In this document: positions 1 through 64,000 of the stretch, piece after piece
Position numbering within the stretch: position 1 is the first letter of the stretch
How the letters are laid out: every line of letters begins with the position of its first letter
Assembly (NCBI GenBank): GCA_027036735.1
Contig: JALWDU010000056.1
Coordinates: forward strand, 38,816-102,815
Direction of reading: 5' to 3'
Origin: Aquificales bacterium
Lineage (GTDB): Bacteria > Aquificota > Aquificia > Aquificales > QOAS01
DNA: 64,000 nucleotides
Translations under genes and position numbers: made by a program
The notes under the pieces: model-generated
Told to the model about the DNA's origin: nothing
The model's database searches: none
Seen by the model: the letters and a program-made list of their open reading frames with translations, nothing else

Positions 1-423
1 AACCTTTAGAAGGAGGGGCAGTTTCGGGTTGTCCGAATAGAGGGGTAAAAGTCCCCTTTTTTCGAGCTCTTTATCCCTTACGGGGTTCCCCACACTTTCG
101 AGAATTAAAAACCTTTCGGGGTTCTCGTATTTCACACCCTTGAAGGGATAAACGGCAACCCTATCACCCCTTTTGAGGAGTTTTGCGGGTTTCATTCTGT
201 AAGGGGTCTTTACGGGGTGGTCTTCCGTAACGAGGAGCTCGTATCCCAGTTCCGTTTTCAGTTTTAGAAGTTTTTTCTCCCTCTTTTGGAACTTAAAAAC
301 CGGTTTTACACCTTTGGTGTTTCCCTTGTTCGAGACCCCCAAAAGGTGGTCTTCGATTTTCCAATCCTCTACCGGTTTGTAATATCCGAGAGGACTCAAA
401 ACGGGCGTTCCTTCGGGAATGCA
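1..423 (-). mobile_element. Intein (N-terminal splicing region, partial) inserted in rtcB immediately before the metal-binding Cys
   Basis: After ...GYDIN the frame reads [21 protein letters not shown]...[19 protein letters not shown]... instead of the expected CGVR continuation. Cys1 plus a block A-like start and a block B LVTxDHP motif are Hint/intein hallmarks. To my recollection the archaeal (Pyrococcus) RtcB intein uses the same insertion point. The C-terminal half lies outside the window. Confidence 0.75.
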
Positions 424-723
424 ATTGATATCGTAGCCGATTGCTCCCGGAGAAATAATCCCGCCTTCGGCGGGGTCTGTTGCCATTACCCCACCTATCG
501 GAAAGCCGTATCCCACGTGAACGTCGGGCATAACGACAACCGGTTCGACCACACCGGGCAAGGTGGAAGCGTTAACAGCCTGCTGAATTGCGTCCTCTTC
601 CAGAAGCTTGTAAAGGGTATCGTTCAAAAAGAACTTAACCTCCCTTTGGTCTCGCCTTACCGTTCCCCTCGGAAGGATGTATTCGTATTTTCCCACCCTT
701 TGGAGTTTCTCTTTTAGACCCAT
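1..723 (-). CDS. rtcB: RNA-splicing ligase RtcB, N-terminal part; the gene runs off the window start and is interrupted by an intein after residue 100
   Basis: The minus-strand frame is open from ATG (723-721) to the window edge. My translation is [20 protein letters not shown]...[47 protein letters not shown]... [14 protein letters not shown] and GYDINC are RtcB active-site/metal motifs. It is missing from the ORF track because it has no stop inside the window. The + ORF 286..717 is its antisense shadow. Confidence 0.85.
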
Positions 724-830
724 CGAGAGGAGAAAGATAGGAAATTTACCCCTTGAGGGCCTTGAGCAAAGTAAATATCGGTTTCGATTTTACAACGCAA
801 TTGTAAATGGGATTAACCTAAATCCCCCAA

Positions 831-1607
831 ATGGTTCTGTTGGAGCTCCGAAACCTTACGGTGGTCTATCCAAATTCCAAAAAACCGGCGGTGGAAACTC
901 TATCCCTTTCCCTCAAAAGGGGTGAAATACTCTGCATCGTCGGGGAGAGCGGTAGCGGCAAGTCGACCGTTTTGAAGGCTATAGCCGGACTTCTACCCAC
1001 CAATTCCCGCGTTAGCGGGCAAATAATTTTCAAAGGAAAAGACTTAACCCCGCTTTTGCGGGAGGAGAGGCGCACCCTTATGGGGAGGGAGATAGGCTTT
1101 ATATTCCAAGAGCCGTCGGTCTATCTCGACCCCCTATTTAAGGTGGGAAAACAGATTGAGGAAACCTGCAGAATCCATTTCCCCAAAAGGGATTGCAAAA
1201 GTGCAACTCTATCCGCCTTGAGGTATTGCGGAATTCCAGACCCCGAAAGGGTCTATAATTCCTATCCCCACCAACTATCGGGGGGTTTAAAGCAGAGGGT
1301 GAATATCGCCGACGCCACCGTTAACAACCCCTCCCTGCTCCTGGCGGACGAACCCACGACCGCCCTCGACGTTTCAACCCAAAAGAAGGTCTTGAATCTC
1401 TTTAGAAAACTAAAGGGGGACGGAAAGGCTATCCTTCTTGTTACCCACGACTTTGGGGTGGTTTGGGAGGTAGCCGACCGCGTTTTGGTTATGAAGGAGG
1501 GACAAAAGGTGGAGGAGGGTGACGTCTTCCAAATCTACGAAAGTCCCAAACACCCCTACACCCAAAGGTTGGTCTCCATATTTAAGGAACTCTCCACTAT
1601 CGGTTGA
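831..1607 (+). CDS. ABC transporter ATP-binding protein, oligopeptide/dipeptide (DppD/OppD) type
   Basis: Walker A GESGSGKST, signature LSGGLKQR, Walker B LLLADEPTTALD and a C-terminal HPYTQRL (oligo_HPY-like) motif. No permease or binding-protein gene is adjacent. Confidence 0.85.
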   Translation: MVLLELRNLTVVYPNSKKPAVETLSLSLKRGEILCIVGESGSGKSTVLKAIAGLLPTNSRVSGQIIFKGKDLTPLLREERRTLMGREIGFIFQEPSVYLDPLFKVGKQIEETCRIHFPKRDCKSATLSALRYCGIPDPERVYNSYPHQLSGGLKQRVNIADATVNNPSLLLADEPTTALDVSTQKKVLNLFRKLKGDGKAILLVTHDFGVVWEVADRVLVMKEGQKVEEGDVFQIYESPKHPYTQRLVSIFKELSTIG

Positions 1608-2130
1608 GGAACTTTTTCAATTCCGCAAAGGGGGAACCGCTATTTTCACCCTCGGAAGGTTTTTCCTCTCTCTCAAACTCCACCGGGTGTCCCTCAATAC
1701 CCTTACACTCGGGGTGGCATAGGGGTTTGTAGGGCACGTCGAGAATTATCTGCTCCCTCACGAGGTCGGTGAGGTTCAAAACGTCACCCTCCAATTGGAA
1801 GGTGTTTAGGTCGCTCTCGCGTAGGTGCTCCCTATTTTCGCCACCCCTCTGGGCTATAACGGTGTGCTCCCCCCCGAGGTCTTTTTTAAACACCTCCAAA
1901 CAGCGGGAACAGGTCAGTTCTATATCCCCCTTTATGTTGTAGGAGACCTTATAACCCTCCCCTTTGGGATTTTTTACGATATTGACCTCCACCTTTACAG
2001 GTTCGGTTATTTCGCCCACGTCGGCGGGTATCCCGAGGTCTTTAGGCTCTATCTCGTATTCCGCCTTAAAGAAGGGCTGTTTTTCCTTCTCAAAAATCTG
2101 CTTTAGGTCGAGTTTTATCTCTTTCATCAC
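1597..2130 (-). CDS. yceD: DUF177/YceD family protein (ribosome-assembly associated)
   Basis: 177 aa, acidic. The CSRCLEVF ... CHPECKG ... SPFAELKKF arrangement is typical of DUF177. Confidence 0.65.
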   Translation of the reverse strand: MMKEIKLDLKQIFEKEKQPFFKAEYEIEPKDLGIPADVGEITEPVKVEVNIVKNPKGEGYKVSYNIKGDIELTCSRCLEVFKKDLGGEHTVIAQRGGENREHLRESDLNTFQLEGDVLNLTDLVREQIILDVPYKPLCHPECKGIEGHPVEFEREEKPSEGENSGSPFAELKKFLNR

Positions 2131-2156
2131 TTACCCCCTTTGGGTTTTGAAATTAG

Positions 2157-2852
<696 letters not shown>

Positions 2853-2877
2853 GCTTTCCCCTTAAAATCCTTTAGAG

Positions 2878-3111
2878 ATGCAAAGAGACCTAAAGGTGGC
2901 ATATCTGCTCTGGCTTACCACCGGCTGGTGGATAGGCGGACATAGGATATACCTCAAAGAGGAAGGTTGGTGGCTCTATCCCCTTTTGTGGTTTTTAAGC
3001 TTTTTCGGACTCTACTTGGGACCGGGTGCTATTACCTTTCTCCTATTGGTGGGTCTTTGGTTATACGACGCCTATAAGATACCCCAATGGGTTAAAAAAG
3101 AGGAGAAATAA
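2878..3111 (+). CDS. Small TM2-domain-like membrane protein
   Basis: 77 aa with two hydrophobic helices. WWIGGHRIYL resembles the TM2-domain G-x-H-R-F/I-Y motif. Confidence 0.5.
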   Translation: MQRDLKVAYLLWLTTGWWIGGHRIYLKEEGWWLYPLLWFLSFFGLYLGPGAITFLLLVGLWLYDAYKIPQWVKKEEK

Positions 3112-3113
3112 CT

Positions 3114-3279
3114 TTAGACGACATCGGCAATTTTATCCAATACGAAGGGGGTTGCGAATACGAGTGCCAGGAATACTATAGCGGCGAGGATATCCCCTCC
3201 GAAGAAGCTAACAATCATAATAACAACCGCAATGGTTACCCAGATAAGTCCGATAATTCCCATGATTATGGCGTTCATC
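3114..3279 (-). pseudogene. Small hydrophobic membrane-protein ORF split by a 1-nt frame change at a G4 run (alternatively a 23-aa peptide)
   Basis: A strong SD (GGGAGGT) lies 8-9 nt before ATG 3279-3277. Frame 1 gives MNAIIMGIIGLIWGNHCGCYYDC*. After the GGGG run (3239-3242) a second frame reads VTIAVVIMIVSFFGGDILAAIVFLALVFATPFVLDKIADVV* to the stop at 3114-3116. The total of 166 nt is not a multiple of 3. Confidence 0.3.
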
Positions 3280-3323
3280 TTCCCTACCTCCCACAGTGTA
3301 ATTTCTAAACAAAATTATAAATC

Positions 3324-4745
3324 TTAAAAGTCCAAATCCAGTTCGCCGATGTCGACACCGGCATCGCCCATCTCCTCCTCTTCGAGCTCTTCGAGGAAAG
3401 TATCCTCCTCCGTTGGGTCTTTGGGTTCGAAGAGCGAAAGTTTATCGATAAACAGAGCCTCTACTATGCCGGTGGGACCCTGCCGCTGTTTTGCGACGAT
3501 AATCTCCACCTTGCCCTGCAAATCGGGGGGGACTTCCTTCTTTTTCAACTTCATATAGTATTCCGGTCGGTGGAGGAAGATAATTAGGTCGGCGTCCTGC
3601 TCTATCTGCCCGCTCTCGCGCAGGTCGGCGAGTTGGGGACGCTTGTCGCTCCTCTGTTCCACCTGTCTGGAGAGTTGCGCAAGGGCTATGACCGGAATGT
3701 CCAACTCCTTAGCCAGCGCCTTTAAACTCCTCGAAATTTCGGCTACCTCCTCTTGACGGGAGGAGTATTTCTTTACCCCCCTAAGGAGTTGCAAATAGTC
3801 CACTATGAGGAGTTCTATCCCCCTTTCCTTCTTCATTCGGAGTGCCTTTATTCTCAAATCGGTGGTCGAAAGGGCGGCGCTGTCGTCTATATAAATCGGT
3901 AGGGATTGCAGTTCCTCAAAGCTTTTTTGGAGAATTTCTTTCTGCTCCTTTGTAAGTTTTCCCAAACGCAGGTCGTAAAGCGGTATTCTTGAGAGGAAGG
4001 AGAGCAGACGCAGTGCCAATTGGTCTTTAGCCATTTCGAGGGAAAAGAAACCCACCGGAAGACCTTCCCTCTGGGCTACATATTTCGCAATGGAGAGGGC
4101 AAAGCTCGACTTACCCATTCCGGGGCGACCCGCCACTATAACGAGGTCTCCCCCGTGAAAGCCCGTTGTCAACCTATCGAGGTCGGGGAAACCGCTCGGT
4201 ATTCCCGTAATGTGGGATTGGGATTTTTCAAAATACTCTATGGTTTCCTTCAATTGGGGAACTATGTCGGCTAAAGAAACGTACGGAGCAATATCCCTCT
4301 TGGAAGAGAGTTCAAAGGTCTTGTCAAGAAGCATTTCCAATAGCTCTTCGGGGTCGCGGTAGTCCTTAGAAAGGATTTCATTGGCTATTTCCACGAGTTC
4401 CTTCCGGAGGGCGTATTTCTTTAGGAGTTGACAGTATTCGCGCAAAATCTCCACCGAGCGGACGAAATTTGTCGAATACCTTTCGATGAGCTTTTCTTCG
4501 TCTATATAGTCGGGAATAACCCTTTCCCGTTTTAGGGCTTCCACGATTAGGTCGTAGGTGAGGTTGTTCCCCTTTTCGTTCCAAAGCTTTAATAGAACCT
4601 CGAAAATTTTTTGATTTACCAATTCCAAAAAGTGGGATTCCCTTATACCCTCCTCGAGCACCACACTCATATAGGAGGGGTCAAAAATAAGGGTTCCTAT
4701 TACCGTATCCTCTATCTGTGGATTACTTCTAACGACCGCTTGCAC
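3324..4745 (-). CDS. dnaB: Replicative DNA helicase DnaB
   Basis: 473 aa. Walker A GRPGMGKSSFAL, Walker B LLIVDYLQL, and DnaB motifs LSRQVEQR and DLRESGQIEQDADL. It has an unusual acidic C-terminal tail (EELEEEEMGDAGVDIGELDLDF). Confidence 0.95.
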   Translation of the reverse strand: MQAVVRSNPQIEDTVIGTLIFDPSYMSVVLEEGIRESHFLELVNQKIFEVLLKLWNEKGNNLTYDLIVEALKRERVIPDYIDEEKLIERYSTNFVRSVEILREYCQLLKKYALRKELVEIANEILSKDYRDPEELLEMLLDKTFELSSKRDIAPYVSLADIVPQLKETIEYFEKSQSHITGIPSGFPDLDRLTTGFHGGDLVIVAGRPGMGKSSFALSIAKYVAQREGLPVGFFSLEMAKDQLALRLLSFLSRIPLYDLRLGKLTKEQKEILQKSFEELQSLPIYIDDSAALSTTDLRIKALRMKKERGIELLIVDYLQLLRGVKKYSSRQEEVAEISRSLKALAKELDIPVIALAQLSRQVEQRSDKRPQLADLRESGQIEQDADLIIFLHRPEYYMKLKKKEVPPDLQGKVEIIVAKQRQGPTGIVEALFIDKLSLFEPKDPTEEDTFLEELEEEEMGDAGVDIGELDLDF

Positions 4746-4825
4746 GGGAAAAAAATTAAATAAACTCCCTAAGGCGGGGTAGAAGGAGAAAGGTCAACAA
4801 TAGGTAGATGTAATAATTCCCTTAA

Positions 4826-5932
4826 ATGGAACTGCTCAAAGACCTTAGAAACCCCGAGTTGGTGAAAAAATTGCTCAAAGCCATCGAGCGGGAGGCACCC
4901 GGTCGCCCCGTCAAGATTATGGAGGTTTGCGGTGGGCATACCCACGCGATAATGAGATACGGTTTAAACAAATTGTTGGAGCCCTTCGGGATAGAGTTTC
5001 TCCACGGACCCGGCTGTCCCGTGTGCGTTATGCCAAAAGAGCGCATAGACCAAGCCATAGCGATAGCGAACCAACCCGGCGTGATTCTTACCACTTACGG
5101 GGATATGATGAGGGTTCCCGGTTCCAAAAGTTCCCTAATAAAGGAAAGGGCAAAGGGAAGGGATATAAGAATGGTTTACTCCCCCCTGGAGTCCCTAAAG
5201 ATAGCCGAGGAAAACCCCGATAAAAAGGTGGTCTTTTTCGCAATAGGTTTCGAAACCACCACCCCCATGACGGCGGGTCTTATGGAATTGGCAACCCGAA
5301 GGGGCATCAAAAACCTATTGGTTCACGTAAACCACGTTTTGGTAATTCCCGCCATGGAGGCGGTAATGCACGAAAGCAAGATAGAGGCGTTTATAGGACC
5401 CGGACACGTGAGCGCCATAATCGGGGGAAATGCTTACAAACCCTTTGTGGAAAGATACCGCGTTCCGGTTGTGATTAGCGGTTTCGAACCGGTCGACATT
5501 TTGGAAAGCGTTTTGAGGATATTGAAACAACTAAAGGAAAACCGCGCTGAGGTAGAAATCCAATATACGAGAGCCGTCTCATGGGAGGGTAATTTAAAAG
5601 CCCAACAACTGATGGAAAAGTATTTTGAGGAGAGGGAAACCTTTAGGTGGAGAGGATTGGGAGACATTCCCCGTAGCGGTTTAAAACTAAAAGATGAATA
5701 CTCCGAATGGGACGCGGAAGTCTATTTCGACGAAATCCTTCCCAAAGAACCTATAGACGACCACAAGCTATGTATATGCGGCGAAATACTGAAGGGTAAA
5801 GCTAAACCGACCGATTGTCCAATTTTCGGAACGGCTTGCACCCCCAAAAACCCCATAGGGGCGTGCATGGTTTCCTCGGAGGGTGCATGCGCCGCCTATT
5901 ACAAATACTCACAATTGAGCCTTAACAATTAA
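4826..5932 (+). CDS. hypD: [NiFe]-hydrogenase maturation protein HypD
   Basis: CGGHTH, GPGCPVCV, GPGHVS and the Cys-rich C-terminus (CICG...CPIFGTACTP...GACMVSSEGAC) are characteristic of HypD. Confidence 0.92.
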   Translation: MELLKDLRNPELVKKLLKAIEREAPGRPVKIMEVCGGHTHAIMRYGLNKLLEPFGIEFLHGPGCPVCVMPKERIDQAIAIANQPGVILTTYGDMMRVPGSKSSLIKERAKGRDIRMVYSPLESLKIAEENPDKKVVFFAIGFETTTPMTAGLMELATRRGIKNLLVHVNHVLVIPAMEAVMHESKIEAFIGPGHVSAIIGGNAYKPFVERYRVPVVISGFEPVDILESVLRILKQLKENRAEVEIQYTRAVSWEGNLKAQQLMEKYFEERETFRWRGLGDIPRSGLKLKDEYSEWDAEVYFDEILPKEPIDDHKLCICGEILKGKAKPTDCPIFGTACTPKNPIGACMVSSEGACAAYYKYSQLSLNN

Positions 5933-5943
5933 ACTTTTACTCT

Positions 5944-6285
5944 ATGCGGAAATTATTTCTTAGCTTCCTCTTTATTTCTTTAATTCCATTAACCGGAAAT
6001 ATCTTTGCCGAAGCTTTATCCTACAAATGGTATCCCTATAAAAACAAAAAGTGGAAATTGATTTTATACATCCCCAAAAAGGAGTGTTACAGTATGTGGA
6101 ATAAAACCCTAATTCTGTTTATAAATTCCCAAGGAAAAGTTTATAGAAAACTTCTAAAAAGGAAACCTTATAGGTGTCGAATCATAAAGTATTTCCCCTA
6201 TAAAGCAAACAAGAACTTTAGGGTTATTTTAATTAATTTACAGGATTTAAAGGTTAAAGATTTGGGAAGAATTAAGACTTACTGA
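5944..6285 (+). CDS. Hypothetical small secreted protein (Lys-rich)
   Basis: 113 aa with an N-terminal signal-like segment MRKLFLSFLFISLIPLTGNIFA. AT-rich. No motif recognised. Confidence 0.35.
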   Translation: MRKLFLSFLFISLIPLTGNIFAEALSYKWYPYKNKKWKLILYIPKKECYSMWNKTLILFINSQGKVYRKLLKRKPYRCRIIKYFPYKANKNFRVILINLQDLKVKDLGRIKTY

Positions 6286-8171
6286 TTAGGGGATTTATAA
6301 AATGGAACATATTTCTTTAATACTTCTTTTACGTATTTATACTTTTGAGGATTAAAAGCTGTTCTCTTTAATTCCTCAAGCATAGTTTTTACCTCATCTA
6401 AGGTAAACTTAGATGAAATTTTTGCCACATAAATTCTATCGTGATATGTTTTTTCTGTCCCTTCTTCCGCAGTTAACAACTCTTCAAATAATTTTTCTCC
6501 GGGACGGGGACCGGTAAAAACTATATCTATATCCTTATAAGGCTCCAAACCCTGAAGGCGTATCAAATCCTCCGCAAGTTTAACAATTTTTATCGGTTCT
6601 CCCATATCGAGGACAAAAACTTCTCCACCTTTTCCCATAGCGGCGGCTTGGAAAACTAAAAGAACCGCCTCGGGGATAGTCATAAAATACCTTCTCATCT
6701 CGGGGTGGGTTACGGTAACGGGTCCTCCTTTCTTAATCTGTTCCAAAAATATAGGTATTACACTGCCCCTACTTCCCAAAACATTTCCGAACCGAACGGA
6801 AACGAATTTTGTTTTCCCCAAATCGTTTAAAGCATTACAAATAATCTCGGCTACACGTTTGGTAGCACCCATTACACTGGTAGGGTTGACAGCTTTATCG
6901 GTTGAGATATTGACAAATTTATCCACCCCGCTCTCCACCGAAGCCAGCGCCACATTATAGGTTCCGAAAACATTCGTTTTTACAGCCTCTTCGGGGAAGA
7001 GTTCCATCATGGGAACATGTTTGTAAGCGGCGGCGTGAAACACTACATCGGGTTTATAGGTTTGAAAAATATGCCTTATCTTTTCCTTATCCCGAACATC
7101 GGCAACGACGGGAGTAAGCTTTATACCCTTTTCGTCGGCTATTTTTTGAAGCTCCAACATTAAATTGTGAAGTTCCGTTTCATCTATCTCTAAAGCGATT
7201 ATTTCCTCAGGTTTAAATTCAATTAATTGCCTAACTATCTCTGAACCGATAGAGCCACCCGCACCCGTAACCAAAATTTTCTTCCCCTGTAGAAAATCCC
7301 TTACTTTGTCCTTTTCAATCTTTACTGGTTCCCTATAAAGTAGGTCTTCAATAGAAATGTCTTTTAAGTCCTTTACCTGTATTACCTCCGAAGGGAGTTT
7401 AGAAATACTCGGAACTATTTTTATATTTTTTATTCCTTGTTCCCTTAAAAGTTCATAAATCTCCCTTACCCTTTTATGGGATAAAGAAGGAATTGCTATT
7501 ATTACGGTTTCTATACGATTGTCCTTTAAAAGGAGTGGTAAATCTTTAATTTTCCCCAAAACGGGGATGCCATGAATATAGGTTCCAACCTTTTTGAGGT
7601 CGTCATCTACAAAAAACACTGGTAGGTATTCTTTACTTCTCTTCAATTCCCTTACAATGCGCTCACCCGTATTTCCGGCACCGATAATTGCGACTCTCTT
7701 CTTGTTTTCAAATCCCTTGCGCGAGTTTAATATTTCCAAATAGACCCTTTTTGATATTCTTACAAGAGATACCAAAAAGGTAGAAACGAAGAAATCTATA
7801 AAAACAACACTAAGAGGAACGGAAAGAGGAGGATTAAAAGCCCTTACAAGGAGATTTAAAACAAAAAACAGAGAAGAGGCTAAAAGCAATCCTCCGATTA
7901 TCCTTATAAATTCGGTTAAACCTATAAAGCGCCAGTTAACCTTATAAATTTTTAAAAACCAAAAAATGGTAAGTTTTAGAAGGACAACAATAGGCAACCA
8001 TAGGAGAAAAGTCTTTACATACCAATTTGGAAATTCGAAATTAAATCTAAGTAAAAAGGCAAAATAAAAGCTAAAACCGAAACTAACTATGTCGCTTATT
8101 AAAAAAAATAAAGTCCGTTTTCTTAAGGAAGGTCTAAAAAGCTTTCTTAAATTCATCTTACAATACCCCAA
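6279..8171 (-). CDS. Membrane-bound nucleotide-sugar 4,6-dehydratase (CapD/PglF/WbpM family)
   Basis: 630 aa with about 4 N-terminal TM helices. Rossmann motifs GAGNTG and VTGAGGSIGSE, SDR YxxxK (AAAYKHV). The start may be the internal M at 8156. Confidence 0.88.
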   Translation of the reverse strand: MGYCKMNLRKLFRPSLRKRTLFFLISDIVSFGFSFYFAFLLRFNFEFPNWYVKTFLLWLPIVVLLKLTIFWFLKIYKVNWRFIGLTEFIRIIGGLLLASSLFFVLNLLVRAFNPPLSVPLSVVFIDFFVSTFLVSLVRISKRVYLEILNSRKGFENKKRVAIIGAGNTGERIVRELKRSKEYLPVFFVDDDLKKVGTYIHGIPVLGKIKDLPLLLKDNRIETVIIAIPSLSHKRVREIYELLREQGIKNIKIVPSISKLPSEVIQVKDLKDISIEDLLYREPVKIEKDKVRDFLQGKKILVTGAGGSIGSEIVRQLIEFKPEEIIALEIDETELHNLMLELQKIADEKGIKLTPVVADVRDKEKIRHIFQTYKPDVVFHAAAYKHVPMMELFPEEAVKTNVFGTYNVALASVESGVDKFVNISTDKAVNPTSVMGATKRVAEIICNALNDLGKTKFVSVRFGNVLGSRGSVIPIFLEQIKKGGPVTVTHPEMRRYFMTIPEAVLLVFQAAAMGKGGEVFVLDMGEPIKIVKLAEDLIRLQGLEPYKDIDIVFTGPRPGEKLFEELLTAEEGTEKTYHDRIYVAKISSKFTLDEVKTMLEELKRTAFNPQKYKYVKEVLKKYVPFYKSPNQ

Positions 8172-8755
8172 ATAGTTTTAAATATTAATTTCAAATCGGT
8201 AGTAAAACTAATTTCTTTTAAATACCTTTTATAGTATTCAATTTTTTTTGGAAGTATCTCTATATAGACCTCTTCGGGATTTTCCGCACCTTTAAGCAAT
8301 TCGCTTTCATCTTTAAACTCCAGTGAAGCGTAATCGGTTATTCCGGGTTTCACTTGGAGGATTTCTTTATAGTCTTCCTCGAAGAGTTTTACAAATTTTG
8401 GCACCTCCGGGCGGGGTCCTACAAGGCTCATTTCCCCTTTTAGGACATTTATTAATTGAGGTAACTCGTCCAGTTTGTATTTTCTTAAAAATCTTCCAAC
8501 CCTTGTAATGCGGGGGTCGTCTCCTTTTGTCACCTGTGCCCCCAATTTTTCCGCATTTTCCACCATTGTGCGGAACTTATAAATCTTGAAAGGCTTCCCG
8601 TATTGCCCTACCCGGGTTTGCCTAAAAAAGACGCTTCCCCCGTCGTCGAGTTTTATAAGAATTGCTACAACCAAAAATAGAGGAGAGAGAACTATCAACC
8701 CCAAAAGGGAGGCGATAAAATCGAAAACCCTCTTTAGGTATTTTCTGTAAATCAT
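8153..8755 (-). CDS. Undecaprenyl-phosphate sugar phosphotransferase (PglC/WbaP C-terminal type initiating transferase)
   Basis: 200 aa with one N-terminal TM. KFRTM and DELPQLINVLKGEMSLVGPRP motifs of the bacterial sugar transferase family. Confidence 0.88.
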   Translation of the reverse strand: MIYRKYLKRVFDFIASLLGLIVLSPLFLVVAILIKLDDGGSVFFRQTRVGQYGKPFKIYKFRTMVENAEKLGAQVTKGDDPRITRVGRFLRKYKLDELPQLINVLKGEMSLVGPRPEVPKFVKLFEEDYKEILQVKPGITDYASLEFKDESELLKGAENPEEVYIEILPKKIEYYKRYLKEISFTTDLKLIFKTIWGIVR

Positions 8756-9909
8756 TACCTTCTGTAGGTTTTTACTATATCGACCACATTTTCTATCACA
8801 TAATCGATTTCCTCTTCGGTCATACCGGGGTATATCGGTAAAGATAGAACCCTTTCAAAGACCCATTCGCTGTTTGGAAACTCTTGAGGTGTATATCCAA
8901 ACCTCTCTTTGTAATAGGTGAACCTATAGAGGGGGATAAAGTGGACGCTCGTCCCTATACCGCGATTTTTTAATTCTTCGATAAACCCGTTTCGGTCTAT
9001 TTTCAGCGCCTCCAAGTTGAGTTTTAAGGGATACAGATGCCACGAGGAGGTTCGGTCTTCTTTTACCCTATAGAGGATTAATTCCTCATAATCTTTAAAA
9101 GCTTCGTTATACCTTTCCGCTATGTGTTTTCTTCTCTCCCAAAGCCAGTCGGCTTTCTTGAGTTGCGCCAAACCCAAAGCGGCGTTTATGTCAGTGGTGT
9201 TGTATTTGTAACCGTTTTCCAAAACATCGTATTCCCAACTACCCTCTTTTGTATATCTTTTCCACGCATCTTTGCTTATCCCGTGGAGTCTTAAAATTTT
9301 CATTCTCTCCGCCCATTCGGGGTTATCGGTGGTAGCCATTCCCCCTTCACCGGTAGTTATCGTTTTCGTTGCATAAAAGCTAAAAGCGGTTATATCCCCT
9401 ATAGTGCCTATTTTTCTCCCTTTATACCACGCCGGTAAGGAATGCGCCGCATCTTCTACCACAAATAGGTTATATTTTTTTGCCAATTCCATTATAGGGT
9501 CCATATCCGCCGGCTGACCCGAAAAGTGGACGGGGATAATAGCCTTTGTCCTTTTGGTGATTTTCTCCTCTATTTTTTCCACATCTATAAGGTGGGTATC
9601 CCTTTCCACATCCACCAAAACCGGTTTTGCATTGAAATAATTAACCACCTCGGCGGTTGCCACAAAGGTGGTTGTCGGAACAATAACCTCGTCTCCCTCT
9701 TTAATGCCGATAACCCTAAGCGCCAAGTGGAGCGCCGCCGTGCAGGAATTCACCGCCACCGCGTGTTGACTTCCTATATAGGCTTTAAATCTTTCTTCAA
9801 ACTCAATAGTCTTTTTACCCATAGTAAGCCAACCGTTTTTCAAACTATCCACAACACCCTCTATTTCCTCTTCCGTTATATAGGGTTTGTGAAAAGGTAT
9901 CCGCATCAT
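8755..9909 (-). CDS. DegT/DnrJ/EryC1/StrS family nucleotide-sugar aminotransferase
   Basis: 384 aa. Typical DegT layout with the PLP-lysine region FSFYATKTITTGEGG. Confidence 0.88.
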   Translation of the reverse strand: MMRIPFHKPYITEEEIEGVVDSLKNGWLTMGKKTIEFEERFKAYIGSQHAVAVNSCTAALHLALRVIGIKEGDEVIVPTTTFVATAEVVNYFNAKPVLVDVERDTHLIDVEKIEEKITKRTKAIIPVHFSGQPADMDPIMELAKKYNLFVVEDAAHSLPAWYKGRKIGTIGDITAFSFYATKTITTGEGGMATTDNPEWAERMKILRLHGISKDAWKRYTKEGSWEYDVLENGYKYNTTDINAALGLAQLKKADWLWERRKHIAERYNEAFKDYEELILYRVKEDRTSSWHLYPLKLNLEALKIDRNGFIEELKNRGIGTSVHFIPLYRFTYYKERFGYTPQEFPNSEWVFERVLSLPIYPGMTEEEIDYVIENVVDIVKTYRR

Positions 9910-11108
9910 TCATACCTCTCGTAATCTTTAGGCACGGCGCACCCTATTATTTCGTCTTTATTTTTCCTCAAAAATTCGGCGATTCTATCGATATAGTTTT
10001 CATCTATCCTCTCGTGGGTAGGTAAATTTACTATATGCCTCGAAGCGAATTCCCCTATCGGATTTTCCCCATATCGGTAATACCAAAGGTGGAAATTCCT
10101 TTTAATGGGATGGATAGGTGATAGAAACCAATCTCCGAGCTCAATCCTATTTTCCTCCGCCAAACGGAAAATTTTTTCTCTATTCTTCACCAATAAAGGA
10201 AATTTCAAATACGTATGTTCCGCATAAGGTGGTTCATAAGGAGGTTCAAAACCCAAATCGGTCAAAATCTCCTTATAAAAACTTGCCACCTTTTGGCGGT
10301 GTTTTATCAATTTATCTATTTTGTATTCTCCGTTTTCCTTTTGGAAATATTTAAGTCCTTCCTTAGCCTGGGTTTCCGTAAAACCCTTAAGAAAATTCGG
10401 TGGCTCAACCGGTTTTTCCAACTCATAACCTTGAGAGGAACCCAAGATTAAATTCCACTCGCTAAGTTTTCTATAAATCTTTACAGCAGACCAATACACG
10501 TTTGGATTAAGAAACTTTTCCCTCACCTTTAAAAGGGTTTTTAAAAAAAGTTCCTCCTTAAGTGAGGGTTTAACCGCTTGTTCTTCCAATTTTTTTAATT
10601 TCTGCGCCAAATCCTCACGGGTTGTAACCGCAATACCACCTATACCGGTAGAAAAAGGTTTGTTCCACTGGGTGGAAAAAAATGTCGCATCGGCTAACGT
10701 TCCGCTTTTTTTTTCTTTATATTTACTCCCAAACCCGTGGGCGGCATCTTCTACCACAAAAAGGTTGTATTTTTCTGCTATACCCTTTATAGGGTCTATA
10801 TCCGCAGGTAAACCGAAAGTGTTTTGAGCTATTAATACCCTCGTTCGTTCGGTAATTTTTTTCTCAATTTCTTCAACATTTATCGTAAATGTTAAGGGGT
10901 CTATATCGACATAAATGGGTTTCAATCCCAAATAAATTATTGGATTTGGGACAACCACACATGTAAAAGCGGGTAGAATTACCTCATCACCCGGTTTTAA
11001 ATCTAAAGACTTTAATATAGAATATAAAGCAACCCTACCTTTCCAAAAAAGAAAGGGGAATAATCCCAAATATTGTTTAAAACTCTCTCTAAAAGCTTCA
11101 ACATACAT
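9906..11108 (-). CDS. DegT-family aminotransferase (second, divergent copy)
   Basis: 400 aa. PGDEVILPAFTCVVV and FFSTQWNKPFSTGIGG (PLP-Lys region). 4-nt overlap with the upstream gene. Confidence 0.8.
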   Translation of the reverse strand: MYVEAFRESFKQYLGLFPFLFWKGRVALYSILKSLDLKPGDEVILPAFTCVVVPNPIIYLGLKPIYVDIDPLTFTINVEEIEKKITERTRVLIAQNTFGLPADIDPIKGIAEKYNLFVVEDAAHGFGSKYKEKKSGTLADATFFSTQWNKPFSTGIGGIAVTTREDLAQKLKKLEEQAVKPSLKEELFLKTLLKVREKFLNPNVYWSAVKIYRKLSEWNLILGSSQGYELEKPVEPPNFLKGFTETQAKEGLKYFQKENGEYKIDKLIKHRQKVASFYKEILTDLGFEPPYEPPYAEHTYLKFPLLVKNREKIFRLAEENRIELGDWFLSPIHPIKRNFHLWYYRYGENPIGEFASRHIVNLPTHERIDENYIDRIAEFLRKNKDEIIGCAVPKDYERYE

Positions 11109-11113
11109 AGTAA

Positions 11114-11710
11114 TTACTCCACTTTTTGGATATAAATGAAAGATTTTTCCCCTTTGTGTAATTCAAATTCCTTAACTTTTTTCGCTCCCATTTTTTCGTA
11201 AAATTTTTGAGCCCCTTGGAGTTTCTCCCCCACCACAATTTTAAATTTATCTACACCCCACCTTTCCATATAATCCGTTAGCGCCTTATATAAGTTGGTG
11301 GCTATGCCCCGCTTCCTATAAGATGGTTTAACCGCAATACTCAAAAGTTCCGCCGGTGGTAAATCCAACTCTTCCGCCTGTCCCGTATAGCGATAGGTTT
11401 CTAAAAATTTAAATAACCTTTTGGGGTTTAAAAGAAGTTTAACCAAAACCTTTAAAAGGGTATATTTGCACTCCTTTAATAGGATTCTCTTTATATCCTC
11501 AAACTCCAAAGAGCCGGCTACAAAACCCCTAACCTCCCCATTTTCCACATCGACCAAAAGAACCGCCTTATCGCTTAGAGATATAGCCTTATATAGGCAA
11601 AAGAGAAATTCTTCCCCCAAAGTGGGTAAAAATCCGGTAGAAATAGCTTCCTTGTGGAGTTTTGCAACCTGCCTTAGAATCCTCTCGTCGAGGGGATTTT
11701 CCAAAATCAT
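11114..11710 (-). CDS. GNAT family N-acetyltransferase
   Basis: 198 aa. Acetyl-CoA motif A-like VKPSYRKRGIATNLY. Confidence 0.7.
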   Translation of the reverse strand: MILENPLDERILRQVAKLHKEAISTGFLPTLGEEFLFCLYKAISLSDKAVLLVDVENGEVRGFVAGSLEFEDIKRILLKECKYTLLKVLVKLLLNPKRLFKFLETYRYTGQAEELDLPPAELLSIAVKPSYRKRGIATNLYKALTDYMERWGVDKFKIVVGEKLQGAQKFYEKMGAKKVKEFELHKGEKSFIYIQKVE

Positions 11711-12873
11711 ACCCTTATATTGGGTAGTTTACCTTTTATCAACCTCCTATAGAGGGAAAGATATTGAGATACCACCTTTTGGGTATCGAACTCTTCCACC
11801 ACCTTTTGTCGGGAGTGTTTAGACATTTGTTCCCTTAATCGGGAATCTTCTATAAGCCTCTCCAACTTTTGGACTATATCATTTATATCCTTATAACGGA
11901 CAAAGAAACCGTTTTTTCCATCTTCTACTATCTCCTTACAGCCCGGAACTTTGTAGGTAATAATCGGGAGACCCACAGCCAAAGCTTCCAAACCGCTGCG
12001 GGGAATACCCTCCCTATCCGATAGAAGCACGAAAATATCGCTATTTTGTAGAATTTCTCTAACCCCTTCGGGGGATAACCATCGGTAGTGTTTTACTATT
12101 CCTTTTTTTGTTGCTTCTTCTATCAATTCCCTTTTAACCGCAAAGGGATTTCCGTCGTAAAAATCCCCTATAAGGATAAATTCGACCTTTTCCCCAAACT
12201 TTTTTTTCAAAATTTCTGCAACCTTAATAAATTCCTCAATACCTTTATGTTTAATAAGTCTCCCCACGGTTACGACCCTTATAAGGTGGTTTTCTCCTTT
12301 GTTTTTCTTCAAAGGTTTCCATACATCGGTATCCACACCGGAACCCTTAATTAAAAAAGCCTTTCTGGGGTCTAAAACTTTCTTCCTATTAAATAGTTCT
12401 AAATCATCACTATTTTGAAAAATTACCGCATCGGAGAATTTAAAGGTCAATTTGTAAGCGTTTATTATTAAAAACCTTATAAGGGAACTTTTTAAATCTT
12501 TTTCCACGAAAAAGGAACCCAAGCCGGTAATTGTGTTTACTATTATTGGAACTTTGGCAAATTTTCCCGCAATAGTTCCGTAAATATTGGGTTTTGCCGT
12601 AAAGGTGTGGAGGATATGGGGTTTAATTTCCTCTAACCTTTTACGGATTTCAAGTATTGTTTTTAATTCCCTTAGGGGGTTTAAAGATTTTCTTTCGATT
12701 TTGTATTCAATCCATTTGATGTTGTATTTTTCAAACTTTTTTACATAATCCCCTTCGGGGGTAAGTGCGAAAACCTCCCACCCCTTTTCGACCAAAGCTT
12801 TCATTAAAGGGAGACGGAACAGATAAAGGTTGATGTCTATATGAGAAAGAAAAACTATTTTTGGAGCTTCCAT
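11707..12873 (-). CDS. Glycosyltransferase family 4 (GT-B)
   Basis: 388 aa. C-terminal donor-binding region SDREGIPRSGLEALAVGLPIITYKVPGCKEIV. Confidence 0.85.
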   Translation of the reverse strand: MEAPKIVFLSHIDINLYLFRLPLMKALVEKGWEVFALTPEGDYVKKFEKYNIKWIEYKIERKSLNPLRELKTILEIRKRLEEIKPHILHTFTAKPNIYGTIAGKFAKVPIIVNTITGLGSFFVEKDLKSSLIRFLIINAYKLTFKFSDAVIFQNSDDLELFNRKKVLDPRKAFLIKGSGVDTDVWKPLKKNKGENHLIRVVTVGRLIKHKGIEEFIKVAEILKKKFGEKVEFILIGDFYDGNPFAVKRELIEEATKKGIVKHYRWLSPEGVREILQNSDIFVLLSDREGIPRSGLEALAVGLPIITYKVPGCKEIVEDGKNGFFVRYKDINDIVQKLERLIEDSRLREQMSKHSRQKVVEEFDTQKVVSQYLSLYRRLIKGKLPNIRV

Positions 12874-12876
12874 TAA

Positions 12877-13540
12877 TCACCCCTCTAAGGAGTTTATCAA
12901 TTGTTTCCACCTAAGGGCGATTTTATCGATATGAAAATCAAAAGCCCTTTCGGGGGATTTTTTTTCATATTTCTTTAACATTTTTTCCTCTTTCAACAGT
13001 CCCTCCAAGGTTTCTATCCATATTTTTTCTTCCCTTGTTAGTTTTTCGTTCGCCTTTAACTTCCTCCTCTCAAAGGTCGGCATCAATATCCCGTATTTCG
13101 CTATTTCTGCTTCCTTGGTCTCCTTCAAAAAGTCCGTATCCGGTGCCAATATCTCCCTCGGTCCCGTTCTGCAGTCGGTCGATATTACAGCCTTACCCAC
13201 AGCCAAACTTTCGGCTACAACATTTGGAAACCCTTCCCACAATGAGGTAAATACAAAAGCCTTTGAAAGCCTTACAAACTTATACGGATTATTTTGAAAT
13301 CCTAAAAAATAAACGTCGTATCCTTCGTGTAGCTTATCCCTATCCCATACGTAGGTTTTTAATCCCAAATTTTCCAATAACTCAACTAAGTAATTTTTCA
13401 ATTCCCCTTCTCCCAATAAAACCAGCTTTAATTCCTTTTGTTTTCTCTTTAGTTCTCTAAATATCCTTAGCAAATACCACTGTCCTTTTTGAAAGGTTAA
13501 CCGTCCTATATTTACCAAATAAGGATAATCCTTGAGAAAT
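12877..13540. repeat. Direct repeat copy A (~0.65 kb, GT4 C-terminal domain)
   Basis: By my alignment the nucleotide sequence is very similar to 16035..16692. One exact run is ccatattttttcttcccttgttagtttttcgttcgcctttaac. Identity is estimated by eye at about 85-90 percent. Confidence 0.85.
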
Positions 13541-14076
13541 TCGTAAATTTCCAAACCTTCTTCGGATTTTCTTTTTATTTCATCTATATCTAAAGGGTTG
13601 TAAATTACCTTAACTTGTTTCTCCCTTAGGTTTACAAAATTTTTCAACTCGTAACCCAACATGCGGTTGGGAACAACAATAAAGTCCGCCAAAGGGTAGA
13701 GTTTTTTTATTAAAAACCTATAAGGGTGATAACTTTTTCTCGCACCTATTGAGTTTCTTATCGAAATAACCCGCTTATATTCCCTTCCAAGGAGAATGTT
13801 AACAAAATTTGCCCTTTCGAGGAAGCTGATAACAATATCACCCTTTTTGAGGTATTTTTTCAGTTTTCTTACGTAGATAGGGACATAAAGCGTTTTAAGT
13901 ATCGGATTATCCGCAGGGGTAAAGTTTGAAAGCTTTTCAACTTCAACGGGTGGTGAATATTGAATTCTATCCTCTAAGAGGAATATTTTTTTTGGATTTA
14001 GCTTATAACTCAATCGGGTTACAACCCTTTCCGCTCCGCCGCCACCCAAGGAGTTAATTAGGAAGTATAAAGCCAT
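12877..14076 (-). CDS. Glycosyltransferase family 4 (paralogue A)
   Basis: 399 aa. GGGGAERV N-terminus and SLWEGFPNVVAESLAVGKAVISTDCRTGPREIL. The C-terminal domain is about 90 percent identical to the 16035..17255 product. Confidence 0.85.
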   Translation of the reverse strand: MALYFLINSLGGGGAERVVTRLSYKLNPKKIFLLEDRIQYSPPVEVEKLSNFTPADNPILKTLYVPIYVRKLKKYLKKGDIVISFLERANFVNILLGREYKRVISIRNSIGARKSYHPYRFLIKKLYPLADFIVVPNRMLGYELKNFVNLREKQVKVIYNPLDIDEIKRKSEEGLEIYEFLKDYPYLVNIGRLTFQKGQWYLLRIFRELKRKQKELKLVLLGEGELKNYLVELLENLGLKTYVWDRDKLHEGYDVYFLGFQNNPYKFVRLSKAFVFTSLWEGFPNVVAESLAVGKAVISTDCRTGPREILAPDTDFLKETKEAEIAKYGILMPTFERRKLKANEKLTREEKIWIETLEGLLKEEKMLKKYEKKSPERAFDFHIDKIALRWKQLINSLEG

Positions 14077-14096
14077 AATTATTCACCCCTTTAGGT

Positions 14097-16022
14097 TTAC
14101 AACCATTTTTCCGCCCATTGGTGGAAGATGAAGAGAAGCCAAACCTTTTTGTGGTTAACCCCTCTATTTTCCCAATACCCTTTTAGGAGTTTCTTAACCT
14201 CTTTTTCGTCAAAAACCCCCACCCTTTTAACGGTTTCTTCCGAAAGGTATTCCCCATAAAGGTCTTTTAATTCATTTTTGAACCACTCCTGTATAGGAAC
14301 ACCAAACCCTTGTTTTCTTCTATCCACCAACTCTTGGGGAAGATATTTGTATAGAATCCTTCGAAGGATATACTTGGTTTTTCCATCTTTATATTTGAAC
14401 TCTAAAGGCAGTTGGGAACTCCATTCCAATATTTTGTGGTCTAAAAGTGGGTCTCTACCCTCCAAGGCTACCCCCATAGTAGCCCTATCGACCTTTACAA
14501 GTATGTCGTCGGGTAGATAATTTTTTAGGTCGTAATACATAAAAGCCTGTATGGGGTGCAATTTCTCAACCAAATCCCTTTCGAGTTTCGATAAATTGGA
14601 TACCTCCTTTGAAGGTTTCTGTTTAAACAGTTTTTCCAAATCTTGGTTTAAAAATATTTTCACCGTAATATCGTATTGGTCTATATAGTCTTCTTCCTTT
14701 AGTAGGGTCAAAAACTTTTTAACCTTGTCCCTAAGGTGGGTTTTTCTATTTAAAAACGGCAGGATTTGGAAAATATTTTCCACTCCAACCCTTTCGAGGA
14801 GTGAAATTAAAAGTCCCTTTAAAGGGATTTTGGAAAATTTTTCCCACCTCCAATAGGTGGAGTAGTAATATAAATAACCCCCAAATTGTTCGTCCCCCCC
14901 ATCGGCGGAGAGGGAGACTTTAACGTGCTGTTTAGCCAGCTTGGAAACGAGATAGGTAGGTATCGCCGAAGAATCCCCGAAGGGCTCATCGTATAGGTCG
15001 GGTAATTTTGGAATTATCTCAAAAGCCTCTTTAGGGGTGCAATACAGCTCTATATGTTCCGTTCCCAAATGTTCGGCTATCTTTTTGGCGTAGGGAGCTT
15101 CGTTATATCCCCTTTCGTGGAAACCTATGGTAAAGGTTTTTAAGTTATACCCCTCCTTGGTTAAAAGGGCGCATACCAAACTCGAATCTATCCCCCCGCT
15201 TAGGAACATTCCAACGGGAACATCGGCAACCATTCGGAGTTTAAAACTTTCGGTTAATAAATCTTCCAACTCTTGGGTTAGTTCCTCTTCACCTCTTTTT
15301 AGCCACTTTTCCCTATTTTCTATACCCTTTAATAGGTAATCTTCCACCTTCCAATAGGGCTTTATTTCTATATTTCCCTTTAGGTCAATCTCCAAATAAT
15401 GACCCGGAAGGAGTTTATGTGTATCCTCAAAAATTGTGTAAGGTGCACCTATATACCCGTATTGGAGGAATAAACTCAACCCTTCCAAATTTAGCCCTTT
15501 TTTAAACTTTGGGTGTTTGTGAAAAGCCTTTAATTCCGAAGAGAACATAAAAAGCCCGTCTTTGAAATACCAATAAAGGGGTTTGACTCCTATTCTATCC
15601 CTTACAAGGGTTAATTTCTTTTCTTTTTTATCCCAAATGGCGAAAGCAAACATACCCCTAAATTTGTGAACCGCTTCTATTCCCCACCTGTGAAAGGCTT
15701 TTAGGATTACCTCCGTATCGCTATTACTCTTAAAGGTATATCCCTCTTTTTCCAACTCTTTGCGGATTTCTTTAAAGTTATAAACCTCCCCGTTGTAGGT
15801 TATAACCAAATTGTCAAACTCCATAGGTTGGTGTCCGAGAGGGGATAAATCCAAAATGGAAAGTCTTCTGTGGGCTAAAGCCAAACCATGTTGAGGTTCT
15901 ACATAAATACCGGCATCATCGGGACCCCCATGTATAAGGGTATCCCTCATTTGGGTTATGGTTTCTTCTATATCGTAGTTCCCTTTATAGGAGAGGTCTA
16001 AAAAACCCGTTATTCGGCACAT
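14097..16022 (-). CDS. Asparagine synthase (glutamine-hydrolysing) family amidotransferase, glycan-locus type
   Basis: 641 aa. N-terminal Met-Cys Ntn-glutaminase start (MCRITGF) and PP-loop FLSGGIDSS. Confidence 0.88.
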   Translation of the reverse strand: MCRITGFLDLSYKGNYDIEETITQMRDTLIHGGPDDAGIYVEPQHGLALAHRRLSILDLSPLGHQPMEFDNLVITYNGEVYNFKEIRKELEKEGYTFKSNSDTEVILKAFHRWGIEAVHKFRGMFAFAIWDKKEKKLTLVRDRIGVKPLYWYFKDGLFMFSSELKAFHKHPKFKKGLNLEGLSLFLQYGYIGAPYTIFEDTHKLLPGHYLEIDLKGNIEIKPYWKVEDYLLKGIENREKWLKRGEEELTQELEDLLTESFKLRMVADVPVGMFLSGGIDSSLVCALLTKEGYNLKTFTIGFHERGYNEAPYAKKIAEHLGTEHIELYCTPKEAFEIIPKLPDLYDEPFGDSSAIPTYLVSKLAKQHVKVSLSADGGDEQFGGYLYYYSTYWRWEKFSKIPLKGLLISLLERVGVENIFQILPFLNRKTHLRDKVKKFLTLLKEEDYIDQYDITVKIFLNQDLEKLFKQKPSKEVSNLSKLERDLVEKLHPIQAFMYYDLKNYLPDDILVKVDRATMGVALEGRDPLLDHKILEWSSQLPLEFKYKDGKTKYILRRILYKYLPQELVDRRKQGFGVPIQEWFKNELKDLYGEYLSEETVKRVGVFDEKEVKKLLKGYWENRGVNHKKVWLLFIFHQWAEKWL

Positions 16023-16034
16023 TATTTAAACACT

Positions 16035-16692
16035 TTAACTTTGTTCGATAACTTCAATCCATTGCTTTGCAATTTTATCAATATGGAAGTCAAAAGCCCT
16101 TTGAGGAGCTTTTTTTTCATATTCCTTCAATGTTTTTTTCTCCTCCAATAACCCTTCCAAGGTATCTATCCATATTTTTTCTTCCCTTGTTAGTTTTTCG
16201 TTCGCCTTTAACCTCCTCCTCTCAAATGTCGGCATCAATACCCCGTATCTCGCAAACTCCGGTTCCTTTGTTTCCTTCAAAAAGTCCGTATCCGGTGCCA
16301 ATATCTCCCTTGGTCCCGTTCTGCAGTCGCTCGATATTACAGCCTTACCCACTGCCAAACTCTCGGCTACAACATTCGGAAACCCTTCCCATAACGAGCT
16401 AAATACAAATGCTTTAGCCTGCTTTACAAACTTATACGGATTCTTTTGAAATCCCAGAAAATAAACGTCGTATCCTTCGTGCAGTTTATCCCTATCCCAC
16501 ACATAGGTTTTTAATCCTAAATTTTCCGATAACTCTATTAGGTAATTTTTTAACTCACCTTCTCCCAGTAAAACCAGCTTTAGTTCCTTTTGTTTTCTTT
16601 TCAGTTCCTTAAATATCCTCAATAAATACCACTGTCCCTTTTGGAGGGTTAGTCGTCCTATATTTACTAAATAAGGATAATTCTTTAGAAAA
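16035..16692. repeat. Direct repeat copy B (~0.65 kb, GT4 C-terminal domain)
   Basis: Partner of 12877..13540, in the same orientation, 3158 bp away. The copies bracket the AsnB-like gene. Confidence 0.85.
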
Positions 16693-17255
16693 GATAGAGT
16701 TTCCAAACTTTCCAAGGATTTTTTCCTCACTTCCTCAACTTCAATTGGGTTGTATATGGTTCTTAATTTTTGAGGGGGGTATTTCAGATATTTAAGAAAT
16801 TTATACTCCAATATTTTGGAGGTTGTTATAACTTTATTCACATTTCCTTTAAAAGTTCGATAGATATTTAAATAAATATTTTTGATAACGGAATTTAAAG
16901 AAGCTTGCCAAATATCTTGACGAATACTTATTATTGTCATATCCTTTTTAGGAGTTAAAAGATTAACTAAATTTGCAGTTTCACCAAAACTTATAACTAC
17001 TTTGGGTTTTAATTCTCTTACCAATTTTTCTAACTTAGAAATTCTATTTATTACATTTACAGTTTTTAAAAAGATATTTTTTCTTGTAGGACTATCTAAA
17101 TGTAGAATATATCCATTATATGGATAGGTTATTTTTTTATCAAAAAGGGCAAAGTAAATTTCATAATACTTTGAAAGTTCTAAGCTGAGGCGTGAGGCTA
17201 CTCTTTCTTGCCCTCCTTTGGAAAGATGTGGTATAAGTAAAAGAAGTTTATGCAT
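16035..17255 (-). CDS. Glycosyltransferase family 4 (paralogue B, mosaic)
   Basis: 406 aa. The C-terminal domain nearly duplicates paralogue A. The N-terminal domain is divergent and visibly more AT-rich, starting around 16.76 kb. Confidence 0.85.
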   Translation of the reverse strand: MHKLLLLIPHLSKGGQERVASRLSLELSKYYEIYFALFDKKITYPYNGYILHLDSPTRKNIFLKTVNVINRISKLEKLVRELKPKVVISFGETANLVNLLTPKKDMTIISIRQDIWQASLNSVIKNIYLNIYRTFKGNVNKVITTSKILEYKFLKYLKYPPQKLRTIYNPIEVEEVRKKSLESLETLSFLKNYPYLVNIGRLTLQKGQWYLLRIFKELKRKQKELKLVLLGEGELKNYLIELSENLGLKTYVWDRDKLHEGYDVYFLGFQKNPYKFVKQAKAFVFSSLWEGFPNVVAESLAVGKAVISSDCRTGPREILAPDTDFLKETKEPEFARYGVLMPTFERRRLKANEKLTREEKIWIDTLEGLLEEKKTLKEYEKKAPQRAFDFHIDKIAKQWIEVIEQS

Positions 17256-18230
17256 ATACTGTCTTATTTTATGAGTCTACATAAATTAATCAATGCTTTA
17301 ATTAAAGCATATTGTATAAAGTACAATATATCTACAATATTTTCACAAGACAAAATTACCCAAATTAAATTTGCAATTAATGAAGATTGCAATTTTCTAA
17401 AAATGTTTATAAATTTGAACGATAAAGGTTTATCTAAAGAACTAATATGTTTTAAAACTAGAGAATTGGAAAATATAATAGCTCTTCAAGAATTTGTAAA
17501 AGACCATTCAGACAATATAGATTATATTATTGATATAGGAGCTAATATAGGTTTTTTTGTACTTTTGGAAGATTTCCTAAGTAAAAATAAGACTATTTTA
17601 GCTTTGGAACCCGTAAAAGAAAATTTTGAAATTTTGAAAAAAAATATAGAAACTTTTTCTAGTGGATTAAATAAGATAGAAATGCTTAATATTGCGGCTG
17701 GACAAGAAGATAAATTAATAGATTTCTATGTTCATAGTCTTAAAAATTGGAGTTCTATAAACCCGCCAAAAAATTTAAAGAAAAAAATGAATAAAATACA
17801 AGTTCAAAGTGTAAACTTTTCTAAGTTCTTGAAAAGAAGAAATATAAATAAAAATGTGTTTATACGAATGGACATTGAAGGTTTTGAATACAATTTATTC
17901 AGAAATTTAGAAGATTGGCTAAAAACAGCGCAAAATGTATTTTTTAATATTGAAGTACATGCACATATTATGCAGGAAAATACATTTAGATTATTAGATA
18001 TATGGAAAAAAAGCAATTTAAAAATAGAACGTGTAGTATATTCTCTACCATCTATTTATAATTTTTTTATGTGTAGAAACAAAACTCTATATAAATTACA
18101 TAAAGCCTCTGGAAAAAAGCTATTTTCAGATATTATTAATACAGTTAATTCTATTAAATCATGGAATGATTTAGAAGATTTTATAAAACAAAATAAACTT
18201 GGTTTTCACATTTTCTTAAAGAAAGAATAA
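17250..18230 (+). CDS. FkbM family methyltransferase
   Basis: 326 aa. SAM motif IIDIGANIGFF followed by LEPVKENFEILKKN. Very AT-rich. It is the only + strand gene in the locus. Confidence 0.75.
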   Translation: MHILSYFMSLHKLINALIKAYCIKYNISTIFSQDKITQIKFAINEDCNFLKMFINLNDKGLSKELICFKTRELENIIALQEFVKDHSDNIDYIIDIGANIGFFVLLEDFLSKNKTILALEPVKENFEILKKNIETFSSGLNKIEMLNIAAGQEDKLIDFYVHSLKNWSSINPPKNLKKKMNKIQVQSVNFSKFLKRRNINKNVFIRMDIEGFEYNLFRNLEDWLKTAQNVFFNIEVHAHIMQENTFRLLDIWKKSNLKIERVVYSLPSIYNFFMCRNKTLYKLHKASGKKLFSDIINTVNSIKSWNDLEDFIKQNKLGFHIFLKKE

Positions 18231-19489
18231 CTTAGGATAAAAAGAAAAAAATAAGCATAAGATGTAGTCAAGGCTATATAGCTTAATGAAAGCATATTAG
18301 CTATCTTACAGAAAAATAATATATTCAACTTTAAGCACAATGAAATTAACAAAATTAAAACCATTTTGCTTAAATTTTCCCTTATTTGAAAAATTCTATA
18401 AAAGACTCTCCATAGGAATATAAATGGCAAACCTAAAACATAAAATCTCGTAGCCTCCACCGTAAGTTTCATATCTACAATCGAAAATGCACCGTATCCG
18501 AAAAGTAATTTAACCAAATAAGGAGCAAAAACAAATATAAAAACCACAAAAGGTAAAGAAAGCAAAAATATTCTTTTTACATAAAAGTTAACCTTCTCCT
18601 TAGAAGCGTTAACTTCCGATAAAGAGGTTATAACAATATTCTCCAATTTAAAAATCCCTCTGGGTATCATCGCAACCATCCAGCCGTAAGAGAGAGCTGA
18701 AACACTTTTATGTGGCAAATAACTCGCAAAGACTCTATCTATTAACGCATATAGGTGGAAAACGGAATAAACTCCCAAAAGTTGGAGAAATTGTTTTAAC
18801 ATTCCCTTTACGGTTTTGTCTATATAAAACTTTATCTCCCAATAGTGTCTTGAAACCAAGACAATATAACCGGTCGCAATGAATTGGGAAACATCCAACG
18901 CTATTGGTAAAACTTTTGGATTTTTCGTAAAAAGCAAACCCAAGGTGGTAAGGAGAAATGTAAAAAACGAAAATAGGAGTTCTCCAAAAAAGTAAACCGT
19001 AAAGTGTCTTAAACTTCTATGAATTGCCCCAAAGTGGTGAAAGAAAAAGCTAAAAAACAGGTAAGGTATTAAAAGTAAAAAGTATTCCTTTAAAAGTTCC
19101 TTTTCACTTTCGCTATAACCGAAGGCGATGTTTATAACTATTGGACTCAAAATGAAGGCTAGCAGAGTAATAACCACCGCAAGGATTGTTGTAAAGGTTA
19201 ATAAAACTCCCGCAAGGTTTTGAAATTCTTCAAAACTCCTCTGCCGGGCTCTCACCAAATTGGGAACACCGAGAGAGTCAAAAACATCCGTAAAGATTAA
19301 AAATAATCCCAATAAACCCAGAGCTAAAAAGAATGCGTCGGTATCCAAGCTAAAGCCTATCAGTACCGCTATGGCTACCTGTTTTAAATAACCAAACCCC
19401 CTTGAGAGGAGGTTTAAAAAGGAAGACTTAAATATAGCTTGTAAAACCGTTTCCCTATTTGGCTTCAGGATACCTTTTAACCCCTTCAT
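18206..19489 (-). CDS. MurJ/MviN-like (MOP superfamily) polysaccharide flippase
   Basis: 427 aa, polytopic. The N-terminus LLSRGFGYLKQVAIAVLIGFSLDTDAFFLA matches the MurJ pattern (SRxxGxxR...G...DAF). Confidence 0.7.
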   Translation of the reverse strand: MKGLKGILKPNRETVLQAIFKSSFLNLLSRGFGYLKQVAIAVLIGFSLDTDAFFLALGLLGLFLIFTDVFDSLGVPNLVRARQRSFEEFQNLAGVLLTFTTILAVVITLLAFILSPIVINIAFGYSESEKELLKEYFLLLIPYLFFSFFFHHFGAIHRSLRHFTVYFFGELLFSFFTFLLTTLGLLFTKNPKVLPIALDVSQFIATGYIVLVSRHYWEIKFYIDKTVKGMLKQFLQLLGVYSVFHLYALIDRVFASYLPHKSVSALSYGWMVAMIPRGIFKLENIVITSLSEVNASKEKVNFYVKRIFLLSLPFVVFIFVFAPYLVKLLFGYGAFSIVDMKLTVEATRFYVLGLPFIFLWRVFYRIFQIRENLSKMVLILLISLCLKLNILFFCKIANMLSLSYIALTTSYAYFFLFILSYSFFKKM

Positions 19490-19524
19490 CAGAGCAGGAG
19501 GATTATGGTAACCCTAAAGGAGGT

Positions 19525-20070
19525 TTACAGCCTCTTCCAAACCTCCTTTGGGTCTAACTTCAGTTTGCAATTCCCTTCGAGTTCGAAGGAAAACTCACTA
19601 TCCAAAGGAAGGTCTTTGTATTTCCCTTCCCCTGTTAGGGTTTTTAAAACCATTTTTTTCTCTTGTGGGTAGACCAGTAGGTAATACTTGACCCCCTCCT
19701 TGGCGTAGTAGAGCGGTTTAATCTCCTCATCCATTTTCCGCGAAGCGGAAGAGACCACTTCGACAATAATTTTCGGTGTTTTTGTTAGTTTCTCGTCCCT
19801 ATTTCCGCAAACGACCGCAATATCGGGGCGGAATACGGTATCTTCGGAGACTATGTAATCGGTGTCTATCGTCACCACGCAGTCTTTACACTCCTCATTT
19901 TCCTCCAATTGCCGTTGGAGGAGCATAAAGATAATTCCAATTATTCTCTGATGGGTGAGGGAAGGAGAGGCGAGAGCGTAGGGTATACCTTCAACCAGTT
20001 CCCAATCCCCTTCCCACCTTTCGTAATCCCTTACCGTGTAGTGGGGTAGGTGTTTTTTCTGCAAGAGCAT
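19525..20070 (-). CDS. Uma2 (DUF820) family putative endonuclease
   Basis: 181 aa. YERWEGDWELVEGIPYALASPSLTHQRI ... PDIAVV ... IVEVVS is the PD-(D/E)xK-like Uma2 pattern. Confidence 0.75.
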   Translation of the reverse strand: MLLQKKHLPHYTVRDYERWEGDWELVEGIPYALASPSLTHQRIIGIIFMLLQRQLEENEECKDCVVTIDTDYIVSEDTVFRPDIAVVCGNRDEKLTKTPKIIVEVVSSASRKMDEEIKPLYYAKEGVKYYLLVYPQEKKMVLKTLTGEGKYKDLPLDSEFSFELEGNCKLKLDPKEVWKRL

Positions 20071-20084
20071 TATAGGAAATTAAT

Positions 20085-21371
20085 TTAGAGCCTCCAGTAT
20101 AGGAATTCTTTTTCGAACTCCGTCTTTGGGTATATACCCTTTATATCGACCAATACAGGGTTATCTTTGGTTAATTCCTTGAAGTGTTCCACTTTCAAAT
20201 CCAGAAACTCTTTGTGTTTAACGGCAATTACTATTCCATCATAGGGTTCGTTTTCTTTTTTGTCCTCCACAAGTTCTATTCCGTAATATTTCTTAACCTC
20301 CTCGGGGTTGGCTATTGGGTCGTATACCGACACTTGGATTCCGTATTCTTCTAATTCCTTAACGAGGTCCACAACCTTTGAATTCCTAACATCGGGAACG
20401 TTTTCTTTAAAGGTTATTCCCATTACGAGGACTTTGGAGTTCTGAACAACCTTTCCGGCTTTTATTAGAAGTTTTACCACCTTTTGGGCTACAAATTGGG
20501 GGGTGTAGTCGTTTATACGCCTGCCGGCGAGGATTAGTTCGGGATGGAAGCCGATTTCTCTCGCCTTATACGCCAAGTAGTAGGGGTCTTCGGGTATGCA
20601 GTGTCCCCCTACCAAACCGGGTTCAAATTTTAGAAAGTTCCACTTTGTGCCGGCGGCTTCGAGGACATCGCGGGTATCTATACCGAGGCGGTCGAAGAGC
20701 ATAGCCAATTCGTTCATAAAGGCGATGTTTATGTCCCTCTGGGTGTTTTCTATAACCTTTGCCGCTTCGGCCACCTTTATGGAGGGCGCTATGTGGATTC
20801 CCGCCTTTACCACTTTGCTGTATAATTCGGCGAGTAGTTTTGCCGTTTTCGTGGTATCTCCGGAAACCACCTTAACGATATTCTCCAATGTATGTTTTTT
20901 ATCCCCAGGATTTATCCTTTCGGGGGAGTATCCTACGAAAAAGTCTTCCTTCCACTTTAAACCGCTTTCCTTTTCCAAGATGGGAACGCAAACCTCTTCG
21001 GTGCAACCTGGGAAAACGGTGGATTCGTAAACGACTACAGACCCCTTTTTCATATTTCTACCAACAATTTGGGAGGCACTTTTCAGAAATCTAAGGTCGG
21101 GATTTTTGTATTTATCGGTCGGGGTGGGGACTGTAACAATAAAAATATCCGCCCTTTGGAGTTCTTTTTCATCGGAGGTATAAACTATATTTGGGTTAAG
21201 GATATCCTCTTTTGCCACCTCTCCGGTTCGGTCTATACCTTTTTTGAGTTCCTCTACACGGGTGGGATTTATATCAAAACCTATAACGGGGAAATGTTTC
21301 GCAAAAGCTACCGCTACGGGAAGTCCTACATATCCCAAACCTATAACGGCAATAGTCGATTTTTTCTCCAT
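20085..21371 (-). CDS. UDP-N-acetyl-hexosamine 6-dehydrogenase (TviB/WbpO/CapL type nucleotide-sugar dehydrogenase)
   Basis: 428 aa. Rossmann IAVIGLGYVGLP and catalytic Cys in LVGGHCIPEDPYY. Confidence 0.88.
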   Translation of the reverse strand: MEKKSTIAVIGLGYVGLPVAVAFAKHFPVIGFDINPTRVEELKKGIDRTGEVAKEDILNPNIVYTSDEKELQRADIFIVTVPTPTDKYKNPDLRFLKSASQIVGRNMKKGSVVVYESTVFPGCTEEVCVPILEKESGLKWKEDFFVGYSPERINPGDKKHTLENIVKVVSGDTTKTAKLLAELYSKVVKAGIHIAPSIKVAEAAKVIENTQRDINIAFMNELAMLFDRLGIDTRDVLEAAGTKWNFLKFEPGLVGGHCIPEDPYYLAYKAREIGFHPELILAGRRINDYTPQFVAQKVVKLLIKAGKVVQNSKVLVMGITFKENVPDVRNSKVVDLVKELEEYGIQVSVYDPIANPEEVKKYYGIELVEDKKENEPYDGIVIAVKHKEFLDLKVEHFKELTKDNPVLVDIKGIYPKTEFEKEFLYWRL

Positions 21372-21465
21372 TTGGAGAAATCAATTTTAGAAAACTTCTA
21401 TAGATATTAAGAAATTCATTGGTTTTTTTTCTTAAAAGAGGTATATGAAAGAAAAAACTATACTT

Positions 21466-22041
21466 TTAAACGCTTAGGAATTCATCAATCTTAAATAAAG
21501 AGTAAAGTTTTAATCCTTCCCTTTCGAGATTTTCCCTTCCACCTTCGTTTCGGTCGACGATACAGCAGACGGCGACGACTTCCAAGCCGTATTCCTTGCA
21601 AGCCTTTACAGCCTTTAGAGAGGAGGAGGCGGTGGTTACGACATCTTCGACAACAATTACCCTCTCACCCGGTTCGACGTTACCCTCTATTTGACGTTTT
21701 GTGCCGTGACCTTTGGGTTCCTTTCTAACCACGAAGGGTTTTATTGGGTCTCCCTTTTGATAGGAGATGAGGGCGGTGGCGTAGGCTATCGGGTCGGCTC
21801 CGAGGGTTAGCCCCCCTACCGCGCTAACCCCGAAGGGCTTAACCATTTCGTACATGAGGTTTCCTATTAGGTATCCCCCTTCGGGGTCGAGGGTTACCCT
21901 TTTGAGGTCGAGGTAATACCTCGATAGCTTTCCCGAAGAGAGCTTGAATATCGGTTCATCGGCTATTTTTAAGCTTCTCTCCTTTATGAGTTCGAAAAGC
22001 CTTTGCTTCAAATCCATAGGGTGGTTTATGTTATTCGACAA
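21466..22041 (-). CDS. pyrE: Orotate phosphoribosyltransferase
   Basis: 191 aa. PRPP-binding motif [13 protein letters not shown] and OPRTase-length architecture. Confidence 0.88.
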
Positions 22042-22106
22042 ACCCTCAAAGGGTTGCCAATAGGTTTTTATCCATCAGAAGTATTGGATTTGTAAATTTA
22101 TCCCCG

Positions 22107-22892
22107 ATGAGGGATTGCCCCTATATCGTCGAGCAAATAGTCCGTCCAACGGGTATTCCCGACCCCGAGGTGGAGGTTAGACCAACCGAAAATCAGTTGG
22201 AGGACTTGATAAAGGAAATAAAAGCCCGCGCTCCGCGCGGGGAAAGGTCTCTGGTTTTAACGACCACTAAGAGACTTGCCGAAGAGGTTGCCGACTATCT
22301 GTCGGAGAGGGGTATAAGGGCGAAATATCTACACTCCGATTTGAACGCAATAGAGAGGGCAAAGGTTATAAAGGAACTCCGAGAGGGAAAGATAGATGCG
22401 ATAGTGGGGGTAAACCTTTTGAGGGAGGGGTTAGACCTCCCGGAGGTTTCGTTGGTCGCCATTTTGGAGGCGGACAAGGAGGGGTTTTTAAGGAGTTACC
22501 GAAGCCTTATACAGATAATCGGAAGGGCGGCTCGCCACGTAAACGGCAAGGCTATCCTTTACGCCGACCGCATCACCCCTTCGATGAAAAAGGCTATTGA
22601 GGAAACCGAGAGGAGGAGAAAAATCCAACTCGAGTACAACAAAAGGCACGGAATAACTCCAAAACCTATAAAGAAAAAGGTTGTTAGTCTCCTTTCGGTG
22701 GAGGGTTTGGATTTGGAGCGGAAACTTCCGGGGGTAGATATTGAAAAATTCCGCTCCGAGGAGGAGGTTTTAAAGGAAATTTCGAAACTGGAAAAGGAGA
22801 TGTGGGAAGCCGCCAACAATTGGGAGTTTGAAAAGGCGGCGAAACTCCGCGATAGGATAAACGAGTTAAAAAAACTGGTAGGTTTGGTTTAG
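22107..22892 (+). CDS. uvrB: UvrB C-terminal fragment only (helicase domain 3 + UVR domain); truncated/split uvrB
   Basis: 261 aa. [75 protein letters not shown] and the UVR motif [17 protein letters not shown] align to about residues 410-670 of full-length UvrB. No N-terminal two-thirds is present, and pyrE lies 65 nt upstream on the other strand. There is no clear SD. Confidence 0.85.
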
Positions 22893-23101
22893 GCTTCCAA
22901 TTCCATTTCCTTTGGCAGTTCCAAAACTATGGTGTAGGCGACCAGAAAGCCGTCGAACCCGTGCTCTTTCGTGTAGTTTACCTTTATGTCCTTTATGGTC
23001 GCCCCGCTATCCTGAAATGTGTCGAGCAACTCGTTAAGCCTCATGGTTATTTCGGTGGAATTGCCTTCCAAAACCACAAATTCCGCCTTTATCCTCCCCA
23101 T
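22889..23101 (-). CDS. Hypothetical small protein (70 aa)
   Basis: ORF only. Its beta-alpha-beta-beta-like pattern is weakly reminiscent of dodecin. Not supported further. Confidence 0.35.
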
Positions 23102-23139
23102 AAAGGGGTAATATAGGGCTGTCAGATTTCAAGCATGGT

Positions 23140-23397
23140 TTGGGGATTATTTTCCCTCTTATGGGAAAGGTTCTGTTTAAAGACCAACTGGGGGAGGAAT
23201 TGGTTTTAGACCTATCGGAGGTGGTTGCGGCAAAATTAAACCGCAACCTAAGGAGCATTACCTTCTACTTTAAGGGGACGCCGAAGGATTCCTCCTTTAC
23301 CGTAGTGTTCCCATCGTTGGAGGAGGCGGAAAACTTTTGGAACACCGAAGTGGTTTCGAATGTAATCGTCCACTTTGAGGTGGAGAGCGCCGAGTGA
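23140..23397 (+). CDS. Hypothetical small protein (85 aa; start may be the internal MGKVLF)
   Basis: ORF only; no motif recognised. Confidence 0.3.
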   Translation: MGIIFPLMGKVLFKDQLGEELVLDLSEVVAAKLNRNLRSITFYFKGTPKDSSFTVVFPSLEEAENFWNTEVVSNVIVHFEVESAE

Positions 23398-23451
23398 AAG
23401 ACCCTTTATGGGGTTGATAATTTCCTACCTTCGGGTGGAATTGAAAACTTT

Positions 23452-24996
23452 ATGACCCTTCGGTGGATTTTATTGCTCTTCCTTTTCCTCCTATCGGCGG
23501 CAAATTTGGGACTTAACGACATATGGCAACCGAACGAGGCTTTTTACGCCGAGACCGCCCGCGAAATGCTCGAAAGCGGCAACCCGCTCGAGCTCACCTA
23601 CAACTACGAACCGCGTCTCGAAAAGCCGCCAATGACCTACTGGCTCACCGCCTTGTCGTATAGCCTCTTCGGTATAGGCGAGTGGCAAACCCGATTGGTG
23701 CCGCTTCTATCGACCTTCGGAACAGCCATTTTGCTACTCCTCTACGGGCGGTTTTTAAAAAATTGGCGTTTCGGACTTACCGCCGCCCTCGTGTTTCTCT
23801 CCGCCCTGCAGGTCTTTGCGCTGGCGCGCTACGACGCCCCCGAAATGCCGCTTTTGTTTTTCCTAACGGGGTCTTTTATTACTCTGCATCTCTACCTCGA
23901 GGGGAGGGGTAAACTCTTTCTCCCCCTTTCGGGGTTGTTTTTGTTGTTCGCACTCCTCACAAAGGGTATTCCGTTTTTAGCCCTCTACCTCGGAACGGCG
24001 GGTTTTTACCTCCTCCTAAAGTGGGTTTTAAAGGAGATAGACCTCAAAGGGGGGATAAAGACCCTCCTAAAGGTAACCTTTTGGGGAATTCTGGCTTCCC
24101 TGCCGATTTTGGGGTGGTATCTTTACGCCTACAACCACTACGGGGAACTGTTTATAAAGGTTTTCCAATCGGAGGTAATACACAGGGCTTTTAACCCCTA
24201 CAAGGGGTGGAATTGGAGCTTTTACCTCGTGGTGATACTTTGGGCGTTTTTACCCCTCTCGCTCCACTTCTACTATTCCCTTATAGGTCTGCTGTTCCGC
24301 CTAAAGGAATACAAAAACCTTCTCTTTCCCTTTGCGTGGTTCGGCGTAACGATTGCCGCCTTTACCGTAGCTAAAGGGAAGATACCGGTTTACATCCTCC
24401 CCGCCTTCCCCGCCATGGCGGTTTTGACCGCCCGCCTCGACGGGCTTAGGCACCCGTTTATAGCGGGTTTGAACTACCTTATTCTGCTCCTCCTATCGGT
24501 AGCTTTCCTTTTCTCCCTCCACTTTTTGGACGCCATTAATAATTTAGCCCTTTGGAGTTTCTTCCTTTTGGCGTTAGCCCTTTGGGTTTCTTTGAGCAGA
24601 TACGAGCTTATGAGGAATATCATCGCTGTAATACCTATCTTATACCTCTTCGTTTTCGCCGTTTTACCCTTCGTCGAGCATTACCGCCCCTACAAGGAGG
24701 TTATTACCGAACTAAAAAGCCGCTTCGCGGATAAAAAATTCCTCTGTTTGGGATTCTTTTACAAAGACTTTCCCTTCTACTGGAGGGGAAAGGTTTACGT
24801 GCTCCGTTCGGAGGAGGGGTTAAGGCGTTTCAACCCCAAAGAGGTTTTGCTCTTTTCTCCCAAACCCTTGAAGGGGTGGAAGGTTGTCAAACGGGTGGAG
24901 CTCTATACCGGTTCGGAGTCCCGCTTTCTGGTCTTTTTAAAGGATATAAAGAGACACAAAAGGTTTAAGGAGTTTTATTTCCTCGTCAAGGATTGA
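23452..24996 (+). CDS. ArnT/PMT_2-like (GT39/GT83) polyprenyl-phosphate-sugar dependent glycosyltransferase
   Basis: 514 aa with about 12 TM helices. The first periplasmic loop NEAFYAETAREMLESGNPL...EKPPMTYW is typical of the family. Confidence 0.8.
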   Translation: MTLRWILLLFLFLLSAANLGLNDIWQPNEAFYAETAREMLESGNPLELTYNYEPRLEKPPMTYWLTALSYSLFGIGEWQTRLVPLLSTFGTAILLLLYGRFLKNWRFGLTAALVFLSALQVFALARYDAPEMPLLFFLTGSFITLHLYLEGRGKLFLPLSGLFLLFALLTKGIPFLALYLGTAGFYLLLKWVLKEIDLKGGIKTLLKVTFWGILASLPILGWYLYAYNHYGELFIKVFQSEVIHRAFNPYKGWNWSFYLVVILWAFLPLSLHFYYSLIGLLFRLKEYKNLLFPFAWFGVTIAAFTVAKGKIPVYILPAFPAMAVLTARLDGLRHPFIAGLNYLILLLLSVAFLFSLHFLDAINNLALWSFFLLALALWVSLSRYELMRNIIAVIPILYLFVFAVLPFVEHYRPYKEVITELKSRFADKKFLCLGFFYKDFPFYWRGKVYVLRSEEGLRRFNPKEVLLFSPKPLKGWKVVKRVELYTGSESRFLVFLKDIKRHKRFKEFYFLVKD

Positions 24997-26611
24997 AGTT
25001 TTGAAGTTCCCTTAGGAGGGAGATAAGTCTCTCCTTTGCCCCTCTTAGTTCCCTTAGATTTTGCTCCACCGTTTCGAGGCGGCTCTTTACGTAATTCCTC
25101 ATCGACAGGAGGGTCTCTTCGAGTCTCCGTTCCACCAATTGGTCTATCTCTCTTTTCAACCTCTCCCCTATCTGGGTTTGGAGGATATCCCTAAGCTCCT
25201 TTAGGAGTTTTCTCTTTTTCCTAACAATCCAACCGACGCCGAGCAAAACGCCAAGGGAAGCTATCACACCCCCGGTTATGTCGACCGCAAAGGAACCGCC
25301 GAGAAGCATCATCAGGGAGCCGGCGAGTAGACTCCCGCCCATTACGGCGACCGCTTCCTCCCCGCCGCCAACTTTGACCGAACCGAGGGAGCTTTCGAAG
25401 GCTCTTAGCACCTCCCTTTCCCCCGAAGGGGCTACCTTTTTACCCAATTTTCTCTGGTAGCGTTCGAATTCTCTAAGCCTTTCGGCGGCTTGGGCTACCA
25501 CCGGCTTCAGAACGCCCTCTTCAAATAACTCGAGGTTGGGGATTAGGGTATATTGGGTAAACCTGCGGAGTTCCTCCTCTATGTCCACCTTTAGACCCTT
25601 TAACGCCTCCTCCACCTTCGACTTGCGGAGGGTTAGGTCGAGCAGGGATATACCCTCGAGGCGGTTTGCCACCTTCTCGGTAAGGGACGCAATCCAATCG
25701 TCAACCGACCTAAGGAGACTCTCCTTATACCTCTTTGCCTCTTGGAGTTTTCTATCGAGTAGGTTTAAGACCTCCTCGAGGCGTTTTTTTAGCTCCTCCC
25801 CCTCCCTTTCGAGGTTTTCTATATCCTCCAAACACCTTTGGGTGAATTTGATAAGTTCGTTCCTCAGGTTGAGGAGCTTTACCTTTATCTGCCTCTCGCC
25901 GGTGTAGTTTTCCTCCAAAAACTTCCTAAGTTCGGAAAATCCGCTATTTTCTTCCCCCTTCAGTTCGAGGAGGGCGGAAACGGGGAACACCTTGGGGTCT
26001 TCTATTCCCCTCTCCCTCGCGTAGGTTTTTACTTTTTCAACTAACCTCTTTAGGGCTTCGGGTGAAACCAAATCCTTTTGTTGGAGTATAAAGACGAGCT
26101 TTTTACCGAAATCTTTCCCTATCCGGTCAACCCAATCCCATATAGGCTTGGTGTGGGGGTTGGGGGCGGGGAGAACCACCAAAATGACGTCGCTCTTTGG
26201 AAGAAATTGCTCCGTTATATAGGTGTGGTGCTCGAGAACGGAGTTTATCCCCGGTGTGTCGACAACGGTAAACCCCTTTAGGAGGGGATTGTTTACGCAA
26301 ACCTCCTCGGTGAGTTCGTCTATCTTTTTCCTTTCGGGGGTTTTGCAGTATCTAATCACTGTTATTCGGTCGGTGCATATGTCGACGTCCGTTCGGCAGA
26401 GGTCGGGAATACCCAAAAGGGCGTTTAAAAAGGAACTCTTTCCCGCATTTACCTCCCCGAAAACGGTAATGAGAAAGGGACTTTCCAACCTTTGGAGGAA
26501 CTTTTCCAACTCCTCCACCTTTCGGGAAAAACCGAATTTGGAGCAGACCTCTTTGAGGGTTTCTATTGCCGACTTTAGGGTATCCAAATTACTCCCGGAG
26601 GGCTTTAACAT
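24986..26611 (-). CDS. Bacterial dynamin-like GTPase with membrane hairpin
   Basis: 541 aa. G1 GEVNAGKSSFLNALLG, G3 DTPGINS, G4-like LQQKD. A long helical stalk is followed by a Gly-rich hydrophobic hairpin (AVAVMGGSLLAGSLMMLLGG...GVIASLGVLLGVGWIVRKKRK). Confidence 0.75.
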   Translation of the reverse strand: MLKPSGSNLDTLKSAIETLKEVCSKFGFSRKVEELEKFLQRLESPFLITVFGEVNAGKSSFLNALLGIPDLCRTDVDICTDRITVIRYCKTPERKKIDELTEEVCVNNPLLKGFTVVDTPGINSVLEHHTYITEQFLPKSDVILVVLPAPNPHTKPIWDWVDRIGKDFGKKLVFILQQKDLVSPEALKRLVEKVKTYARERGIEDPKVFPVSALLELKGEENSGFSELRKFLEENYTGERQIKVKLLNLRNELIKFTQRCLEDIENLEREGEELKKRLEEVLNLLDRKLQEAKRYKESLLRSVDDWIASLTEKVANRLEGISLLDLTLRKSKVEEALKGLKVDIEEELRRFTQYTLIPNLELFEEGVLKPVVAQAAERLREFERYQRKLGKKVAPSGEREVLRAFESSLGSVKVGGGEEAVAVMGGSLLAGSLMMLLGGSFAVDITGGVIASLGVLLGVGWIVRKKRKLLKELRDILQTQIGERLKREIDQLVERRLEETLLSMRNYVKSRLETVEQNLRELRGAKERLISLLRELQNFNP

Positions 26612-26641
26612 TCAATAGAGAAATGATAAGGGGGAAAGGGA

Positions 26642-27307
26642 TTAAGTCTCCAGAATTCCGAGCAAACGCAACTCCCTGCGGGTCTTCTCTATAGCCCTCT
26701 TCATACTCTCGGCGGCTTTGAAGGTGTCCTTAAACCCCAAAATGGCGGATATAACTGCTACCCCGTCGGCGCCCGCCTTTATTACCTCGTCCACATTGTA
26801 GGGCATTATTCCTCCTATAGCCACAAGGGGTTTTTTTGCTATTTTCTTAGCCTCTTTGAGTTGTTCCACCCCTACCACTATAGGTTTTTCTTTTGTCGGT
26901 GTCCTGTAAATGGAGCCGAATGCGATGTAGTCCACCGGTAGGTCGTTTGCCCTTTCGACCTCCTCCAAAGAGTGGGTGGAGATACCTATTATCTTGTCCT
27001 CTCCGAGGATTCTCCTAACCACCTCGGGGGGGAGGTCGTCCTGACCTATGTGAACCCCGTCGGCATCCACCGCCAGGGCGAGGTCAACCCTATCGTTCAC
27101 TATAAGGGGGACGTTGTATTTTTTGGTGAGTTCCCTTAGTTGGAGAAGTTCCTCATACATCTCCTTGGTGGTTTTTGTTCCACTTTTAGACCGGTATTGG
27201 ACTACGGTAACCCCACCCCTTAGGGCGTCCTCTATAGCCTTTAGCCAATCCCTATCGGCGAGATAGCCGTCGTCGGTTATCAGGTAGAGCGTGTAATCGA
27301 CTTGCAT
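26642..27307 (-). CDS. thiE: Thiamine-phosphate synthase
   Basis: 221 aa. YLITD start, VQYRSK, HIGQDD and IAIGGI motifs of ThiE. Confidence 0.9.
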   Translation of the reverse strand: MQVDYTLYLITDDGYLADRDWLKAIEDALRGGVTVVQYRSKSGTKTTKEMYEELLQLRELTKKYNVPLIVNDRVDLALAVDADGVHIGQDDLPPEVVRRILGEDKIIGISTHSLEEVERANDLPVDYIAFGSIYRTPTKEKPIVVGVEQLKEAKKIAKKPLVAIGGIMPYNVDEVIKAGADGVAVISAILGFKDTFKAAESMKRAIEKTRRELRLLGILET

Positions 27308-27458
27308 AACTCTAAGGGTTAGCAGAAGCCCGAAATTAGGTCAACGACCTTTGGTAGGGTTAAGGATTCTTTCCAATCTCTATTCCGAGAAAGGGCTTTG
27401 GGTGGAGAGAATTAAATTTCTTAATTTGAAGATGGCAGAGGAAAGGAGAGATTATCCG

Positions 27459-29744
27459 ATGGAAGAGATTAAAAAAATCGAACTTGAGGCAACCCTTCCC
27501 GGACATCCCGAACCGATAAAGATATCCACCGGGCACGTGGCAAGGCTCGCCGACGGAGCGGTGATAGTCCAGCAGGGCGAAACGCAGGTTCTCGTCACCG
27601 CGGTAATGGACGAGAAACCTATGGAGGATATAGACTTTACCCCCCTCGCGGTGGAGTATAGGGAGCAGACCGCCGCCTTCGGTAGGATTCCCGGCGGTTT
27701 CTCCAAAAGGGAAGGCAAACCGCTCGACCGCGAGGTTTTGGTCGCAAGGGTTATAGACCGTCCGATAAGACCCCTCTTCCCGAAGGGCTACTATTACGAC
27801 ACGATAATAACCGCATTGCTCCTGTCGGCGGACGACAAATACGACCCCGACGTGCTGGCGATAACCGGGGCGTCGGCGGCTCTCCACATATCGAGGATAC
27901 CCTTCGAAGGTCCCATAGCCGGCGTTAGGGTCTGCCGCATAGACGGCGAGTTTGTGGTAAACCCCACCTACGAGGAGCGGAAAAAAGCCGACCTCGACAT
28001 AGTGCTCGCCGGTAGCAAGGACGCGATTGTAATGGTCGAGGGTGGGGCTAAAGAGATTCCCGAAGAGGTCTTGAACGAGGCGCTTTACTTCGGTCATCAG
28101 GCGCTCCAACCCCTCATAAAACTGCAAGAGGACTTGAGGAAGATAGCGGGAGTCCCGAAATTCGACTACGAGAAGATAGACCTACCGGAGGAGTGGAAGG
28201 AGAAGATTCGCCAATTTGCGGCGGACAAGATTTATCAAGCTCTCTTTATCAGGGACAAGCGTCAGCGTAAAGAGGCTCTCGACCGCATTTTGGAAGAGAC
28301 CATAGAGGCGCTACAAATACCCGAAGAGCTCCTCTTCAGGGCTAAGGTCTACTACAAGGAATTGGAAAGCGAGATAATGAGGAAACACCTATTCGACACC
28401 GGTATACGTATAGACGGTAGGAGACCGGACGAAATTAGACCCATCACCATAGACCTGCATCCGTTCCCCAGACCGCACGGAAGCGCGATTTTTAGAAGGG
28501 GGCAAACCCAAGCGGCGGTTAGCGTTACCCTCGGCTCGCCCGAAGAGGCTCAGCTCGAGGAGAGCATCTACGAAGGGGAGTGGTATAGGAGATTTATGCT
28601 TCACTACTTCATGCCGCCCTTCTCTACCGGCGAGGCTAAACCTTGGGGTCCCCCCAGGAGGAGGGAGATAGGTCACGGTTATCTCGCCCAGAGGGCGCTC
28701 GAGCCGGTTATCCCCGATGAGGAAACCTTCCCTTACACCATTAGGGTGGTCTCCAATATTTTGGAGTCCAACGGTTCGACTTCAATGGCGACCGTTTGCG
28801 GGGCGTCGCTGGCACTCTTCGACGCGGGCGTGCCTGTAAAGGACAACAAGCACGTTGCCGGTATCGCGATGGGTCTCGTTATGGACGAGGAGACGGGCAA
28901 ATACATAATCCTCACCGATATACTCGGCGACGAAGACCACCTGGGCGATATGGACTTCAAGGTCGCCGGAACGCGCGACGGTATTACCTCCGTCCAAATG
29001 GATATAAAGGTCAAAGGAATAACCAAGGAGATAATGGCGGAAGCCCTAGAGAGGGCTAAGAAAGCGAGAAACTACATCCTCGACCTGATGTATAAGGCTA
29101 TACCCGAACCTAAGAAGAAGCTCTCCCCCTACGCGCCCAGGCTCGAAATCGTCGAAATTCCAGAGGAGAAGGGAACCCTTATCATCGGTCCCGGCGGAAA
29201 GACTGTTAGGGAAATTCAGGAAAAAACCGGCACCACCGTGTGGGTGCTCGACGGCGGTAAGGTCTCCATAAGCGCGCCCAACGAACAAGCCCTCGAAAAG
29301 GCTAAACAGATGATACAGGAAATCACCAAGGACGTCCAAGTCGGGGATATTTACGTGGGTAAGGTCACCAGGGTTGAACCCTACGGCGCCTTTGTGGAGA
29401 TACTACCCGGCAAGGTCGGACTGCTCCACGTCTCCAAAATACCCGGTTATGTGAGGGACGCCAGAGACCTCTACAAGGTTGGGGACATTATCAAGGTAAA
29501 GGTTGCCGAGCTCGACGACCTCGGAAGACCGAAGTTCACCACCCGCGGGGTTCACGCCGGCGAGCAGAAGATAGAAAACCTCCACATCACCGAGTGGGGA
29601 GAGGAATACCTCAAACAACTCAAAGAGGGTAGGACTTACGAACAACTCCGCGAAAAGGAGAGAAAAGAGAGGGAACAACAGAGGGAAAACAAACAAAACG
29701 AACCCACCAAGGGTGATGAGCTATCCTCCGACGAGATAACCTAA
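27459..29744 (+). CDS. pnp: Polyribonucleotide nucleotidyltransferase (PNPase)
   Basis: Two RNase PH domains, a KH domain and an S1 domain (VGDIYVGKVTRVEPYGAFVEI). I chose the start at ATG 27459, which follows an AAGGAGAG SD. The frame is open from 27351, with another ATG at 27432. There is a charged tail of about 65 aa after S1. Confidence 0.93.
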   Translation: MEEIKKIELEATLPGHPEPIKISTGHVARLADGAVIVQQGETQVLVTAVMDEKPMEDIDFTPLAVEYREQTAAFGRIPGGFSKREGKPLDREVLVARVIDRPIRPLFPKGYYYDTIITALLLSADDKYDPDVLAITGASAALHISRIPFEGPIAGVRVCRIDGEFVVNPTYEERKKADLDIVLAGSKDAIVMVEGGAKEIPEEVLNEALYFGHQALQPLIKLQEDLRKIAGVPKFDYEKIDLPEEWKEKIRQFAADKIYQALFIRDKRQRKEALDRILEETIEALQIPEELLFRAKVYYKELESEIMRKHLFDTGIRIDGRRPDEIRPITIDLHPFPRPHGSAIFRRGQTQAAVSVTLGSPEEAQLEESIYEGEWYRRFMLHYFMPPFSTGEAKPWGPPRRREIGHGYLAQRALEPVIPDEETFPYTIRVVSNILESNGSTSMATVCGASLALFDAGVPVKDNKHVAGIAMGLVMDEETGKYIILTDILGDEDHLGDMDFKVAGTRDGITSVQMDIKVKGITKEIMAEALERAKKARNYILDLMYKAIPEPKKKLSPYAPRLEIVEIPEEKGTLIIGPGGKTVREIQEKTGTTVWVLDGGKVSISAPNEQALEKAKQMIQEITKDVQVGDIYVGKVTRVEPYGAFVEILPGKVGLLHVSKIPGYVRDARDLYKVGDIIKVKVAELDDLGRPKFTTRGVHAGEQKIENLHITEWGEEYLKQLKEGRTYEQLREKERKEREQQRENKQNEPTKGDELSSDEIT

Positions 29745-29832
29745 GGCGGTTTCCCCTTTTCCGCTTCCTCTAAATGTCTTCCTTCAAACCTTTACCACCC
29801 TTTGGAGGAGAAATTTCTTTAAATACCTCTTA

Positions 29833-30687
29833 ATGGATTTCGGGGTTGTTATAACCGCCCACAATTGTGCCCGGTTTATAGAAGATTCCGTCAAAAGTGT
29901 TTTCGAGCAAACGCTTAAACCCAAAGAGGTTGTAGTCGTTGATGACCATTCGACGGACGGAACTTTCGAAACCCTTCAGAGGTTGAAAGAAAAATACCCA
30001 ACCCTAAGGGTGGTTAGAAATGAGAGAAACCTCGAGAGGTGCGCTTCGAGAAATAGGGGCGCGGAGCTCCTAACCGCCGAGTGGGTTTGCTTTTTGGACT
30101 GCGACGACCTGTGGCTTCCCGACTATTTGGAGAGGACAAAAGCCCGCCTAACGGCGGGAAAATTTGATGCATCTTTCGGACTGCCCTCACTCTTTGTAAA
30201 CCCCGAAGGGCTACCCATTAGAAAAAAGAAAAAACCGAAGGAACCCTTTGAGGTGCTTCTATACGGCGGAAGGGTCGGATACCCGTCGGGGAGCTGTTTC
30301 AGGAGGGAAACCTTCCTCCGTTTGGGGGGGTATAAGGAGCGGTACCTCATGAGGGAAGACTGGGAAATCTTTTTGAGGTTCCACACCGAGGGGTTGGAAA
30401 TTGCCTTCGTTTCCCTTCACGGGTATGCGATAAGGGAACACCCAAACCGAACCAGTAGGGGAAACAGGAAATTTTTGGAAGCCACCTTAAGGGTGGTGGA
30501 AGACTACCTTCCGAAAACCCCGAGGGGATATAGGGAATATCTGCTCCACCACGCGGCGGTGCAGTGTTTTAGGTTTGGCGACAAGAGGTGCGGTTTTAAA
30601 TACTTAAGGGAACTCCTAAGGGGGGATTGGAAAAGGGTTTTGACCTTTAAGGGTGTTTGGGAGATAGCGAAAAGGCTACCAAAATGA
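29833..30687 (+). CDS. Glycosyltransferase family 2
   Basis: 284 aa. The VVITAHNCARFIEDSVKSVFEQT...VVVVDDHSTDGT and LDCDD motifs are typical of GT-A. Confidence 0.85.
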   Translation: MDFGVVITAHNCARFIEDSVKSVFEQTLKPKEVVVVDDHSTDGTFETLQRLKEKYPTLRVVRNERNLERCASRNRGAELLTAEWVCFLDCDDLWLPDYLERTKARLTAGKFDASFGLPSLFVNPEGLPIRKKKKPKEPFEVLLYGGRVGYPSGSCFRRETFLRLGGYKERYLMREDWEIFLRFHTEGLEIAFVSLHGYAIREHPNRTSRGNRKFLEATLRVVEDYLPKTPRGYREYLLHHAAVQCFRFGDKRCGFKYLRELLRGDWKRVLTFKGVWEIAKRLPK

Positions 30688-31128
30688 GTAAATATTTATT
30701 CACTCGATTTAGGTTCTTCGTTGAAAGATTTCCATAGAAATTAAAAAAATAAATCCAACGCTTACGGAAAGACCCGTTATTAAAGCAATCCAATCGGCAA
30801 AGGTTATAATTCCTCCTCCTTACAAGAATTTAATTTATTTAACTCCCTACGCCATAGGTAGATATTAAGAAGCCAAGTCAAAAAGATTATTACAAAAGCG
30901 ATGGAATTTAGCAAAAGTAGCCATCGGAAGTTTTGATATTTAACTAAAAGTGTTCCCAATCCACCACCCAAAGCTAAGAGGATTAGCGTTAGTTTTTCAA
31001 ATAATGTTTTCAGGAAATCTATCTTTGCTTCGATAGTCCTACATTTTTCTATATTTTAACTTTTAAATTTTAGCACTCGAATATAGCTTAGACTTGATTA
31101 CAAAAATATCAGTATTATTTGTATGCTT

Positions 31129-32880
31129 CTATTTAAATTCTAAGATTTCCTTCCACGAGCGGACTTTCATCAAAATATCAGGCCAACCTAAAAAACTTAT
31201 TCTTATTTCCGCATCAGGAAAAAGTTTTTTTACCTCATGTAGATTAAAACCCAAATTTTGCTTATCTTTTACCTCTTCAGGTGTATACCAAATTTTACTC
31301 TGTAGATCGGAATTATAGGAAATTATTGTTATTTTCTTCTTTTTGGGTTTATTGTGACTGTTAGCTTCTGTATGATTTTTTGAACTTCCATAAAGTTCTA
31401 TAGTAAAGTTATTAGAAATATCATCTTCTGGAAATGAATAACCTATTATTATCAAATGGTCGTATTCACGTAGTTTATTAAACACGATATTCTTTAAATG
31501 CCTTAAAAAAAATATTTCATCCGATTTTAGAATGGTTTGAATACTAAGAGGGGTGTCTTCAAAATAAGTAGGAAATCCACAGTTAGGACAAGGCAATTCA
31601 TCAGGACGTCCCTTTTTATAAGCTTCATAAAGTAAAGTTCCTTTATATTTTTTGCTAACTATTTTCATATCGTGAATTGATGGAATGGGATCTAGTAAAA
31701 ATAAGTCTCTTAATCCTTCATAGGTGGCTACATTTAAATTATTAATTTTTGTTGGCATTATCATGAATAGTTGGTTACAGTAAGGGCAAAACCTTATGTT
31801 AAAAAGACCATGGACTGCATAAAGTTTGATTAATTGAAGGAATAAATTGCTATCTATTTTTGTTTCTTCGTAGACCCATGACTTCATTGTCTGCTTATTT
31901 ACAAAATAAGCTGTATCTTCCGAAATAAGTATTTCATCCCATATTTCTTTTTGTTTCCGAGAATTAAATTCCTTATCCAATCTAACTATAGGAATATTCC
32001 AAGTAAAGTCCACATAAGTTTGAGGTAAAATATCGTTACGTAAAGTGTTTATCTCCATTCTCTTATTGGCATAACGATTTGCTTTTATCAATATAAATGG
32101 TAAAAATGGATCCCAATTGAAAGTTAGAAATTCTATAGGCAGTACGAATAAATCTCTTTTTATAATTACATTAAGATTTTCAGGATTTTTTATAGTTTCT
32201 AATATTAAATCTCTAAAAAAATTATAATAAATCTTGGTTTTTTGTGTATTAGGTGTGTGTGCTAAGACGATTTTAAATAATTTATAGGTGAAATATTTGT
32301 AAAAATCTAAAGCTTTTTTGGATCTATGAGGTCTATTATAATAAATAACTTTCTTGTTTCTATCGTTCTTTCTTGAAAATAGCTCTTTCGTAGGTATAGA
32401 TATATTTTCTTCATAGGCTTTATCTAATAATGTTAAAAATCTTACAAGAGGAACATTTTCTTTCTCGTCATCGGGTAAAGAGTTTTTCCATTGAAGGTAA
32501 AAACTTCTAAAAGCCAGATAATCAAATTTTCTATAGGAATCCTGTAAATAATATCGGAAATATTCTGGGTCTCCATCTGGAAAAATTTGTTTATACTTCT
32601 TAACTAAGAAGTCAATAACTCTTTCTCTTTTTTTAAGAGCTTCTTCTAAACTACCAGCCCCGTCGCCATCTAACAATATAAGAAGAGTCCGTTCTAAATC
32701 CTTTTGAAGATGAAACTGTAGTTTGCCTTTTAAAATCTGTCGGTTAATTTCTTCCAATCTATCTATTAATTTTTTATTAAGATTTACTACTATGTTTATA
32801 GCTTTAGCTATGTCTTGAGTAGTAATGGCACCTAAATTAACCGAAAAACCTGCACCGATAATAAAAAGGGTTTTAAGCAT
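31129..32880 (-). CDS. SIR2-like (sirtuin-fold, Zn-module containing) protein with a large N-terminal helical insertion; candidate NADase effector
   Basis: 583 aa, very AT-rich. The ordered sirtuin motifs are IIGAGFS (res 7-13), TFNWD (253-257) and AVHG (355-358), followed directly by CPYC (365-368). A second pair CPNC sits at 431-434, then LIIIGYSFPEDD (476-487). Confidence 0.7.
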   Translation of the reverse strand: MLKTLFIIGAGFSVNLGAITTQDIAKAINIVVNLNKKLIDRLEEINRQILKGKLQFHLQKDLERTLLILLDGDGAGSLEEALKKRERVIDFLVKKYKQIFPDGDPEYFRYYLQDSYRKFDYLAFRSFYLQWKNSLPDDEKENVPLVRFLTLLDKAYEENISIPTKELFSRKNDRNKKVIYYNRPHRSKKALDFYKYFTYKLFKIVLAHTPNTQKTKIYYNFFRDLILETIKNPENLNVIIKRDLFVLPIEFLTFNWDPFLPFILIKANRYANKRMEINTLRNDILPQTYVDFTWNIPIVRLDKEFNSRKQKEIWDEILISEDTAYFVNKQTMKSWVYEETKIDSNLFLQLIKLYAVHGLFNIRFCPYCNQLFMIMPTKINNLNVATYEGLRDLFLLDPIPSIHDMKIVSKKYKGTLLYEAYKKGRPDELPCPNCGFPTYFEDTPLSIQTILKSDEIFFLRHLKNIVFNKLREYDHLIIIGYSFPEDDISNNFTIELYGSSKNHTEANSHNKPKKKKITIISYNSDLQSKIWYTPEEVKDKQNLGFNLHEVKKLFPDAEIRISFLGWPDILMKVRSWKEILEFK

Positions 32881-32901
32881 AGCTATTTACACCTTTATTT
32901 A

Positions 32902-33321
32902 TTAACTACTATGTTTATATAATTTTTCAATTCCATAAATACAAAAATTACAAATACTTTTTTCGTCAGTCGATGCTCCGTCAGTATCACAAGCCCCTAA
33001 TAAAATCCTCACTTTTTCTTTGAAAACAGCTCTTATGCTATCACGAGCTATTTCATTTTTCTTCACCTTAAGTTTTATATAAATATATCTTTTTGCACTC
33101 TTGCAGTTTTCTATATCTGTTTTTATACATCTATCTTCTATTGGTAGAATATGAAAAATTCCTTTATCACCTTCCAGAAGTATTCTACAATCTCCTTTAA
33201 TATTTTTTAAATTTTTAGCAGGTATTGATATAATAGCAGATATAGTATACTTTCCCTTTTCACCTTCTTCAAAACTCCACCCTTTTATATATGCTTTAAC
33301 CCAAATTTTGCTTGAGGACAT
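32902..33321 (-). CDS. Hypothetical 139-aa protein, upstream partner of the SIR2-like gene
   Basis: Same strand, 21 nt upstream of the SIR2-like gene. Predicted beta-rich, with 6 Cys including CNFC near the C-terminus. No family recognised. Confidence 0.55.
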   Translation of the reverse strand: MSSSKIWVKAYIKGWSFEEGEKGKYTISAIISIPAKNLKNIKGDCRILLEGDKGIFHILPIEDRCIKTDIENCKSAKRYIYIKLKVKKNEIARDSIRAVFKEKVRILLGACDTDGASTDEKSICNFCIYGIEKLYKHSS

Positions 33322-33400
33322 AGGTATTTATGATAATCAAATATTTAAAGAAGATTAAATTAAAGGGTAAACTATATAGAAGAATGCTAGTTTCAAACTG

Positions 33401-35680
33401 CTACCTCAAAAACTCCCCCAAGCGGTTTTCGTAAATTTTCCTAACCTCTTGGGGGTCTATTTCCAAAACTTTTTCCCCGTTGTTGGTTACGGTAAGAATG
33501 GGTTCCTCGGTAGTTTGACCTATCTTTAACCATTTGACACCTTTGGAGTTTAGGAATTCCTCAAACTCGCCCTCTTTGGAGGGGTCGACCGATACGACCA
33601 CCCTCGTGGGGTTTTCGGAAAAGAGGAAGAAGTCTATCCTCTCGTCGGTGTAAAGTTCTATCCTCGCCCCTATTATGGTTTCGGGTAAAAAGAGACCCTC
33701 GAGGAGTGTAACTATCAGACCGCCGAGGCTGATATCGTGCGCTCCCGTAATGAGGCGTTTGTTATTTAGCTCCACGAGGGTGTCTATAAGTTTTTTCTCC
33801 TCCTCGAGGTCTATATCGGGAATATCACCCTTAACCAGTCCGTGGACTTCCTTTAAAAATTCGCTCCCCGCGATGGAGGGGGATTTTTCTATATCCCCTA
33901 TGAGGTAGAGGGTGTTATTCGGTTTAAACACCGAAGGGGTGTAGTTGGTGTAATCCTCCAGAACTCCGACCGCCACGACCACGGGGGTGGGATAGATGTT
34001 TCTAATCTCTTCGCCGCTAACCGTCTCGTTGTAAAGGGATACGTTTCCGCTAATTACGGGGACGTTTAGCTTTTCGCAAGCCTCCGCCATTCCCTCTATC
34101 GCTTTGACGAGCTGATACATAATTTCGGGTCGCTCGGGGTTTCCGAAGTTTAGGTTGTCGGTAATCGCCAAAGGTTTAGCCCCTACGCAGGCGACATTTC
34201 GGCACGCCTCGGCTACAACCCACTTTCCACCTTTGTAGGGGTCTAAATAGACCATTCTCCCGTTGCCGTCGTTGGAAATTGCGACACCCTTTTCGGTGTA
34301 TATTTCGGGTCTCAGCTTCCACTTTAGGCGGATAACGGCGGCGTCCCCTCCGGGGGTATAAACGGTATTGGTTCCCACCTGGTGGTCGTACTGTTCGTAA
34401 ATCCACCTTTTGGAGGCTACATTTGGAGATGAGACCACCTTTAGGAGCGCATCCTTAATATCGACCTCCGGAAGGGTATTCTGGTCGAAACTTTTGACCT
34501 CTTTGAGGTATTCGGGCTCTTTGTAGGGGCGGTCGTAAACGGGAGCCTCGTCGACTATCGCGCTCACGGGCAGGTCTGCCACCAGCTCACCTTTGTAGTA
34601 GGCTTTAAAGCGCTTGTCGTCGGTGGTCTTACCCACAACGGCGTGGGCGAGGTGCCACTTTTTGGCAATCTTTTCGAGGAGAGGGAGCTTTTCCTCGGTG
34701 GTTACGAGGAGCATCCTCTCCTGACTTTCGGAGAGGAGTATTTCAAAAGGTGTCATGCCCTCCTCACGGAGGGGAACGTTTTCTAAGTAAAGCTCAACCC
34801 CTAAGCCGCTCTTAGCCGCAAGCTCGGAGGCGCTACCCGCCAAACCGGCGGCGCCCAAATCCTGCATACCCACAATAGCCCTTTCGTCGGTTGAAATGAT
34901 TTCCCATATAGCCTCTATGAGCTTTTTGCCGTAAAAGGGGTCGCCTATCTGGACGTTGGGGCGTTTTTCCTCTATATCCTCCCCGAATTCGGCGGAGGCC
35001 ATAGTTGCGCCCTTTATACCGTCCCTACCGGTTTCGGAGCCTATTAGAAAGAGCAGTTGCCCCGGTGCGGTCGCCCTCGCCCTGTACATCTTGCCGGCGG
35101 GTATAACCCCGAGACAGAAGGCGTTTACAAGGGGGTTTGTAGTGTAGCTCTCTTCGTAAAAGGTATCCCCACCTACGGTGGGAACCCCTATCGGGTTTCC
35201 GTATCCGCCTATACCCTTAACGACTCCCCTATTCAGTTCTCTACTCTTTGTGTCTTTCCTTATATCCCCAAACCTCAAGGAGTCGGTTAGGGCTATCGGG
35301 CGCGCGCCCATCGAGAGGATATCCCTAATAATTCCGCCGACACCCGTTGCCGCGCCGTGGTAGGGCTCTATATAGGAAGGATGGTTGTGGCTCTCTATCT
35401 TAAAGGCAACCCAAACATTGTCGTCAATCTCCACTACCCCCGCATTTTCGCCGGGACCCTGAACCACCCAGGGGACTTTTGTCGGAAATTTCCTTAAGTG
35501 CTTTCTGGAAGATTTGTAGGAGCAGTGCTCACTCCAAAGGGTTCCGAATATCCCGAGCTCAACCTCGTTGGGTTTTCTCTTTATCAGTTCCCTAATGAGG
35601 TTGTATTCCTCCTCGGTCAGCCCGTGCTCTTCCCAAGGCTTGTTTTCCATTAGGGGTTTAATTCTAAATCCCTCCCCCAA
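33401..35680 (-). CDS. purL: Phosphoribosylformylglycinamidine synthase subunit PurL
   Basis: 759 aa. N-terminus LTEEEYNLIRELIKRKPNEVELGIFGTLWSEHCSYKSS and the duplicated AIRS-like domain layout of FGAM synthase II. Confidence 0.93.
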   Translation of the reverse strand: MGEGFRIKPLMENKPWEEHGLTEEEYNLIRELIKRKPNEVELGIFGTLWSEHCSYKSSRKHLRKFPTKVPWVVQGPGENAGVVEIDDNVWVAFKIESHNHPSYIEPYHGAATGVGGIIRDILSMGARPIALTDSLRFGDIRKDTKSRELNRGVVKGIGGYGNPIGVPTVGGDTFYEESYTTNPLVNAFCLGVIPAGKMYRARATAPGQLLFLIGSETGRDGIKGATMASAEFGEDIEEKRPNVQIGDPFYGKKLIEAIWEIISTDERAIVGMQDLGAAGLAGSASELAAKSGLGVELYLENVPLREEGMTPFEILLSESQERMLLVTTEEKLPLLEKIAKKWHLAHAVVGKTTDDKRFKAYYKGELVADLPVSAIVDEAPVYDRPYKEPEYLKEVKSFDQNTLPEVDIKDALLKVVSSPNVASKRWIYEQYDHQVGTNTVYTPGGDAAVIRLKWKLRPEIYTEKGVAISNDGNGRMVYLDPYKGGKWVVAEACRNVACVGAKPLAITDNLNFGNPERPEIMYQLVKAIEGMAEACEKLNVPVISGNVSLYNETVSGEEIRNIYPTPVVVAVGVLEDYTNYTPSVFKPNNTLYLIGDIEKSPSIAGSEFLKEVHGLVKGDIPDIDLEEEKKLIDTLVELNNKRLITGAHDISLGGLIVTLLEGLFLPETIIGARIELYTDERIDFFLFSENPTRVVVSVDPSKEGEFEEFLNSKGVKWLKIGQTTEEPILTVTNNGEKVLEIDPQEVRKIYENRLGEFLR

Positions 35681-35702
35681 AGGGTCTTATAGATATTCCT
35701 TA

Positions 35703-36794
35703 ATGCTCCAAGAGGTGGTTGAAAGGTTTTCCAGACAGGGGTTGGACGGATTTCTCTTTTCCTCCCAACCTTCGGTCTTCTATCTAACCCGCTTTAGGTC
35801 TACCCACGCATACGTCCTCTTGACCTCAAAAAGCGAAAGGGTCTTAATAACGGATAGCCGCTACACGCTAAAGGCTGAAAAACAGCTAAAGCCCCAAGGG
35901 TGGAAGGTAGTGGAGGTAAAGGCTCCCCTCTTTGGGAACTTGGTAAATATTCTCTCCGATTTCGGCGTTAAAAGGGTCGCCCTCGAGGGGGATAGGGTCA
36001 AATACAACTTTTTTGAGAGGTTCAAATGCACCGCCTTTAGGAGGGGGATAGAGGTAATCCCCCTATCGGGGTTTTTGGACAAATTTAGAATGGTGAAAAC
36101 CCCCGAAGAGATTGAGCTAATCCAAAAGGCGGTTGAGATTACCGATAGAGCCTACCAAAGGTTGGTCGAATTTCTAAGGGAAAACCGAAAGAGGTTAACC
36201 AAACTAAAGGAATCCGACTTAAGGAGGTTTCTAATCTGCGAATACCTCAAAGAAGGTGCGGAGGGAGAGAGCTTTCCGTCCATAGTGGCAACCGGGGATA
36301 ACTCTGCCATACCCCACCACGAGACATCGGAAACCCCTTTAAAGGAGAACGCACCCCTCTTGATAGACACCGGGTGTGTGTATAAGGGCTATTGCTCCGA
36401 CTTTACAAGGACGCTCTTTATTGGAAACCCCGACCGGGAACTGCTAAAGGTTTACGAAGTGGTTAGGGAGGCGCATCTAAGGGCGGTGGAGGCGGTAAAG
36501 GTAGGAAGACCGATAGGGGAGGTCGACCTAGCCGCGCGGGAGTATATAGAGAGAGCCGGTTACGGAAAATTTTTCACCCACTCCACCGGTCACGGCGTCG
36601 GGATAGAGATACACGAACCCCCGAGGGTCTATAAAAACGACAAAACCCCTATAAGGGAGGGAATGGTCTTCACCATAGAACCGGGGATTTACCTACCGGG
36701 AAAGGGAGGGGTGAGACTCGAAAACATAGTCGTGGTCACCGATAAGGGGGCAAAAATCTTACAAAAAACACCCCTCGATGTGGTGGTTATTTGA
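35703..36794 (+). CDS. M24 family Xaa-Pro aminopeptidase/dipeptidase
   Basis: Creatinase-like N-domain plus a pita-bread domain with the HGVGIEIHEPP and VFTIEPG motifs. I chose the start at ATG 35703, because the ORF-track start at 35568 overlaps purL. Confidence 0.85.
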   Translation: MLQEVVERFSRQGLDGFLFSSQPSVFYLTRFRSTHAYVLLTSKSERVLITDSRYTLKAEKQLKPQGWKVVEVKAPLFGNLVNILSDFGVKRVALEGDRVKYNFFERFKCTAFRRGIEVIPLSGFLDKFRMVKTPEEIELIQKAVEITDRAYQRLVEFLRENRKRLTKLKESDLRRFLICEYLKEGAEGESFPSIVATGDNSAIPHHETSETPLKENAPLLIDTGCVYKGYCSDFTRTLFIGNPDRELLKVYEVVREAHLRAVEAVKVGRPIGEVDLAAREYIERAGYGKFFTHSTGHGVGIEIHEPPRVYKNDKTPIREGMVFTIEPGIYLPGKGGVRLENIVVVTDKGAKILQKTPLDVVVI

Positions 36795-36795
36795 G

Positions 36796-37131
36796 TCAAG
36801 ACCCTATAAAGGTTTCTACTTTACTACCTTCCTCCAATCGGGCAGTGGTAACGATATCCTTTAAGCGTTTTTTAAACTTTCTTTTCCCCCACTTTTTCTT
36901 TTTTCCAACTTTGATGGGAATTATTATCAAGTCCCAATTGGGATATTTCGCCAAAAATTTTTTCCTCAATTGATTTTCCAAATCTGTTGCGTATTTCACC
37001 GAACCTATAGAGGAAGTTCGAATTATTATGGTATGCTCCCTTGTTTCGGAATCGTTTAACACTTTGTGATACTTAATATCTATATTTTGACGTTTCAGTT
37101 CCTCAAAGATTTCCCTTAAAGGGGTTTTCAT
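36796..37131 (-). CDS. Hypothetical protein (111 aa) with a basic KKKKWGKRKFKKRLK patch
   Basis: ORF only. Confidence 0.35.
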   Translation of the reverse strand: MKTPLREIFEELKRQNIDIKYHKVLNDSETREHTIIIRTSSIGSVKYATDLENQLRKKFLAKYPNWDLIIIPIKVGKKKKWGKRKFKKRLKDIVTTARLEEGSKVETFIGS

Positions 37132-37178
37132 AAACCAAGCCTCCCTACAAAGGTTCTCCCTTAAAACTAAACACCTAT

Positions 37179-38102
37179 ATGCGCAAGAGAATTAGGGTCG
37201 GCACCCGTAAGAGTAAGTTGGCTATGTGGCAGACCCAATTTGTGGTGCACCTCATGAGACTGTTCGACCCTTCCCTGGAAATAGAGATAGTTCCGATAAC
37301 CACTAAGGGGGACAAGATTCTCGACGTTACGCTCTCCAAGATAGGGGACAAGGGACTCTTTACCAAAGAGATAGAGGAAAAACTTCTCGCGGGCGAAATA
37401 GATATGGCGGTGCACTCTCTGAAAGATATGCCTACAAAACTGCCCGAGGGACTGACACTCGCCGCCTATACGATGAGGGATTACCCATTTGACGTATTGG
37501 TCTCCCGAGAGGGGAAAAAATTAAAGGAACTACCCGAAGGGGCTGTTGTGGGAACCTCCTCCCTCCGAAGGAGGGCTCAACTGAAAAGGCTTAGACCCGA
37601 CCTAAAGGTTAAGGATATTAGGGGAAATGTGGACACCCGCTTGCGGAAGCTGGACGAAGGGGAATACGATGCGATTATTCTAGCCCAAAGTTCCCTCGAG
37701 CGTCTCGGTTGGGGAGAGCGCATAACCGAAATCCTAGACTACTTCATACCGGCGGTGGGTCAGGGTATTATAGCGGTTGAAACCAGGGAAGACGACAAGG
37801 GGCTAATCGAATTTCTCCGCGAGAGCGTAAACGATATCGGTTCGGAGGCGGAGGCTAAAGCCGAAAGGGAGTTTTTGAAGACCCTCGAAGGGGGTTGTCA
37901 GGTTCCGATGGGTGCCTTCGCCGTGGTTAACCCCGACGGCTCGATGGTTATAAAAGGTTTTGTTTCCGATTTCGAGGGTAGGGAATATTACGAAGCCACC
38001 CACGGGGGGCACGCCCAATACGCCGAAAGGGTGGGTTACGAATTGGCGGAAAAACTCCTGAAGATGGGGGCTAAGAAAATTCTCGAAACCTTAAAGGGTT
38101 AA
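37179..38102 (+). CDS. hemC: Hydroxymethylbilane synthase (porphobilinogen deaminase)
   Basis: 307 aa. IRVGTRKSKLAMWQT, HSLKDMPT, GNVDTRLRKL, and the cofactor Cys in LEGGCQVP. Confidence 0.93.
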   Translation: MRKRIRVGTRKSKLAMWQTQFVVHLMRLFDPSLEIEIVPITTKGDKILDVTLSKIGDKGLFTKEIEEKLLAGEIDMAVHSLKDMPTKLPEGLTLAAYTMRDYPFDVLVSREGKKLKELPEGAVVGTSSLRRRAQLKRLRPDLKVKDIRGNVDTRLRKLDEGEYDAIILAQSSLERLGWGERITEILDYFIPAVGQGIIAVETREDDKGLIEFLRESVNDIGSEAEAKAEREFLKTLEGGCQVPMGAFAVVNPDGSMVIKGFVSDFEGREYYEATHGGHAQYAERVGYELAEKLLKMGAKKILETLKG

Positions 38103-38128
38103 GGTGCAAAAATACCACGGTAGGTCTG

Positions 38129-38551
38129 TTGAACTTAAATAAACCCCCGATGGGGTCTCCTACCTTTTCAACCCTCGCGGGATTTGTATTGGTAAGTTCA
38201 ACCGCTTACGGGCTCGCCTACGACGTTTTCCTAAAAGAGGGAAAAAAAGTAGTTAACCTCCACCGCGAGGGAAGGAATCTCGTAGTTGAGGAGGCACCTA
38301 TCAGGGAAGGATTGCCACTATTTGAGACCTTTAAGGTGGAGTATAGGGGAGGGAGGCTACTTTTGGAGTGGAAACCCTCCGACCCTTCGGTGGAAAAGGT
38401 GTTGGTGGTAACCGACGGGGGGAAAATAAAAATTACGACCTCCCGTAGGTTGGAATTTCCGGCCGACAAAGGAGTGAAATTTTTAAGGATTTTCCCCGTG
38501 GGGGAGGACGGAAAAATAGGTCTGCCCGCCGAGGTGGAAATAGACGGTTAA
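38129..38551 (+). CDS. Hypothetical exported protein (TTG start)
   Basis: 140 aa with an N-terminal hydrophobic segment. No motif recognised. Confidence 0.35.
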   Translation: MNLNKPPMGSPTFSTLAGFVLVSSTAYGLAYDVFLKEGKKVVNLHREGRNLVVEEAPIREGLPLFETFKVEYRGGRLLLEWKPSDPSVEKVLVVTDGGKIKITTSRRLEFPADKGVKFLRIFPVGEDGKIGLPAEVEIDG

Positions 38552-38584
38552 ACCTCGGAGCGGTAAGTTTTAAAATTCCACCCT

Positions 38585-39328
38585 ATGTTGGACTTTACGG
38601 GAAAAACCGTTTTGGTTACGGGTTCAACCCGCGGTATAGGTAGGGCTATTGCTGAGGAATTCGCCAAACACGGCGCAAACGTAATAGTCAGCGGAACCGT
38701 AAAAGAGCGCGCCCAAGAGGTGGCTAAAGAGCTGTCGGAAAAATACGGGGTGAATACCCTCGGCGTGGGTATGGATGTTTCCGACCCGAGGAGCGTTGAG
38801 GATGCCTTTAGGGAAATAAATGCCGCCTTCGGCGGGGTTGATATTTTGGTAAACAACGCCGGTATCACCCGCGACACCCTTTTCCTACGGATGAAAACGG
38901 AGGACTGGCAAAAGGTTTTGGACGTCAACCTCACCGGCGCCTTTCTCGTCACCAAGCAGGTGGTGCGTTACATGACCAAACGACGTTGGGGAAGGATTAT
39001 AAACATCTCTTCCGTCGTGGGTTTTACCGGAAATGTGGGGCAGGTAAATTACGCCACAACCAAGGCGGGTCTTATAGGCTTTACCAAATCTTTAGCCAAG
39101 GAGCTCGCCCCCCGCAACGTTTTGGTTAACGCCGTGGCGCCCGGCTTTATAGAAACCGATATGACCGAAAACCTCAAAGAGGAGATAAAAGAGGAATACA
39201 GAAAACAGATACCCCTGGGTAGGTTTGGAAAACCGGAAGAGGTCGCAAAAGTTGTGTTATTTTTGGCTTCCCCTATGGCGGATTACATAACCGGGGAAAC
39301 GATACACGTAAACGGGGGAATGTATTAA
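38585..39328 (+). CDS. fabG: 3-oxoacyl-[ACP] reductase
   Basis: 247 aa SDR. TGSTRGIGRAIA, NNAGI, and catalytic S...YxxxK (NYATTKAG). Confidence 0.9.
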   Translation: MLDFTGKTVLVTGSTRGIGRAIAEEFAKHGANVIVSGTVKERAQEVAKELSEKYGVNTLGVGMDVSDPRSVEDAFREINAAFGGVDILVNNAGITRDTLFLRMKTEDWQKVLDVNLTGAFLVTKQVVRYMTKRRWGRIINISSVVGFTGNVGQVNYATTKAGLIGFTKSLAKELAPRNVLVNAVAPGFIETDMTENLKEEIKEEYRKQIPLGRFGKPEEVAKVVLFLASPMADYITGETIHVNGGMY

Positions 39329-40320
39329 CCCCCTTTTACCGGTATATACTTCGCCGCTATTTCGAACCGCTCCCGCAGGGTGGCGGGCTTTTGCTTATTC
39401 CTTTCCGCCACATGCTTTATCCAATCGGGGTCTTTTCTCAAACTTTCCACCCTTTGGCGTCCCTGTCTATTCCAATACTCCAACGGGGATAAGTTCTCCC
39501 TCTCCGAATCCAACAGGAGGAAAGCCACTATATCGCTCCAATAAGGGGCTTTTACCACATCGACGCCTATCCCCTTGAGGTATTCGATAAACTCCATAGC
39601 CCCCTCGAGGAGGCTTTCCAGTTTCTCCACCGAAAGGTTTTTGAGAGCCTCCCTCAGCCAGCGGTAGAGCCAATCGTAGTACCTCTTAAAGTTGAAATAC
39701 TCGTCTTTTATACCCCTCTTTAGGAGGGTGTAACCAGCCAAAACCCTCGCGAGGATACCGAAACCCTTTAACCTCCTCGGGGAGAGTTTATCCCCGAACT
39801 CCTTTAGGAGGGGTGTCTTCTCCCCATCGTAAGTGAGAACCATTAAAAGTTCCTGTTGGTTTAGGGGTGTGGGTTTGTAGTTAATCCGGGTGAATATCTC
39901 CTTTGCAACTTCGAAATCGTTTACGCCCGAATAGACCACCGCACCCCATTCTGCGCCGAGGAGTTCCCTTTTAACCTCCTCCGGAAGTTCCTCAAACCTC
40001 TTTCCCTCGAGGGTTTCTACCAAACCTTGGTCTATGTGGGATAGGTGGTCGTCCAAACCTATCTTAAAGTCCCCTTCGATAAAATCGCTTACGGCACTGA
40101 TGCGCTGAAGCCCGTCGAGGAGCAGATATTTACCGCCCTCCCCCTCTATCAGCACTATGTCGGGAAGCCCTATCGTCAGGAGCGAGTAAATCGCCTCCGA
40201 GCGCTTCTTTCTATTCCAAACCTTTCCCCGCTGAAAGCGGGGGACTTCTATCTCACCCCTCTTTACCTTATTTAGGAGGGTTTCGACATCCCACTGAACG
40301 CGTCGGCGTTTTAGTTGCAT
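39325..40320 (-). CDS. DUF262 (ParB-like, GmrSD N-terminal type) domain protein lacking a DUF1524/HNH nuclease domain
   Basis: 331 aa. IEVPRFQRGKVWNRKKRSEAIYSLLTIGLP, LLLDGLQRISA and FTRINYKPTPLNQQE match the DUF262 core motifs (PxFQR, DGxQR, F..lN). The C-terminal half is helical with no H-N-H pattern. Confidence 0.7.
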   Translation of the reverse strand: MQLKRRRVQWDVETLLNKVKRGEIEVPRFQRGKVWNRKKRSEAIYSLLTIGLPDIVLIEGEGGKYLLLDGLQRISAVSDFIEGDFKIGLDDHLSHIDQGLVETLEGKRFEELPEEVKRELLGAEWGAVVYSGVNDFEVAKEIFTRINYKPTPLNQQELLMVLTYDGEKTPLLKEFGDKLSPRRLKGFGILARVLAGYTLLKRGIKDEYFNFKRYYDWLYRWLREALKNLSVEKLESLLEGAMEFIEYLKGIGVDVVKAPYWSDIVAFLLLDSERENLSPLEYWNRQGRQRVESLRKDPDWIKHVAERNKQKPATLRERFEIAAKYIPVKGG

Positions 40321-40371
40321 TTTATAAAAAATTTATAGAAAAAAAGACTAAAGAAACTTGCAAAGGAAAAA

Positions 40372-42078
40372 TTACTTGGCATACTCCACGTATCGGGTCT
40401 CCCTTATAACGGTCACCTTTATTTGGGCGGGGAAATCTATCTCCTCCTCGAGTCGTTTTGCAATTTCTTTAGCCATTAAAAGGGCTTCCTCTTCGCCCAC
40501 CTCCTCGGGGTTGACTATTACCCTAACCTCCCTACCGGCTTGAATGGCGTAGGCGTTTTGAACTCCTTTGAAGGATTTGACGATTTCCTCTATCTTCTCG
40601 AGGCGTTTGATATATTTCTCGAGCGTTTCCCTACGGGCTCCCGGTCGGGCGGCGGAAATCTTGTCGGCTATGCAGACCAGCACAACCTCGGGGTATCTCG
40701 GCTCCTCCTCCTCGTGGTGGGCGAAAATCGCGTTTATAACGTAGTCGGGTTCACCGTAGCGTTTTACCAACTCCGCGCCCGCTTTGGTGTGGCTTTCGCC
40801 CAGCTCGTGGCTTACCGCCTTACCTATGTCGTGGAGAAGCCCCGCACGGGTAGCCTTTTTGACGTCCAGACCCAATTCCGCCGCCAGCATGCCGGCTATG
40901 GCTGCAACTTCCTTACTGTGGTTTAAGACGTTTTGGGTGTAGGAAGTCCTGTAAAAGAGCTTACCGAGGTAGTAGTGCAGGTCGGGGTGGATGTCGTAAA
41001 GCTCAAACTCCTGACACACATCCTCGCCGAGTTTTTTGAGCTTCTCGTTGAACTCCCTCTTAACCTCCTCGACCGTTTTCTCTATGCTGGCGGGGTGGAT
41101 ACGCCCGTCGGCGATGAGCCTCTCGAGGGCTTCTTTGGCTATCTCTCTTCTTAGCGGGTCGAAGGAGGAGAGGGTTACCGTATCGGGCGTGTCGTCAATT
41201 ATCACATCGACACCCGTTAGCTGTTCGAAGGTTCTTATGTTTCTCCCCTCCCTACCGATGATGCGACCCTTAAACTCGTTGGAGGGTAGCTGAACGGTGG
41301 TAGTCATGAAGTGAACCGATGCCTCGGGGGCGAGACGTTGAACCGCCGTGAGCAGTATATCCCTCGCGCGGGTCTTCGCCTGTTCCTTGAACTCCTCTTC
41401 GAGTTCTTTCAGTTTCTTCGCTATCTCCTTGCGTTCCTTTTCCTCCAATACTTTGAAGAGTTCGCTCTTAGCCTCTTCATAGGAGAGGTTTGATATTTCA
41501 AGGAGCTTTTGCAGTTGCTCCTCTTTAATCTTTTCCACCTCTTGGAGTTTTTCCTTTATAGTTTCCTCCAATTTGTGGACTTCCTTCTCCTTTTCCAACA
41601 GTTGGCGCTCCAGTTCCTGAAGCTCCTTATAGCGTTTGAAGAGCTCTTCCTCCCTCTCCTCGAGGTTAGCCCATTTTCTGTCCAAAACCTCCGAGCGTTC
41701 CTTTAATTTCTCCTCCTCCTCCTTTAGGGAGGACTCCCGCTTTGCGAGTTCTTCCCTTTTTAGTTCCAATTCCAATTTGAGCCTTTCGAGGTTTCTCTTT
41801 TCCTCCTCCAACTTTTGGAAGAGCTCCTTTAGCTCCTCTTCCTTTTTGCGCTTTATCTCCTCCTCCAGGCGGAGTTTTAGCCTTTCCAATTCCTCTTTAA
41901 GGCGGGTTTCGTAGAGTTTCTCCCACTTTTTCTTTTCCTCCTCCAGAAAGGCGTTAAACTCCTCCTCCGCCTCCAAACGGGCGCGGTCTACCAGTTTTTG
42001 GGCTTTTCTCTCCGAATATAGGTATCCCGCCGCCCCTCCGAGCGCGGCGGTAAATAGCGCGAAAACCACTTCGAGCAT
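40372..42078 (-). CDS. rny: Ribonuclease Y
   Basis: 568 aa. N-terminal TM, long E/K coiled coil, KH (GRIIGREGRNIRTFE) and HD domain (LLHDIGK). Confidence 0.93.
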   Translation of the reverse strand: MLEVVFALFTAALGGAAGYLYSERKAQKLVDRARLEAEEEFNAFLEEEKKKWEKLYETRLKEELERLKLRLEEEIKRKKEEELKELFQKLEEEKRNLERLKLELELKREELAKRESSLKEEEEKLKERSEVLDRKWANLEEREEELFKRYKELQELERQLLEKEKEVHKLEETIKEKLQEVEKIKEEQLQKLLEISNLSYEEAKSELFKVLEEKERKEIAKKLKELEEEFKEQAKTRARDILLTAVQRLAPEASVHFMTTTVQLPSNEFKGRIIGREGRNIRTFEQLTGVDVIIDDTPDTVTLSSFDPLRREIAKEALERLIADGRIHPASIEKTVEEVKREFNEKLKKLGEDVCQEFELYDIHPDLHYYLGKLFYRTSYTQNVLNHSKEVAAIAGMLAAELGLDVKKATRAGLLHDIGKAVSHELGESHTKAGAELVKRYGEPDYVINAIFAHHEEEEPRYPEVVLVCIADKISAARPGARRETLEKYIKRLEKIEEIVKSFKGVQNAYAIQAGREVRVIVNPEEVGEEEALLMAKEIAKRLEEEIDFPAQIKVTVIRETRYVEYAK

Positions 42079-42080
42079 CT

Positions 42081-42650
42081 CTAACCTCCTCTTTCGAAAA
42101 TGCCGCTTGGGGTAACTATCAGGTCGAGGGGAATATCGTGCTCCTCGCAGGGAACGCTTTCGACCAGCTGAAAGTCGTAGGCGACGCCGACCTTTGCACC
42201 CTTAACGCGGGGGAGAAAGCGGTCGTAAAAACCCTTTCCCATTCCCAGGCGACACCCCCTTTTGTCGAAGGCTACCCCCGGAACGGCTACGAAGTCTATT
42301 TTTTCCGGTTTGAAAATCTTGCCCCCCGCCGGTTCGGGGATACCAAAGACCCCCTTTACGAGGGGTGTCCCCCCCACCAGTTCGACCGCCAACATATCGC
42401 CGTCGCGGGTGACTTTCGGGAGCAACAAAACCTTTTGAGGGTCTCTTAAAACCTCCTCAAAGAGGGGTCTTAGGTCTATTTCTCCCCTTACGGGGTAGTA
42501 GAGCATCACCGTTTTTGCCCTTTTAAAGGATGGGAGTTCCTTTATCCTCTCACATACCTTTAGGGAAGCCTCCCTTATCTCTTCCTCTCTTAGGGATTTT
42601 CTCTTTTGAAGAAGTTCCCTTCGGAGTGTCTCCTTTTCCCTTCCGACCAT
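42081..42650 (-). CDS. ygfA: 5-formyltetrahydrofolate cyclo-ligase
   Basis: 189 aa. VAVPGVAFDKRGCRLGMGKGFYDRFL is the family signature. Confidence 0.88.
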   Translation of the reverse strand: MVGREKETLRRELLQKRKSLREEEIREASLKVCERIKELPSFKRAKTVMLYYPVRGEIDLRPLFEEVLRDPQKVLLLPKVTRDGDMLAVELVGGTPLVKGVFGIPEPAGGKIFKPEKIDFVAVPGVAFDKRGCRLGMGKGFYDRFLPRVKGAKVGVAYDFQLVESVPCEEHDIPLDLIVTPSGIFERGG

Positions 42651-42664
42651 GGTGGGTTTCTCCC

Positions 42665-42885
42665 TTTTGGAAGTCCGCCCCGCCCCCAGGGCGTGAGGGC
42701 TGTTATTCCCAGATGGGACCCAAAGGTAAAGGTGGGAAGGCTACCCCCGTGCCCCCCTTTCGGAGGGTGATGTCCCCAAAGGGATAGGGGACATCGGGGG
42801 ACCCGCCTTCCCTCTTAGGGTGCCCGTAGTCCCCGAAGGGAATAACCCCCCCACGACACCGGGCAGGGCGGCTCTCTCCAAGCAA
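42665..42885 (-). ncRNA. ssrS: 6S RNA-like structured RNA (rod-shaped hairpin with internal bubble)
   Basis: About 200 nt with no credible CDS. An 11-bp closing stem joins 42675-42685 and 42861-42871; it has a G-U pair on the minus strand where the plus strand would have a C-A mismatch. Inner helices are TTATTCCC/GGGAATAA (42703-10/42838-45), GGGAC/GTCCC and GGGAAGGC/GCCTTCCC (42734-41/42805-12). A largely unpaired stretch of about 14-16 nt per strand lies between these inner helices. The apical hairpin is GATGTCCCC-9nt-GGGGACATC (42769-42795). The element sits immediately upstream of the 5-FCL gene on the same strand, matching the E. coli ssrS-ygfA synteny. The ends are approximate. Confidence 0.55.
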
Positions 42886-43015
42886 TATCAAATATACATC
42901 AACCCCGTGGGGCTAACCCTTCGCTCACTCAGAAAATTTCCCCGAAGGGGGTTGCAATTTATAAATAGAAAACTAAATTTCCTTTATAAGGAAAAACTAA
43001 AGGGAGGTGCCAACC

Positions 43016-43441
43016 ATGGCAGAAAAAAAAGAGCAAGTTAGGGTGGAAGACCAAGTTAGGGCTCTCATCGCCCAAATCGAAAGCATAAGGGCTGAAATCG
43101 CAACCCTCGACGCCGCAATCAACGCACTCAGGCAAACCGTCGCAACCTTGAGAACCCTCAAAAAGCTCGGAAAGGGTAAAAACGTCCTCATACCGGTGGG
43201 TTCCATCGCACAGGTCGAAATGAAAATTGAAAACCTCGACAAGGTGGTCGTTTCGGTAGGTCAAAATATCTCCGCCGAGCTCTCCTACGACGAGGCGGTC
43301 AAATACATCGAGGACGAGATTGAAAGAATTCTCGCGCTCAGGCTCGTTCTCGAGCAGACCATCGCAGACCTCTACACCCAAATCGACGCCCTCATCAGGG
43401 GTCAATCCCAAGAGCAACCCCAGGAAGGGGAAAACAAATAA
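43016..43441 (+). CDS. Prefoldin alpha-like coiled-coil protein
   Basis: 141 aa from ATG 43016, which follows a GGGAGGTG SD. The layout is coiled coil, then a double beta-hairpin core (VLIPVGSIAQVEMKIENLDKVVVSVGQNISAELSYDEAVKYIEDEIERI), then coiled coil. This is the prefoldin alpha/GimC-alpha layout. Confidence 0.6.
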   Translation: MAEKKEQVRVEDQVRALIAQIESIRAEIATLDAAINALRQTVATLRTLKKLGKGKNVLIPVGSIAQVEMKIENLDKVVVSVGQNISAELSYDEAVKYIEDEIERILALRLVLEQTIADLYTQIDALIRGQSQEQPQEGENK

Positions 43442-43498
43442 TTACTTCCCCCTTTCGGTTTTCCTTCCTAAATTCTTCCTTAAAGAGGAGGCTACGTT

Positions 43499-43759
43499 AT
43501 GAACAATCAACCCACCTTAAGCGAAAGTTTGGTTCTCCAACTGCAATTGGTTAGGGCTGAATTGGAGCAACTTGAAAGGGTTAAGGAATTCCTGAAGAAA
43601 CTCGAACCAGGGAGGAAAATCTATATAAACCTTGGCGAGGTGATGGTCGAGAGCAACTACCTCGAGGCTATGCAATACCTCGAGGAGAAGGAAAAGGAAC
43701 TGAGAGCTCTGCTCCTCGAGTTGGAGAGCAAAGTAAACGTATCCCAATTTAAAGTTTGA
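43499..43759 (+). CDS. Prefoldin beta-like coiled-coil protein (short)
   Basis: 86 aa with an AGAGGAGG SD. The layout is coiled coil, a single hairpin core (KIYINLGEVMVESNYLEAMQYLEEKEKEL), then coiled coil. Confidence 0.5.
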   Translation: MNNQPTLSESLVLQLQLVRAELEQLERVKEFLKKLEPGRKIYINLGEVMVESNYLEAMQYLEEKEKELRALLLELESKVNVSQFKV

Positions 43760-44306
43760 GCCTTTCCCTCTCCCTTTGGAGGAATTCCTTAAAAAGTTTC
43801 GCAAACTCCTTCAGGGGTTCGACCGAAGAGTTTCTCAAAATGCAGTCGGCAAAATCCTCCATCCAGAGGATGTGTTTTTTGAAAAAATCCCTGTAAAGGA
43901 CGGAGAGCTTTTTCTTGTCCTCCGCGTAGGGTGTTTCTTCCATCAACTTTAATAGAAAGGCGGCAAAATCGAGTTGGAGATAAACCGCGTCGGGTAGCTC
44001 GTCACCCGTCGAGAGATTGAAAAGTTCGTAATACTTTACGGTGTCAAAGGCGGGAGCTCCCATAAGGGTCTTTTCCGACGAGCGGAAAAAACTCTCGTAG
44101 GGTTTGCACGGAACCCCTTTAATATTTGCCACAAAGAGGGACGTATATTCCGCCTGGAGTTCCTCGAAGGAGAATTCTTTCAATTCCTCCAAAGGGGTTT
44201 TGTCTTCGAAGGGATAAAACCGCTCGAGGTTTTCGAAAAACTCCTCCCTATTTTCGGGATAGGCGAAGAGATGGGCGAAGAATTTGTAAGCCTTAAAGGG
44301 GTTCAT
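43749..44306 (-). CDS. TorD/DmsD/NarJ-family redox-enzyme maturation chaperone
   Basis: 185 aa. EYTSLFV...PYESFF...LMG...VKYYELFNL...ELPDAVYLQLDFAAFLL matches the TorD family pattern. No molybdoenzyme gene is adjacent. Confidence 0.65.
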   Translation of the reverse strand: MNPFKAYKFFAHLFAYPENREEFFENLERFYPFEDKTPLEELKEFSFEELQAEYTSLFVANIKGVPCKPYESFFRSSEKTLMGAPAFDTVKYYELFNLSTGDELPDAVYLQLDFAAFLLKLMEETPYAEDKKKLSVLYRDFFKKHILWMEDFADCILRNSSVEPLKEFAKLFKEFLQRERERLKL

Positions 44307-44365
44307 AATTTTGCCAAATGATACCCCAATCGGTATTTTAAAATTCGTTCCCCCTTCGGGGAGTT

Positions 44366-46174
44366 ATGCGAAAGGTTGGATTTGTAATAGGAAACAGACC
44401 CGCCAACCCGCTCGAGTTTTGGGTCGGGATAGAGAGGGGAAACGTCGTTCAGCTCGACGATATCCTGAAGGTGGAAAGCACCCTCGAAAACGGACAGAGG
44501 GTCGAGTTTTACGGCGTGGTGGCGGAGGTTTACCGCTACCTCGAGGGTTCGGAATTCGTATTCGATTCGAAAGATTTCGTTCAGGGGAAACTGCCGGCAA
44601 ATCTCGCCTACGTGGCAAAGGTGCAGGTTACCCGCATAGACGACGAAATATACGTTCCCCCCTTTCCGGGCGACCCCGCCTTTCTCGTTGGTAGTGGCGA
44701 CGGCGAAATAGACAAAGCCCTCTACTTCGACCAGATGAAGGTTAAAATCCCCGCAGGGCTTTTGAGAAATGGGGAACCGGCTTATATCAACTACCACTTT
44801 TTAAACGGGAGAGACGGGGCGCATATCTCTATAAGCGGAATTTCGGGAGTGGCGTCGAAAACTTCCTACGCCCTCTTTCTGCTCTATTCGATACTAAACC
44901 GAGTTAGGGAGGAGAGGGTTAACGCCCTAATTTTCAACGTCAAAGGTGAAGACCTCTTTTTTATAGACAAACCGAACAGGGTGTTTCACGAGAGGAGGAA
45001 GGATTTCGAACCCCTCTACAGGAAAATGGGTTTGGAGGCGAAACCTTTCGAAGGTGTGAAGTTCTTCGCCCCCCCGGTAGGAAAGAATTCGTTAATTCCC
45101 GACGTTGAGAGTAGAAAGGAGGGTGTAAACACCTACCTCTGGACGGTTAGGGAGTTTGCCGAAGAGGAGCTCCTCAAATTTCTCTTCGTCGAGGGTGAGG
45201 AGGGGGTCGGAAGTCTCCACTATGTGATTGACAAGGTCGCCGAAAGGCTCAAAGAGATGGCGGAACTCACCCGCGAAGGACAAAGGGACAACCCCGGATG
45301 GGCGGGTAGGCTTATGAACTTCGACGATTACGACAACGTCGGCGAACCGATTCCACCCTACGAATTTACCGGCTTGGAAGACATTCTTTCTTTCCTAAAA
45401 AAGGTGGTGAAAAATAGGCGCGCCTGCAACGCGGACAAAACCTTTAGGAAAGAGAACGAGGACTTTTGCAACAAGACGGCGGAGGTCTATGAAAATTGGT
45501 TCGGAACGGTTACCGTTTCGGTAGCCTACGCCTTTTTGAGGCGCTTCGACCAAGCGGTTCAATACGTCTCCCCAATGGTGGTAAATCCCGACCTCTTGGA
45601 GGGTGAGGATAGGGAAAAGTTCCGCATAGATTGGAGAAATTCAAAACTTTCGGTGGTGGGAATTAACAAACTCCACACCATAGCGCAGATGTTTGTCGTA
45701 GGTTCCCTCCTCAAGAAGATATTTAAGGAAAAGGAAAAAATCGGTCGGAAACCGGTTCTCTATGTAGTCCTCGACGAGCTGAACAAATACGCCCCGAGGG
45801 GTGGGTGGTCTCCCATAAAGGATATACTGCTCGATATAGCCGAAAGGGGTAGAAGCCTCGGGATTATCCTCATCGGCGCACAGCAGACCGCCTCGGAAGT
45901 TGAAAAACGGATAGTGGCTAACGCCGCCGTAAAGGTGACCGGAAGGCTCGACGCCTCCGAAGTGGCGGCACGCGAATACGACTTCCTACCCCAAATATAC
46001 AAGCAGAGGGCTTTGCTCCTCAAAAAGGGGCAGGTAATAGTCCACCAACCCGATATCCCCGTGCCCCTCGTTCTAAGCTTCCCCTTCCCCGCATGGGCTA
46101 CGAGGGCGGAAGAGGTTCTGGAGGAACCCGATGGCGGCGATTTTGAAATTTTTGACAACTATTGTAGCGATTAA
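44366..46174 (+). CDS. HerA-like (COG0433/DUF87) FtsK-HerA superfamily ATPase with HAS-barrel
   Basis: 602 aa. N-terminal barrel (GFVIGNRPANPLEFWVGIE...VEFYGVVAEV). P-loop region ISISGISGVASKTSYA, a deviant Walker A with Ser before Lys. Walker B VLYVVLDELNKYAP. HerA-type LGIILIGAQQTASEV...VTGRL. Confidence 0.7.
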   Translation: MRKVGFVIGNRPANPLEFWVGIERGNVVQLDDILKVESTLENGQRVEFYGVVAEVYRYLEGSEFVFDSKDFVQGKLPANLAYVAKVQVTRIDDEIYVPPFPGDPAFLVGSGDGEIDKALYFDQMKVKIPAGLLRNGEPAYINYHFLNGRDGAHISISGISGVASKTSYALFLLYSILNRVREERVNALIFNVKGEDLFFIDKPNRVFHERRKDFEPLYRKMGLEAKPFEGVKFFAPPVGKNSLIPDVESRKEGVNTYLWTVREFAEEELLKFLFVEGEEGVGSLHYVIDKVAERLKEMAELTREGQRDNPGWAGRLMNFDDYDNVGEPIPPYEFTGLEDILSFLKKVVKNRRACNADKTFRKENEDFCNKTAEVYENWFGTVTVSVAYAFLRRFDQAVQYVSPMVVNPDLLEGEDREKFRIDWRNSKLSVVGINKLHTIAQMFVVGSLLKKIFKEKEKIGRKPVLYVVLDELNKYAPRGGWSPIKDILLDIAERGRSLGIILIGAQQTASEVEKRIVANAAVKVTGRLDASEVAAREYDFLPQIYKQRALLLKKGQVIVHQPDIPVPLVLSFPFPAWATRAEEVLEEPDGGDFEIFDNYCSD

Positions 46175-47174
46175 TTTTTTCCTCAACCCTCTTTTTGGGA
46201 AGGATATTAAGGAGATAAGGGCAACCGTTAAGGGGAATCTTTACAAAATCATCCTATATCTGGAAAGACCTTTAAGATATAAACCCCGCCTCTTTTCCGA
46301 TTTAGGTCGGCATATCTTGGTTTTAAAACTAAGAAATAAAGAGACATTTTTTAAAGATTTTTACAGCGTATCTATTATAAGTGAAAAAGATTGCGTTATT
46401 TTCTTTTTTAAAAACCCCAAACTGGAACTTAAAAGAACTAAAGTGTTCCTTAACAAGGAGAGTGTTATCGTCTCCGTTCCTATAACGAAACGAAAAGCAT
46501 CAAAATATGTAATTGTGATAGACGCGGGACATGGTGGAAAAGACCCTGGAGCCACCTACTTCGGTGTTAGGGAAAAAGATATAAATTTTTCCGTTGCCAG
46601 AAAGTTATTTAAACTCCTCTCCAAAGACCCGCGATTTGAGGTGTACTTAACCCGGAAAGGAGACTACTTTGTTTCCTTAGCCGATAGGCAACTATTCACC
46701 ACGAAAGTAAAGGCTGATTTATTTATTTCCATTCACACAAATGCCGACCCCAAAACCTCCAAACGCCGTGGGGTTTCCTTCTACATCCTCTCCGATAGAG
46801 GTCTAGAGGAAAAATTGAGGGATTTAATGAAAAATTCCAAGGAAAGGAGAAAATTTATAAATCTTTTTCCAAAACCGGATAGGGCTCTTTTAAGAGAAAC
46901 CATTAAGGGAATGCTCCTATACAATCAACTTGGAGGGGAACGGTTTGCCCTCACACTTCGCAATCTGTGGTGTAAATATCTGTCCAAATATATCCCCTGT
47001 GGAGGCATTTACAAAAGAGCTTTTGCCGTTTTAAAGACACCGGGAGTGCCCTCCGTTTTGATAGAGCTCGGATTTATGACCAACAGAAGAGACTTGAAAC
47101 TTTTAACCTCTCAAAAGTTTCAGGAAAGGGTGGCGGAAGTTATCTATAGGGCTGTTAGATTATTTTTCCAATAA
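46131..47174 (+). CDS. N-acetylmuramoyl-L-alanine amidase (Amidase_3, AmiC-like with N-terminal AMIN-like domain)
   Basis: 347 aa. VIVIDAGHGGKDPGA, SIHTNA and ELGFMTN motifs. Signal-like N-terminus. The start overlaps the herA-like gene by 44 nt and is uncertain. Confidence 0.85.
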   Translation: MAAILKFLTTIVAINFFLNPLFGKDIKEIRATVKGNLYKIILYLERPLRYKPRLFSDLGRHILVLKLRNKETFFKDFYSVSIISEKDCVIFFFKNPKLELKRTKVFLNKESVIVSVPITKRKASKYVIVIDAGHGGKDPGATYFGVREKDINFSVARKLFKLLSKDPRFEVYLTRKGDYFVSLADRQLFTTKVKADLFISIHTNADPKTSKRRGVSFYILSDRGLEEKLRDLMKNSKERRKFINLFPKPDRALLRETIKGMLLYNQLGGERFALTLRNLWCKYLSKYIPCGGIYKRAFAVLKTPGVPSVLIELGFMTNRRDLKLLTSQKFQERVAEVIYRAVRLFFQ

Positions 47175-47178
47175 ATTT

Positions 47179-49122
47179 TTATTCTTCCTCATTTGCAGTA
47201 TCTTTAATATAAAAAGGCATTTTCTTATAAAGGAGCTCGTATAAGTCAAATGGTCTTCCCGCTAATTGTCCAACATCCCTAGTCCAGGGGGAAAGACTAT
47301 AGTAGCCTATAGCCTTTGTATCGCGCAATTTAAAGATTCTTAAAGGAATTGCTACAAAAATACCTTTATCATGATAGTTTCTATTCGGACCGGAGAAATT
47401 AGAGGTGTTCGAATAAGTATACCAAAAGCCTACTTCGAACCCGTGAACTTCCCGAGAGATTTCAAATCTAATTCCCTTATCCCCTGCTAGAAATCTTCCC
47501 GCTTTAATTTTGAATTTAATTCTAGGCTTTTGAGTTACATAATAGGCTGATATATATTCATCGTGGAATCTCCAATTTCTTAAACCAAAAACCCTATTAG
47601 GGTCTCTTTTATATACATAATCCCCTCCTATACCCACGGCAAATCTTCCATCCCCAAAAAAGTGAATAATATCTCCACCGATTCCGGCAAACATCAATTC
47701 GTTATAACCGGTTGAGATGCTTAAAAATGTATTTTTATAAATACTGTTAATGTAAGATAGCGATAAAACGCTAAAGTTAGGATGCTTTTGACCTAAATAA
47801 TCGGCTATATCGCTTCGAACCGGTTTTGGCATAAGAGGTTTATTTACTGTGCTGATATTATTAATGAATGGTATAAATAGGCTTGCATCTAAACGAAAGT
47901 TGTTAAAGAAATAACTCTCAACCCCTAAATCGATACTAAACATATATTTAAATGCACCGGAAGGGTCGTTAAGAAAAGTTCTCAGTTTCGGATATATAGT
48001 CCATTTATAGGTTATCCAATTTTTATTCCTTACTTTATAGTTATATGCAATTTTTGATTTTGCTTTTTTTAAAAGAGTTTCGTAGTCTTCCTTACCCAAC
48101 AGAAAGTTGTTAATATCCGCTCCGTTAAAAATAAACTCACTAATAGGAATATTTTTTTCCTTTACAATAATCTTAACCTTTCGAATATTCTTAAAATAAA
48201 GAACTTTCAGCACATATAAAATCTTTTTAATTGCAACACTATCAAAAAAATATTTATCAGTTGAGTATTCTATTACTAAGGTATCTCCTAATGTGTATAC
48301 TTCAACATTATCGTATTTAAGCTTTTCTAAAGCTTTTTCATAAAACTCCGTTTGTTTATTTTTTCTAATTAACTCAATATCTTCTTTTGTAAGCCTAAAA
48401 AATCTCTTTTTATGGGGTAACCAAGGTTTTCCCATGGGGAAATTTGCATTAATATTGATTCCATACGTAGTTCCTCTCTGGTAAGAAACCACTATTTGCA
48501 ACCAAGATAAAATTTGATACTTTAACCCTATATTTATCTTTGATTTTACTTCCTTATTTTGTAAACCTTTGAGTTCTTCCTTATTAATAGGAGAATATTC
48601 CAAAATAAATGATAATTTAGGGTGGAGTAAAATTTCACTTCCCGCAAAGAAACCGTTTAAGAGTTTCCCCTTTGCAACTCCAAATGTTAGATTTTCGGGA
48701 ATATAAAAGTCTATATATTTTGAAATTACCAAATATTTTGTATCAAATAGCTTGGTTCCATGGAAATCATCCCAACCTACAGCTATTGCAGGATATTTTC
48801 CTTTCTCGGGTAAAATTTGATATTTAACGAAAAAAGCTTTATCTTTGTATTTACCGTAACCAGACCAATAGTCTGAATTTAAGGTTATGTCTTCTATCTG
48901 TGTAATAACTCCCCCAATTTCTAATCCTGGAAAGAAACCAATATTTATATAACCCCTTAAATATGGATAGACATAGGAAATACCTAATGCCATATTTCCG
49001 TCTTTAACGGTGTAAGCTGTTGGGTTTTCTAATAAACCGGTTCTACCAAAGTTAGATAATATCGGCGTTGCGGACAAAACTGAAGAGGAAAATAAGAAAC
49101 TAGATATTAGAAATTTTTTCAT
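47179..49122 (-). CDS. YjbH/GfcD-like outer-membrane exopolysaccharide protein
   Basis: 647 aa with a signal peptide. The N-terminal FGRTGLLENPTAYTVKDGNMALG matches the YjbH pattern (FGGxGLLxxPTA). Aromatic-rich, beta-barrel-like sequence. Confidence 0.7.
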   Translation of the reverse strand: MKKFLISSFLFSSSVLSATPILSNFGRTGLLENPTAYTVKDGNMALGISYVYPYLRGYINIGFFPGLEIGGVITQIEDITLNSDYWSGYGKYKDKAFFVKYQILPEKGKYPAIAVGWDDFHGTKLFDTKYLVISKYIDFYIPENLTFGVAKGKLLNGFFAGSEILLHPKLSFILEYSPINKEELKGLQNKEVKSKINIGLKYQILSWLQIVVSYQRGTTYGININANFPMGKPWLPHKKRFFRLTKEDIELIRKNKQTEFYEKALEKLKYDNVEVYTLGDTLVIEYSTDKYFFDSVAIKKILYVLKVLYFKNIRKVKIIVKEKNIPISEFIFNGADINNFLLGKEDYETLLKKAKSKIAYNYKVRNKNWITYKWTIYPKLRTFLNDPSGAFKYMFSIDLGVESYFFNNFRLDASLFIPFINNISTVNKPLMPKPVRSDIADYLGQKHPNFSVLSLSYINSIYKNTFLSISTGYNELMFAGIGGDIIHFFGDGRFAVGIGGDYVYKRDPNRVFGLRNWRFHDEYISAYYVTQKPRIKFKIKAGRFLAGDKGIRFEISREVHGFEVGFWYTYSNTSNFSGPNRNYHDKGIFVAIPLRIFKLRDTKAIGYYSLSPWTRDVGQLAGRPFDLYELLYKKMPFYIKDTANEEE

Positions 49123-49140
49123 TAAAAATAAAGAATTTTA

Positions 49141-49881
49141 TCAATGGTGTACAGTGGTTGCGTGGTGCACCGTAGTGGTTGCTTCGGTAGTTGCCGCAAC
49201 AACAGCTCCAACTACTCCCGCAGCTATTGCAGCCCCAGCAGCTATAGTAGTAGCTGATACCGCTCCTACACCAACAGCTGCCCCTGCTGCAGTTGCCCCA
49301 GCACCTACACCAGCCGCTGCCGCAGCTCCAGCCGCACTTGCTCCCGCTGCTGCAGTCCCCGCAGCTGCACCTGCTCCTGCTGTGGCGGTACCTGCAGTTG
49401 CTCCGGTTGTTCCAGCAACTGTTCCAGTTGTAGCACCTACTGTAGATGCTCCCGTAGTTCCGGCTGCCGCAGCGCCGGTTGTTCCAGTTGCAGTTCCTAC
49501 GCCACCTGTTGCAGCTCCCGTTGATGCTCCAACAGAAGTTCCCGTACTTCCCGTAGCAATATTTGTTGTAGTTGCTACCTTAGTTGCCTCTACTCCACTG
49601 GTGCTTATACCGTTTACACTGGACTGGGTTGCTATAGATTTAGATACTACATGTGAACTTTTACTTTCCGATAGTTTATGTAGTACCTGTTTCCCTTCCT
49701 TTAAAATATCATAGCCCTTTTTTACTTTTTCAACTTTATTTAATAAACTTTCTTGGTGAAAGGATTCTGACAAAGGAGTGTTGGCTTTTTCGTCAGCTTG
49801 CACGTAGCCACACATAAGAGCCAGGACTATAAAACTTTTAGTTATTAGCCTTACCATAGTTTTAAACCTCCTTATTTCCAA
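49141..49881 (-). CDS. Secreted Thr/Gly/Ala-rich low-complexity protein (GfcA/YjbE-like), C-terminal TTVHHATTVHH
   Basis: 246 aa. Signal-like N-terminus (LITKSFIVLALMCGYVQA) and a structured domain of about 70 aa. About 150 aa of T/G/A/V repeats follow. Operon position is between the Wza-like and YjbH-like genes. The + ORF 49154..49714 is its antisense shadow. Confidence 0.6.
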   Translation of the reverse strand: MEIRRFKTMVRLITKSFIVLALMCGYVQADEKANTPLSESFHQESLLNKVEKVKKGYDILKEGKQVLHKLSESKSSHVVSKSIATQSSVNGISTSGVEATKVATTTNIATGSTGTSVGASTGAATGGVGTATGTTGAAAAGTTGASTVGATTGTVAGTTGATAGTATAGAGAAAGTAAAGASAAGAAAAAGVGAGATAAGAAVGVGAVSATTIAAGAAIAAGVVGAVVAATTEATTTVHHATTVHH

Positions 49882-49884
49882 CTA

Positions 49885-52179
49885 TTATAAATGAGAAATA
49901 GTATAGACTGTAAGCGCGGATTGATAAATTATTTGAACTACATCTTTTATTAGAGGTCTCCACATGATGGGGACTTTTACCTTTGTAGGAACTATAATCG
50001 CATCTCCCGGTTCAAGCCTATATGAGAGTATTTTGTTTTCGGGATTTCCCCACACAAAGCGTTTTTGTTCATCATCCCAAGAAATTAAACTGTTGGAAGT
50101 TTCGGAGGATATAGCCACTCCGTTGGCTTTGATAACAAATATATGGTCTACATCGGCGTATTTTGTTAAACCTCCCGCCAGGGCGATGTAATCTTTAACT
50201 TCTAATTTCGGGTTGTATAGTAAAGCGGAAGGATTTTGAACTTCTCCAAACACAAAAACTTCCGAAGGGATTTTTGGAACGTATATTTTATCTCCGTCTT
50301 CCAGAACAACATTTGAAGGTGATAATCTCAAAGCCTCTAAATTGTTAGGAATATTTAACCCTGCCAATCTACCGGTTACCTGCGTTTTTTCCATCTCTTT
50401 AAGTAGTCTTCTCTGAGCTTCAAAGGAATATTTGTAAGCCCTAACCTGCTCTTCGGTTAGGTCGGCTTGCATTACACCTGCTTCTTCCTTTTCCAAAGTT
50501 GATTTCAATAGAACTATTGCCTTTTGGAGTTTTTCTTTTTGCAATTCCGCTATTGATTGCCTTAACAAAACTATACCTTTTGTGTAAGCTCCCGGTCTAA
50601 AACCGCCTGCCTCCTTAAGGATATCGTAAAGTGTGGTGTTTTCATCGATTTTGTAAACTCCCGGTTTTTTAACCATTCCGGCAACGGTTACTTTGAAAAC
50701 TATCTCGTTTTGGGATACAGGTTTAATAACTATCTCCGTTCCGGGTTTGAGTTGGATATTAAACTTCGGGTTTTTCTTAAATAGAACTTTACCCAAATAG
50801 ATAATTCCTACCTTCTTACCAGTAGGGTCTATAATTTCGGCTTTTAACCTTTTGGGGTCTTCTTTAAACTTTACAGAACCCAAAGCGTCGGCTAAGGTTA
50901 ACCCCGGTTTAAAGGGAATCCATTGGGGTTTATCCACAAAACCGCTGATCTTTACGGGTTTGTAAAAATATTTCGGATATAACACTATACGGTCTAATGG
51001 TTGAAGACTCAAGTTGTATTTTCCATTGAGAACATCTATAGGTCTAAAGGAGATTATTTTTTCCCTTTGGAGTGTCCTTGGATTATACCTCTCCACTTCG
51101 GCATATTCCAAATTTGTATCCTTTAGGAGGTTGTCTACTTTGAGCAAATCTTTAAGTGTTAAATTCGGTTTGTATTGATAAACTCCCGGATAGCGAACAT
51201 AACCGCTTAGGTAAACAACATTTTTGGGAACACTTTTTATTCTAATAATTTGAACTATATCTCCATCTTTTATTTCTGTATCCAATACCTTTGAATTTTC
51301 CAAAGAGGTTTCTAGAACTTTTTCGTTAACTCCGTTTACATATCTATAAATCACAACCTTATGCGTATAAGCCGAGGGCATTAAACTACCGGCGTAGTTA
51401 AGCAAATCCCTTAAAGTGGTTTTTCCCTTTAGCTCATAAATCGCCGGTCTCTTCACATCCCCCACAATCGCGGCGGTTTTTCCAATGGGGTTGACAAGAA
51501 TAACATCGTTATCTTTGAGTCTAATATCGATAGGTTTTCCCTCTATTAGCAGTTGATAGAGGTCTAATTTAAAAACCTTAGTCCCCGAAGGGGTTTTTCT
51601 TGTAAGAATAACATTTCTCAAACTTCCCGTTTTGCTAACGCCTCCAGCAAAACTTAAGGCATCCAATATATTGTTTATTTCACTTGCTATAACGGGACCT
51701 GGTTTATTAACTTCTCCCGAAACGTAAACCACAAATTTCCTAACCTTTCCAAGTGTTACTTTTAATCTAACTCCCAAAGTTTTCGATAAAAGTTCCTGTA
51801 ACTCTTTCAGCGTTAGACCTACTACTGGAAAGGTTCCCACTTGGGGAATTACCAATTGCCCGTCTGTATCAACAATTGTTTTTATTACCGGAGGTAATTG
51901 ACTATCGGGAGGCAATCCCAATAGGTAGATAACAACTTCGTCCCCTATTCCCAAAACGTAATCTTCCGGAAGAGGAACTGAAACTCCTTTAAACTGAAAA
52001 GGTTTCAAAAAAAATCTATAACCAAACTGGTAAATAGGTTGCTTTATCCCTAAGGATTTTAAACGTAAATTGTAATCCTTCTCCAATAAAGAATTTGTTA
52101 TTTTTACATTTGCACTATAGGAGATAGAAGATATAGAACCTATTACTGCAAAACCTAAAAGTATATTGTGAAATTTCAT
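49885..52179 (-). CDS. Polysaccharide export protein (Wza/KpsD family, Poly_export + multiple SLBB domains)
   Basis: 764 aa with a signal peptide. Repeated G-x-V-x-x-P-G-x-Y modules: SGEVNKPGPV, GYVRYPGVYQY, GMVKKPGVYKI, GEVQNPSALLY. Confidence 0.85.
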   Translation of the reverse strand: MKFHNILLGFAVIGSISSISYSANVKITNSLLEKDYNLRLKSLGIKQPIYQFGYRFFLKPFQFKGVSVPLPEDYVLGIGDEVVIYLLGLPPDSQLPPVIKTIVDTDGQLVIPQVGTFPVVGLTLKELQELLSKTLGVRLKVTLGKVRKFVVYVSGEVNKPGPVIASEINNILDALSFAGGVSKTGSLRNVILTRKTPSGTKVFKLDLYQLLIEGKPIDIRLKDNDVILVNPIGKTAAIVGDVKRPAIYELKGKTTLRDLLNYAGSLMPSAYTHKVVIYRYVNGVNEKVLETSLENSKVLDTEIKDGDIVQIIRIKSVPKNVVYLSGYVRYPGVYQYKPNLTLKDLLKVDNLLKDTNLEYAEVERYNPRTLQREKIISFRPIDVLNGKYNLSLQPLDRIVLYPKYFYKPVKISGFVDKPQWIPFKPGLTLADALGSVKFKEDPKRLKAEIIDPTGKKVGIIYLGKVLFKKNPKFNIQLKPGTEIVIKPVSQNEIVFKVTVAGMVKKPGVYKIDENTTLYDILKEAGGFRPGAYTKGIVLLRQSIAELQKEKLQKAIVLLKSTLEKEEAGVMQADLTEEQVRAYKYSFEAQRRLLKEMEKTQVTGRLAGLNIPNNLEALRLSPSNVVLEDGDKIYVPKIPSEVFVFGEVQNPSALLYNPKLEVKDYIALAGGLTKYADVDHIFVIKANGVAISSETSNSLISWDDEQKRFVWGNPENKILSYRLEPGDAIIVPTKVKVPIMWRPLIKDVVQIIYQSALTVYTISHL

Positions 52180-53324
52180 ACCTGTTCCTCCTTTTGCCTT
52201 CTAACATTCTCTAGCCATTCCCTAAAGAAGGCTAAAAATATTCCTAAAAAGAGCCCACTAACTCCGGCAACAGCTAATATAAGAGCCTTTTTAGGTTTAT
52301 AGGGTTCTCTTTTATCGGGAATATAAGGAGGGTCTATAACTTGGAAGGTAATATTCTCCTTTATCTCTTGGGCTTTAGCCGCTTCGTATTGCTGGGCTAA
52401 ATAACTTAGAAGATTAGTCATAAAATCCATTTGCATTTGCAGTTTTTGTAAATTGAACTGATAATCCGGCAAATTTGGATTTTGAACCGTTAAGGTTTTT
52501 AGCTGGTTTAATTCCTTCTTTAGTTCCTGTATTTTTTGAGGATTTACACTTAAAGTTGTATTTTCATTATTTTTCAATAATGATAGGTCTATAATAATGG
52601 GAACTTCTTTAATTTTTCCCGCCAAGAAATCTTTATAAAGTTTCTCAAGAAGTTTTAATTTTTTTATAGCATCCTTTAATTGATTTTCTACAAAAATCCT
52701 ATATTTTTTAGCTAAACTCCAACTTTTTTCATTAAGAATTTTATTAGTTTCCTCCAAAAGTGTTTTTGCTATAACGTAAGCTATTTTGGGATTTTTGGGA
52801 AATTCCACAGTTATTGTTATCACTCCTGTTTTTTTATCGGTAGAAATGGAGATTAAATCTTTCATTTTTTTTATTCCATCCAAAATAGTAGGGGCGTCTT
52901 CGGGATTTTTCCAAGTTTTTGTTTTGTTATCCCATTGGGAGGAGAACAATATAGGCATCAAATTAAGTTTTTTAATAATCCTCTCCTTAATTGTGTTACT
53001 CTTTAAGATAGCCTCAACTGTAAGGCTTTGTGAAGAAGTAGGCAAAGATATCCCAAGAGTTCCAGCTAAAGCACTTAAACCTGTTTGTTGTTGTCCTTGT
53101 AGTGGATATATAGAAGTTTCTGTTTTATAAACGGGGGGGGATATAAGTATGTAAACTATTGCTAATGTTAAAAATACTACAAAAGTTCCTAAAATCCACT
53201 TTGAGCGTTTTTTTAGAATTAACCATAACTCATAGAGGTCTATTTCATCGTCTTCTATATGAGAAGAGGTATATAAAGTTTGCAAATCTTTTAAGTCAGG
53301 TATATTTGTTTTCTTTTTCTGCAA
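52176..53324 (-). CDS. Wzz/polysaccharide co-polymerase (chain-length determinant), no kinase domain
   Basis: 382 aa. DEIDLYELWLILKKRSKWILGTFVVFLTLAIVYILISPPVYKTETSI is the Wzz N-terminal TM motif. Coiled-coil periplasmic region and a C-terminal TM with PKKALILAVAGVSGLFLGI. Confidence 0.8.
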   Translation of the reverse strand: MQKKKTNIPDLKDLQTLYTSSHIEDDEIDLYELWLILKKRSKWILGTFVVFLTLAIVYILISPPVYKTETSIYPLQGQQQTGLSALAGTLGISLPTSSQSLTVEAILKSNTIKERIIKKLNLMPILFSSQWDNKTKTWKNPEDAPTILDGIKKMKDLISISTDKKTGVITITVEFPKNPKIAYVIAKTLLEETNKILNEKSWSLAKKYRIFVENQLKDAIKKLKLLEKLYKDFLAGKIKEVPIIIDLSLLKNNENTTLSVNPQKIQELKKELNQLKTLTVQNPNLPDYQFNLQKLQMQMDFMTNLLSYLAQQYEAAKAQEIKENITFQVIDPPYIPDKREPYKPKKALILAVAGVSGLFLGIFLAFFREWLENVRRQKEEQV

Positions 53325-53395
53325 CCTAACACCCTCCTAAATTATAATTCATTTTAAAAGGTACTTAATTGAAAAGTTCTTAGAATAAAAGGATA

Positions 53396-54184
53396 ATGCT
53401 TGAGAAAATCATAAATATAGCCTTAGAAGCGGGAAAAGAAATTTTAAAAGTCTACAATTCTTTTGATAAATTTGATATAAATTTAAAATCAGATGGTTCT
53501 CCCCTAACACTAGCCGATAAAATCTCAAATGAAATTATACTAAATGGATTAAAAACTGTATCTAATTACCCTATCCTTAGTGAGGAAAGCAAAGAAATAC
53601 CTTTTGAGGAAAGAAAAAATTGGGAAAAGTTTTGGTTGGTAGACCCCTTAGACGGCACCAAGGAATTTATAAAAAAGAACGGAGAGTTCACCGTAAACAT
53701 AGCCCTTATCGATAAAGGTACCCCTATTTTGGGCGTGGTTTATGCACCGGCTAAAAATTGGCTCTATTTTGGCTCATCTGAAGGAGTATTTAAAAAGGAA
53801 GGGGAAAGAATTCTATCCCTCAGGATAAAGAAACCATCAAGCCCAAGTAAAATTAGAGCCGTTGTAAGCAGGTCTCATTTAGATGAGGAAACTCTAAACT
53901 TTCTTTCCTTTTTGGAAAAGCAGACTGGCAAACAGGTAGAAAAAGTTAGTATAGGTTCTTCTCTAAAAATTTGTTATATTCCCGAAGGGAAAGCCGATAT
54001 TTATCCTCGTCTTGCCCCCACTATGGAATGGGATACAGCAGCAGCTCACGCAATTTTAAATTTTGCGGGCGGAAAATTGGTAGAATTCCGAAGAAAAAAT
54101 TTGTTGACAGCACCGGAACTTAAATATAATAAGAAAATATTAAAAAATCCTCCTTTTGTAGCATTTAATCCTTATGCCATTTGA
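53396..54184 (+). CDS. cysQ: 3'(2'),5'-bisphosphate nucleotidase (PAP phosphatase)
   Basis: 262 aa. LSEES, WLVDPLDGTKEF and WDTAAAHAIL inositol-monophosphatase/CysQ motifs. Confidence 0.85.
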   Translation: MLEKIINIALEAGKEILKVYNSFDKFDINLKSDGSPLTLADKISNEIILNGLKTVSNYPILSEESKEIPFEERKNWEKFWLVDPLDGTKEFIKKNGEFTVNIALIDKGTPILGVVYAPAKNWLYFGSSEGVFKKEGERILSLRIKKPSSPSKIRAVVSRSHLDEETLNFLSFLEKQTGKQVEKVSIGSSLKICYIPEGKADIYPRLAPTMEWDTAAAHAILNFAGGKLVEFRRKNLLTAPELKYNKKILKNPPFVAFNPYAI

Positions 54185-55949
54185 AACTTTATTTTTACTA
54201 ATCATATTATTGGGAACAGTAATTTTACTAGTTAAAGGCAACCTTTTACCTTCTACGATTTTTTTCTTTTCCGTTACCCTTTTAGTGCTTTTTAACATAC
54301 TTACACCACAAGAAGCTCTACAGGGATTTTCAAACGTTCAAATAGCCATCATAGTTCTTCTATTAATTATTTCTTATGCAATAGAAAAATTAAAAATATT
54401 GCCCATTTTTTTTGAAAAAATTATAAGCTTTCAATTATCTTACAAAAAGTTTCTTTTAAAGCTAACTTTATTTGTATCCTTATTCTCCTCCATATTAAAT
54501 AATACTCCTATAGTAACCTTATTGATACCTTATCTGGTTGAGTGGAGTAAAAGAAAAGGTATTCCTTTATCGAAAATTCTAATCCCCCTTTCTTATGCCG
54601 CTATTGTAGGGGGAACGGTAACCCTTATAGGAACTTCTACAAATCTTTTAATAGCAGCTCTATATGAACAATATAGTGGAAAACAGTTACATTTTTTGGA
54701 TTTTACACCTATTGGAATATTTCTAGTAATAACTCTTATTTTATACTTTTATTTTTTAGGTTACAAACTACTACCCAATAGAGAAGAACCTATTAAGGAC
54801 TTTATAAAACAGGCAAAAAATTATTTAGTGGAAACCTATGTGCCGGAATCATCTCCATTGATTGGAAAGAGTATAGAAGAAGCCGGACTTAGAAATTTAA
54901 AAGGCTTATTTTTAGCAGAAATAATAAGGGGAAAAAAATTAATAAGACCTGTTAATCCTCAAGAAGTTATTAATAAAGGTGATATTTTAATCTTCGTTGG
55001 GGATACCAAAGCTATAAATGAACTTCTCAACATGAGAATTGGTTTAGAACTCCCCAAAGCTTGTGTTTTACCTTTTCAAAATCTTGATATAGTGGAAGCT
55101 GTCATCCCTTACAATTCTCCTTTGATAGGGAAAAATATTAAGGAACTAAACTTTCGTGCTAAATATGATGCAGCCGTTATAGGTGTCCATAGGGGTGGAG
55201 AATTTCTAAGAGGAAAAATAGGAACCATTAATTTAAAACCAGGGGATTTACTCTTACTTTGGGTTGGAAAAGATTTCTATAAAAAAGTTTCTGAAATTGG
55301 TGATTTTTATGTGATAAATAAAGTAGGCAATCTCTACAAATACTCTATTAAAAAAGGTTTCATTTTATTACTTATTTTCCTTGCAATCGTAATTTTAGCT
55401 TCTTTCCATGTTATACCTTTATTTAAGGGACTTTTACTTTATATACTAATATTGCTTGTTTTGAGAATTTTATCTTTTTCTGAAATAAGGAAAAATTTAG
55501 ATATGAATTTAATTTTTACAGCTGCTCTTTCTTTAGCTTTAGGTAAAGCTGTAATGAATACAGGTTTAGCAGAATATATGTCCTTTTTTATTATAAAGTT
55601 CTCTAAAATTTTTGGAACTATTGGATTATTAATAGCTTTATACTTAATAACATTATTCCTCACCGAATTTGTAACCAATTTAGCGGCAGCTGCGATAATA
55701 TTCCCTATTGCTGTTAATTTGGCAAATCAATTACACATAGATTTAAAACCTTTTGCTTTATTAATAGCATTTGCAGCTTCCGGAAGCTTCATATCTCCTA
55801 TAGGTTATCAAACAAATTTATTGGTTTATTCCCTAGGAAATTACAAATTTACCGACTTTATTAAGGTTGGCTTACCCTTTTCTATTATTTATGGAACTAT
55901 AGTAATAATTTGTATATATATACTTTACTTTTGGAATGAGAATAGTTAA
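54174..55949 (+). CDS. SLC13/DASS-type anion permease with two cytoplasmic TrkA-C domains (candidate sulfate transporter)
   Basis: 591 aa, polytopic. Two central TrkA-C-like repeats (GKSIEEAGLRNLKGLFLAEIIRG...GDILIFVGD and GKNIKELNFRAKYDAAVIGVHRG...GDLLLLWVG). The substrate is inferred from context only. Confidence 0.7.
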   Translation: MPFETLFLLIILLGTVILLVKGNLLPSTIFFFSVTLLVLFNILTPQEALQGFSNVQIAIIVLLLIISYAIEKLKILPIFFEKIISFQLSYKKFLLKLTLFVSLFSSILNNTPIVTLLIPYLVEWSKRKGIPLSKILIPLSYAAIVGGTVTLIGTSTNLLIAALYEQYSGKQLHFLDFTPIGIFLVITLILYFYFLGYKLLPNREEPIKDFIKQAKNYLVETYVPESSPLIGKSIEEAGLRNLKGLFLAEIIRGKKLIRPVNPQEVINKGDILIFVGDTKAINELLNMRIGLELPKACVLPFQNLDIVEAVIPYNSPLIGKNIKELNFRAKYDAAVIGVHRGGEFLRGKIGTINLKPGDLLLLWVGKDFYKKVSEIGDFYVINKVGNLYKYSIKKGFILLLIFLAIVILASFHVIPLFKGLLLYILILLVLRILSFSEIRKNLDMNLIFTAALSLALGKAVMNTGLAEYMSFFIIKFSKIFGTIGLLIALYLITLFLTEFVTNLAAAAIIFPIAVNLANQLHIDLKPFALLIAFAASGSFISPIGYQTNLLVYSLGNYKFTDFIKVGLPFSIIYGTIVIICIYILYFWNENS

Positions 55950-55965
55950 AATTTCATAACTCCTT

Positions 55966-56589
55966 ATGAAAATGAACAAATATATTATTCCACATAAAGG
56001 AAAGGTGACAAAAGAAGACAGGCAAAAACTAAAAGGTCACAAGTCGGTAGTTCTGTGGTTTACCGGATTATCGGGGAGTGGAAAGTCCACAATAGCCCAT
56101 GCTTTAGAAGAAGCGTTATACGAAAGAAAAATACATACTTATATATTGGATGGGGATAATGTGCGAACAGGACTTAATAAAGATTTAGGTTTTACTCCCG
56201 AAGATAGAAAAGAAAATATTAGACGTTTGGGAGAAGTTGCAAAACTTTTTGTCGATGCCGGTATCATTGTAATGGTTGCAGCAATATCCCCCTATAAGAG
56301 TGATAGGTCATTTGTTAGAAATTTATTGGAACCCGGAGAATTTATAGAAATTTATGTAAAGTGTCCTTTGGAAATTTGCGAAAGCAGAGACCCCAAAGGT
56401 TTATATAAAAAAGCTCGTCAAGGTGTCATCAAAAACTTTACAGGTATAGATGCACCCTATGAGGAACCCGAAAATCCCGAAATAGTTATAGAAAGCGATA
56501 AAGAATCTGTAGAGGAGGCGGTTAATAAAATAATCCGCTATTTGGAGGAGAAAAAGATTATTCCAAAGGAGGAAAATAAAAATGCTTAA
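55966..56589 (+). CDS. cysC: Adenylyl-sulfate (APS) kinase
   Basis: 207 aa. [17 protein letters not shown]-loop, LDGDNVR, and ISPY motifs. Confidence 0.92.
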
Positions 56590-57739
56590 GCCACACGGTG
56601 GGATACTGATAAATAAACTGCCTAAGAGTGAAGAAGAAAGAGAGGAATTAACAAAAAAAGCGGAAACTTTAAAAAAATTAACCGTAGGAAAGCGCTACAC
56701 AGCACACTGTGAGATGATAGCGAACGGAGGATATTCTCCCTTAAAAGGTTTTATGACCTATGAAGAAGTCAAAGAGGTAGTAGAAAACCTACATTTACCC
56801 AATGGGTTAATTTGGAGTATTCCTATTCTTCTTCCTGTAAAAGAAGATGAATGGAATTCCTTAAAAGTAGGGGATGAAATAGCCATTTATGATGAATATA
56901 AAAGACCAATAGCTATTATTGTGGTGGAGGATAAATTTACTCTAGATTTAGATTGGTACTGCCGTAATGTATTTAAGACCGATGATGAAAATCATCCTGG
57001 GGTTGCTTTTGTTAAAAGAGACGGAAAATTCTTTATAGGAGGAGAATTGGTTAGATTAATTAACCGTCCTATTAGAGAAAATATAGATGAAAAATACTAT
57101 TTAGACCCTTCGGAGACGAGAGAGGTATTCAAACAAAAAGGATGGAAAAAAATAGTGGCCTTCCAAACTAGAAATCCTATCCACAGAGCTCACGAATATA
57201 TAATCAAATGTGCTTTGGAAACTATGGATGGAGCATTTATCCATCCATTGGTGGGAGAAACAAAAGCCGACGATATTCCAGCCGATGTAAGAATGAAATG
57301 CTATGAAGTTCTAATTGAAAATTATTTCAATAAAGATAGGGTTCATTTAAGCGTATTGCCCGCCCCCATGCACTATGCAGGCCCCAGGGAAGCGGTTCAT
57401 CACATGCTTATGAGGAAAAATTACGGAGCTACCCATATGATTATAGGGAGGGACCATGCGGGGGTTGGTAATTATTACGGAACCTATGAAGCCCAAGAAT
57501 TTGTTGAGCAATTTGTAAACGAGCTAGAAATTCAACCTTTAAAGTTTGAGCATGCATTCTACTGCACCAAGTGTGAAGGTATGGCTACAACCAAAACTTG
57601 CCCGCATCCTAAGGAATTTCATATCCAATTGAGCGGAACCAAAGTTAGACAAATGCTTAGGGAAGGAAAAAAACCTCCCAAAGAATTTTCCAGACCAGAA
57701 GTCGCAAGTGTCCTTATTGAGTGGATTAAAAATAAATAA
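56582..57739 (+). CDS. sat: Sulfate adenylyltransferase (ATP sulfurylase, homo-oligomeric Sat type)
   Basis: 385 aa. [11 protein letters not shown] and IGRDHAGVG motifs. Confidence 0.92.
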
Positions 57740-57746
57740 TTTAATA

Positions 57747-59084
57747 ATGCTAAAATTTCTAAGTAATGTTGACAACAGCTTTAAAGAAATTTTAAAAAAC
57801 TCTATAGTTGCTTTTTTTCTTAAAGTTTTAGGTATTATTAATGGATATATCTTTAGCTTTCTAGTTATAAAAACCCTAGGAGCTAAAGTCTGGGGAGTTT
57901 TTACTATTTTTGTAGCCTTGCTTCAAATAGCTTCTATATTAGGCAGGCTAGGATTTGATACTCTTATTTTACGCTATACTGCTAAATACATTAATAAAAA
58001 TAAACCTGCTATTTTAGCAGTTATTTATAAAAAGACTTTTAATATTATTATAATTTCTTCTACTTTCATTTCTATTTTAATATATTTGCTATCGCCAATA
58101 CTTTCTAATAAAATTTTCCATAACTCCTATCTAACTTATCCTTTTCATATAGTATCCCTTATACTAATTCCATATACTTTGCTACTATTTCATTCAGAAG
58201 GTATTAGAGGTTTAAAAAAAATAAAAGAATATATGTTTTTACAGCAAAGCGGTCTTTTTACAATCTCAATATTAATATTCTATATATTGTTACTTTTTAT
58301 AAATAATAAACTTATACTTCCCATAATATCTTATAGCTTTTCAATCATTTTACTTTCTTTAATTTCTATATATATTTGGTATAAATATACTAAAATAAAT
58401 TTTGTTTTTTATAAAAATTCTAGGTACATCCAAATTTCTTATAAATATCTATTTATTAATGGACTTCCTATACTTTTTGCTAGCTCTTTAACTTTTTTTA
58501 TGAATTGGATAGATATTATAATGTTAGGAATGTTTAGAACCGTTCAAGAAGTTGGTATTTACAATATAACTTTAAAAGTAGCTATGATAATAAGCCTTCC
58601 CTTAACAGCTATAAATACTATTTTAGCACCTAAATTTGCTGAATATTGGGATAAAAGAGATAAAAAAAATTTTTTAAAATTAGCTCAACAGTCAACTAAA
58701 CTAATCTTTTGGACAACCTTACCAGTATTAATTTTATTTCTTCTTTTTCATGATAAAATATTAAGTTTGTTTGGAGAAGATTTTCAAAAAGGGAACTTAG
58801 CTTTACTAATTTTGTTATTGGGTCAATTTATAAATGTCTCTTCCGGAAGCGTAGGAATTATATTATTAATGACAGGACATCAGAAAGCTCATCAAAATAT
58901 TACTTTAACCGGAACTATATTGAATATAATGTTAAACTATTTATTAATTCCATACTATGGAATGTTAGGAGCAGCTATAGCTAATACAGTTACTACTATA
59001 TATTGGAATATTTTGTTTTCAATTAAAGTATATAAAATATTAAATGGATGGATTTTCTATCCACCAATATGGAGGTTTAAATGA
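57747..59084 (+). CDS. wzx: Wzx-type oligosaccharide flippase (MOP superfamily)
   Basis: About 445 aa, polytopic, very AT-rich. I chose ATG 57747, just after the sat stop; the ORF-track start at 57708 overlaps sat. Confidence 0.75.
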   Translation: MLKFLSNVDNSFKEILKNSIVAFFLKVLGIINGYIFSFLVIKTLGAKVWGVFTIFVALLQIASILGRLGFDTLILRYTAKYINKNKPAILAVIYKKTFNIIIISSTFISILIYLLSPILSNKIFHNSYLTYPFHIVSLILIPYTLLLFHSEGIRGLKKIKEYMFLQQSGLFTISILIFYILLLFINNKLILPIISYSFSIILLSLISIYIWYKYTKINFVFYKNSRYIQISYKYLFINGLPILFASSLTFFMNWIDIIMLGMFRTVQEVGIYNITLKVAMIISLPLTAINTILAPKFAEYWDKRDKKNFLKLAQQSTKLIFWTTLPVLILFLLFHDKILSLFGEDFQKGNLALLILLLGQFINVSSGSVGIILLMTGHQKAHQNITLTGTILNIMLNYLLIPYYGMLGAAIANTVTTIYWNILFSIKVYKILNGWIFYPPIWRFK

Positions 59085-59929
59085 AAGAAAAATTACCTAA
59101 TTTCCTAATAATAGGAGTCCCAAAGGCTGGAACTACTTCTGTATACTTTTGGTTGAAACAGCATCCGGAAGTTTTTATGAGCCCTATTAAAGAACCTCAT
59201 TATTTTTCTCAAATAGGTAACAAAGACCATATTACTAAATGGGAGGATTATTTAAAACTTTTTGAAGCAGCAAAACATGAAAAAGTAAGAGGAGAAGCCA
59301 GTACTTCCTATTTTCATTTTTATAAAACCTCTATTCCTCTAATTAAAGAAAAATTGGGGAAACATATAAAATTACTACTTATTTTGAGAAATCCTATAGA
59401 AAGAGCATGGTCACATTATCAGTATTATATCAAATTAGGACGAGAAAATAATAAACCACACAAAGTATTTTCTTATAATTATATTTTACATAATGAACCT
59501 TGGGGAATTAAAAATCCTTATTTAGAATTCAGTTTTTATTCATCAGCTTTAGAAATTTGGTATGAAAATTTTGAAGAAAATTTAAAAGTAATGTTATTTG
59601 AAGATATGAAAAGAAATCCTTTAAATTTTATACAAGAAATTTATGATTTTTTAAATATTAATAATTCATTTATTCCAAAATTTGAAATAAGAAATGTTTC
59701 TGGAAAGCCCCGGAATAAACTCATTAGTAAATTTCTAAGTATAGAGATAATTCAAAAATTAATTCCTTATATTCCTGCTTCCATTAAAAAACCTTTAAGA
59801 AATCTTGTATTAAAAAAGGAAGAAATACCAGAAGACATTAAAGACGAATTAAAAGAAATATATTATAAAGATATTATCAAAACATCTAAAATTATAAATA
59901 AGGATTTATCTTTTTGGTTGGAACTATGA
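59081..59929 (+). CDS. PAPS-dependent sulfotransferase
   Basis: 282 aa. 5'-PSB loop IIGVPKAGTTSV and 3'-PB motif LILRNPIERAWSHY. 4-nt overlap with wzx. Confidence 0.85.
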   Translation: MKEKLPNFLIIGVPKAGTTSVYFWLKQHPEVFMSPIKEPHYFSQIGNKDHITKWEDYLKLFEAAKHEKVRGEASTSYFHFYKTSIPLIKEKLGKHIKLLLILRNPIERAWSHYQYYIKLGRENNKPHKVFSYNYILHNEPWGIKNPYLEFSFYSSALEIWYENFEENLKVMLFEDMKRNPLNFIQEIYDFLNINNSFIPKFEIRNVSGKPRNKLISKFLSIEIIQKLIPYIPASIKKPLRNLVLKKEEIPEDIKDELKEIYYKDIIKTSKIINKDLSFWLEL

Positions 59930-60786
59930 GTATAGAATTTTCTTTAATAATCCCAACTGTAGGAAGGAAAATAGAGCTTGAGCAACTATTAGAAAGCATT
60001 AATTTATTATCTTATAATAAAGATAAACTTGAAGTTATAATAGTAGACCAAAATCCAAAAGGTTTTTTAGATGATATAATAGTAAAATTTAAGGATAAAT
60101 TAAATATCTTACATTTAAGAGTAAATTTTAGAGGAGCTGCAAAGGCAAGGAATTACGGTCTAAAATTTGCAAAAGGGAAATATATACATTTCCCCGATGA
60201 TGATTCCTCTTATGAAAGGGATACTCTAAAAAAAGTTCAAACTTTGTTTGAAACTCATAATTATGATGCTATAGCTGTAAAGGTTTTAGACCCTGAAACA
60301 AAACAAGCAGCTTTATTAAATTTCTCTAATAAAAGAACCTTTATTAATTGTTTTAACTTCTTTAGGCTAACAATAGAGTTTAATACTTTTTGGAAAAAAG
60401 AAATTTTAGTTAACTTAAAAGGTTTTGATGAACGTTTAGGAGTAGGAACTTATTTTTCATCTGAAGAAAGTGGAGATTTAATTTTAAGAGCTTTGAAAAA
60501 AGGCTGCAATATAATATATTGCCCAAACATAATTATATATCATCCAGATAAACGCAATCCTGAAAGTGAAAAAATATTTACATATGCATTGGGATTTGGT
60601 GCTTTATTGCGAAAACATTTGAAAGATAGAAATATATGTATATTACCCTATACAATATCTTATGTTGGGAAATCTATTGTTGGTATTATAATTTTTTCTA
60701 TTCTTAATAGAAGACTTTTTAGAAAATATAAAAATAGATTACTTGGTACATTAAAAGGATATGTGGAGGCAGGAAAAATATTTTAA
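59926..60786 (+). CDS. Glycosyltransferase family 2
   Basis: FSLIIPTVGR...VIIVDQN...FPDDD GT-A motifs. The ATG 59926 overlaps the upstream stop (ATGA). Confidence 0.8.
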   Translation: MSIEFSLIIPTVGRKIELEQLLESINLLSYNKDKLEVIIVDQNPKGFLDDIIVKFKDKLNILHLRVNFRGAAKARNYGLKFAKGKYIHFPDDDSSYERDTLKKVQTLFETHNYDAIAVKVLDPETKQAALLNFSNKRTFINCFNFFRLTIEFNTFWKKEILVNLKGFDERLGVGTYFSSEESGDLILRALKKGCNIIYCPNIIIYHPDKRNPESEKIFTYALGFGALLRKHLKDRNICILPYTISYVGKSIVGIIIFSILNRRLFRKYKNRLLGTLKGYVEAGKIF

Positions 60787-62029
60787 AAGTTTAAATTTAT
60801 TATTTACAATAACCAATCCCTTATTACTAGTAATATTTTTAAATATTGTAGCTCTCATTCTCTTTATATTTATTCCTAATAAATTTGTTAAAGATTTTGC
60901 TTATGAGAATAAAATCTTATCCTATAAAAGTTTTCTTCTTTATATATTATTTATAATATTTTTTAGTCTCGGATATTTATTTGTTCCTTCCTTAAAAAAA
61001 TATAAAAAGAATAGCTTTCTTTTTAAATACCAAATTAGAATGGTATATAAAGAATTAAAATTTTTCGCATACGCTACATTTTTTCTTACAATACTAGGAT
61101 ATTTAATTTGGTTTAAAGATATATATCTACATTTCAATTACTATTTAAGTTTACTACTTACAGTTGGAGCCTATCACATAAGAGACTTACTCTTAGAAAA
61201 AATGATAAGTGGAATTACTACATTTACACAATTTGGAATAATATCCTCAATATTGTTTTTAATAATTTTTTTATTAACAAAAAGGAGAATCTATATTTTA
61301 TTTATTATAATTATTATTATCTTAGCCCTTCTTCGAGTTATTTTCTTTGGAGAAAGATTGGCAGTTTTAGAAATTGTAATTCCTCTTATATTTATTTATT
61401 TGCGTTTCTATCCAGAAAAAACATTAAAATTTCTATTCATTATCTTCCTAGGATTTCTTATTATTTGGTCAACCGAATTATTTCGTTCTTATATGTCTCC
61501 TACATATCATAATGCCTACACTCCATTTGAGTTTTTAATCTACAGATTAGCAATGTATTTTATTACCACTCTAAATAATTGTTTTTTAATCTTTGAAAAA
61601 TTTCCAATATTTACAGATTTTATGCCAGCAACTTTAAAATTTTTTTATAAAATTTTTCATTTACCTAATAATTCACAGTATATATATATAGAACTTTTAA
61701 GCACTAATTTAAATCCGGAATATAATAATAAATCAGCATGGGGTATTTTGTATTTTGATTTTGGTTATTTTGGGTTTATTATAGCTTTTTTAATAGGGGG
61801 TATAACAAGACTATTATATAGTAGCTATAAAAAAGCTAATTTATGGGGTATTATGTTATACCCTATCTTTTTAATCTTTCTCTTTCAATCTTATCGAATT
61901 TTATATATAAATTCCTCTAGAGTTTTTTACCCATACTTAATTATATTTCTACTAATCTTGATTTATTACTTTAAAATAAGCTATTATAAAAAAAATAAAA
62001 AGAAAAGTAACTACCATGCTTTACATTAA
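60761..62029 (+). CDS. wzy: Wzy-like O-antigen/EPS polymerase (polytopic membrane protein)
   Basis: 422 aa with at least 10 TM helices and extreme AT bias. Position is between GTs in a Wzx-containing locus. There is no strong motif, so the assignment rests on context. Confidence 0.55.
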   Translation: MWRQEKYFKSLNLLFTITNPLLLVIFLNIVALILFIFIPNKFVKDFAYENKILSYKSFLLYILFIIFFSLGYLFVPSLKKYKKNSFLFKYQIRMVYKELKFFAYATFFLTILGYLIWFKDIYLHFNYYLSLLLTVGAYHIRDLLLEKMISGITTFTQFGIISSILFLIIFLLTKRRIYILFIIIIIILALLRVIFFGERLAVLEIVIPLIFIYLRFYPEKTLKFLFIIFLGFLIIWSTELFRSYMSPTYHNAYTPFEFLIYRLAMYFITTLNNCFLIFEKFPIFTDFMPATLKFFYKIFHLPNNSQYIYIELLSTNLNPEYNNKSAWGILYFDFGYFGFIIAFLIGGITRLLYSSYKKANLWGIMLYPIFLIFLFQSYRILYINSSRVFYPYLIIFLLILIYYFKISYYKKNKKKSNYHALH

Positions 62030-63068
62030 TGCTCGCTTTCTAACGCAGAAAATAACAGGAACCCAGAGATTTGCTATAGAAATATCAAAGCGGATTATTA
62101 AATATTTAACTTCTACCCAAATAGAATTCCTAGCCCCCAGAAATATAATAAATCGGAAATTAGCAAAAAGCTTTAATCCAAAACTCTTTGGAATATTTAA
62201 AGGACATCTATGGGAACAAATAGATTTACCAATATATTTAAGAAATACGAATGATTCTTTATTACTAAATTTAACAAATACAGGACCTCTATTTTATAGA
62301 AACCAAATAATAACTATTCATGATTTAGCTTTTTTAAGATATCCTCAATGGTTTTCAAAAGCTTTTTATTCTTATTACAAATTTTTAATTCCCAAAATAG
62401 CAAAAAACTCTAAAAAAATTATAACAGTAAGTGAATTTTCAAAAAAGGAACTTATAACATTATTAGACATACCCGAGGAAAAAATAGAGGTAGTATATAA
62501 TGGTGTTTCAGAACTATTCAAATACAATCCTAATCAAAGGAAAGAAAATTTTATATTAGCAGTTTCATCCTTAGATCCACGTAAAAATTTTAAAAGATTA
62601 ATCCTAGCCTTTAAAGAATTAAACTTACAAGATTATAAATTAGTTATTGTTGGTTCAGAAAATAAAATTTTTCGTAATAGTGAGATTAAAACCTTAATTA
62701 AACAAATTCCAAACATTGAATTTACCGGATATATTTCCGATGAAAAGTTAATACAACTATATCAAAAAGCAACTCTTTTTATCTATCCTTCTCTATATGA
62801 AGGATTTGGACTTCCCCCATTAGAGGCAATGGCATGTGGAACGCCTGTTATAGTATCAAATACTGCGAGTCTTCCGGAAATCTGTGGAAGTGCAGCATAT
62901 TATGTTAATCCATATGATAAAAATGATATAGCAAAAGGTATAAAAACACTTTTGGAAAATAAACGGTTACAAAAAGATTTGGTACAAAAAGGCTTGCAAC
63001 ATGTCAAAAAGTTTAATTGGGATAAATCTGCTATAAAGATAACAAATATAATTAATTTACTTACATGA
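62016..63068 (+). CDS. Glycosyltransferase family 4
   Basis: 350 aa. [33 protein letters not shown] is the EX7E region. Confidence 0.88.
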
Positions 63069-63601
63069 ATAGTGTAAAAAAAGTTCTACTAGATATAAAA
63101 GAAGATTTAGTATTTCTTAAGAAGAGATATAATGTAAATTTAATACGGGCTATTCTTTCTAATAGAGGATTTCATGCACTTCTTTTTTACAGAATAGCTA
63201 ATTTTTTATGGAAAAATAAAATTCCTCTTGTACCATTAATTTTAACCAGAATTATACAAATTTTATATAGTATAGATATAGATTATAGAGCTAATATTGA
63301 AGGAGGGGTTATAATAATTCACGGTATTGGTACGGTAATAGGTATGAAAGTTAAGATAGGTAAAGGAACCATAATTTATCATCAAGTTACCCTAGGAATC
63401 AAAATGTCTGGCAAAAATGATGGTTTTCCAAGAATTGGAAAGAATTGCGTATTAGGTGCGGGAGCAAAAATTCTAGGTAATGTTGAAATAGGGAACAATT
63501 CTATAATAGGAGCAAATACTGTTATTACTTTTAATGTCGCTGAAAATAGCATTGTAAAATTTTCCAAAAAAGCTTTAGAAATTAAAATTAAGAGGGAATA
63601 A
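63065..63601 (+). CDS. Hexapeptide-repeat O-acetyltransferase (serine acetyltransferase-like)
   Basis: 178 aa. Left-handed beta-helix repeats (IGKNCVLGAGAKILGNVEIGNNSIIGANTVI) and a CysE-like N-terminal helical region. Confidence 0.8.
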   Translation: MNSVKKVLLDIKEDLVFLKKRYNVNLIRAILSNRGFHALLFYRIANFLWKNKIPLVPLILTRIIQILYSIDIDYRANIEGGVIIIHGIGTVIGMKVKIGKGTIIYHQVTLGIKMSGKNDGFPRIGKNCVLGAGAKILGNVEIGNNSIIGANTVITFNVAENSIVKFSKKALEIKIKRE

Positions 63602-64000
63602 ATGAAAACAGTATTAATTCATGATTGGTTAGTTACATTAGGTGGGGCTGAAAAAGTTTTGGAAAGTATATATGAAATTTATCCTTCTCCGATTTTTACA
63701 CTTGTAAAAAATGATAGAAATCTTATTGGTACTATCTTTGAGAAAGCTAATATAAAAACTTCTTTTATTCAAAGACTACCCAAGGCTAAAACTTTTTACA
63801 GAAACTATCTTCTTTTTTTTCCATTAGCTATAGAGCAATTTGATTTATCGGAATATGATATAATTATATCATCATCACACGCTGTAGCCAAAGGAGTTCT
63901 AACTAATTCAAACCAACTTCATATATGTTATTGCCATACTCCTATCAGATATGCATGGGATTTATATCATAAATACTTAAATGAGACTGGTTTTTCAAAA
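63602..64000 (+). CDS. Glycosyltransferase family 4, N-terminal part (runs off window end)
   Basis: My translation from ATG 63602 is MKTVLIHDWLVTLGGAEKVLESIYEIYP...HTPIRYAWDLYHKYLNE. The IHDWL..GGAEKV start is typical of a GT4 subgroup. The frame is open to the edge (133 codons). Confidence 0.7.
   Translation, partial: MKTVLIHDWLVTLGGAEKVLESIYEIYPSPIFTLVKNDRNLIGTIFEKANIKTSFIQRLPKAKTFYRNYLLFFPLAIEQFDLSEYDIIISSSHAVAKGVLTNSNQLHICYCHTPIRYAWDLYHKYLNETGFSK

Follow-up and report, generated by a model that had tools for sequence, protein, structure and literature searches.

A clade of uncultured Aquificota carries uvrB as two unlinked genes whose products probably form a two-chain UvrB

In a clade of uncultured Aquificota, uvrB is split into two unlinked genes that encode the N-terminal and the C-terminal part of the protein (the N-half and the C-half). 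Both halves occur in the same genomes, are kept by selection across the clade and carry a conserved cysteine at the new terminus. We consider it probable, at roughly 85%, that this is a genuinely split uvrB that arose by one ancestral fission and whose halves reassemble as a two-chain UvrB. UvrB is normally one chain, and it works through ATP-driven motion of domains 1 and 3 relative to each other. To our knowledge, it has been described only as a single chain hitherto, and no report of a split uvrB or of uvrB fission was found in the open-access literature. A naturally two-chain UvrB in this clade would be relevant to both DNA repair and protein evolution. The genomes behind the split-uvrB data are all MAGs or metagenome contigs of uncultured Aquificota from hot vents.

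The C-half is seen in a 64-kb stretch of Aquificales DNA, hereafter the window, as a gene for a protein of 261 aa at 22107-22892 on the forward strand. The ORF is uninterrupted, and its ATG is the first possible start downstream of an in-frame stop. An earlier note on this DNA had stated that the ORF starts about seven residues before the conserved VEQIVRPTG segment, and this segment indeed begins at residue 8. The note had also read helicase motifs IV-VI and the UVR hairpin in the ORF, with no frameshift or stop, in agreement with the matches to Pfam and NCBIfam and with the intact frame. The Helicase_C region (Pfam PF00271, E=9.7e-22) covers residues 31-144 (22197..22538, forward strand) and includes motifs V and VI, of which the latter contains QIIGRAAR; both motifs can be read straight from the translation. 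It is followed by the UvrB-specific segment PF12344 at residues 151-192 (E=2.6e-24) and by the UVR motif PF02151 at residues 223-256 (22773..22874, forward strand; E=1.6e-10). In characterised UvrB, the UVR motif is the helical hairpin that binds UvrC. Residues 7-255 align with positions 405-658 of the uvrB equivalog model TIGR00631, which has 658 positions, with 363 bits and E=2e-108. The score is below the equivalog cutoff of 750.1 bits, and the only reason is that half of the protein is missing. In content, the window gene comprises domain 3 (RecA-like domain 2, with motifs IV-VI), the UvrB-specific segment and the UVR hairpin.

The break lies at a domain boundary. The window ORF aligns with residues 404-655 of the solved UvrB of Bacillus caldotenax (1T5L, 2FDC). 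Since the alignment begins at residue 404, the break lies within the short linker that leads into the first strand of domain 3, close to the start of domain 3 where the earlier note had placed it. The note had also reported the N-terminal part of UvrB as absent, and a motif search and tblastn with the UvrB N-half find no such sequence in any frame of the 64-kb window. The Walker A, DESH and SATP motifs, the beta-hairpin and domain 2 are therefore missing from the window. They are supplied by separate N-half genes elsewhere.

These N-half genes encode proteins of 411-417 aa and are found in the same assemblies as C-halves, so that the N-terminal part that the earlier note had thought might be encoded elsewhere does exist. 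A first N-terminal search, with a 173-aa mid-fragment as the query, returned mostly short fragments from many phyla. Two low-coverage contigs carry a UvrB N-terminal part that ends in SATPGDWEIKRVCSQGGERNV followed by a stop codon, and in one locus (L007) the next ORF is a HAMP-domain gene. The family of N-halves (P0252-P0263) is 82-98% identical to the N-terminal fragment used as the query. Its members are found on contigs of up to 270 kb, and one of them, P0258, is present on 29 contigs. They contain the ResIII/DEAD, UvrB_inter (PF17757) and UvrB_3rd domains and have neither Helicase_C nor UVR. N-half P0254 aligns with TIGR00631 positions 2-400 with 651 bits, which by itself is also below the cutoff of 750.1. 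Together, P0254 and the window ORF tile the model (2-400 and 405-658) with a gap of four positions, and their summed score is 1015 bits. The motifs G(A/V)TG(T/S)GK(T/S), DESH, SATP and YYDYYRPEAY and the beta-hairpin are intact in the N-halves. Two substitutions occur throughout the clade, namely Q to R in YYDYYQPEAY and C to A in SVSCIYGLG. The surroundings of the gene vary by lineage: a HAMP-HisKA kinase gene lies downstream in some, the gene stands between pyrG and thiF in one, and in another the neighbours are different again. In several genomes, the next gene begins 1-10 nt past the N-half stop.

The two halves occur together in the genomes of more than one lineage. The MAG GCA_026996015.1 carries C-half P0243 on JALWND010000020.1 and N-half P0254 on JALWND010000124.1. 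P0243 is identical to the window protein at 258 of 261 residues. Its locus has the same gene order as the window (ugd-pyrE-C-half-orf70-PMT_2-dynamin) and 93.8% nucleotide identity to window positions 20091-25892. P0243 and P0254 also co-occur in ENA ERZ23491667 and ERZ23491300. In a second lineage, N-half P0258 and C-half P0011 are found together in JGI 3300013794 and ENA ERZ23486590, and their locus tags (EYH48_02105 and EYH48_05870) have a common prefix. In ERZ23486590, a 229-kb scaffold carries the N-half, with about 110 kb between the gene and the nearer scaffold end, and a 49-kb scaffold carries the C-half about 24 kb from its end. These distances place the halves more than 130 kb apart. 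Pairing is thus observed in a sister MAG about 94% identical to the window and in other lineages.

Stand-alone C-halves are widespread in the clade. A protein search yields about 30 clusters (90% identity) of C-half proteins, which are 253-284 aa long and 73-100% identical to the window ORF. They are drawn from NCBI, JGI, ENA and Logan, where they occur in Aquificota MAGs and vent metagenomes on contigs of at most 120 kb; cluster P0011 is present on 48 contigs. Because this search returns targets only up to about 1.75 times the query length, the absence of full-length close relatives from its results is no evidence. This limit was overcome by a genome scan combined with local tblastn. In the scan, one genome per GTDB species was searched with the C-half as the query, the best 80 of 422 relatives were taken, down to 55% identity, and the loci were then checked by tblastn with both halves. 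Each of the seven loci at 79% identity or higher (L009-L015) carries a stand-alone C-half, with no N-terminal part in the 0.5-10 kb of DNA upstream. The window and six further loci (L001-L006) are likewise without a UvrB N-terminal part upstream of the C-half. At loci with identity of 76% or less, a contiguous full-length uvrB is present in 71 of the 71 that have enough upstream sequence. These unsplit loci include Thermocrinis, Hydrogenobacter, Hydrogenobaculum, Aquifex, outgroups at the level of Persephonella and other phyla.

Neighbor-joining on the C-terminal region recovers the split sequences as a monophyletic group whose sister is the unsplit Aquificaceae. This indicates one single fission event, which would have occurred in the ancestor of the uncultured clade. 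The break point is identical in all lineages although the flanking genes vary. The gene upstream of the C-half encodes a 4HBT thioesterase in L001; in L003-L006 it is fabH, on the other strand; and in L009 there are ORFs that were assigned as universal-stress-protein-like by reading their sequences. The earlier note had considered that a full-length uvrB might be present elsewhere in the genome. A second match to the C-terminal part of uvrB was found in none of the seven species genomes of the split clade, among the best 80 loci from 422 relatives (at least 55% identity).

The same note had left a choice between a pseudogene remnant of a recent rearrangement and a split uvrB. The N-half genes on other contigs support the split. 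The gene as a decaying pseudogene, or as a product of misassembly or binning, is effectively refuted, even though it is shorter than every characterised UvrB, lacks a Shine-Dalgarno (SD) sequence and has relatives that are labeled 'partial' or 'hypothetical protein' at NCBI. The frame is intact in the approximately 30 clusters. Pairwise Nei-Gojobori estimates of dN/dS are 0.03-0.13 for both halves, which indicates strong purifying selection. For most pairs of species, pS is 0.6-0.9 and dS exceeds 1 or is saturated; in the closest pair, the window and L009, dS is 0.18 and dN/dS is 0.055. The rearrangement is therefore not recent, since synonymous sites are saturated between most members. The note itself had leaned against old decay, on the grounds of an intact frame with perfect motifs. 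The same break point in different genomic contexts, within a monophyletic clade, is also contrary to decay. The C-half ATG is preceded in several lineages by an in-frame stop at a distance of zero to four codons. The missing SD sequence is shared by 33 of the 44 window ORFs of at least 200 aa. As for an artefact at the junction, which the note had also raised, an independent ENA assembly (L105) matches window positions 19085-22312 at 99.9% identity and spans the junction between pyrE and the C-half. Misassembly is excluded by this reproduction of the junction.

The residues that matter most in UvrB are retained in both halves. An alignment of 57 unsplit UvrBs drawn from several phyla gives 174 columns with at least 97% invariance. 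Of the 109-110 such columns compared for an N-half, 107-108 are kept; of the 65-66 compared for a C-half, 62-66 are kept, and the window protein keeps 65 of 65. Retention per half is 94-100%, mostly 98-100%. Each half has only part of the ATPase site, yet its motifs are kept, so that the composite site is presumably still in use; without such use, the retention of motifs in both halves would be hard to explain.

On these grounds we propose that the ancestral uvrB was cut within the linker between domain 1a and domain 3, at about 403/404 in B. caldotenax numbering. The cut would have produced an N-half of about 411-417 aa, with Walker A, DESH, SATP, the beta-hairpin and the UvrA-binding domain 2, and a C-half of about 260 aa, with motifs IV-VI and the UvrC-binding UVR hairpin. 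Both halves now stand at distant loci, each with its own start, and are maintained by strong purifying selection. Their products most likely associate post-translationally and reassemble into a two-chain UvrB. The ATP site would be rebuilt where the chains meet: one would contribute motifs I-III and the other motifs V and VI. The complex would serve UvrABC excision repair like single-chain UvrB. With less certainty, an invariant pair of cysteines may form an interchain disulfide that tethers the chains.

It is unlikely that both halves are functional but no longer cooperate. The N-half would then be, for example, a lone module for binding UvrA and DNA damage, much as Mfd has a UvrB-homology module. 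The C-half would be a separate accessory, either one that binds UvrC or another ATPase accessory. Consistent with separate functions, the halves are unlinked, their neighbours vary by lineage and co-regulation is not evident. The N-half also matches the Mfd model TIGR00580 weakly (E=1.6e-21), and the Q to R substitution in YYDYYQPEAY changes a universally conserved residue throughout the clade. However, Walker A, DESH and SATP in one half and motifs V and VI with GRAAR in the other are unchanged, although each half has only half of an ATPase site. Such retention, with 94-100% of the near-invariant residues, would be expected only of a composite site in continued use, and a conserved cysteine on both new termini points to lasting contact. 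These observations favor a reassembled UvrB.

Each of the two new termini carries a cysteine at the junction. In the window protein, Cys4 is encoded by TGC at 22116..22118 (forward strand). It is the sole cysteine of the protein, lies three residues before IVEQ, the first strand of domain 3, and is invariant in the split clade. All 30 C-half clusters have this cysteine, whereas variation is seen in the one to six residues ahead of it and in the two that follow. The head of a C-half consists of Met, one to six variable and mostly charged residues and C-x-x-(I/V/L)VEQ; examples of heads are MRD, MRER, MERR and MKE. The complete N-halves (11 of 11) end in WE(I/L)xRVC followed by three to nine variable residues and the stop, as in CSQGRV, CGQNR, CKQGL and others. 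In unsplit relatives, the linker reads WE(I/L)ERSxGx(V/I)VEQIVRPTG, and any cysteine is found there at just 3 of 66 loci. Both junction cysteines correspond to the same ancestral linker position, R+2. If the halves dock like intact UvrB, the two thiols would necessarily be adjacent.

The nucleotide sequence of the new ends may carry a trace of the break. In GCA_026996015.1, the end of the N-half (AAG AGG GTT TGC) and the start of the C-half (ATG AGG GAT TGC) are identical at 10 of 12 nt. The likeness points to a duplication of a few codons at the break point and to the change of an AAG-like codon into the new ATG. The paired cysteines could thus descend from one duplicated ancestral Cys codon. 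Common descent accounts for the presence of a cysteine in both halves; it does not account for its invariance amid drifting neighbours.

An interchain disulfide between the ..RVC.. end of the N-half and the C-x-x-IVEQ head of the C-half, at the site of the lost peptide bond, is a possible reason for this invariance. We offer it tentatively, at clearly less than even odds, and the cysteines could also be conserved for some different reason. Where thermophilic bacteria were compared for disulfide bonds inside the cell, Aquifex aeolicus stands out (PMC3177088; see also PMC1188242). The phylum, to which the split clade also belongs, thus has bioinformatic evidence of such bonding, and TrmD of A. 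aeolicus has an intersubunit disulfide that holds the subunits together at high temperature (as cited in PMC3177088). Unlike intersubunit disulfides of the TrmD type, the bond proposed here would replace a lost backbone bond between fragments of a former single chain. If it forms, the disulfide would re-tether the two RecA-like domains where the bond was lost, giving a natural 'disulfide-stapled' split helicase, and the cytoplasmic redox state could gate excision repair in these hyperthermophiles.

Cysteines at both new ends also recall the first residue of an intein and the +1 residue of an extein. Cyanobacterial DnaE is an example of the split inteins and 'fractured genes' in which the host gene likewise lies in two distant pieces (PMC2677866), with Cys at the end of the N-terminal piece and at the start of the C-terminal piece. 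Furthermore, inteins do invade uvrB of related Aquificales, though in the Walker A motif, and the 10 of 12 nt shared by the two ends in one genome (AAG/ATG AGG GNT TGC) could be taken as a site for joining. Nevertheless, it is very improbable that the halves are rejoined, be it by protein trans-splicing of a split intein, by RNA trans-splicing or by DNA inversion at the shared junction sequence. The resemblance to split inteins is superficial. The tails comprise three to nine residues after the N-half cysteine and one to six between Met and the C-half cysteine, which is too short for an intein, and no intein sequence is present. An Asn directly precedes the +1 Cys in only 3 of 30 heads (P0004, P0008 and P0028), and His-Asn does so in none. 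With tails so short and no blocks A, B or G and no terminal His-Asn, splicing cannot occur, and protein trans-splicing was rejected.

Joining at the RNA level was rejected as well. In several genomes, the next gene starts 1-10 nt after the N-half stop, and the C-half has a spacer of just 65 nt, so that intron halves would not fit; a search of the window for Rfam families also found none. DNA inversion has no supporting evidence: every assembly found has the split configuration, the flanking DNA is not conserved among lineages and no conserved recombination site is visible. A two-chain UvrB, with its halves associating as separate polypeptides, remains the preferred reading.

Compared with single-chain UvrB (TIGR00631/PRK05298; 1D9Z, 1T5L, 2FDC, 1C4O), the halves jointly carry domains 1a, 1b and 2, the beta-hairpin, domain 3 and domain 4/UVR. 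At the level of sequence, the pair jointly has everything that defines a UvrB, divided over two pieces, and almost every invariant residue is kept. The C-half has about 55-60% matching positions with the solved thermophilic Bacillus-type UvrB, by manual count over the alignment, and each half is close to solved structures. The pair differs in being encoded by two unlinked genes, in the short variable tails and invariant cysteines of the new ends and in the two substitutions named above.

The nearest analogue in kind is found in Nanoarchaeum equitans. In this archaeon, the genes for reverse gyrase and for an Lhr-like large helicase are split into two unlinked ORFs. The split products are thought to reassemble non-covalently, and the genome is that of a reduced archaeal symbiont with many split genes. 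In both cases, a large protein of the ATPase/helicase fold comes from two unlinked ORFs. Unlike N. equitans, the lineage described here is bacterial and of a free-living type, with ordinary housekeeping genes around the split gene. The protein here is UvrB, moreover, and paired cysteines mark the cut, which separates its two RecA-like domains.

A lineage in which UvrB is cut at its hinge, and in which both pieces have long been kept, implies that the covalent linker is dispensable. The clade offers a ready-made two-chain thermostable system, in which inter-domain communication, the UvrA hand-off by the N-half and the recruitment of UvrC by the C-half could be studied separately. From the co-conserved cysteines comes a testable hypothesis on the stabilisation of split proteins at high temperature. 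Annotation is affected as well. Database labels of these genes include 'helicase-related protein' in addition to 'partial' and 'hypothetical protein', and with such labels, completeness and pathway calls would wrongly score nucleotide excision repair as defective in this clade.

The neighbours of the C-half in the window differ in how far they follow it across lineages. The earlier note had described a 65-nt spacer that abuts pyrE on the opposite strand. The spacer lies at 22042..22106, and the upstream neighbour at 21466..22041 on the reverse strand is a pyrE gene, for orotate phosphoribosyltransferase (TIGR00336, 146 bits against a cutoff of 106.8). When synteny is compared among relatives, pyrE stands beside the C-half only in the window's own lineage and is absent upstream in L001, L003 and L009-L015. 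It is a mere neighbour and lies outside the split-UvrB system. On the other side, a 70-aa ORF at 22889..23101 on the reverse strand (orf70) converges on the C-half gene and overlaps its stop by 4 nt. It adjoins the C-half in seven of nine species-level lineages (the window and six of eight others), with 77-90% identity. No Pfam or NCBIfam family was found for orf70, and its matches are just 14 among 1.84 billion representative proteins. Because of this, a functional link with the C-half gene cannot be claimed.

As for expression signals, the note was right that the spacer has no clear SD sequence, yet this is uninformative about expression, because genes without one are the norm in the window. 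An SD-like core is present in just 11 of its 44 ORFs of at least 200 aa, mainly in internal genes of operons. A scan of the 65-nt spacer for the strict sigma-70 consensus found no promoter. A -10-like box, TAAATT, is present at 22093-22098, 8 nt ahead of the ATG. TAnnnT boxes that end 7-12 nt before the ATG recur at other C-half genes, at N-half genes and at many genes of the window. These recurring boxes alone suggest that the C-half gene may be transcribed into a leaderless mRNA or one with a very short leader.

The gene for the C-terminal part of the split UvrB, uvrB-C (window 22107-22892, plus strand, 261 aa), is convergent with a 70-aa ORF on the minus strand, orf70 (22889-23101), and the 3' ends of the two genes overlap by 4 nt. 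Nine lineages were compared at the species level; in seven of them, namely the window and six of the other eight, orf70 adjoins the C-terminal half, with identities of 77-90%. The other copies lie on contig loci of the split clade, the uncultured Aquificota lineages with a two-gene uvrB: L003 (10780-10992), L009 (9199-9411), L010, L011, L014, and L015. orf70 belongs to no family in Pfam or NCBIfam. A search of 1.84 billion representative proteins returned only 14 matches, of which four or five are small proteins of 52-70 aa and the rest are odd matches to repeats within very long proteins. The scarcity of intergenic space for breakpoints may be the sole cause of the linkage between orf70 and the C-terminal half.

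L009 is a close relative of the window, with 98% amino acid identity in the C-terminal half and a dS of 0.18. Nucleotide similarity between the two (window 22105-23117, L009 8415-9427) is limited to a module of about 1 kb comprising uvrB-C and orf70, and the flanks are unrelated on both sides. Either the module was relocated or both flanks were recently rearranged. L011 (QOAS01000174.1) carries a C-terminal half with 89% identity together with orf70 in a MAG labeled 'Gammaproteobacteria bacterium'; probably either an Aquificota contig was mis-binned or the MAG label is wrong.

The separately encoded N-terminal halves of the split clade (P0252-P0263; e.g., L100 3001-4242) share two substitutions. 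The base of the beta-hairpin reads YYDYYRPEAY, where UvrB otherwise has a near-invariant YYDYYQPEAY, and SVSAIYGLG replaces SVSCIYGLG. These are the sole changes at conserved positions common to the whole clade.

The unsplit uvrB genes of two Aquificales MAGs, L039 (6142-9666) and L043 (6474-10019), contain an intein of about 510 aa within the Walker A motif (boundaries GATGTGK / SLHPEE...FVHN / TFTLANV), with the Pfam domains Intein_splicing and LAGLIDADG_3. Inteins therefore do invade uvrB in Aquificales, at an insertion site distinct from the split site.

UvrB fragments of 196-393 aa are also called on contigs of 48 kb to 6.4 Mb from other phyla, among them one from a Leptolyngbya MAG. They were recovered with the C-terminal half (P0081, P0085, P0110, P0074, P0056, P0043, and P0047) and in a search for the N-terminal part (P0124, P0128, P0139, P0143, and P0147). 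Some of these fragments lose the reading frame at their ends, pointing to frameshifts or long-read errors.

The large ORFs of the window are ordinary chromosomal genes, including those for PNPase, PurL, RNase Y, an asparagine synthase-like amidotransferase, and polysaccharide export and biosynthesis. NCBIfam gave no match at E<=1e-10 for the three large ORFs at 31129-32880, 44366-46174, and 47179-49122, and an Rfam scan of 1-64000 gave nothing at the gathering score. An SD-like core precedes only 11 of the 44 window ORFs of at least 200 aa, and in many long ORFs (e.g., 2235, 4826, 22107, and 39325-40320) a TATAAT/TAAATT-like box ends 7-12 nt 5' of the start codon. Together, these sequence features suggest that leaderless or short-leader mRNAs are widespread in this genome.

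What the first reader, a model, noticed from the sequence alone, without database searches (positions are those of the whole stretch)
43016..43759. Archaeal-type prefoldin alpha/beta-like gene pair in a bacterial context
Two consecutive + strand genes with strong SDs encode a 141-aa and an 86-aa protein. Both have the architecture coiled coil, beta-hairpin core, coiled coil. The first has a double-hairpin core (VLIPVGSIAQVEMKIENLDKVVVSVGQNISAELSYDEAVKYIEDE) like prefoldin alpha. The second has a single-hairpin core (KIYINLGEVMVESNYLEAMQYLEEKEKEL) like prefoldin beta, although it is shorter than typical beta subunits (about 110-120 aa). Established knowledge: prefoldin/GimC (alpha2beta4) is regarded as an archaeal and eukaryotic chaperone that is generally absent from bacteria. 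Inference: this pair may be an inter-domain transfer into a thermophilic bacterium, possibly working with a bacterial chaperonin or alone. I cannot say from memory how widespread such bacterial homologues are.
Basis: partly seen in the sequence, partly recalled or inferred. Interest (0 to 1): 0.55.

Follow-up and report, generated by a model that had tools for sequence, protein, structure and literature searches.

The report
Bacterial gamma-prefoldin with mini-beta partner
A heat-vent bacterium carries a close relative of the filament-forming archaeal chaperone gamma-prefoldin plus a small one-hairpin partner gene, and the same overlooked partner sits next to gamma-prefoldin in Methanocaldococcus jannaschii, so it may be a natural cap that sets filament length.

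Summary
Window 43016-43441 (+) encodes a 141-aa prefoldin alpha-class protein (P1) and 43499-43759 (+) an 86-aa beta-class protein (P2). Both pass Pfam's curated thresholds, give confident models and best match solved prefoldin subunits. The context is bacterial (Aquificales).

The interpretation needs refining. P1 is not a generic archaeal alpha. It is 64-69% identical to gamma-prefoldin (PDB 6vy1), the self-polymerising filamentous chaperone of Methanocaldococcus, and forms its sister clade (199/200 bootstraps). P2 belongs to a 'mini-beta' family of 50-99 aa found only in Aquificota and Methanocaldococcus. It is almost always encoded directly after, or overlapping, the gamma-type gene: 17 of 19 loci in a reverse test. 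In M. jannaschii the partner is MJ0647, still 'uncharacterized'; I found no paper on it.

Best explanation, by inference: P1 is the double-hairpin polymerising holdase subunit, and P2 fills its free hairpin sites and ends growth, like the engineered TERM cap. Assembly would then range from capped filaments to an alpha2beta4-like hexamer, depending on the ratio. Binding was not tested. The direction of inter-domain transfer is unresolved. Databases already call these proteins prefoldin subunits; the gamma link and the conserved partner appear to be new.

The parts
43002..43009 (+). Shine-Dalgarno site of P1 (GGGAGGTG), 6 nt upstream of the ATG
   Evidence: Read directly from the sequence.
43016..43441 (+). 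P1: 141-aa gamma-prefoldin-type, alpha-class (double-hairpin) prefoldin subunit
   Evidence: PF02996 92.4 bits and TIGR00293 100 bits. PDB 6vy1_A phmmer E 1.8e-46. AF2 model pLDDT 87.7, best fold match 6vy1_A at 69% identity and 1.3 A rmsd. Sister clade to Methanocaldococcus gamma-PFD in 199/200 bootstraps.
43181..43285 (+). P1 residues 56-90: the two beta-hairpins (oligomerisation core, equivalent to X1 and X2 of gamma-PFD)
   Evidence: DSSP strands 56-61, 65-70, 76-82 and 85-90. By my count on the alignment, residues 55-103 differ from M. jannaschii gamma-PFD at about 9 of 49 positions.
43485..43491 (+). Shine-Dalgarno site of P2 (GAGGAGG), 7 nt upstream of the ATG
   Evidence: Read directly from the sequence.
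43499..43759 (+). P2: 86-aa 'mini-beta' prefoldin subunit with a single hairpin and short coiled-coil arms
   Evidence: PF01920 31.6 bits, cutoff 27.6. AF2 pLDDT 87.2. The top 8 PDB fold matches are all prefoldin beta subunits, best 2zdi_B at TM 0.82 and 1.6 A. Conserved directly downstream of the gamma-type gene in relatives. Under purifying selection.
43619..43654 (+). P2 residues 41-52: the single beta-hairpin within the family motif FLKxLxPGRKIYxxLGxVMVE
   Evidence: DSSP strands 41-44 and 49-52. R39, V50, E51 and E56 are invariant across all three partner classes.

Best explanation
P1 and P2 form a two-gene operon for a two-component, ATP-independent holdase chaperone of the gamma-prefoldin type. 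P1 has two beta-hairpins and two long helices of about 50 and 42 residues. Like its close archaeal orthologue, it is the polymerising subunit: its hairpins join those of neighbouring subunits into a continuous beta core, and its coiled coils project outward to bind non-native proteins. P2 has only one beta-class hairpin and short arms of 27 and 31 residues. It docks on the hairpin sites left free at the end of a P1 oligomer but offers no site for further growth, so it terminates assembly. It would therefore be a natural counterpart of the engineered TERM cap. The P2:P1 ratio would set the size, from long capped filaments when P2 is scarce to an alpha2beta4-like hexamer when P2 is saturating. 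SHOWN here: family membership, fold, orthology to gamma-PFD, conserved gene pairing in two domains of life, and purifying selection. INFERRED: that P1 polymerises, that P2 binds P1, that P2 limits length, and the holdase role during heat stress.
For: (1) P1 is 64-69% identical to M. jannaschii gamma-PFD, and the hairpin region is about 82% identical by my count on the alignment. The P1 model superposes on the filament subunit 6vy1_A at 1.3 A. Gamma-PFD self-assembles through exactly these two hairpins, X1 and X2. (2) P2 has the beta-class single-hairpin fold. It aligns to the P1 family as 'alpha minus the two inner strands' (hhalign probability 90.7%, E 1.3e-6), which is the geometry by which beta subunits complete the barrel on an alpha dimer in solved prefoldins. 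(3) The genetic linkage is very tight. In the reverse test, 17 of 19 loci found through mini-beta had the gamma-type gene immediately upstream on the same strand, with hit-to-hit gaps of -13 to +88 nt; the other two were a contig cut at its end and a marginal hit. The genes overlap in Methanocaldococcus and Thermovibrio. (4) In the sister lineages the partner keeps only the hairpin and helical stubs (50-58 aa), yet has dN/dS of 0.07-0.23. The conserved function therefore lies in the hairpin, meaning docking, and not in substrate-binding arms. (5) An engineered subunit with one working hairpin (TERM) is documented to cap gamma-PFD filaments and to set their length by ratio.
Against: Filamentous gamma-PFD has been seen inside M. 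jannaschii cells, which carry MJ0647, so the partner does not abolish filaments there. One AT-rich methanogen locus (L015/L016) has a gamma-type gene and no mini-beta within 3 kb, so the partner is not obligatory. In A. aeolicus the partner lies 2.5 kb downstream, in a cluster with unknown and by-eye membrane-like proteins, which hints at a different or additional role in that subfamily. P2 has its own strong SD and keeps real coiled-coil arms, which fits a stoichiometric hexamer as well as a cap. No heat-shock operator (CIRCE) was found.
Confidence: 0.5

Rival explanations
1. P1 and P2 form an obligate, discrete alpha2beta4 hexamer like canonical archaeal prefoldin (a jellyfish with two long and four short tentacles). 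It would act as a holdase that hands clients to the bacterial GroEL/ES or DnaK systems, and no filaments would form.
For: Both proteins pass the Pfam prefoldin thresholds and have the canonical folds. Both genes have strong, independent SD sites, which suggests comparable expression. P2 retains 27- and 31-residue helices.
Against: P1 is only 18-25% identical to canonical alpha subunits but 64-69% identical to the filament former, which is reported not to bind canonical alpha or beta. P2 fails the GimC-beta equivalog threshold, 22.4 bits against 73. In sister lineages the partner's arms are reduced to stubs, so four of the six 'tentacles' are dispensable. No group II chaperonin partner is expected in a bacterium (own knowledge; not tested).
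Confidence: 0.25
2. The pair is not primarily a chaperone. It builds a structural or scaffolding filament, a cytoskeleton-like or membrane-associated brush, with P2 acting as an adaptor or nucleator.
For: Gamma-PFD forms micrometre-long filaments that are widely distributed in cells, and its cellular role is stated to be unclear. In the Aquifex and Thermovibrio subfamily the pair sits in a conserved cluster with UPF0128, a 240-aa unknown protein and two small proteins that look membrane-associated by eye.
Against: Gamma-PFD is reported to have chaperone activity and 26-fold heat-shock induction. The window pair lacks that accessory cluster: tblastn of the A. aeolicus cluster proteins finds only P1 in the 64 kb.
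Confidence: 0.12
3. P2 does not interact with P1. The adjacency is inherited synteny, and P2 acts alone (for example as a homo-oligomer) or is decaying.
For: One gamma-type locus lacks a partner (L015/L016). Partner length varies widely, from 50 to 99 aa.
Against: The adjacency survives across two domains of life and through rearranged neighbourhoods, often with overlapping reading frames. There is strong purifying selection. The hairpin motif is invariant.
Confidence: 0.08

Closest known systems
Gamma-prefoldin (gamma-PFD, MJ0648) of Methanocaldococcus jannaschii; PDB 6vy1, filamentous PFD
   Same: P1 is 64-69% identical over essentially the full length, with an almost identical double-hairpin core. 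It has the same fold (1.3 A rmsd) and is the sister clade in the tree. Both genes are followed by a mini-beta gene.
   Different: The host is a bacterium (Aquificales) with no expected group II chaperonin. P1 lacks the acidic C-terminal tail of the archaeal proteins. Its partner P2 is longer (86 aa with real helices) than MJ0647-type partners (about 54-58 aa) and is separated by 57 nt rather than overlapping. Filament formation by P1 is untested.
Canonical archaeal prefoldin / GimC (alpha2beta4; PDB 1fxk, 2zdi)
   Same: The same two subunit classes and folds. The alpha-then-beta logic, in which single-hairpin subunits complete the beta core of a double-hairpin subunit, is the basis of the proposed mechanism.
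   Different: Sequence identity is only 18-26%. P2 fails the GimC-beta equivalog cutoff. P2's arms are roughly 60% of P1's in length and are lost altogether in sister lineages. By my recollection, which I did not check here, canonical alpha and beta genes are usually not adjacent.
TERM, the engineered capping mutant of gamma-PFD (Glover et al., Nat Commun 2016, PMC4895442)
   Same: A subunit with one functional hairpin binds filament ends and blocks elongation, and filament length is set by the cap:subunit ratio. P2 and MJ0647 are natural one-hairpin proteins encoded next to the filament gene.
   Different: TERM is a full-length gamma-PFD with a mutated X2. P2 is a separate beta-class gene product, and its capping activity is a hypothesis.
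Aquifex aeolicus O66961 ('putative prefoldin subunit alpha') and aq_754 (O66956)
   Same: The same alpha-like plus mini-beta family in the same phylum. P1 is 43-50% identical to this tier.
   Different: A distinct subfamily embedded in a longer cluster (UPF0128, unknown proteins, DUF505), with the partner 2.5 kb away. This partner has a long N-terminal helix and almost no C-terminal helix.

Membership tests
Prefoldin alpha class (Pfam PF02996; NCBIfam TIGR00293) | Profile score above the curated cutoffs | tested here: met
   P1 scores 92.4 bits against a cutoff of 23.2 and 100 bits against 53.9.
Prefoldin alpha class (Pfam PF02996; NCBIfam TIGR00293) | Coiled coil, two beta-hairpins, coiled coil | tested here: met
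   AF2 model: H2-51, four strands, H91-132, pLDDT 87.7. Fold matches 2zdi_C, 1fxk_C and 6nr8_5 with TM 0.80-0.85.
Prefoldin alpha class (Pfam PF02996; NCBIfam TIGR00293) | Forms the alpha2 core of an alpha2beta4 hexamer and delivers clients to a group II chaperonin | not testable with these tools
   No multimer modelling or biochemistry was available. No chaperonin gene was examined.
Gamma-prefoldin (filamentous PFD, 6vy1 type) | Specific sequence and phylogenetic affinity to MJ0648 rather than to canonical alpha | tested here: met
   Phmmer E 1.8e-46 against 6vy1, compared with 3.7e-6 and 2.6e-5 against canonical alphas. The i+ii clade has 199/200 support. Only 13 representative clusters reach E<=1e-10 in 1.84 billion proteins.
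Gamma-prefoldin (filamentous PFD, 6vy1 type) | Homopolymerisation into filaments through both hairpins | not testable with these tools
   Inferred only, from the roughly 82% identity of the hairpin region (my count on the alignment).
Gamma-prefoldin (filamentous PFD, 6vy1 type) | Heat-shock induction | tested here: inconclusive
   No CIRCE operator and no sigma-70 consensus promoter were found upstream. No expression data were available.
Prefoldin beta class (Pfam PF01920) | Profile score above Pfam's gathering score | tested here: met
   P2 scores 31.6 bits against a cutoff of 27.6, E 1.7e-7.
Prefoldin beta class (Pfam PF01920) | A single beta-hairpin between two helices | tested here: met
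   AF2 model: H7-33, E41-44, E49-52, H54-84. The top 8 PDB matches are beta subunits.
Archaeal GimC beta equivalog (NCBIfam TIGR02338) | Score above the equivalog cutoff, with full-length arms of about 110 aa | tested here: not met
   P2 scores 22.4 bits against a cutoff of 73. It is 86 aa, against 101-114-residue beta chains in the PDB. P2 is therefore beta-class but not an orthologue of GimC beta.
Mini-beta partner family (defined here: P2, MJ0647, aq_754, Thermovibrio 51-aa 'prefoldin subunit') | Motif [FL]LKxLPxGRK[IF]Y...G..[MWY]VE[VS] in a 50-99 aa protein encoded immediately after a gamma-type alpha gene | tested here: met
   Alignment A1. The profile search returned only Aquificota and Methanocaldococcus among named sources. 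Adjacency held in 17 of 19 reverse-test loci.

The most novel reading that the evidence does not exclude
The mini-beta proteins (P2 here, MJ0647 in M. jannaschii) are natural, genetically encoded terminators and length regulators of gamma-prefoldin filaments. The much-studied 'homopolymeric' gamma-PFD would then really be one half of a two-component system. That system is native to Aquificota bacteria and was passed to Methanocaldococcus, so a 'unique archaeal' chaperone would be of bacterial provenance.
Probability: 0.3. Interest if true: 0.72.

Novelty: new variant of a known kind. Interest (0 to 1): 0.58.

Why it matters
Reviews still state that prefoldins are absent from bacteria and describe gamma-PFD as a unique homopolymeric chaperone of one archaeon whose form and role in the cell are unclear. 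This locus shows three things. The gamma-PFD type is widespread in a bacterial phylum. It comes with a conserved, apparently unstudied partner. The same partner, MJ0647, sits beside the gamma-PFD gene in the model organism. That gives the chaperone and protein-nanomaterial fields an immediately testable idea, a natural length-control or capping subunit. It also gives evolutionary biologists a clean case of chaperone exchange between bacteria and archaea that live in the same vents: all three family branches occur in one metagenome, Ga0256838.

Tried and rejected
1. I tried modelling a read-through P1-linker-P2 'fusion', since the two genes share a reading frame, to see the interface.
2. I looked for a natural alpha-beta fusion among the homologues. 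P0167 (145 aa) is only a mini-beta with a read-through tail, and the longer P1 homologues are upstream-extended gene calls.
3. The GC-rich, highly structured upstream region might have been a prefoldin 5' leader or RNA thermometer. I rejected this: it is a 6S RNA-like gene on the opposite strand, linked to the 5-formyl-THF cyclo-ligase gene.
4. A heat-shock CIRCE operator search gave 0 matches with up to 3 mismatches. The sigma-70 consensus promoter scan found none.
5. I asked whether the window also carries the A. aeolicus-type accessory cluster (UPF0128, DUF505 and others). It does not.
6. I tried to read the direction of horizontal transfer from tree topology. A first tree nested the window-plus-Methanocaldococcus clade inside Aquificota, but this did not hold with 45 canonical outgroups, so the direction is left unresolved.
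7. A recent-transfer signature in base composition was not seen: the pair is at 44-52% GC, like its surroundings.
Cluster-name look-ups gave little taxonomy for the deep branches, so I inferred their bacterial origin from neighbouring genes.
9. The founding gamma-PFD paper (PMC2203346) is not held. I therefore cannot exclude that it mentions Aquifex homologues or MJ0647.

Full report
OBSERVATION. P1 spans 43016-43441 (141 aa) and P2 spans 43499-43759 (86 aa). Each is preceded by a strong Shine-Dalgarno site (GGGAGGTG and GAGGAGG), and they are 57 nt apart. The pair is bounded upstream by a divergently oriented 6S-like RNA gene (42673-42872, minus strand). Downstream it is bounded by a convergent TorD/NarJ-type chaperone gene that overlaps the P2 stop codon. 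It is therefore a self-contained two-gene unit.

The wider context is bacterial. It includes RNase Y, 5-formyl-THF cyclo-ligase and a peptidoglycan amidase. The exact P1 sequence is deposited as 'prefoldin subunit alpha [Aquificales bacterium]' on a 120-kb MAG contig. Base composition across the pair is unremarkable.

FAMILY ASSIGNMENT. P1 scores 92.4 bits against Pfam Prefoldin (cutoff 23.2) and 100 bits against TIGR00293, prefoldin alpha (cutoff 53.9). P2 scores 31.6 bits against Prefoldin_2 (cutoff 27.6) but only 22.4 bits against the archaeal GimC-beta equivalog TIGR02338 (cutoff 73). The AlphaFold2 models are confident. P1 has a 50-residue helix, four strands forming two hairpins, and a 42-residue helix (pLDDT 87.7). 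P2 has a 27-residue helix, one hairpin and a 31-residue helix (pLDDT 87.2).

WHAT P1 REALLY IS. The best PDB sequence match for P1 is not a canonical alpha. It is 6vy1, the 'Cryo-EM structure of filamentous PFD from Methanocaldococcus jannaschii', with E 1.8e-46. Canonical alphas score only 3.7e-6 (2zdi_C) and 2.6e-5 (1fxk_C). The P1 model superposes on 6vy1_A at 1.3 A with 69% identity. By my count on the alignment, the hairpin region differs at about 9 of 49 positions.

According to the literature, gamma-PFD is an alpha paralogue induced 26-fold by lethal heat shock. It does not associate with alpha or beta PFD. It self-assembles through its two beta-sheet elements, X1 and X2, into filaments longer than 2 um with coiled coils projecting like a brush. 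It has chaperone activity and is filamentous in vivo, although its cellular role is called unclear.

An exhaustive HMMER scan of 1.84 billion representative proteins shows that this is a small, separate family. Only 13 clusters reach E<=1e-10. After a gap come the canonical alphas at 21-32% identity.

HOMOLOGUE TIERS AND PHYLOGENY. P1 homologues fall into three tiers.
- Tier i: 83-100% identity, from Aquificales and 'Aquifex sp.' vent MAGs.
- Tier ii: 61-70% identity, from Methanocaldococcus species (the gamma-PFD orthologues).
- Tier iii: 42-55% identity, including A. aeolicus O66961, Thermovibrio and many MAGs.

The deep tier iii branches are bacterial by their neighbours. One locus has the rpoA-L17-S4-S11-S13-L36-IF1 cluster and the Aq_1262 and Aq_1264 families, one has SecDF and one has MurJ. 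In neighbour-joining trees, tiers i and ii are sisters (98/100 and 199/200). Whether that clade nests inside tier iii or is its sister is not resolved: nesting appeared with two outgroups but not with 45.

The next-nearest clusters are a 'bacterium 3DAC'/Dictyoglomota protein and crenarchaeal alphas. An inter-domain exchange between Aquificales and Methanocaldococcus is therefore clear, and both organisms occur in the same vent metagenome, Ga0256838. The taxon distribution is phylum-wide in Aquificota but a single named genus in Archaea, which leans toward a long residence in Aquificota. The direction is not established.

THE PARTNER. The unexpected result concerns P2. A direct search found it only in Aquificae MAGs. 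However, the 56-aa ORF that overlaps the 3' end of the M. vulcanius gamma-PFD gene matches the P2 hairpin core. The same 54-58-aa gene is present in M. infernus, in metagenomic Methanocaldococcus and in M. jannaschii itself. In M. jannaschii it is MJ0647 (UniProt Q58063, 'Uncharacterized protein'), whose annotated 71-aa reading frame overlaps MJ0648 by 71 nt.

Thermovibrio and other tier iii loci have a 51-59-aa version directly after the alpha-like gene. A. aeolicus has a 99-aa version, aq_754, 2.5 kb downstream in the same co-directional cluster. All versions share the motif FLKxLPxGRKIY...G..MVEVSKEEA and match the centre of the Prefoldin_2 profile. A profile search of 5.8 billion proteins returned 98 members, and every named source was Aquificota or Methanocaldococcus.

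In a reverse test, 17 of 19 metagenomic loci retrieved through mini-beta had the gamma-type gene immediately upstream on the same strand. The exceptions were one contig that ends 32 nt upstream of the match and one 19-bit marginal hit. Many of the fetched loci are duplicates of one another, so these counts overstate the number of independent observations.

The small ORFs are under purifying selection. dN/dS is 0.07-0.23 in Methanocaldococcus, and for P2 the synonymous sites are saturated while dN is 0.17-0.24. One AT-rich methanogen locus has the gamma-type gene but no partner. I found no paper mentioning MJ0647, Q58063 or aq_754 in the prefoldin context; the founding 2007 paper is not in the library.

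MECHANISM. This part is inference. In solved prefoldins, single-hairpin beta subunits complete the beta core built on double-hairpin alpha subunits. In gamma-PFD those sites are instead filled by further gamma subunits, which gives a polymer. A protein with one beta-class hairpin should bind a free site at the end of a P1 oligomer and provide none for growth. That is exactly how the engineered TERM cap works, and the TERM:gamma-PFD ratio sets filament length.

Three observations support docking as the conserved function. The partner's arms are dispensable in sister lineages, whereas the hairpin is invariant. Mini-beta aligns to the P1 family as alpha with the two inner strands removed. The genes are translationally coupled in most lineages. 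In the window, P2 keeps short arms and its own strong SD, so assemblies may be short, and an alpha2beta4-like hexamer is the limiting case.

I give 0.5 to the 'polymerising subunit plus terminating subunit' model. I give 0.25 to an obligate canonical-style hexamer, about 0.12 to a mainly structural filament, and about 0.08 to no interaction.

COMPARISON AND NOVELTY. P1 is a member of the prefoldin alpha class and, by sequence and phylogeny, of the gamma-PFD subtype. Filament formation is untested. P2 is beta-class by Pfam and by fold. It is not an equivalog of GimC beta, because that defining threshold was tested and not met.

Databases already label these proteins 'prefoldin subunit', so the bare presence of prefoldin genes in Aquificota is not new, even though reviews say bacteria lack them. 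Two things appear new. The first is the specific orthology to the filamentous gamma-PFD. The second is a conserved mini-beta partner shared by bacteria and Methanocaldococcus. Together these recast gamma-PFD as probably one half of a two-component system. I rate this a new variant of a known kind, with interest 0.58.

Noticed in passing
window 42673-42872 (minus strand): A full-length match to Rfam 6S/SsrS RNA (model positions 1-187 of 187, 32 bits, below the gathering score of 46.4, E 8e-5). The minus-strand fold z-score is -5.3. It lies directly upstream of the 5-formyl-THF cyclo-ligase gene (42081-42650, minus strand), which is the classic ssrS-ygfA linkage (own knowledge). It is probably a divergent Aquificales 6S RNA that Rfam's threshold misses, and it explains the GC-rich 'intergenic' region upstream of P1.
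   Followed up: partly
window about 46200-49100: GC content falls from about 50% to 25-35%. The stretch covers an Amidase_3 gene (46131-47174, + strand) and a 646-aa YjbH exopolysaccharide-family gene (47179-49122, minus strand). A sister contig, L008, has different genes after the amidase. This is possibly an inserted island.
   Followed up: partly
L005 5001-10149 (A. aeolicus); L018 3117-6261 (Thermovibrio); L020 6546-9507; L021 6577-9643: The Aquifex/Thermovibrio-type alpha plus mini-beta pair sits in a conserved cluster with UPF0128 (PF03673), a roughly 240-aa protein with no Pfam family, and either two small (165-190 aa) proteins that look membrane-associated by eye or a YfdX protein. A. 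aeolicus adds a 656-aa DUF505 protein. The function is unknown. The cluster suggests that this subfamily works with specific partners or clients.
   Followed up: partly
L017 3001-3216 (M. jannaschii L77117): MJ0647 is annotated as 71 aa with a lysine-rich N-terminus that overlaps MJ0648 by 71 nt. Orthologues in five other Methanocaldococcus loci are 54-58 aa, so the true start is probably the internal Met (MKKKLNNEF...).
   Followed up: partly
P0211 cluster: A further bacterial prefoldin alpha, 'prefoldin subunit alpha [bacterium 3DAC] / [Dictyoglomota bacterium]', on a 1.59-Mb genome. It is 38% identical to P1 and lies outside the gamma-like family, so it may be an independent second case of prefoldin in thermophilic bacteria.
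   Followed up: no
window 44366-46174 (+ strand): A 602-aa ORF, conserved in sister contigs, with no Pfam family at E<=0.001. Its function is unknown.
   Followed up: no
L015/L016 3001-3444: An AT-rich methanogen locus, next to CdhD genes, encodes a gamma-PFD-type protein that matches the M. jannaschii protein at 91 of 131 compared positions. It has no mini-beta ORF within 3 kb, and the downstream spacer is AT-rich and full of stop codons in all three frames. This is a natural 'partner-less' comparison case.
   Followed up: partly

Follow-up and report, generated by a model that had tools for sequence, protein, structure and literature searches.

A predicted PAPS-supply and glycan-sulfation operon in a Wzx/Wzy polysaccharide locus of an Aquificales bacterium

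A stretch of 64,000 nucleotides from the genome of an Aquificales bacterium (hereafter the window) contains an operon that probably imports sulfate, makes PAPS, and sulfates the repeat unit of a surface polysaccharide built by a Wzx/Wzy system, as the preliminary description of this DNA had proposed. Glycan sulfation is well supported, although not proven, because the genes of PAPS supply and glycan assembly form one tight operon, the sulfotransferase has the expected predicted fold and motifs, and in other genomes the PAPS-supply cassette is accompanied by sulfotransferases and glycan genes rather than by cysH.

Six co-directional open reading frames, packed or overlapping as first described, occupy positions 53396-59929 and encode, in order, CysQ, an SLC13-like permease, CysC, Sat, Wzx and a sulfotransferase, each assigned to its family by profile match. 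Profile searches also found the genes reported to follow, namely a GT2 glycosyltransferase, a Wzy-type polymerase, a GT4 glycosyltransferase, a hexapeptide acetyltransferase and a second GT4 that runs past the end of the window. The ten junctions from cysQ to the second GT4 measure -11, +16, -8, +7, -4, -4, -26, -14, -4 and 0 nt, so that every pair of neighbours overlaps, abuts or lies at most 16 nt apart. Locus L001, which is 100% identical to the window across the 13 kb in common, continues the cluster with genes for ManC/PMI, a Bac_transf priming transferase (244 bits) and an epimerase/dehydratase. The region probably makes up the part nearest the promoter of a single long operon, which starts with cysQ and runs at least as far as the priming transferase. 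The 71 bp that separate this biosynthesis operon from a divergent export operon (53325..53395) would presumably hold the promoters of both; one sigma-70-like match was found at 53369-53397, in a scan whose match count was not above that of shuffled sequences.

Profiles and motifs bear out the earlier assignment of all four PAPS-supply genes, which lie on the plus strand. CysQ (53396..54184), a 3'(2'),5'-bisphosphate nucleotidase that converts PAP to AMP, scores 271 bits against TIGR01331 (cutoff 229) and 245 bits against the stricter enterobacterial model NF008182, under its cutoff of 379, and possesses the metal-binding motifs WLVDPLDGT and WDTAAA. CysC (55966..56589), the APS kinase, scores 315 bits against NF003013 (cutoff 163) and 240 bits against Pfam APS_kinase, with GLSGSGKS as its P-loop. 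Sat (56582..57739) is a homo-oligomeric ATP sulfurylase with PUA_2 and ATP-sulfurylase domains (533 bits against NF003166, cutoff 387) and a Zn-site-like motif at residues 328-342. The gene between cysQ and cysC (54174..55949) encodes an anion permease of the SLC13/CitMHS type that carries two cytoplasmic TrkA-C domains. It passes the cutoffs of the Pfam models CitMHS (223 bits), Na_sulph_symp (58 bits) and TrkA_C (two stretches), and its PDB matches are VcINDY and human SLC13A1. Residues 535-551 (ASGSFISPIGYQTNLLV) contain a stretch like the PS01271-type signature, which dicarboxylate carriers have too. Because the permease falls short of the cutoff for the DASS family (NCBIfam TIGR00785, 95.5 bits versus 198.6) and passes those of the Pfam models, it is placed by sequence in the IT superfamily and is not certified as DASS; its architecture is that of the algal SAC1/SLT sulfate transporters (PMC8780407). 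From this likeness, the gene context and the signature match, it is predicted to be a sulfate importer.

The glycan genes begin with a Wzx-type repeat-unit flippase (57747..59084, plus strand; 445 aa as called on L001, with an alternative GTG start at 57708) that matches Pfam Polysacc_synt (54 bits) and MatE (57 bits). On the same strand, beyond the sulfotransferase, are the GT2 (59926..60786, start per the L001 call; Glycos_transf_2, 75 bits), the Wzy-type repeat-unit polymerase (60761..62029; TIGR04370, 84.5 bits, cutoff 40), the first GT4 (62016..63068; Glycos_transf_1, 137 bits), a CysE/EpsC-like hexapeptide-repeat O-acetyltransferase that scores under both curated cutoffs (63065..63601), and the 5' part of the second GT4 (63602..64000). 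The divergent genes, on the minus strand, encode a Wzz/GNVR polysaccharide co-polymerase without a kinase domain (52176..53324; Pfam Wzz 60 bits, GNVR 35 bits), a 764-aa Wza-like outer-membrane polysaccharide export protein (OPX; 49885..52179) with Poly_export, five SLBB and four SLBB_2 stretches, a 246-aa protein (49141..49881) whose translation starts with a signal-peptide-like segment and is otherwise rich in Ala, Gly and Thr, and a YjbH/GfcD-like outer-membrane protein (47179..49122; Pfam YjbH, 410 bits), the left neighbour of which is an AmiC-like amidase. The 246-aa protein has no Pfam or PADLOC matches, and in composition it resembles E. coli YjbE/GfcA; minus-strand coding fits because GC3 is 0.26 despite a G+C content of 0.49. 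With the priming transferase on L001, the set of Wzx/Wzy pathway proteins (priming transferase, Wzx, Wzy, PCP and OPX) is complete.

The 282-aa protein encoded at 59081..59929 (plus strand) is a predicted PAPS-dependent carbohydrate-type sulfotransferase. It scores above cutoff for both of the families suggested earlier, PF00685 (Sulfotransfer_1; 57.4 bits, cutoff 22) and PF13469 (Sulfotransfer_3; 35.6 bits, cutoff 27), and has neither a signal peptide nor a transmembrane segment. The two PAPS-binding motifs that had been noted are present, and a structure model (pLDDT 92.9) places both on the expected strand-loop-helix elements: the 5'-phosphosulfate loop PKAGTTS (residues 14-20) between strand 8-10 and helix 18-26, and the 3'-phosphate motif RNPIERAWS (residues 103-111) after strand 97-102. 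Among 39 homologues, G17, T18, K37, E38, R103, P105 and R108 are invariant, and T19, S20 and S111 are conserved in at least 90%. KEPHYF aligns with QEIHFF of 3-OST-5, so that the invariant E38 corresponds to the Glu in EIHFF, the motif of 3-OSTs, and is a candidate catalytic base. The best PDB sequence match is 3rnl (9e-35), followed by heparan sulfate 3-OSTs at about 1e-10; Foldseek likewise matched the model to 3rnl (E 1.5e-16, TM 0.74) and to 3-OST-1/3/5 and NDST1 (TM 0.63-0.72), of which the matched structures are complexes with PAP and oligosaccharide, but to cytosolic SULTs and TPSTs with TM of only about 0.4. Model and motifs thus point to a carbohydrate sulfotransferase of the HS 3-OST/NST-like branch. 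The HS 3-OSTs, the sulfotransferase domain of NDST1 and bacterial 3rnl share with it a common fold, the 5'-PSB, the 3'-PB and a Glu-x-His catalytic motif in the equivalent place, although identity in the Foldseek alignments is just about 20-24% and the C-terminal third (residues about 200-282) can be aligned with 3rnl only.

In the proposed mechanism, the permease would bring in sulfate, Sat would convert it to APS, and CysC would convert APS to PAPS, the last two steps being predicted from family membership above curated cutoffs. The cytoplasmic sulfotransferase may then use PAPS to place a sulfuryl group on a hydroxyl of one of the sugars in an undecaprenyl-diphosphate-linked repeat unit. 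This unit would be started by the Bac_transf priming enzyme and completed by one GT2 and two GT4s, and it would probably contain mannose (because of ManC) and optionally O-acetyl. CysQ, by its family, would break down the inhibitory product PAP; Wzx would flip the finished unit, Wzy would polymerise it, and the divergently encoded Wzz, Wza-like and YjbH-like proteins may export the polymer as capsule or EPS.

The 12-gene order of the operon was found again in Thermovibrio ammonificans HB-1 and in loci L086 and L087. In T. ammonificans the genes from Theam_0663 to about Theam_0674 (CP002444.1, 613.6-625.5 kb) follow the order of this operon from cysQ to the priming transferase, with identities of 78% for Sat, 74% for the priming transferase, 70% for CysC, 66% for the second GT4, 59% for the sulfotransferase and 50% for Wzy. 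The flanks differ, being comEC and aspS in T. ammonificans and Wzz and Wza in the window, and the T. ammonificans locus lacks manC. Its acetyltransferase is a pseudogene and the orthologue is missing from L086 and L087, which suggests an optional decoration enzyme. In seven other loci of Aquificota (L006, L007, L008, L011, L013, L014 and L015) the cassette or Sat is flanked directly by glycan-type genes (wzx, sulfotransferase, priming transferase, glycosyltransferases or Wzy_C), and some cassette loci, such as L013, have no sulfotransferase within 8 kb. Outside the phylum, the order Epim-Wzy-Wzx-GT4-ST-PGT-Sat-Perm-CysC-CysQ in Thalassobacillus devorans is an independent recurrence, so the cassette is found next to glycan genes in both Aquificota and halophilic Bacillaceae.

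Sulfation might instead target an LPS O-antigen, a glycan linked to protein, or a glycolipid, given that O-antigens too arise from Wzx/Wzy clusters, that Wzy_C (O-antigen ligase-like) proteins are encoded in L008 and L015, that the T. ammonificans cluster has no Wza-like gene within 10 kb, and that lipo-oligosaccharides and glycolipids are substrates of rhizobial and mycobacterial sulfotransferases. We consider this unlikely: beside the operon, and divergent from it, stand Wzz, Wza-like (OPX) and YjbH-like genes of the kind that typically serves to secrete capsule or EPS, the window has a separate O-antigen-like glycan cluster at 6.3-19.5 kb, and the sulfotransferase gene is linked to the repeat unit by its overlaps with wzx on one side and the GT2 gene on the other.

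Assimilation of sulfate by way of PAPS starts with the reactions of Sat and then CysC, and their PAPS could serve PAPS and sulfite reductases whose genes lie elsewhere, the glycan neighbours being incidental. Such ordinary assimilation is the published label of the T. ammonificans orthologues: 'Aps' was put under sulfur assimilation, with a single 'aps' listed and no mention of a sulfotransferase or sulfated glycan for this cluster (Giovannelli et al. 2017). Gene context, compared over 81 Sat loci that are phylogenetically non-independent, makes it quite improbable. The APS/PAPS reductase (CysH) signature ECGLH, sought near sat, had no match in the window and none in the 21 full-cassette loci, compared with 17 of 58 others (p = 0.004, the loci sharing kinship); the 17 of 26 Sat-CysC-only loci with the signature serve as a positive control of the scan. 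Conversely, sulfotransferase-like ORFs accompany 9 of the 21 full-cassette loci and 2 of the 58 others (p = 5.6e-5, again among loci that share kinship). Across genomes, the companions of the four-gene cassette are sulfotransferases and glycan genes, which it abuts at several distinct chromosomal sites, and cysH is never among them. In the window, Sat and wzx are just 7 nt apart, and wzx and the sulfotransferase gene overlap by 4 nt. The published proteome of T. ammonificans includes CysQ (Theam_0663), Sat (Theam_0666) and a GT4 (Theam_0671), as well as CysK, which indicates a direct route from sulfide to cysteine, but it lists no PAPS/APS reductase or sulfite reductase. 'NirA' (Theam_1000), considered as a siroheme enzyme, was ruled out as it is an FAD-dependent oxidoreductase. 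The habitats of these organisms are sulfidic, which also argues against assimilation of sulfate. PAPS made for glycan sulfation could also feed assimilation.

It is extremely improbable that Sat runs in reverse to generate ATP (APS + PPi to ATP + sulfate) in dissimilatory sulfur oxidation, a role that has been proposed in some chemolithotrophs. ATP sulfurylases of sulfur oxidisers have the same fold, and the functional classes are inseparable by sequence (PMC3779200); however, the importer, APS kinase and PAP phosphatase of the operon would be superfluous to the reverse reaction, the annotated flanking genes include no APS reductase, and T. ammonificans, which has the syntenic cluster and is in culture, is a strict anaerobe that oxidises hydrogen and reduces nitrate or sulfur.

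The block had been described as AT-rich relative to the core, which was taken to suggest horizontal acquisition; the first point is confirmed and the second supported. Core genes of the window have a G+C content of 0.49-0.54 and GC3 of 0.58-0.66 (about 0.62), compared with G+C contents of 0.29-0.38 in the PAPS cassette and 0.22-0.28 in the glycan genes, where GC3 is 0.14-0.18 (about 0.15); the T. ammonificans cluster has the same two-layer AT-richness. The left border of this polysaccharide island is at the YjbH-like gene, where G+C content drops from about 0.50 to about 0.32. The host, a thermophilic vent bacterium, looks Aquificales-like, whereas the cluster matches Desulfurobacteriaceae. 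Foreign composition and occurrence in distantly related Aquificota indicate that the island was probably acquired horizontally.

Dedicated PAPS-synthesis genes beside a sulfotransferase are also found in the rhizobial NodPQ/NodH and Xanthomonas RaxPQ/RaxST systems, in which a secreted product is sulfated apart from assimilation; unlike the window, these have CysDN-type enzymes and no permease or CysQ, and they act on a lipo-chitooligosaccharide or a peptide, not on the repeat unit of a polysaccharide. The xss cluster of Synechocystis PCC 6803 resembles the window in being Wzx/Wzy-dependent with embedded sulfotransferases (XssA and XssE); its product, synechan, is a genetically supported sulfated EPS, presumed to be sulfated on the lipid-linked repeat unit (PMC8205485). 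No PAPS-supply genes are described for xss, as that paper nowhere mentions PAPS, CysQ or sulfate adenylyltransferase, and close kinship of the window's sulfotransferase to XssA/XssE is not supported, pSYSM being absent among the plasmid tblastn matches listed for it. Homologues of this sulfotransferase adjoin wzx also in anammox and Bacillaceae clusters. Together with the capsule cluster of Cobetia marina KMM 1449, which comprises ATP sulfurylase, APS kinase, cysQ, a sulfate permease and a sulfotransferase (PMC11766843), they weaken the statement in the preliminary description that dedicated sulfation clusters are reported for only a few groups. The predicted coupling of PAPS supply to sulfation had not been reported for the phylum Aquificota, from which no sulfated polymer was reported in the literature searched, and the same genes were earlier published as sulfur assimilation; the novelty is modest, given the Cobetia precedent and the fact that the complete T. 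ammonificans genome, with the orthologous cluster, is public. Cobetia and the window alike combine sulfurylase, APS kinase, PAP phosphatase, anion permease and sulfotransferase in one glycan cluster with the same uptake-to-recycling logic, and in Cobetia the capsular product has a sulfate ester (Rha2S) proven by NMR (PMC11766843). The two differ in sulfurylase (heterodimeric CysD/CysN-CysC in Cobetia, homo-oligomeric Sat with separate CysC in the window), in assembly (ABC-transporter (Kps) versus Wzx/Wzy) and in host (a mesophilic marine gammaproteobacterium versus a thermophilic member of the Aquificota), and only in the window are the PAPS genes co-directional with wzx and the sulfotransferase gene, at gaps of at most 16 nt.

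Six co-directional forward-strand genes lie exactly where the preliminary description had placed them, and profile searches uphold its family assignments: CysQ (53396-54184; TIGR01331, 271 bits against a cutoff of 229), a CitMHS/Na_sulph_symp permease with two TrkA_C stretches (54174-55949), APS kinase (CysC, 55966-56589; 315 bits, cutoff 163), ATP sulfurylase (Sat, 56582-57739; 533 bits, cutoff 387), a Polysacc_synt/MatE flippase (Wzx, 57747-59084, with an alternative start at 57708) and a 282-aa sulfotransferase (59081-59929; Sulfotransfer_1, 57 bits, cutoff 22). Because the permease scores below the cutoff of the NCBIfam DASS model, it is accurately described as SLC13-like. The sulfotransferase gene is followed, as had also been described, by genes for a GT2, a Wzy polymerase (TIGR04370), a GT4 and a hexapeptide acetyltransferase. 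Neighbouring genes overlap or are separated by gaps of at most 16 nt, which indicates a single operon. Scans of the window for promoters (64 sites, compared with 61.9 in shuffled sequences) and terminators (7 compared with 5.8) gave no excess, and Rfam had no match in the window; thus there is no SAM or T-box riboswitch upstream of the four-gene cassette of cysQ, permease, cysC and sat. Residues 328-342 of Sat contain a three-Cys-one-His pattern; in thermophile ATP sulfurylases with no fused kinase domain, this pattern has been described as a site for zinc.

The sulfotransferase possesses both of the PAPS-binding motifs attributed to it, at residues 14-20 and 103-111. Its best sequence match in the PDB is a sulfotransferase of Alicyclobacillus (3rnl, E 9e-35), followed by heparan sulfate 3-O-sulfotransferases (3-OSTs) and NDST1 (E 1e-8 to 4e-11). 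A confident AlphaFold model built with 39 homologues as input (pLDDT 92.9, pTM 0.88) retrieved the same proteins at the top of a Foldseek search (3rnl, 3-OSTs, some with PAP and oligosaccharide bound, and NDST1; TM 0.63-0.74), whereas cytosolic and tyrosylprotein sulfotransferases reached only about 0.4. Residues G17, T18, K37, E38, R103, P105 and R108 are invariant in the homologues, and E38 is in register with the glutamate of the EIHFF motif of 3-OSTs. Having neither a signal peptide nor a membrane segment, the enzyme should work in the cytoplasm, the site of PAPS synthesis, and it would modify the lipid-linked repeat unit before flipping. Plasmid pSYSM, sought for a comparison with XssA and XssE, was not among the matches listed for this sulfotransferase. 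Other sulfotransferases, or candidates for them, are present in related settings. In the anammox bacterium Candidatus Jettenia caeni (L090, 2988-16749), a distant homologue (36% identity) is located 3' of wzx in a Wzx/Wzy cluster that encodes two sulfotransferases in tandem. On the 12-kb contig L088, a relative of the wzx-sulfotransferase-GT2-GT4-GT4-ManC block (842-12141) adjoins an EpsI-family protein and a second sulfotransferase, which belongs to a different family (Sulfotransfer_4), and there is no PAPS cassette on this contig. At one of the Aquificota Sat loci (L008, 10060-10980), an unannotated 306-aa protein encoded after a priming transferase gene has no Pfam or PDB sequence match; its SRSGTT and REPxxxxxS sequences resemble both PAPS-binding motifs, a motif-level likeness that makes it a candidate divergent sulfotransferase.

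The operon extends past the end of the window: a metagenome scaffold that is 100% identical over the shared 13 kb (L001) continues with a second GT4, a ManC/PMI enzyme, a Bac_transf priming transferase and an epimerase/dehydratase. On the opposite side of a 71-bp gap, four divergently transcribed genes encode export-related proteins: a Wzz/GNVR co-polymerase, a 764-aa Wza-like exporter, a secreted protein rich in Ala, Gly and Thr, and a YjbH-like outer-membrane protein. The island thus stretches from 47179 past position 64000, and it contains all components of a Wzx/Wzy-dependent capsule or exopolysaccharide pathway. The secreted protein (49141-49881, reverse strand, adjoining the YjbH-like gene) begins with a sequence resembling a signal peptide and contains a long tract rich in Ala, Gly and Thr; in composition it is similar to YjbE/GfcA of E. 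coli. A 186-aa antisense ORF over this gene (49154-49714) probably exists only as a consequence of the GC-rich repeat.

Among cultured carriers of the cluster, Thermovibrio ammonificans HB-1 is the closest; its gene order matches that of the window (cysQ-permease-cysC-sat-wzx-sulfotransferase-GT2-wzy-GT4-acetyltransferase pseudogene-GT4-priming transferase). This cluster is also present in one related metagenome-assembled genome (MAG). The acetyltransferase orthologue of HB-1 (L004, approximately 14014-14561) is interrupted by two in-frame stop codons and the gene is wholly missing from two loci with the syntenic cluster (L086 and L087), which indicates that O-acetylation of the polymer varies between strains.

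A scan for Sat in the GTDB species-representative genomes, a set that does not include the genome from which the window comes, yielded 80 loci, onto which, together with the T. ammonificans locus, the window proteins were mapped. Relatives at 74-84% identity were all labelled Aquificota except for one contig, which is probably mis-binned. Nine of these Aquificota loci, including T. ammonificans, possess the four-gene cassette. The comparison of neighbourhoods that had been proposed, limited to loci with sufficiently long flanks, found the cassette beside glycan genes at several of them: at L007, L013 and L014 it is followed by wzx, whereas L006 has a sulfotransferase and an epimerase in this position and L008 a priming transferase, a GT4 and Wzy_C. 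The core genes upstream vary among loci, and so the cassette travels together with the glycan genes. At two Aquificota loci that lack the cassette (L015 and L011), Sat is likewise part of a glycan operon. A cassette built of the identical four families is present in halophilic Bacillaceae. In Thalassobacillus devorans it is embedded in a cluster with the order epimerase-Wzy-Wzx-GT4-sulfotransferase-priming transferase-Sat-permease-CysC-CysQ, and in another Thalassobacillus two sulfotransferase genes are upstream of it. The order Sat-permease-CysC-CysQ beside sulfotransferases was observed at L029 (1214-13520, inside a complete Wzx/Wzy cluster), L028 (1828-12389), L020, L022 (with two Sat copies in one locus), L036 and L072.

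All Sat loci were searched with jackhmmer for sulfotransferase-like ORFs, and APS/PAPS reductases (CysH) were sought by their conserved ECG[LI]H signature. Sulfotransferases were found at 9 of 21 full-cassette loci versus 2 of 58 others (p = 5.6e-5), and the CysH signature at none of the 21 versus 17 of the 58 (p = 0.004); these p-values are indicative only, because the loci are not phylogenetically independent. All 17 loci with the signature are from Staphylococcus or Bacillaceae and have Sat-CysC only (17 of 26 such loci). The contexts of sulfation and assimilation did not overlap in this sample of loci, and the window, which lacks the signature, falls in the sulfation context. The earlier proposal that the locus imports sulfate, activates it and sulfates a glycan is thus supported by the operon, by the fold and motifs of the sulfotransferase and by the locus contexts. 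Assimilation was the published interpretation in T. ammonificans, where 'Aps' is labelled sulfur assimilation (Giovannelli et al. 2017). The proteome table of this species includes CysQ, Sat, a GT4 of the cluster and CysK, and no entry named PAPS/APS reductase or sulfite reductase, which weakly favours direct use of sulfide together with expression of the cluster. Theam_1000 ('NirA') was dropped as a sulfite reductase, being an FAD-dependent oxidoreductase and not a siroheme enzyme. The hexapeptide acetyltransferase, which is CysE-like, was likewise rejected as a hint of cysteine synthesis: it scores below both curated cutoffs, its gene is flanked by GT4 genes on both sides, and the orthologue is a pseudogene in HB-1 and missing from L086 and L087. 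PAPS may possibly serve both sulfation and assimilation. A stricter reading, which we offer tentatively and with some doubt, is that anaerobic, sulfide-bathed, thermophilic Aquificota take up and activate sulfate solely for sulfation of surface polysaccharide and not for assimilation, supplied by a horizontally mobile four-gene cassette that is also present in halophilic Bacillaceae. Literature searches found nothing relevant about how Desulfurobacteriaceae assimilate sulfate, and no account of a sulfotransferase or a sulfated polymer from Aquificae.

The AT-richness of the block, which the preliminary description took as a sign of horizontal acquisition, is evident in GC3 values of 0.58-0.66 for core genes, 0.21-0.32 for the cassette and 0.14-0.18 for glycan genes of the window; T. 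ammonificans has a similar layering (approximately 0.65, 0.40-0.58 and 0.22-0.30). RNase Y of the host (40372-42078) shares 99-100% identity with proteins from MAGs of uncultured 'Aquificales' and 63% with its counterpart in Aquifex aeolicus VF5, with no Thermovibrio protein among the best 120 matches, and by this sequence places the host with uncultured Aquificales. In contrast, the closest cultured carrier of the cluster is a member of the Desulfurobacteriaceae, with full synteny and 50-78% identity for most proteins (35% for Wzx). The simplest reading of the GC3 gap and this mismatch of affinities is that the island was transferred between Aquificota lineages.

Elsewhere in the window, a second, separate AT-rich glycan cluster (6279-19489) encodes a PglF-like dehydratase, a Bac_transf priming transferase, two DegT aminotransferases, a GNAT protein, three GT4s, an AsnB-type amidotransferase and an FkbM methyltransferase, and resembles a locus for an amino-sugar O-antigen or for glycosylation. 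A 583-aa ORF (31129-32880, reverse strand) in a short islet of approximately 0.29 GC amid core genes has no match in Pfam, NCBIfam or PADLOC. A 602-aa protein (44366-46174, forward strand) has no Pfam or NCBIfam family, and its PADLOC matches, which are to mad8 and HerA-like ATPases, are weak.

If sulfation is the sole use, the polymer would be the first sulfated polysaccharide of a thermophilic chemolithoautotrophic bacterium, and the 'sulfur assimilation' label in T. ammonificans would be overturned. The sulfation reading as such already shifts the interpretation of the only Sat/CysC reported in the genome paper of this species from assimilation to glycan sulfation. Since the syntenic cluster is present in a cultured, sequenced strain, the prediction of a heat-stable sulfated polysaccharide in Aquificota of deep-sea vents is directly testable; it bears on vent biofilms, mineral binding and the search for microbial sulfated polysaccharides. 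A simple genomic rule distinguishes sulfation-type from assimilatory Sat/CysC: the former comes with the permease and CysQ, lacks cysH and has a sulfotransferase close by. The design principle is already known from the capsule cluster of Cobetia marina KMM 1449, which combines cysN/C, cysD, cysQ, a sulfate permease and a sulfotransferase, and whose polymer was shown to contain Rha2S (PMC11766843). Synechan of Synechocystis is likewise the product of a Wzx/Wzy cluster with sulfotransferases (PMC8205485), and homologues of the window sulfotransferase are also located 3' of wzx in an anammox genome. What is new here is the occurrence of the design in this phylum and in a thermophilic setting, an enzyme set of the Sat type accompanied by an SLC13/TrkA-C permease, the tight co-directional packing of PAPS genes with wzx and a sulfotransferase, the fact that two phyla share one cassette, and the disagreement with published annotation.
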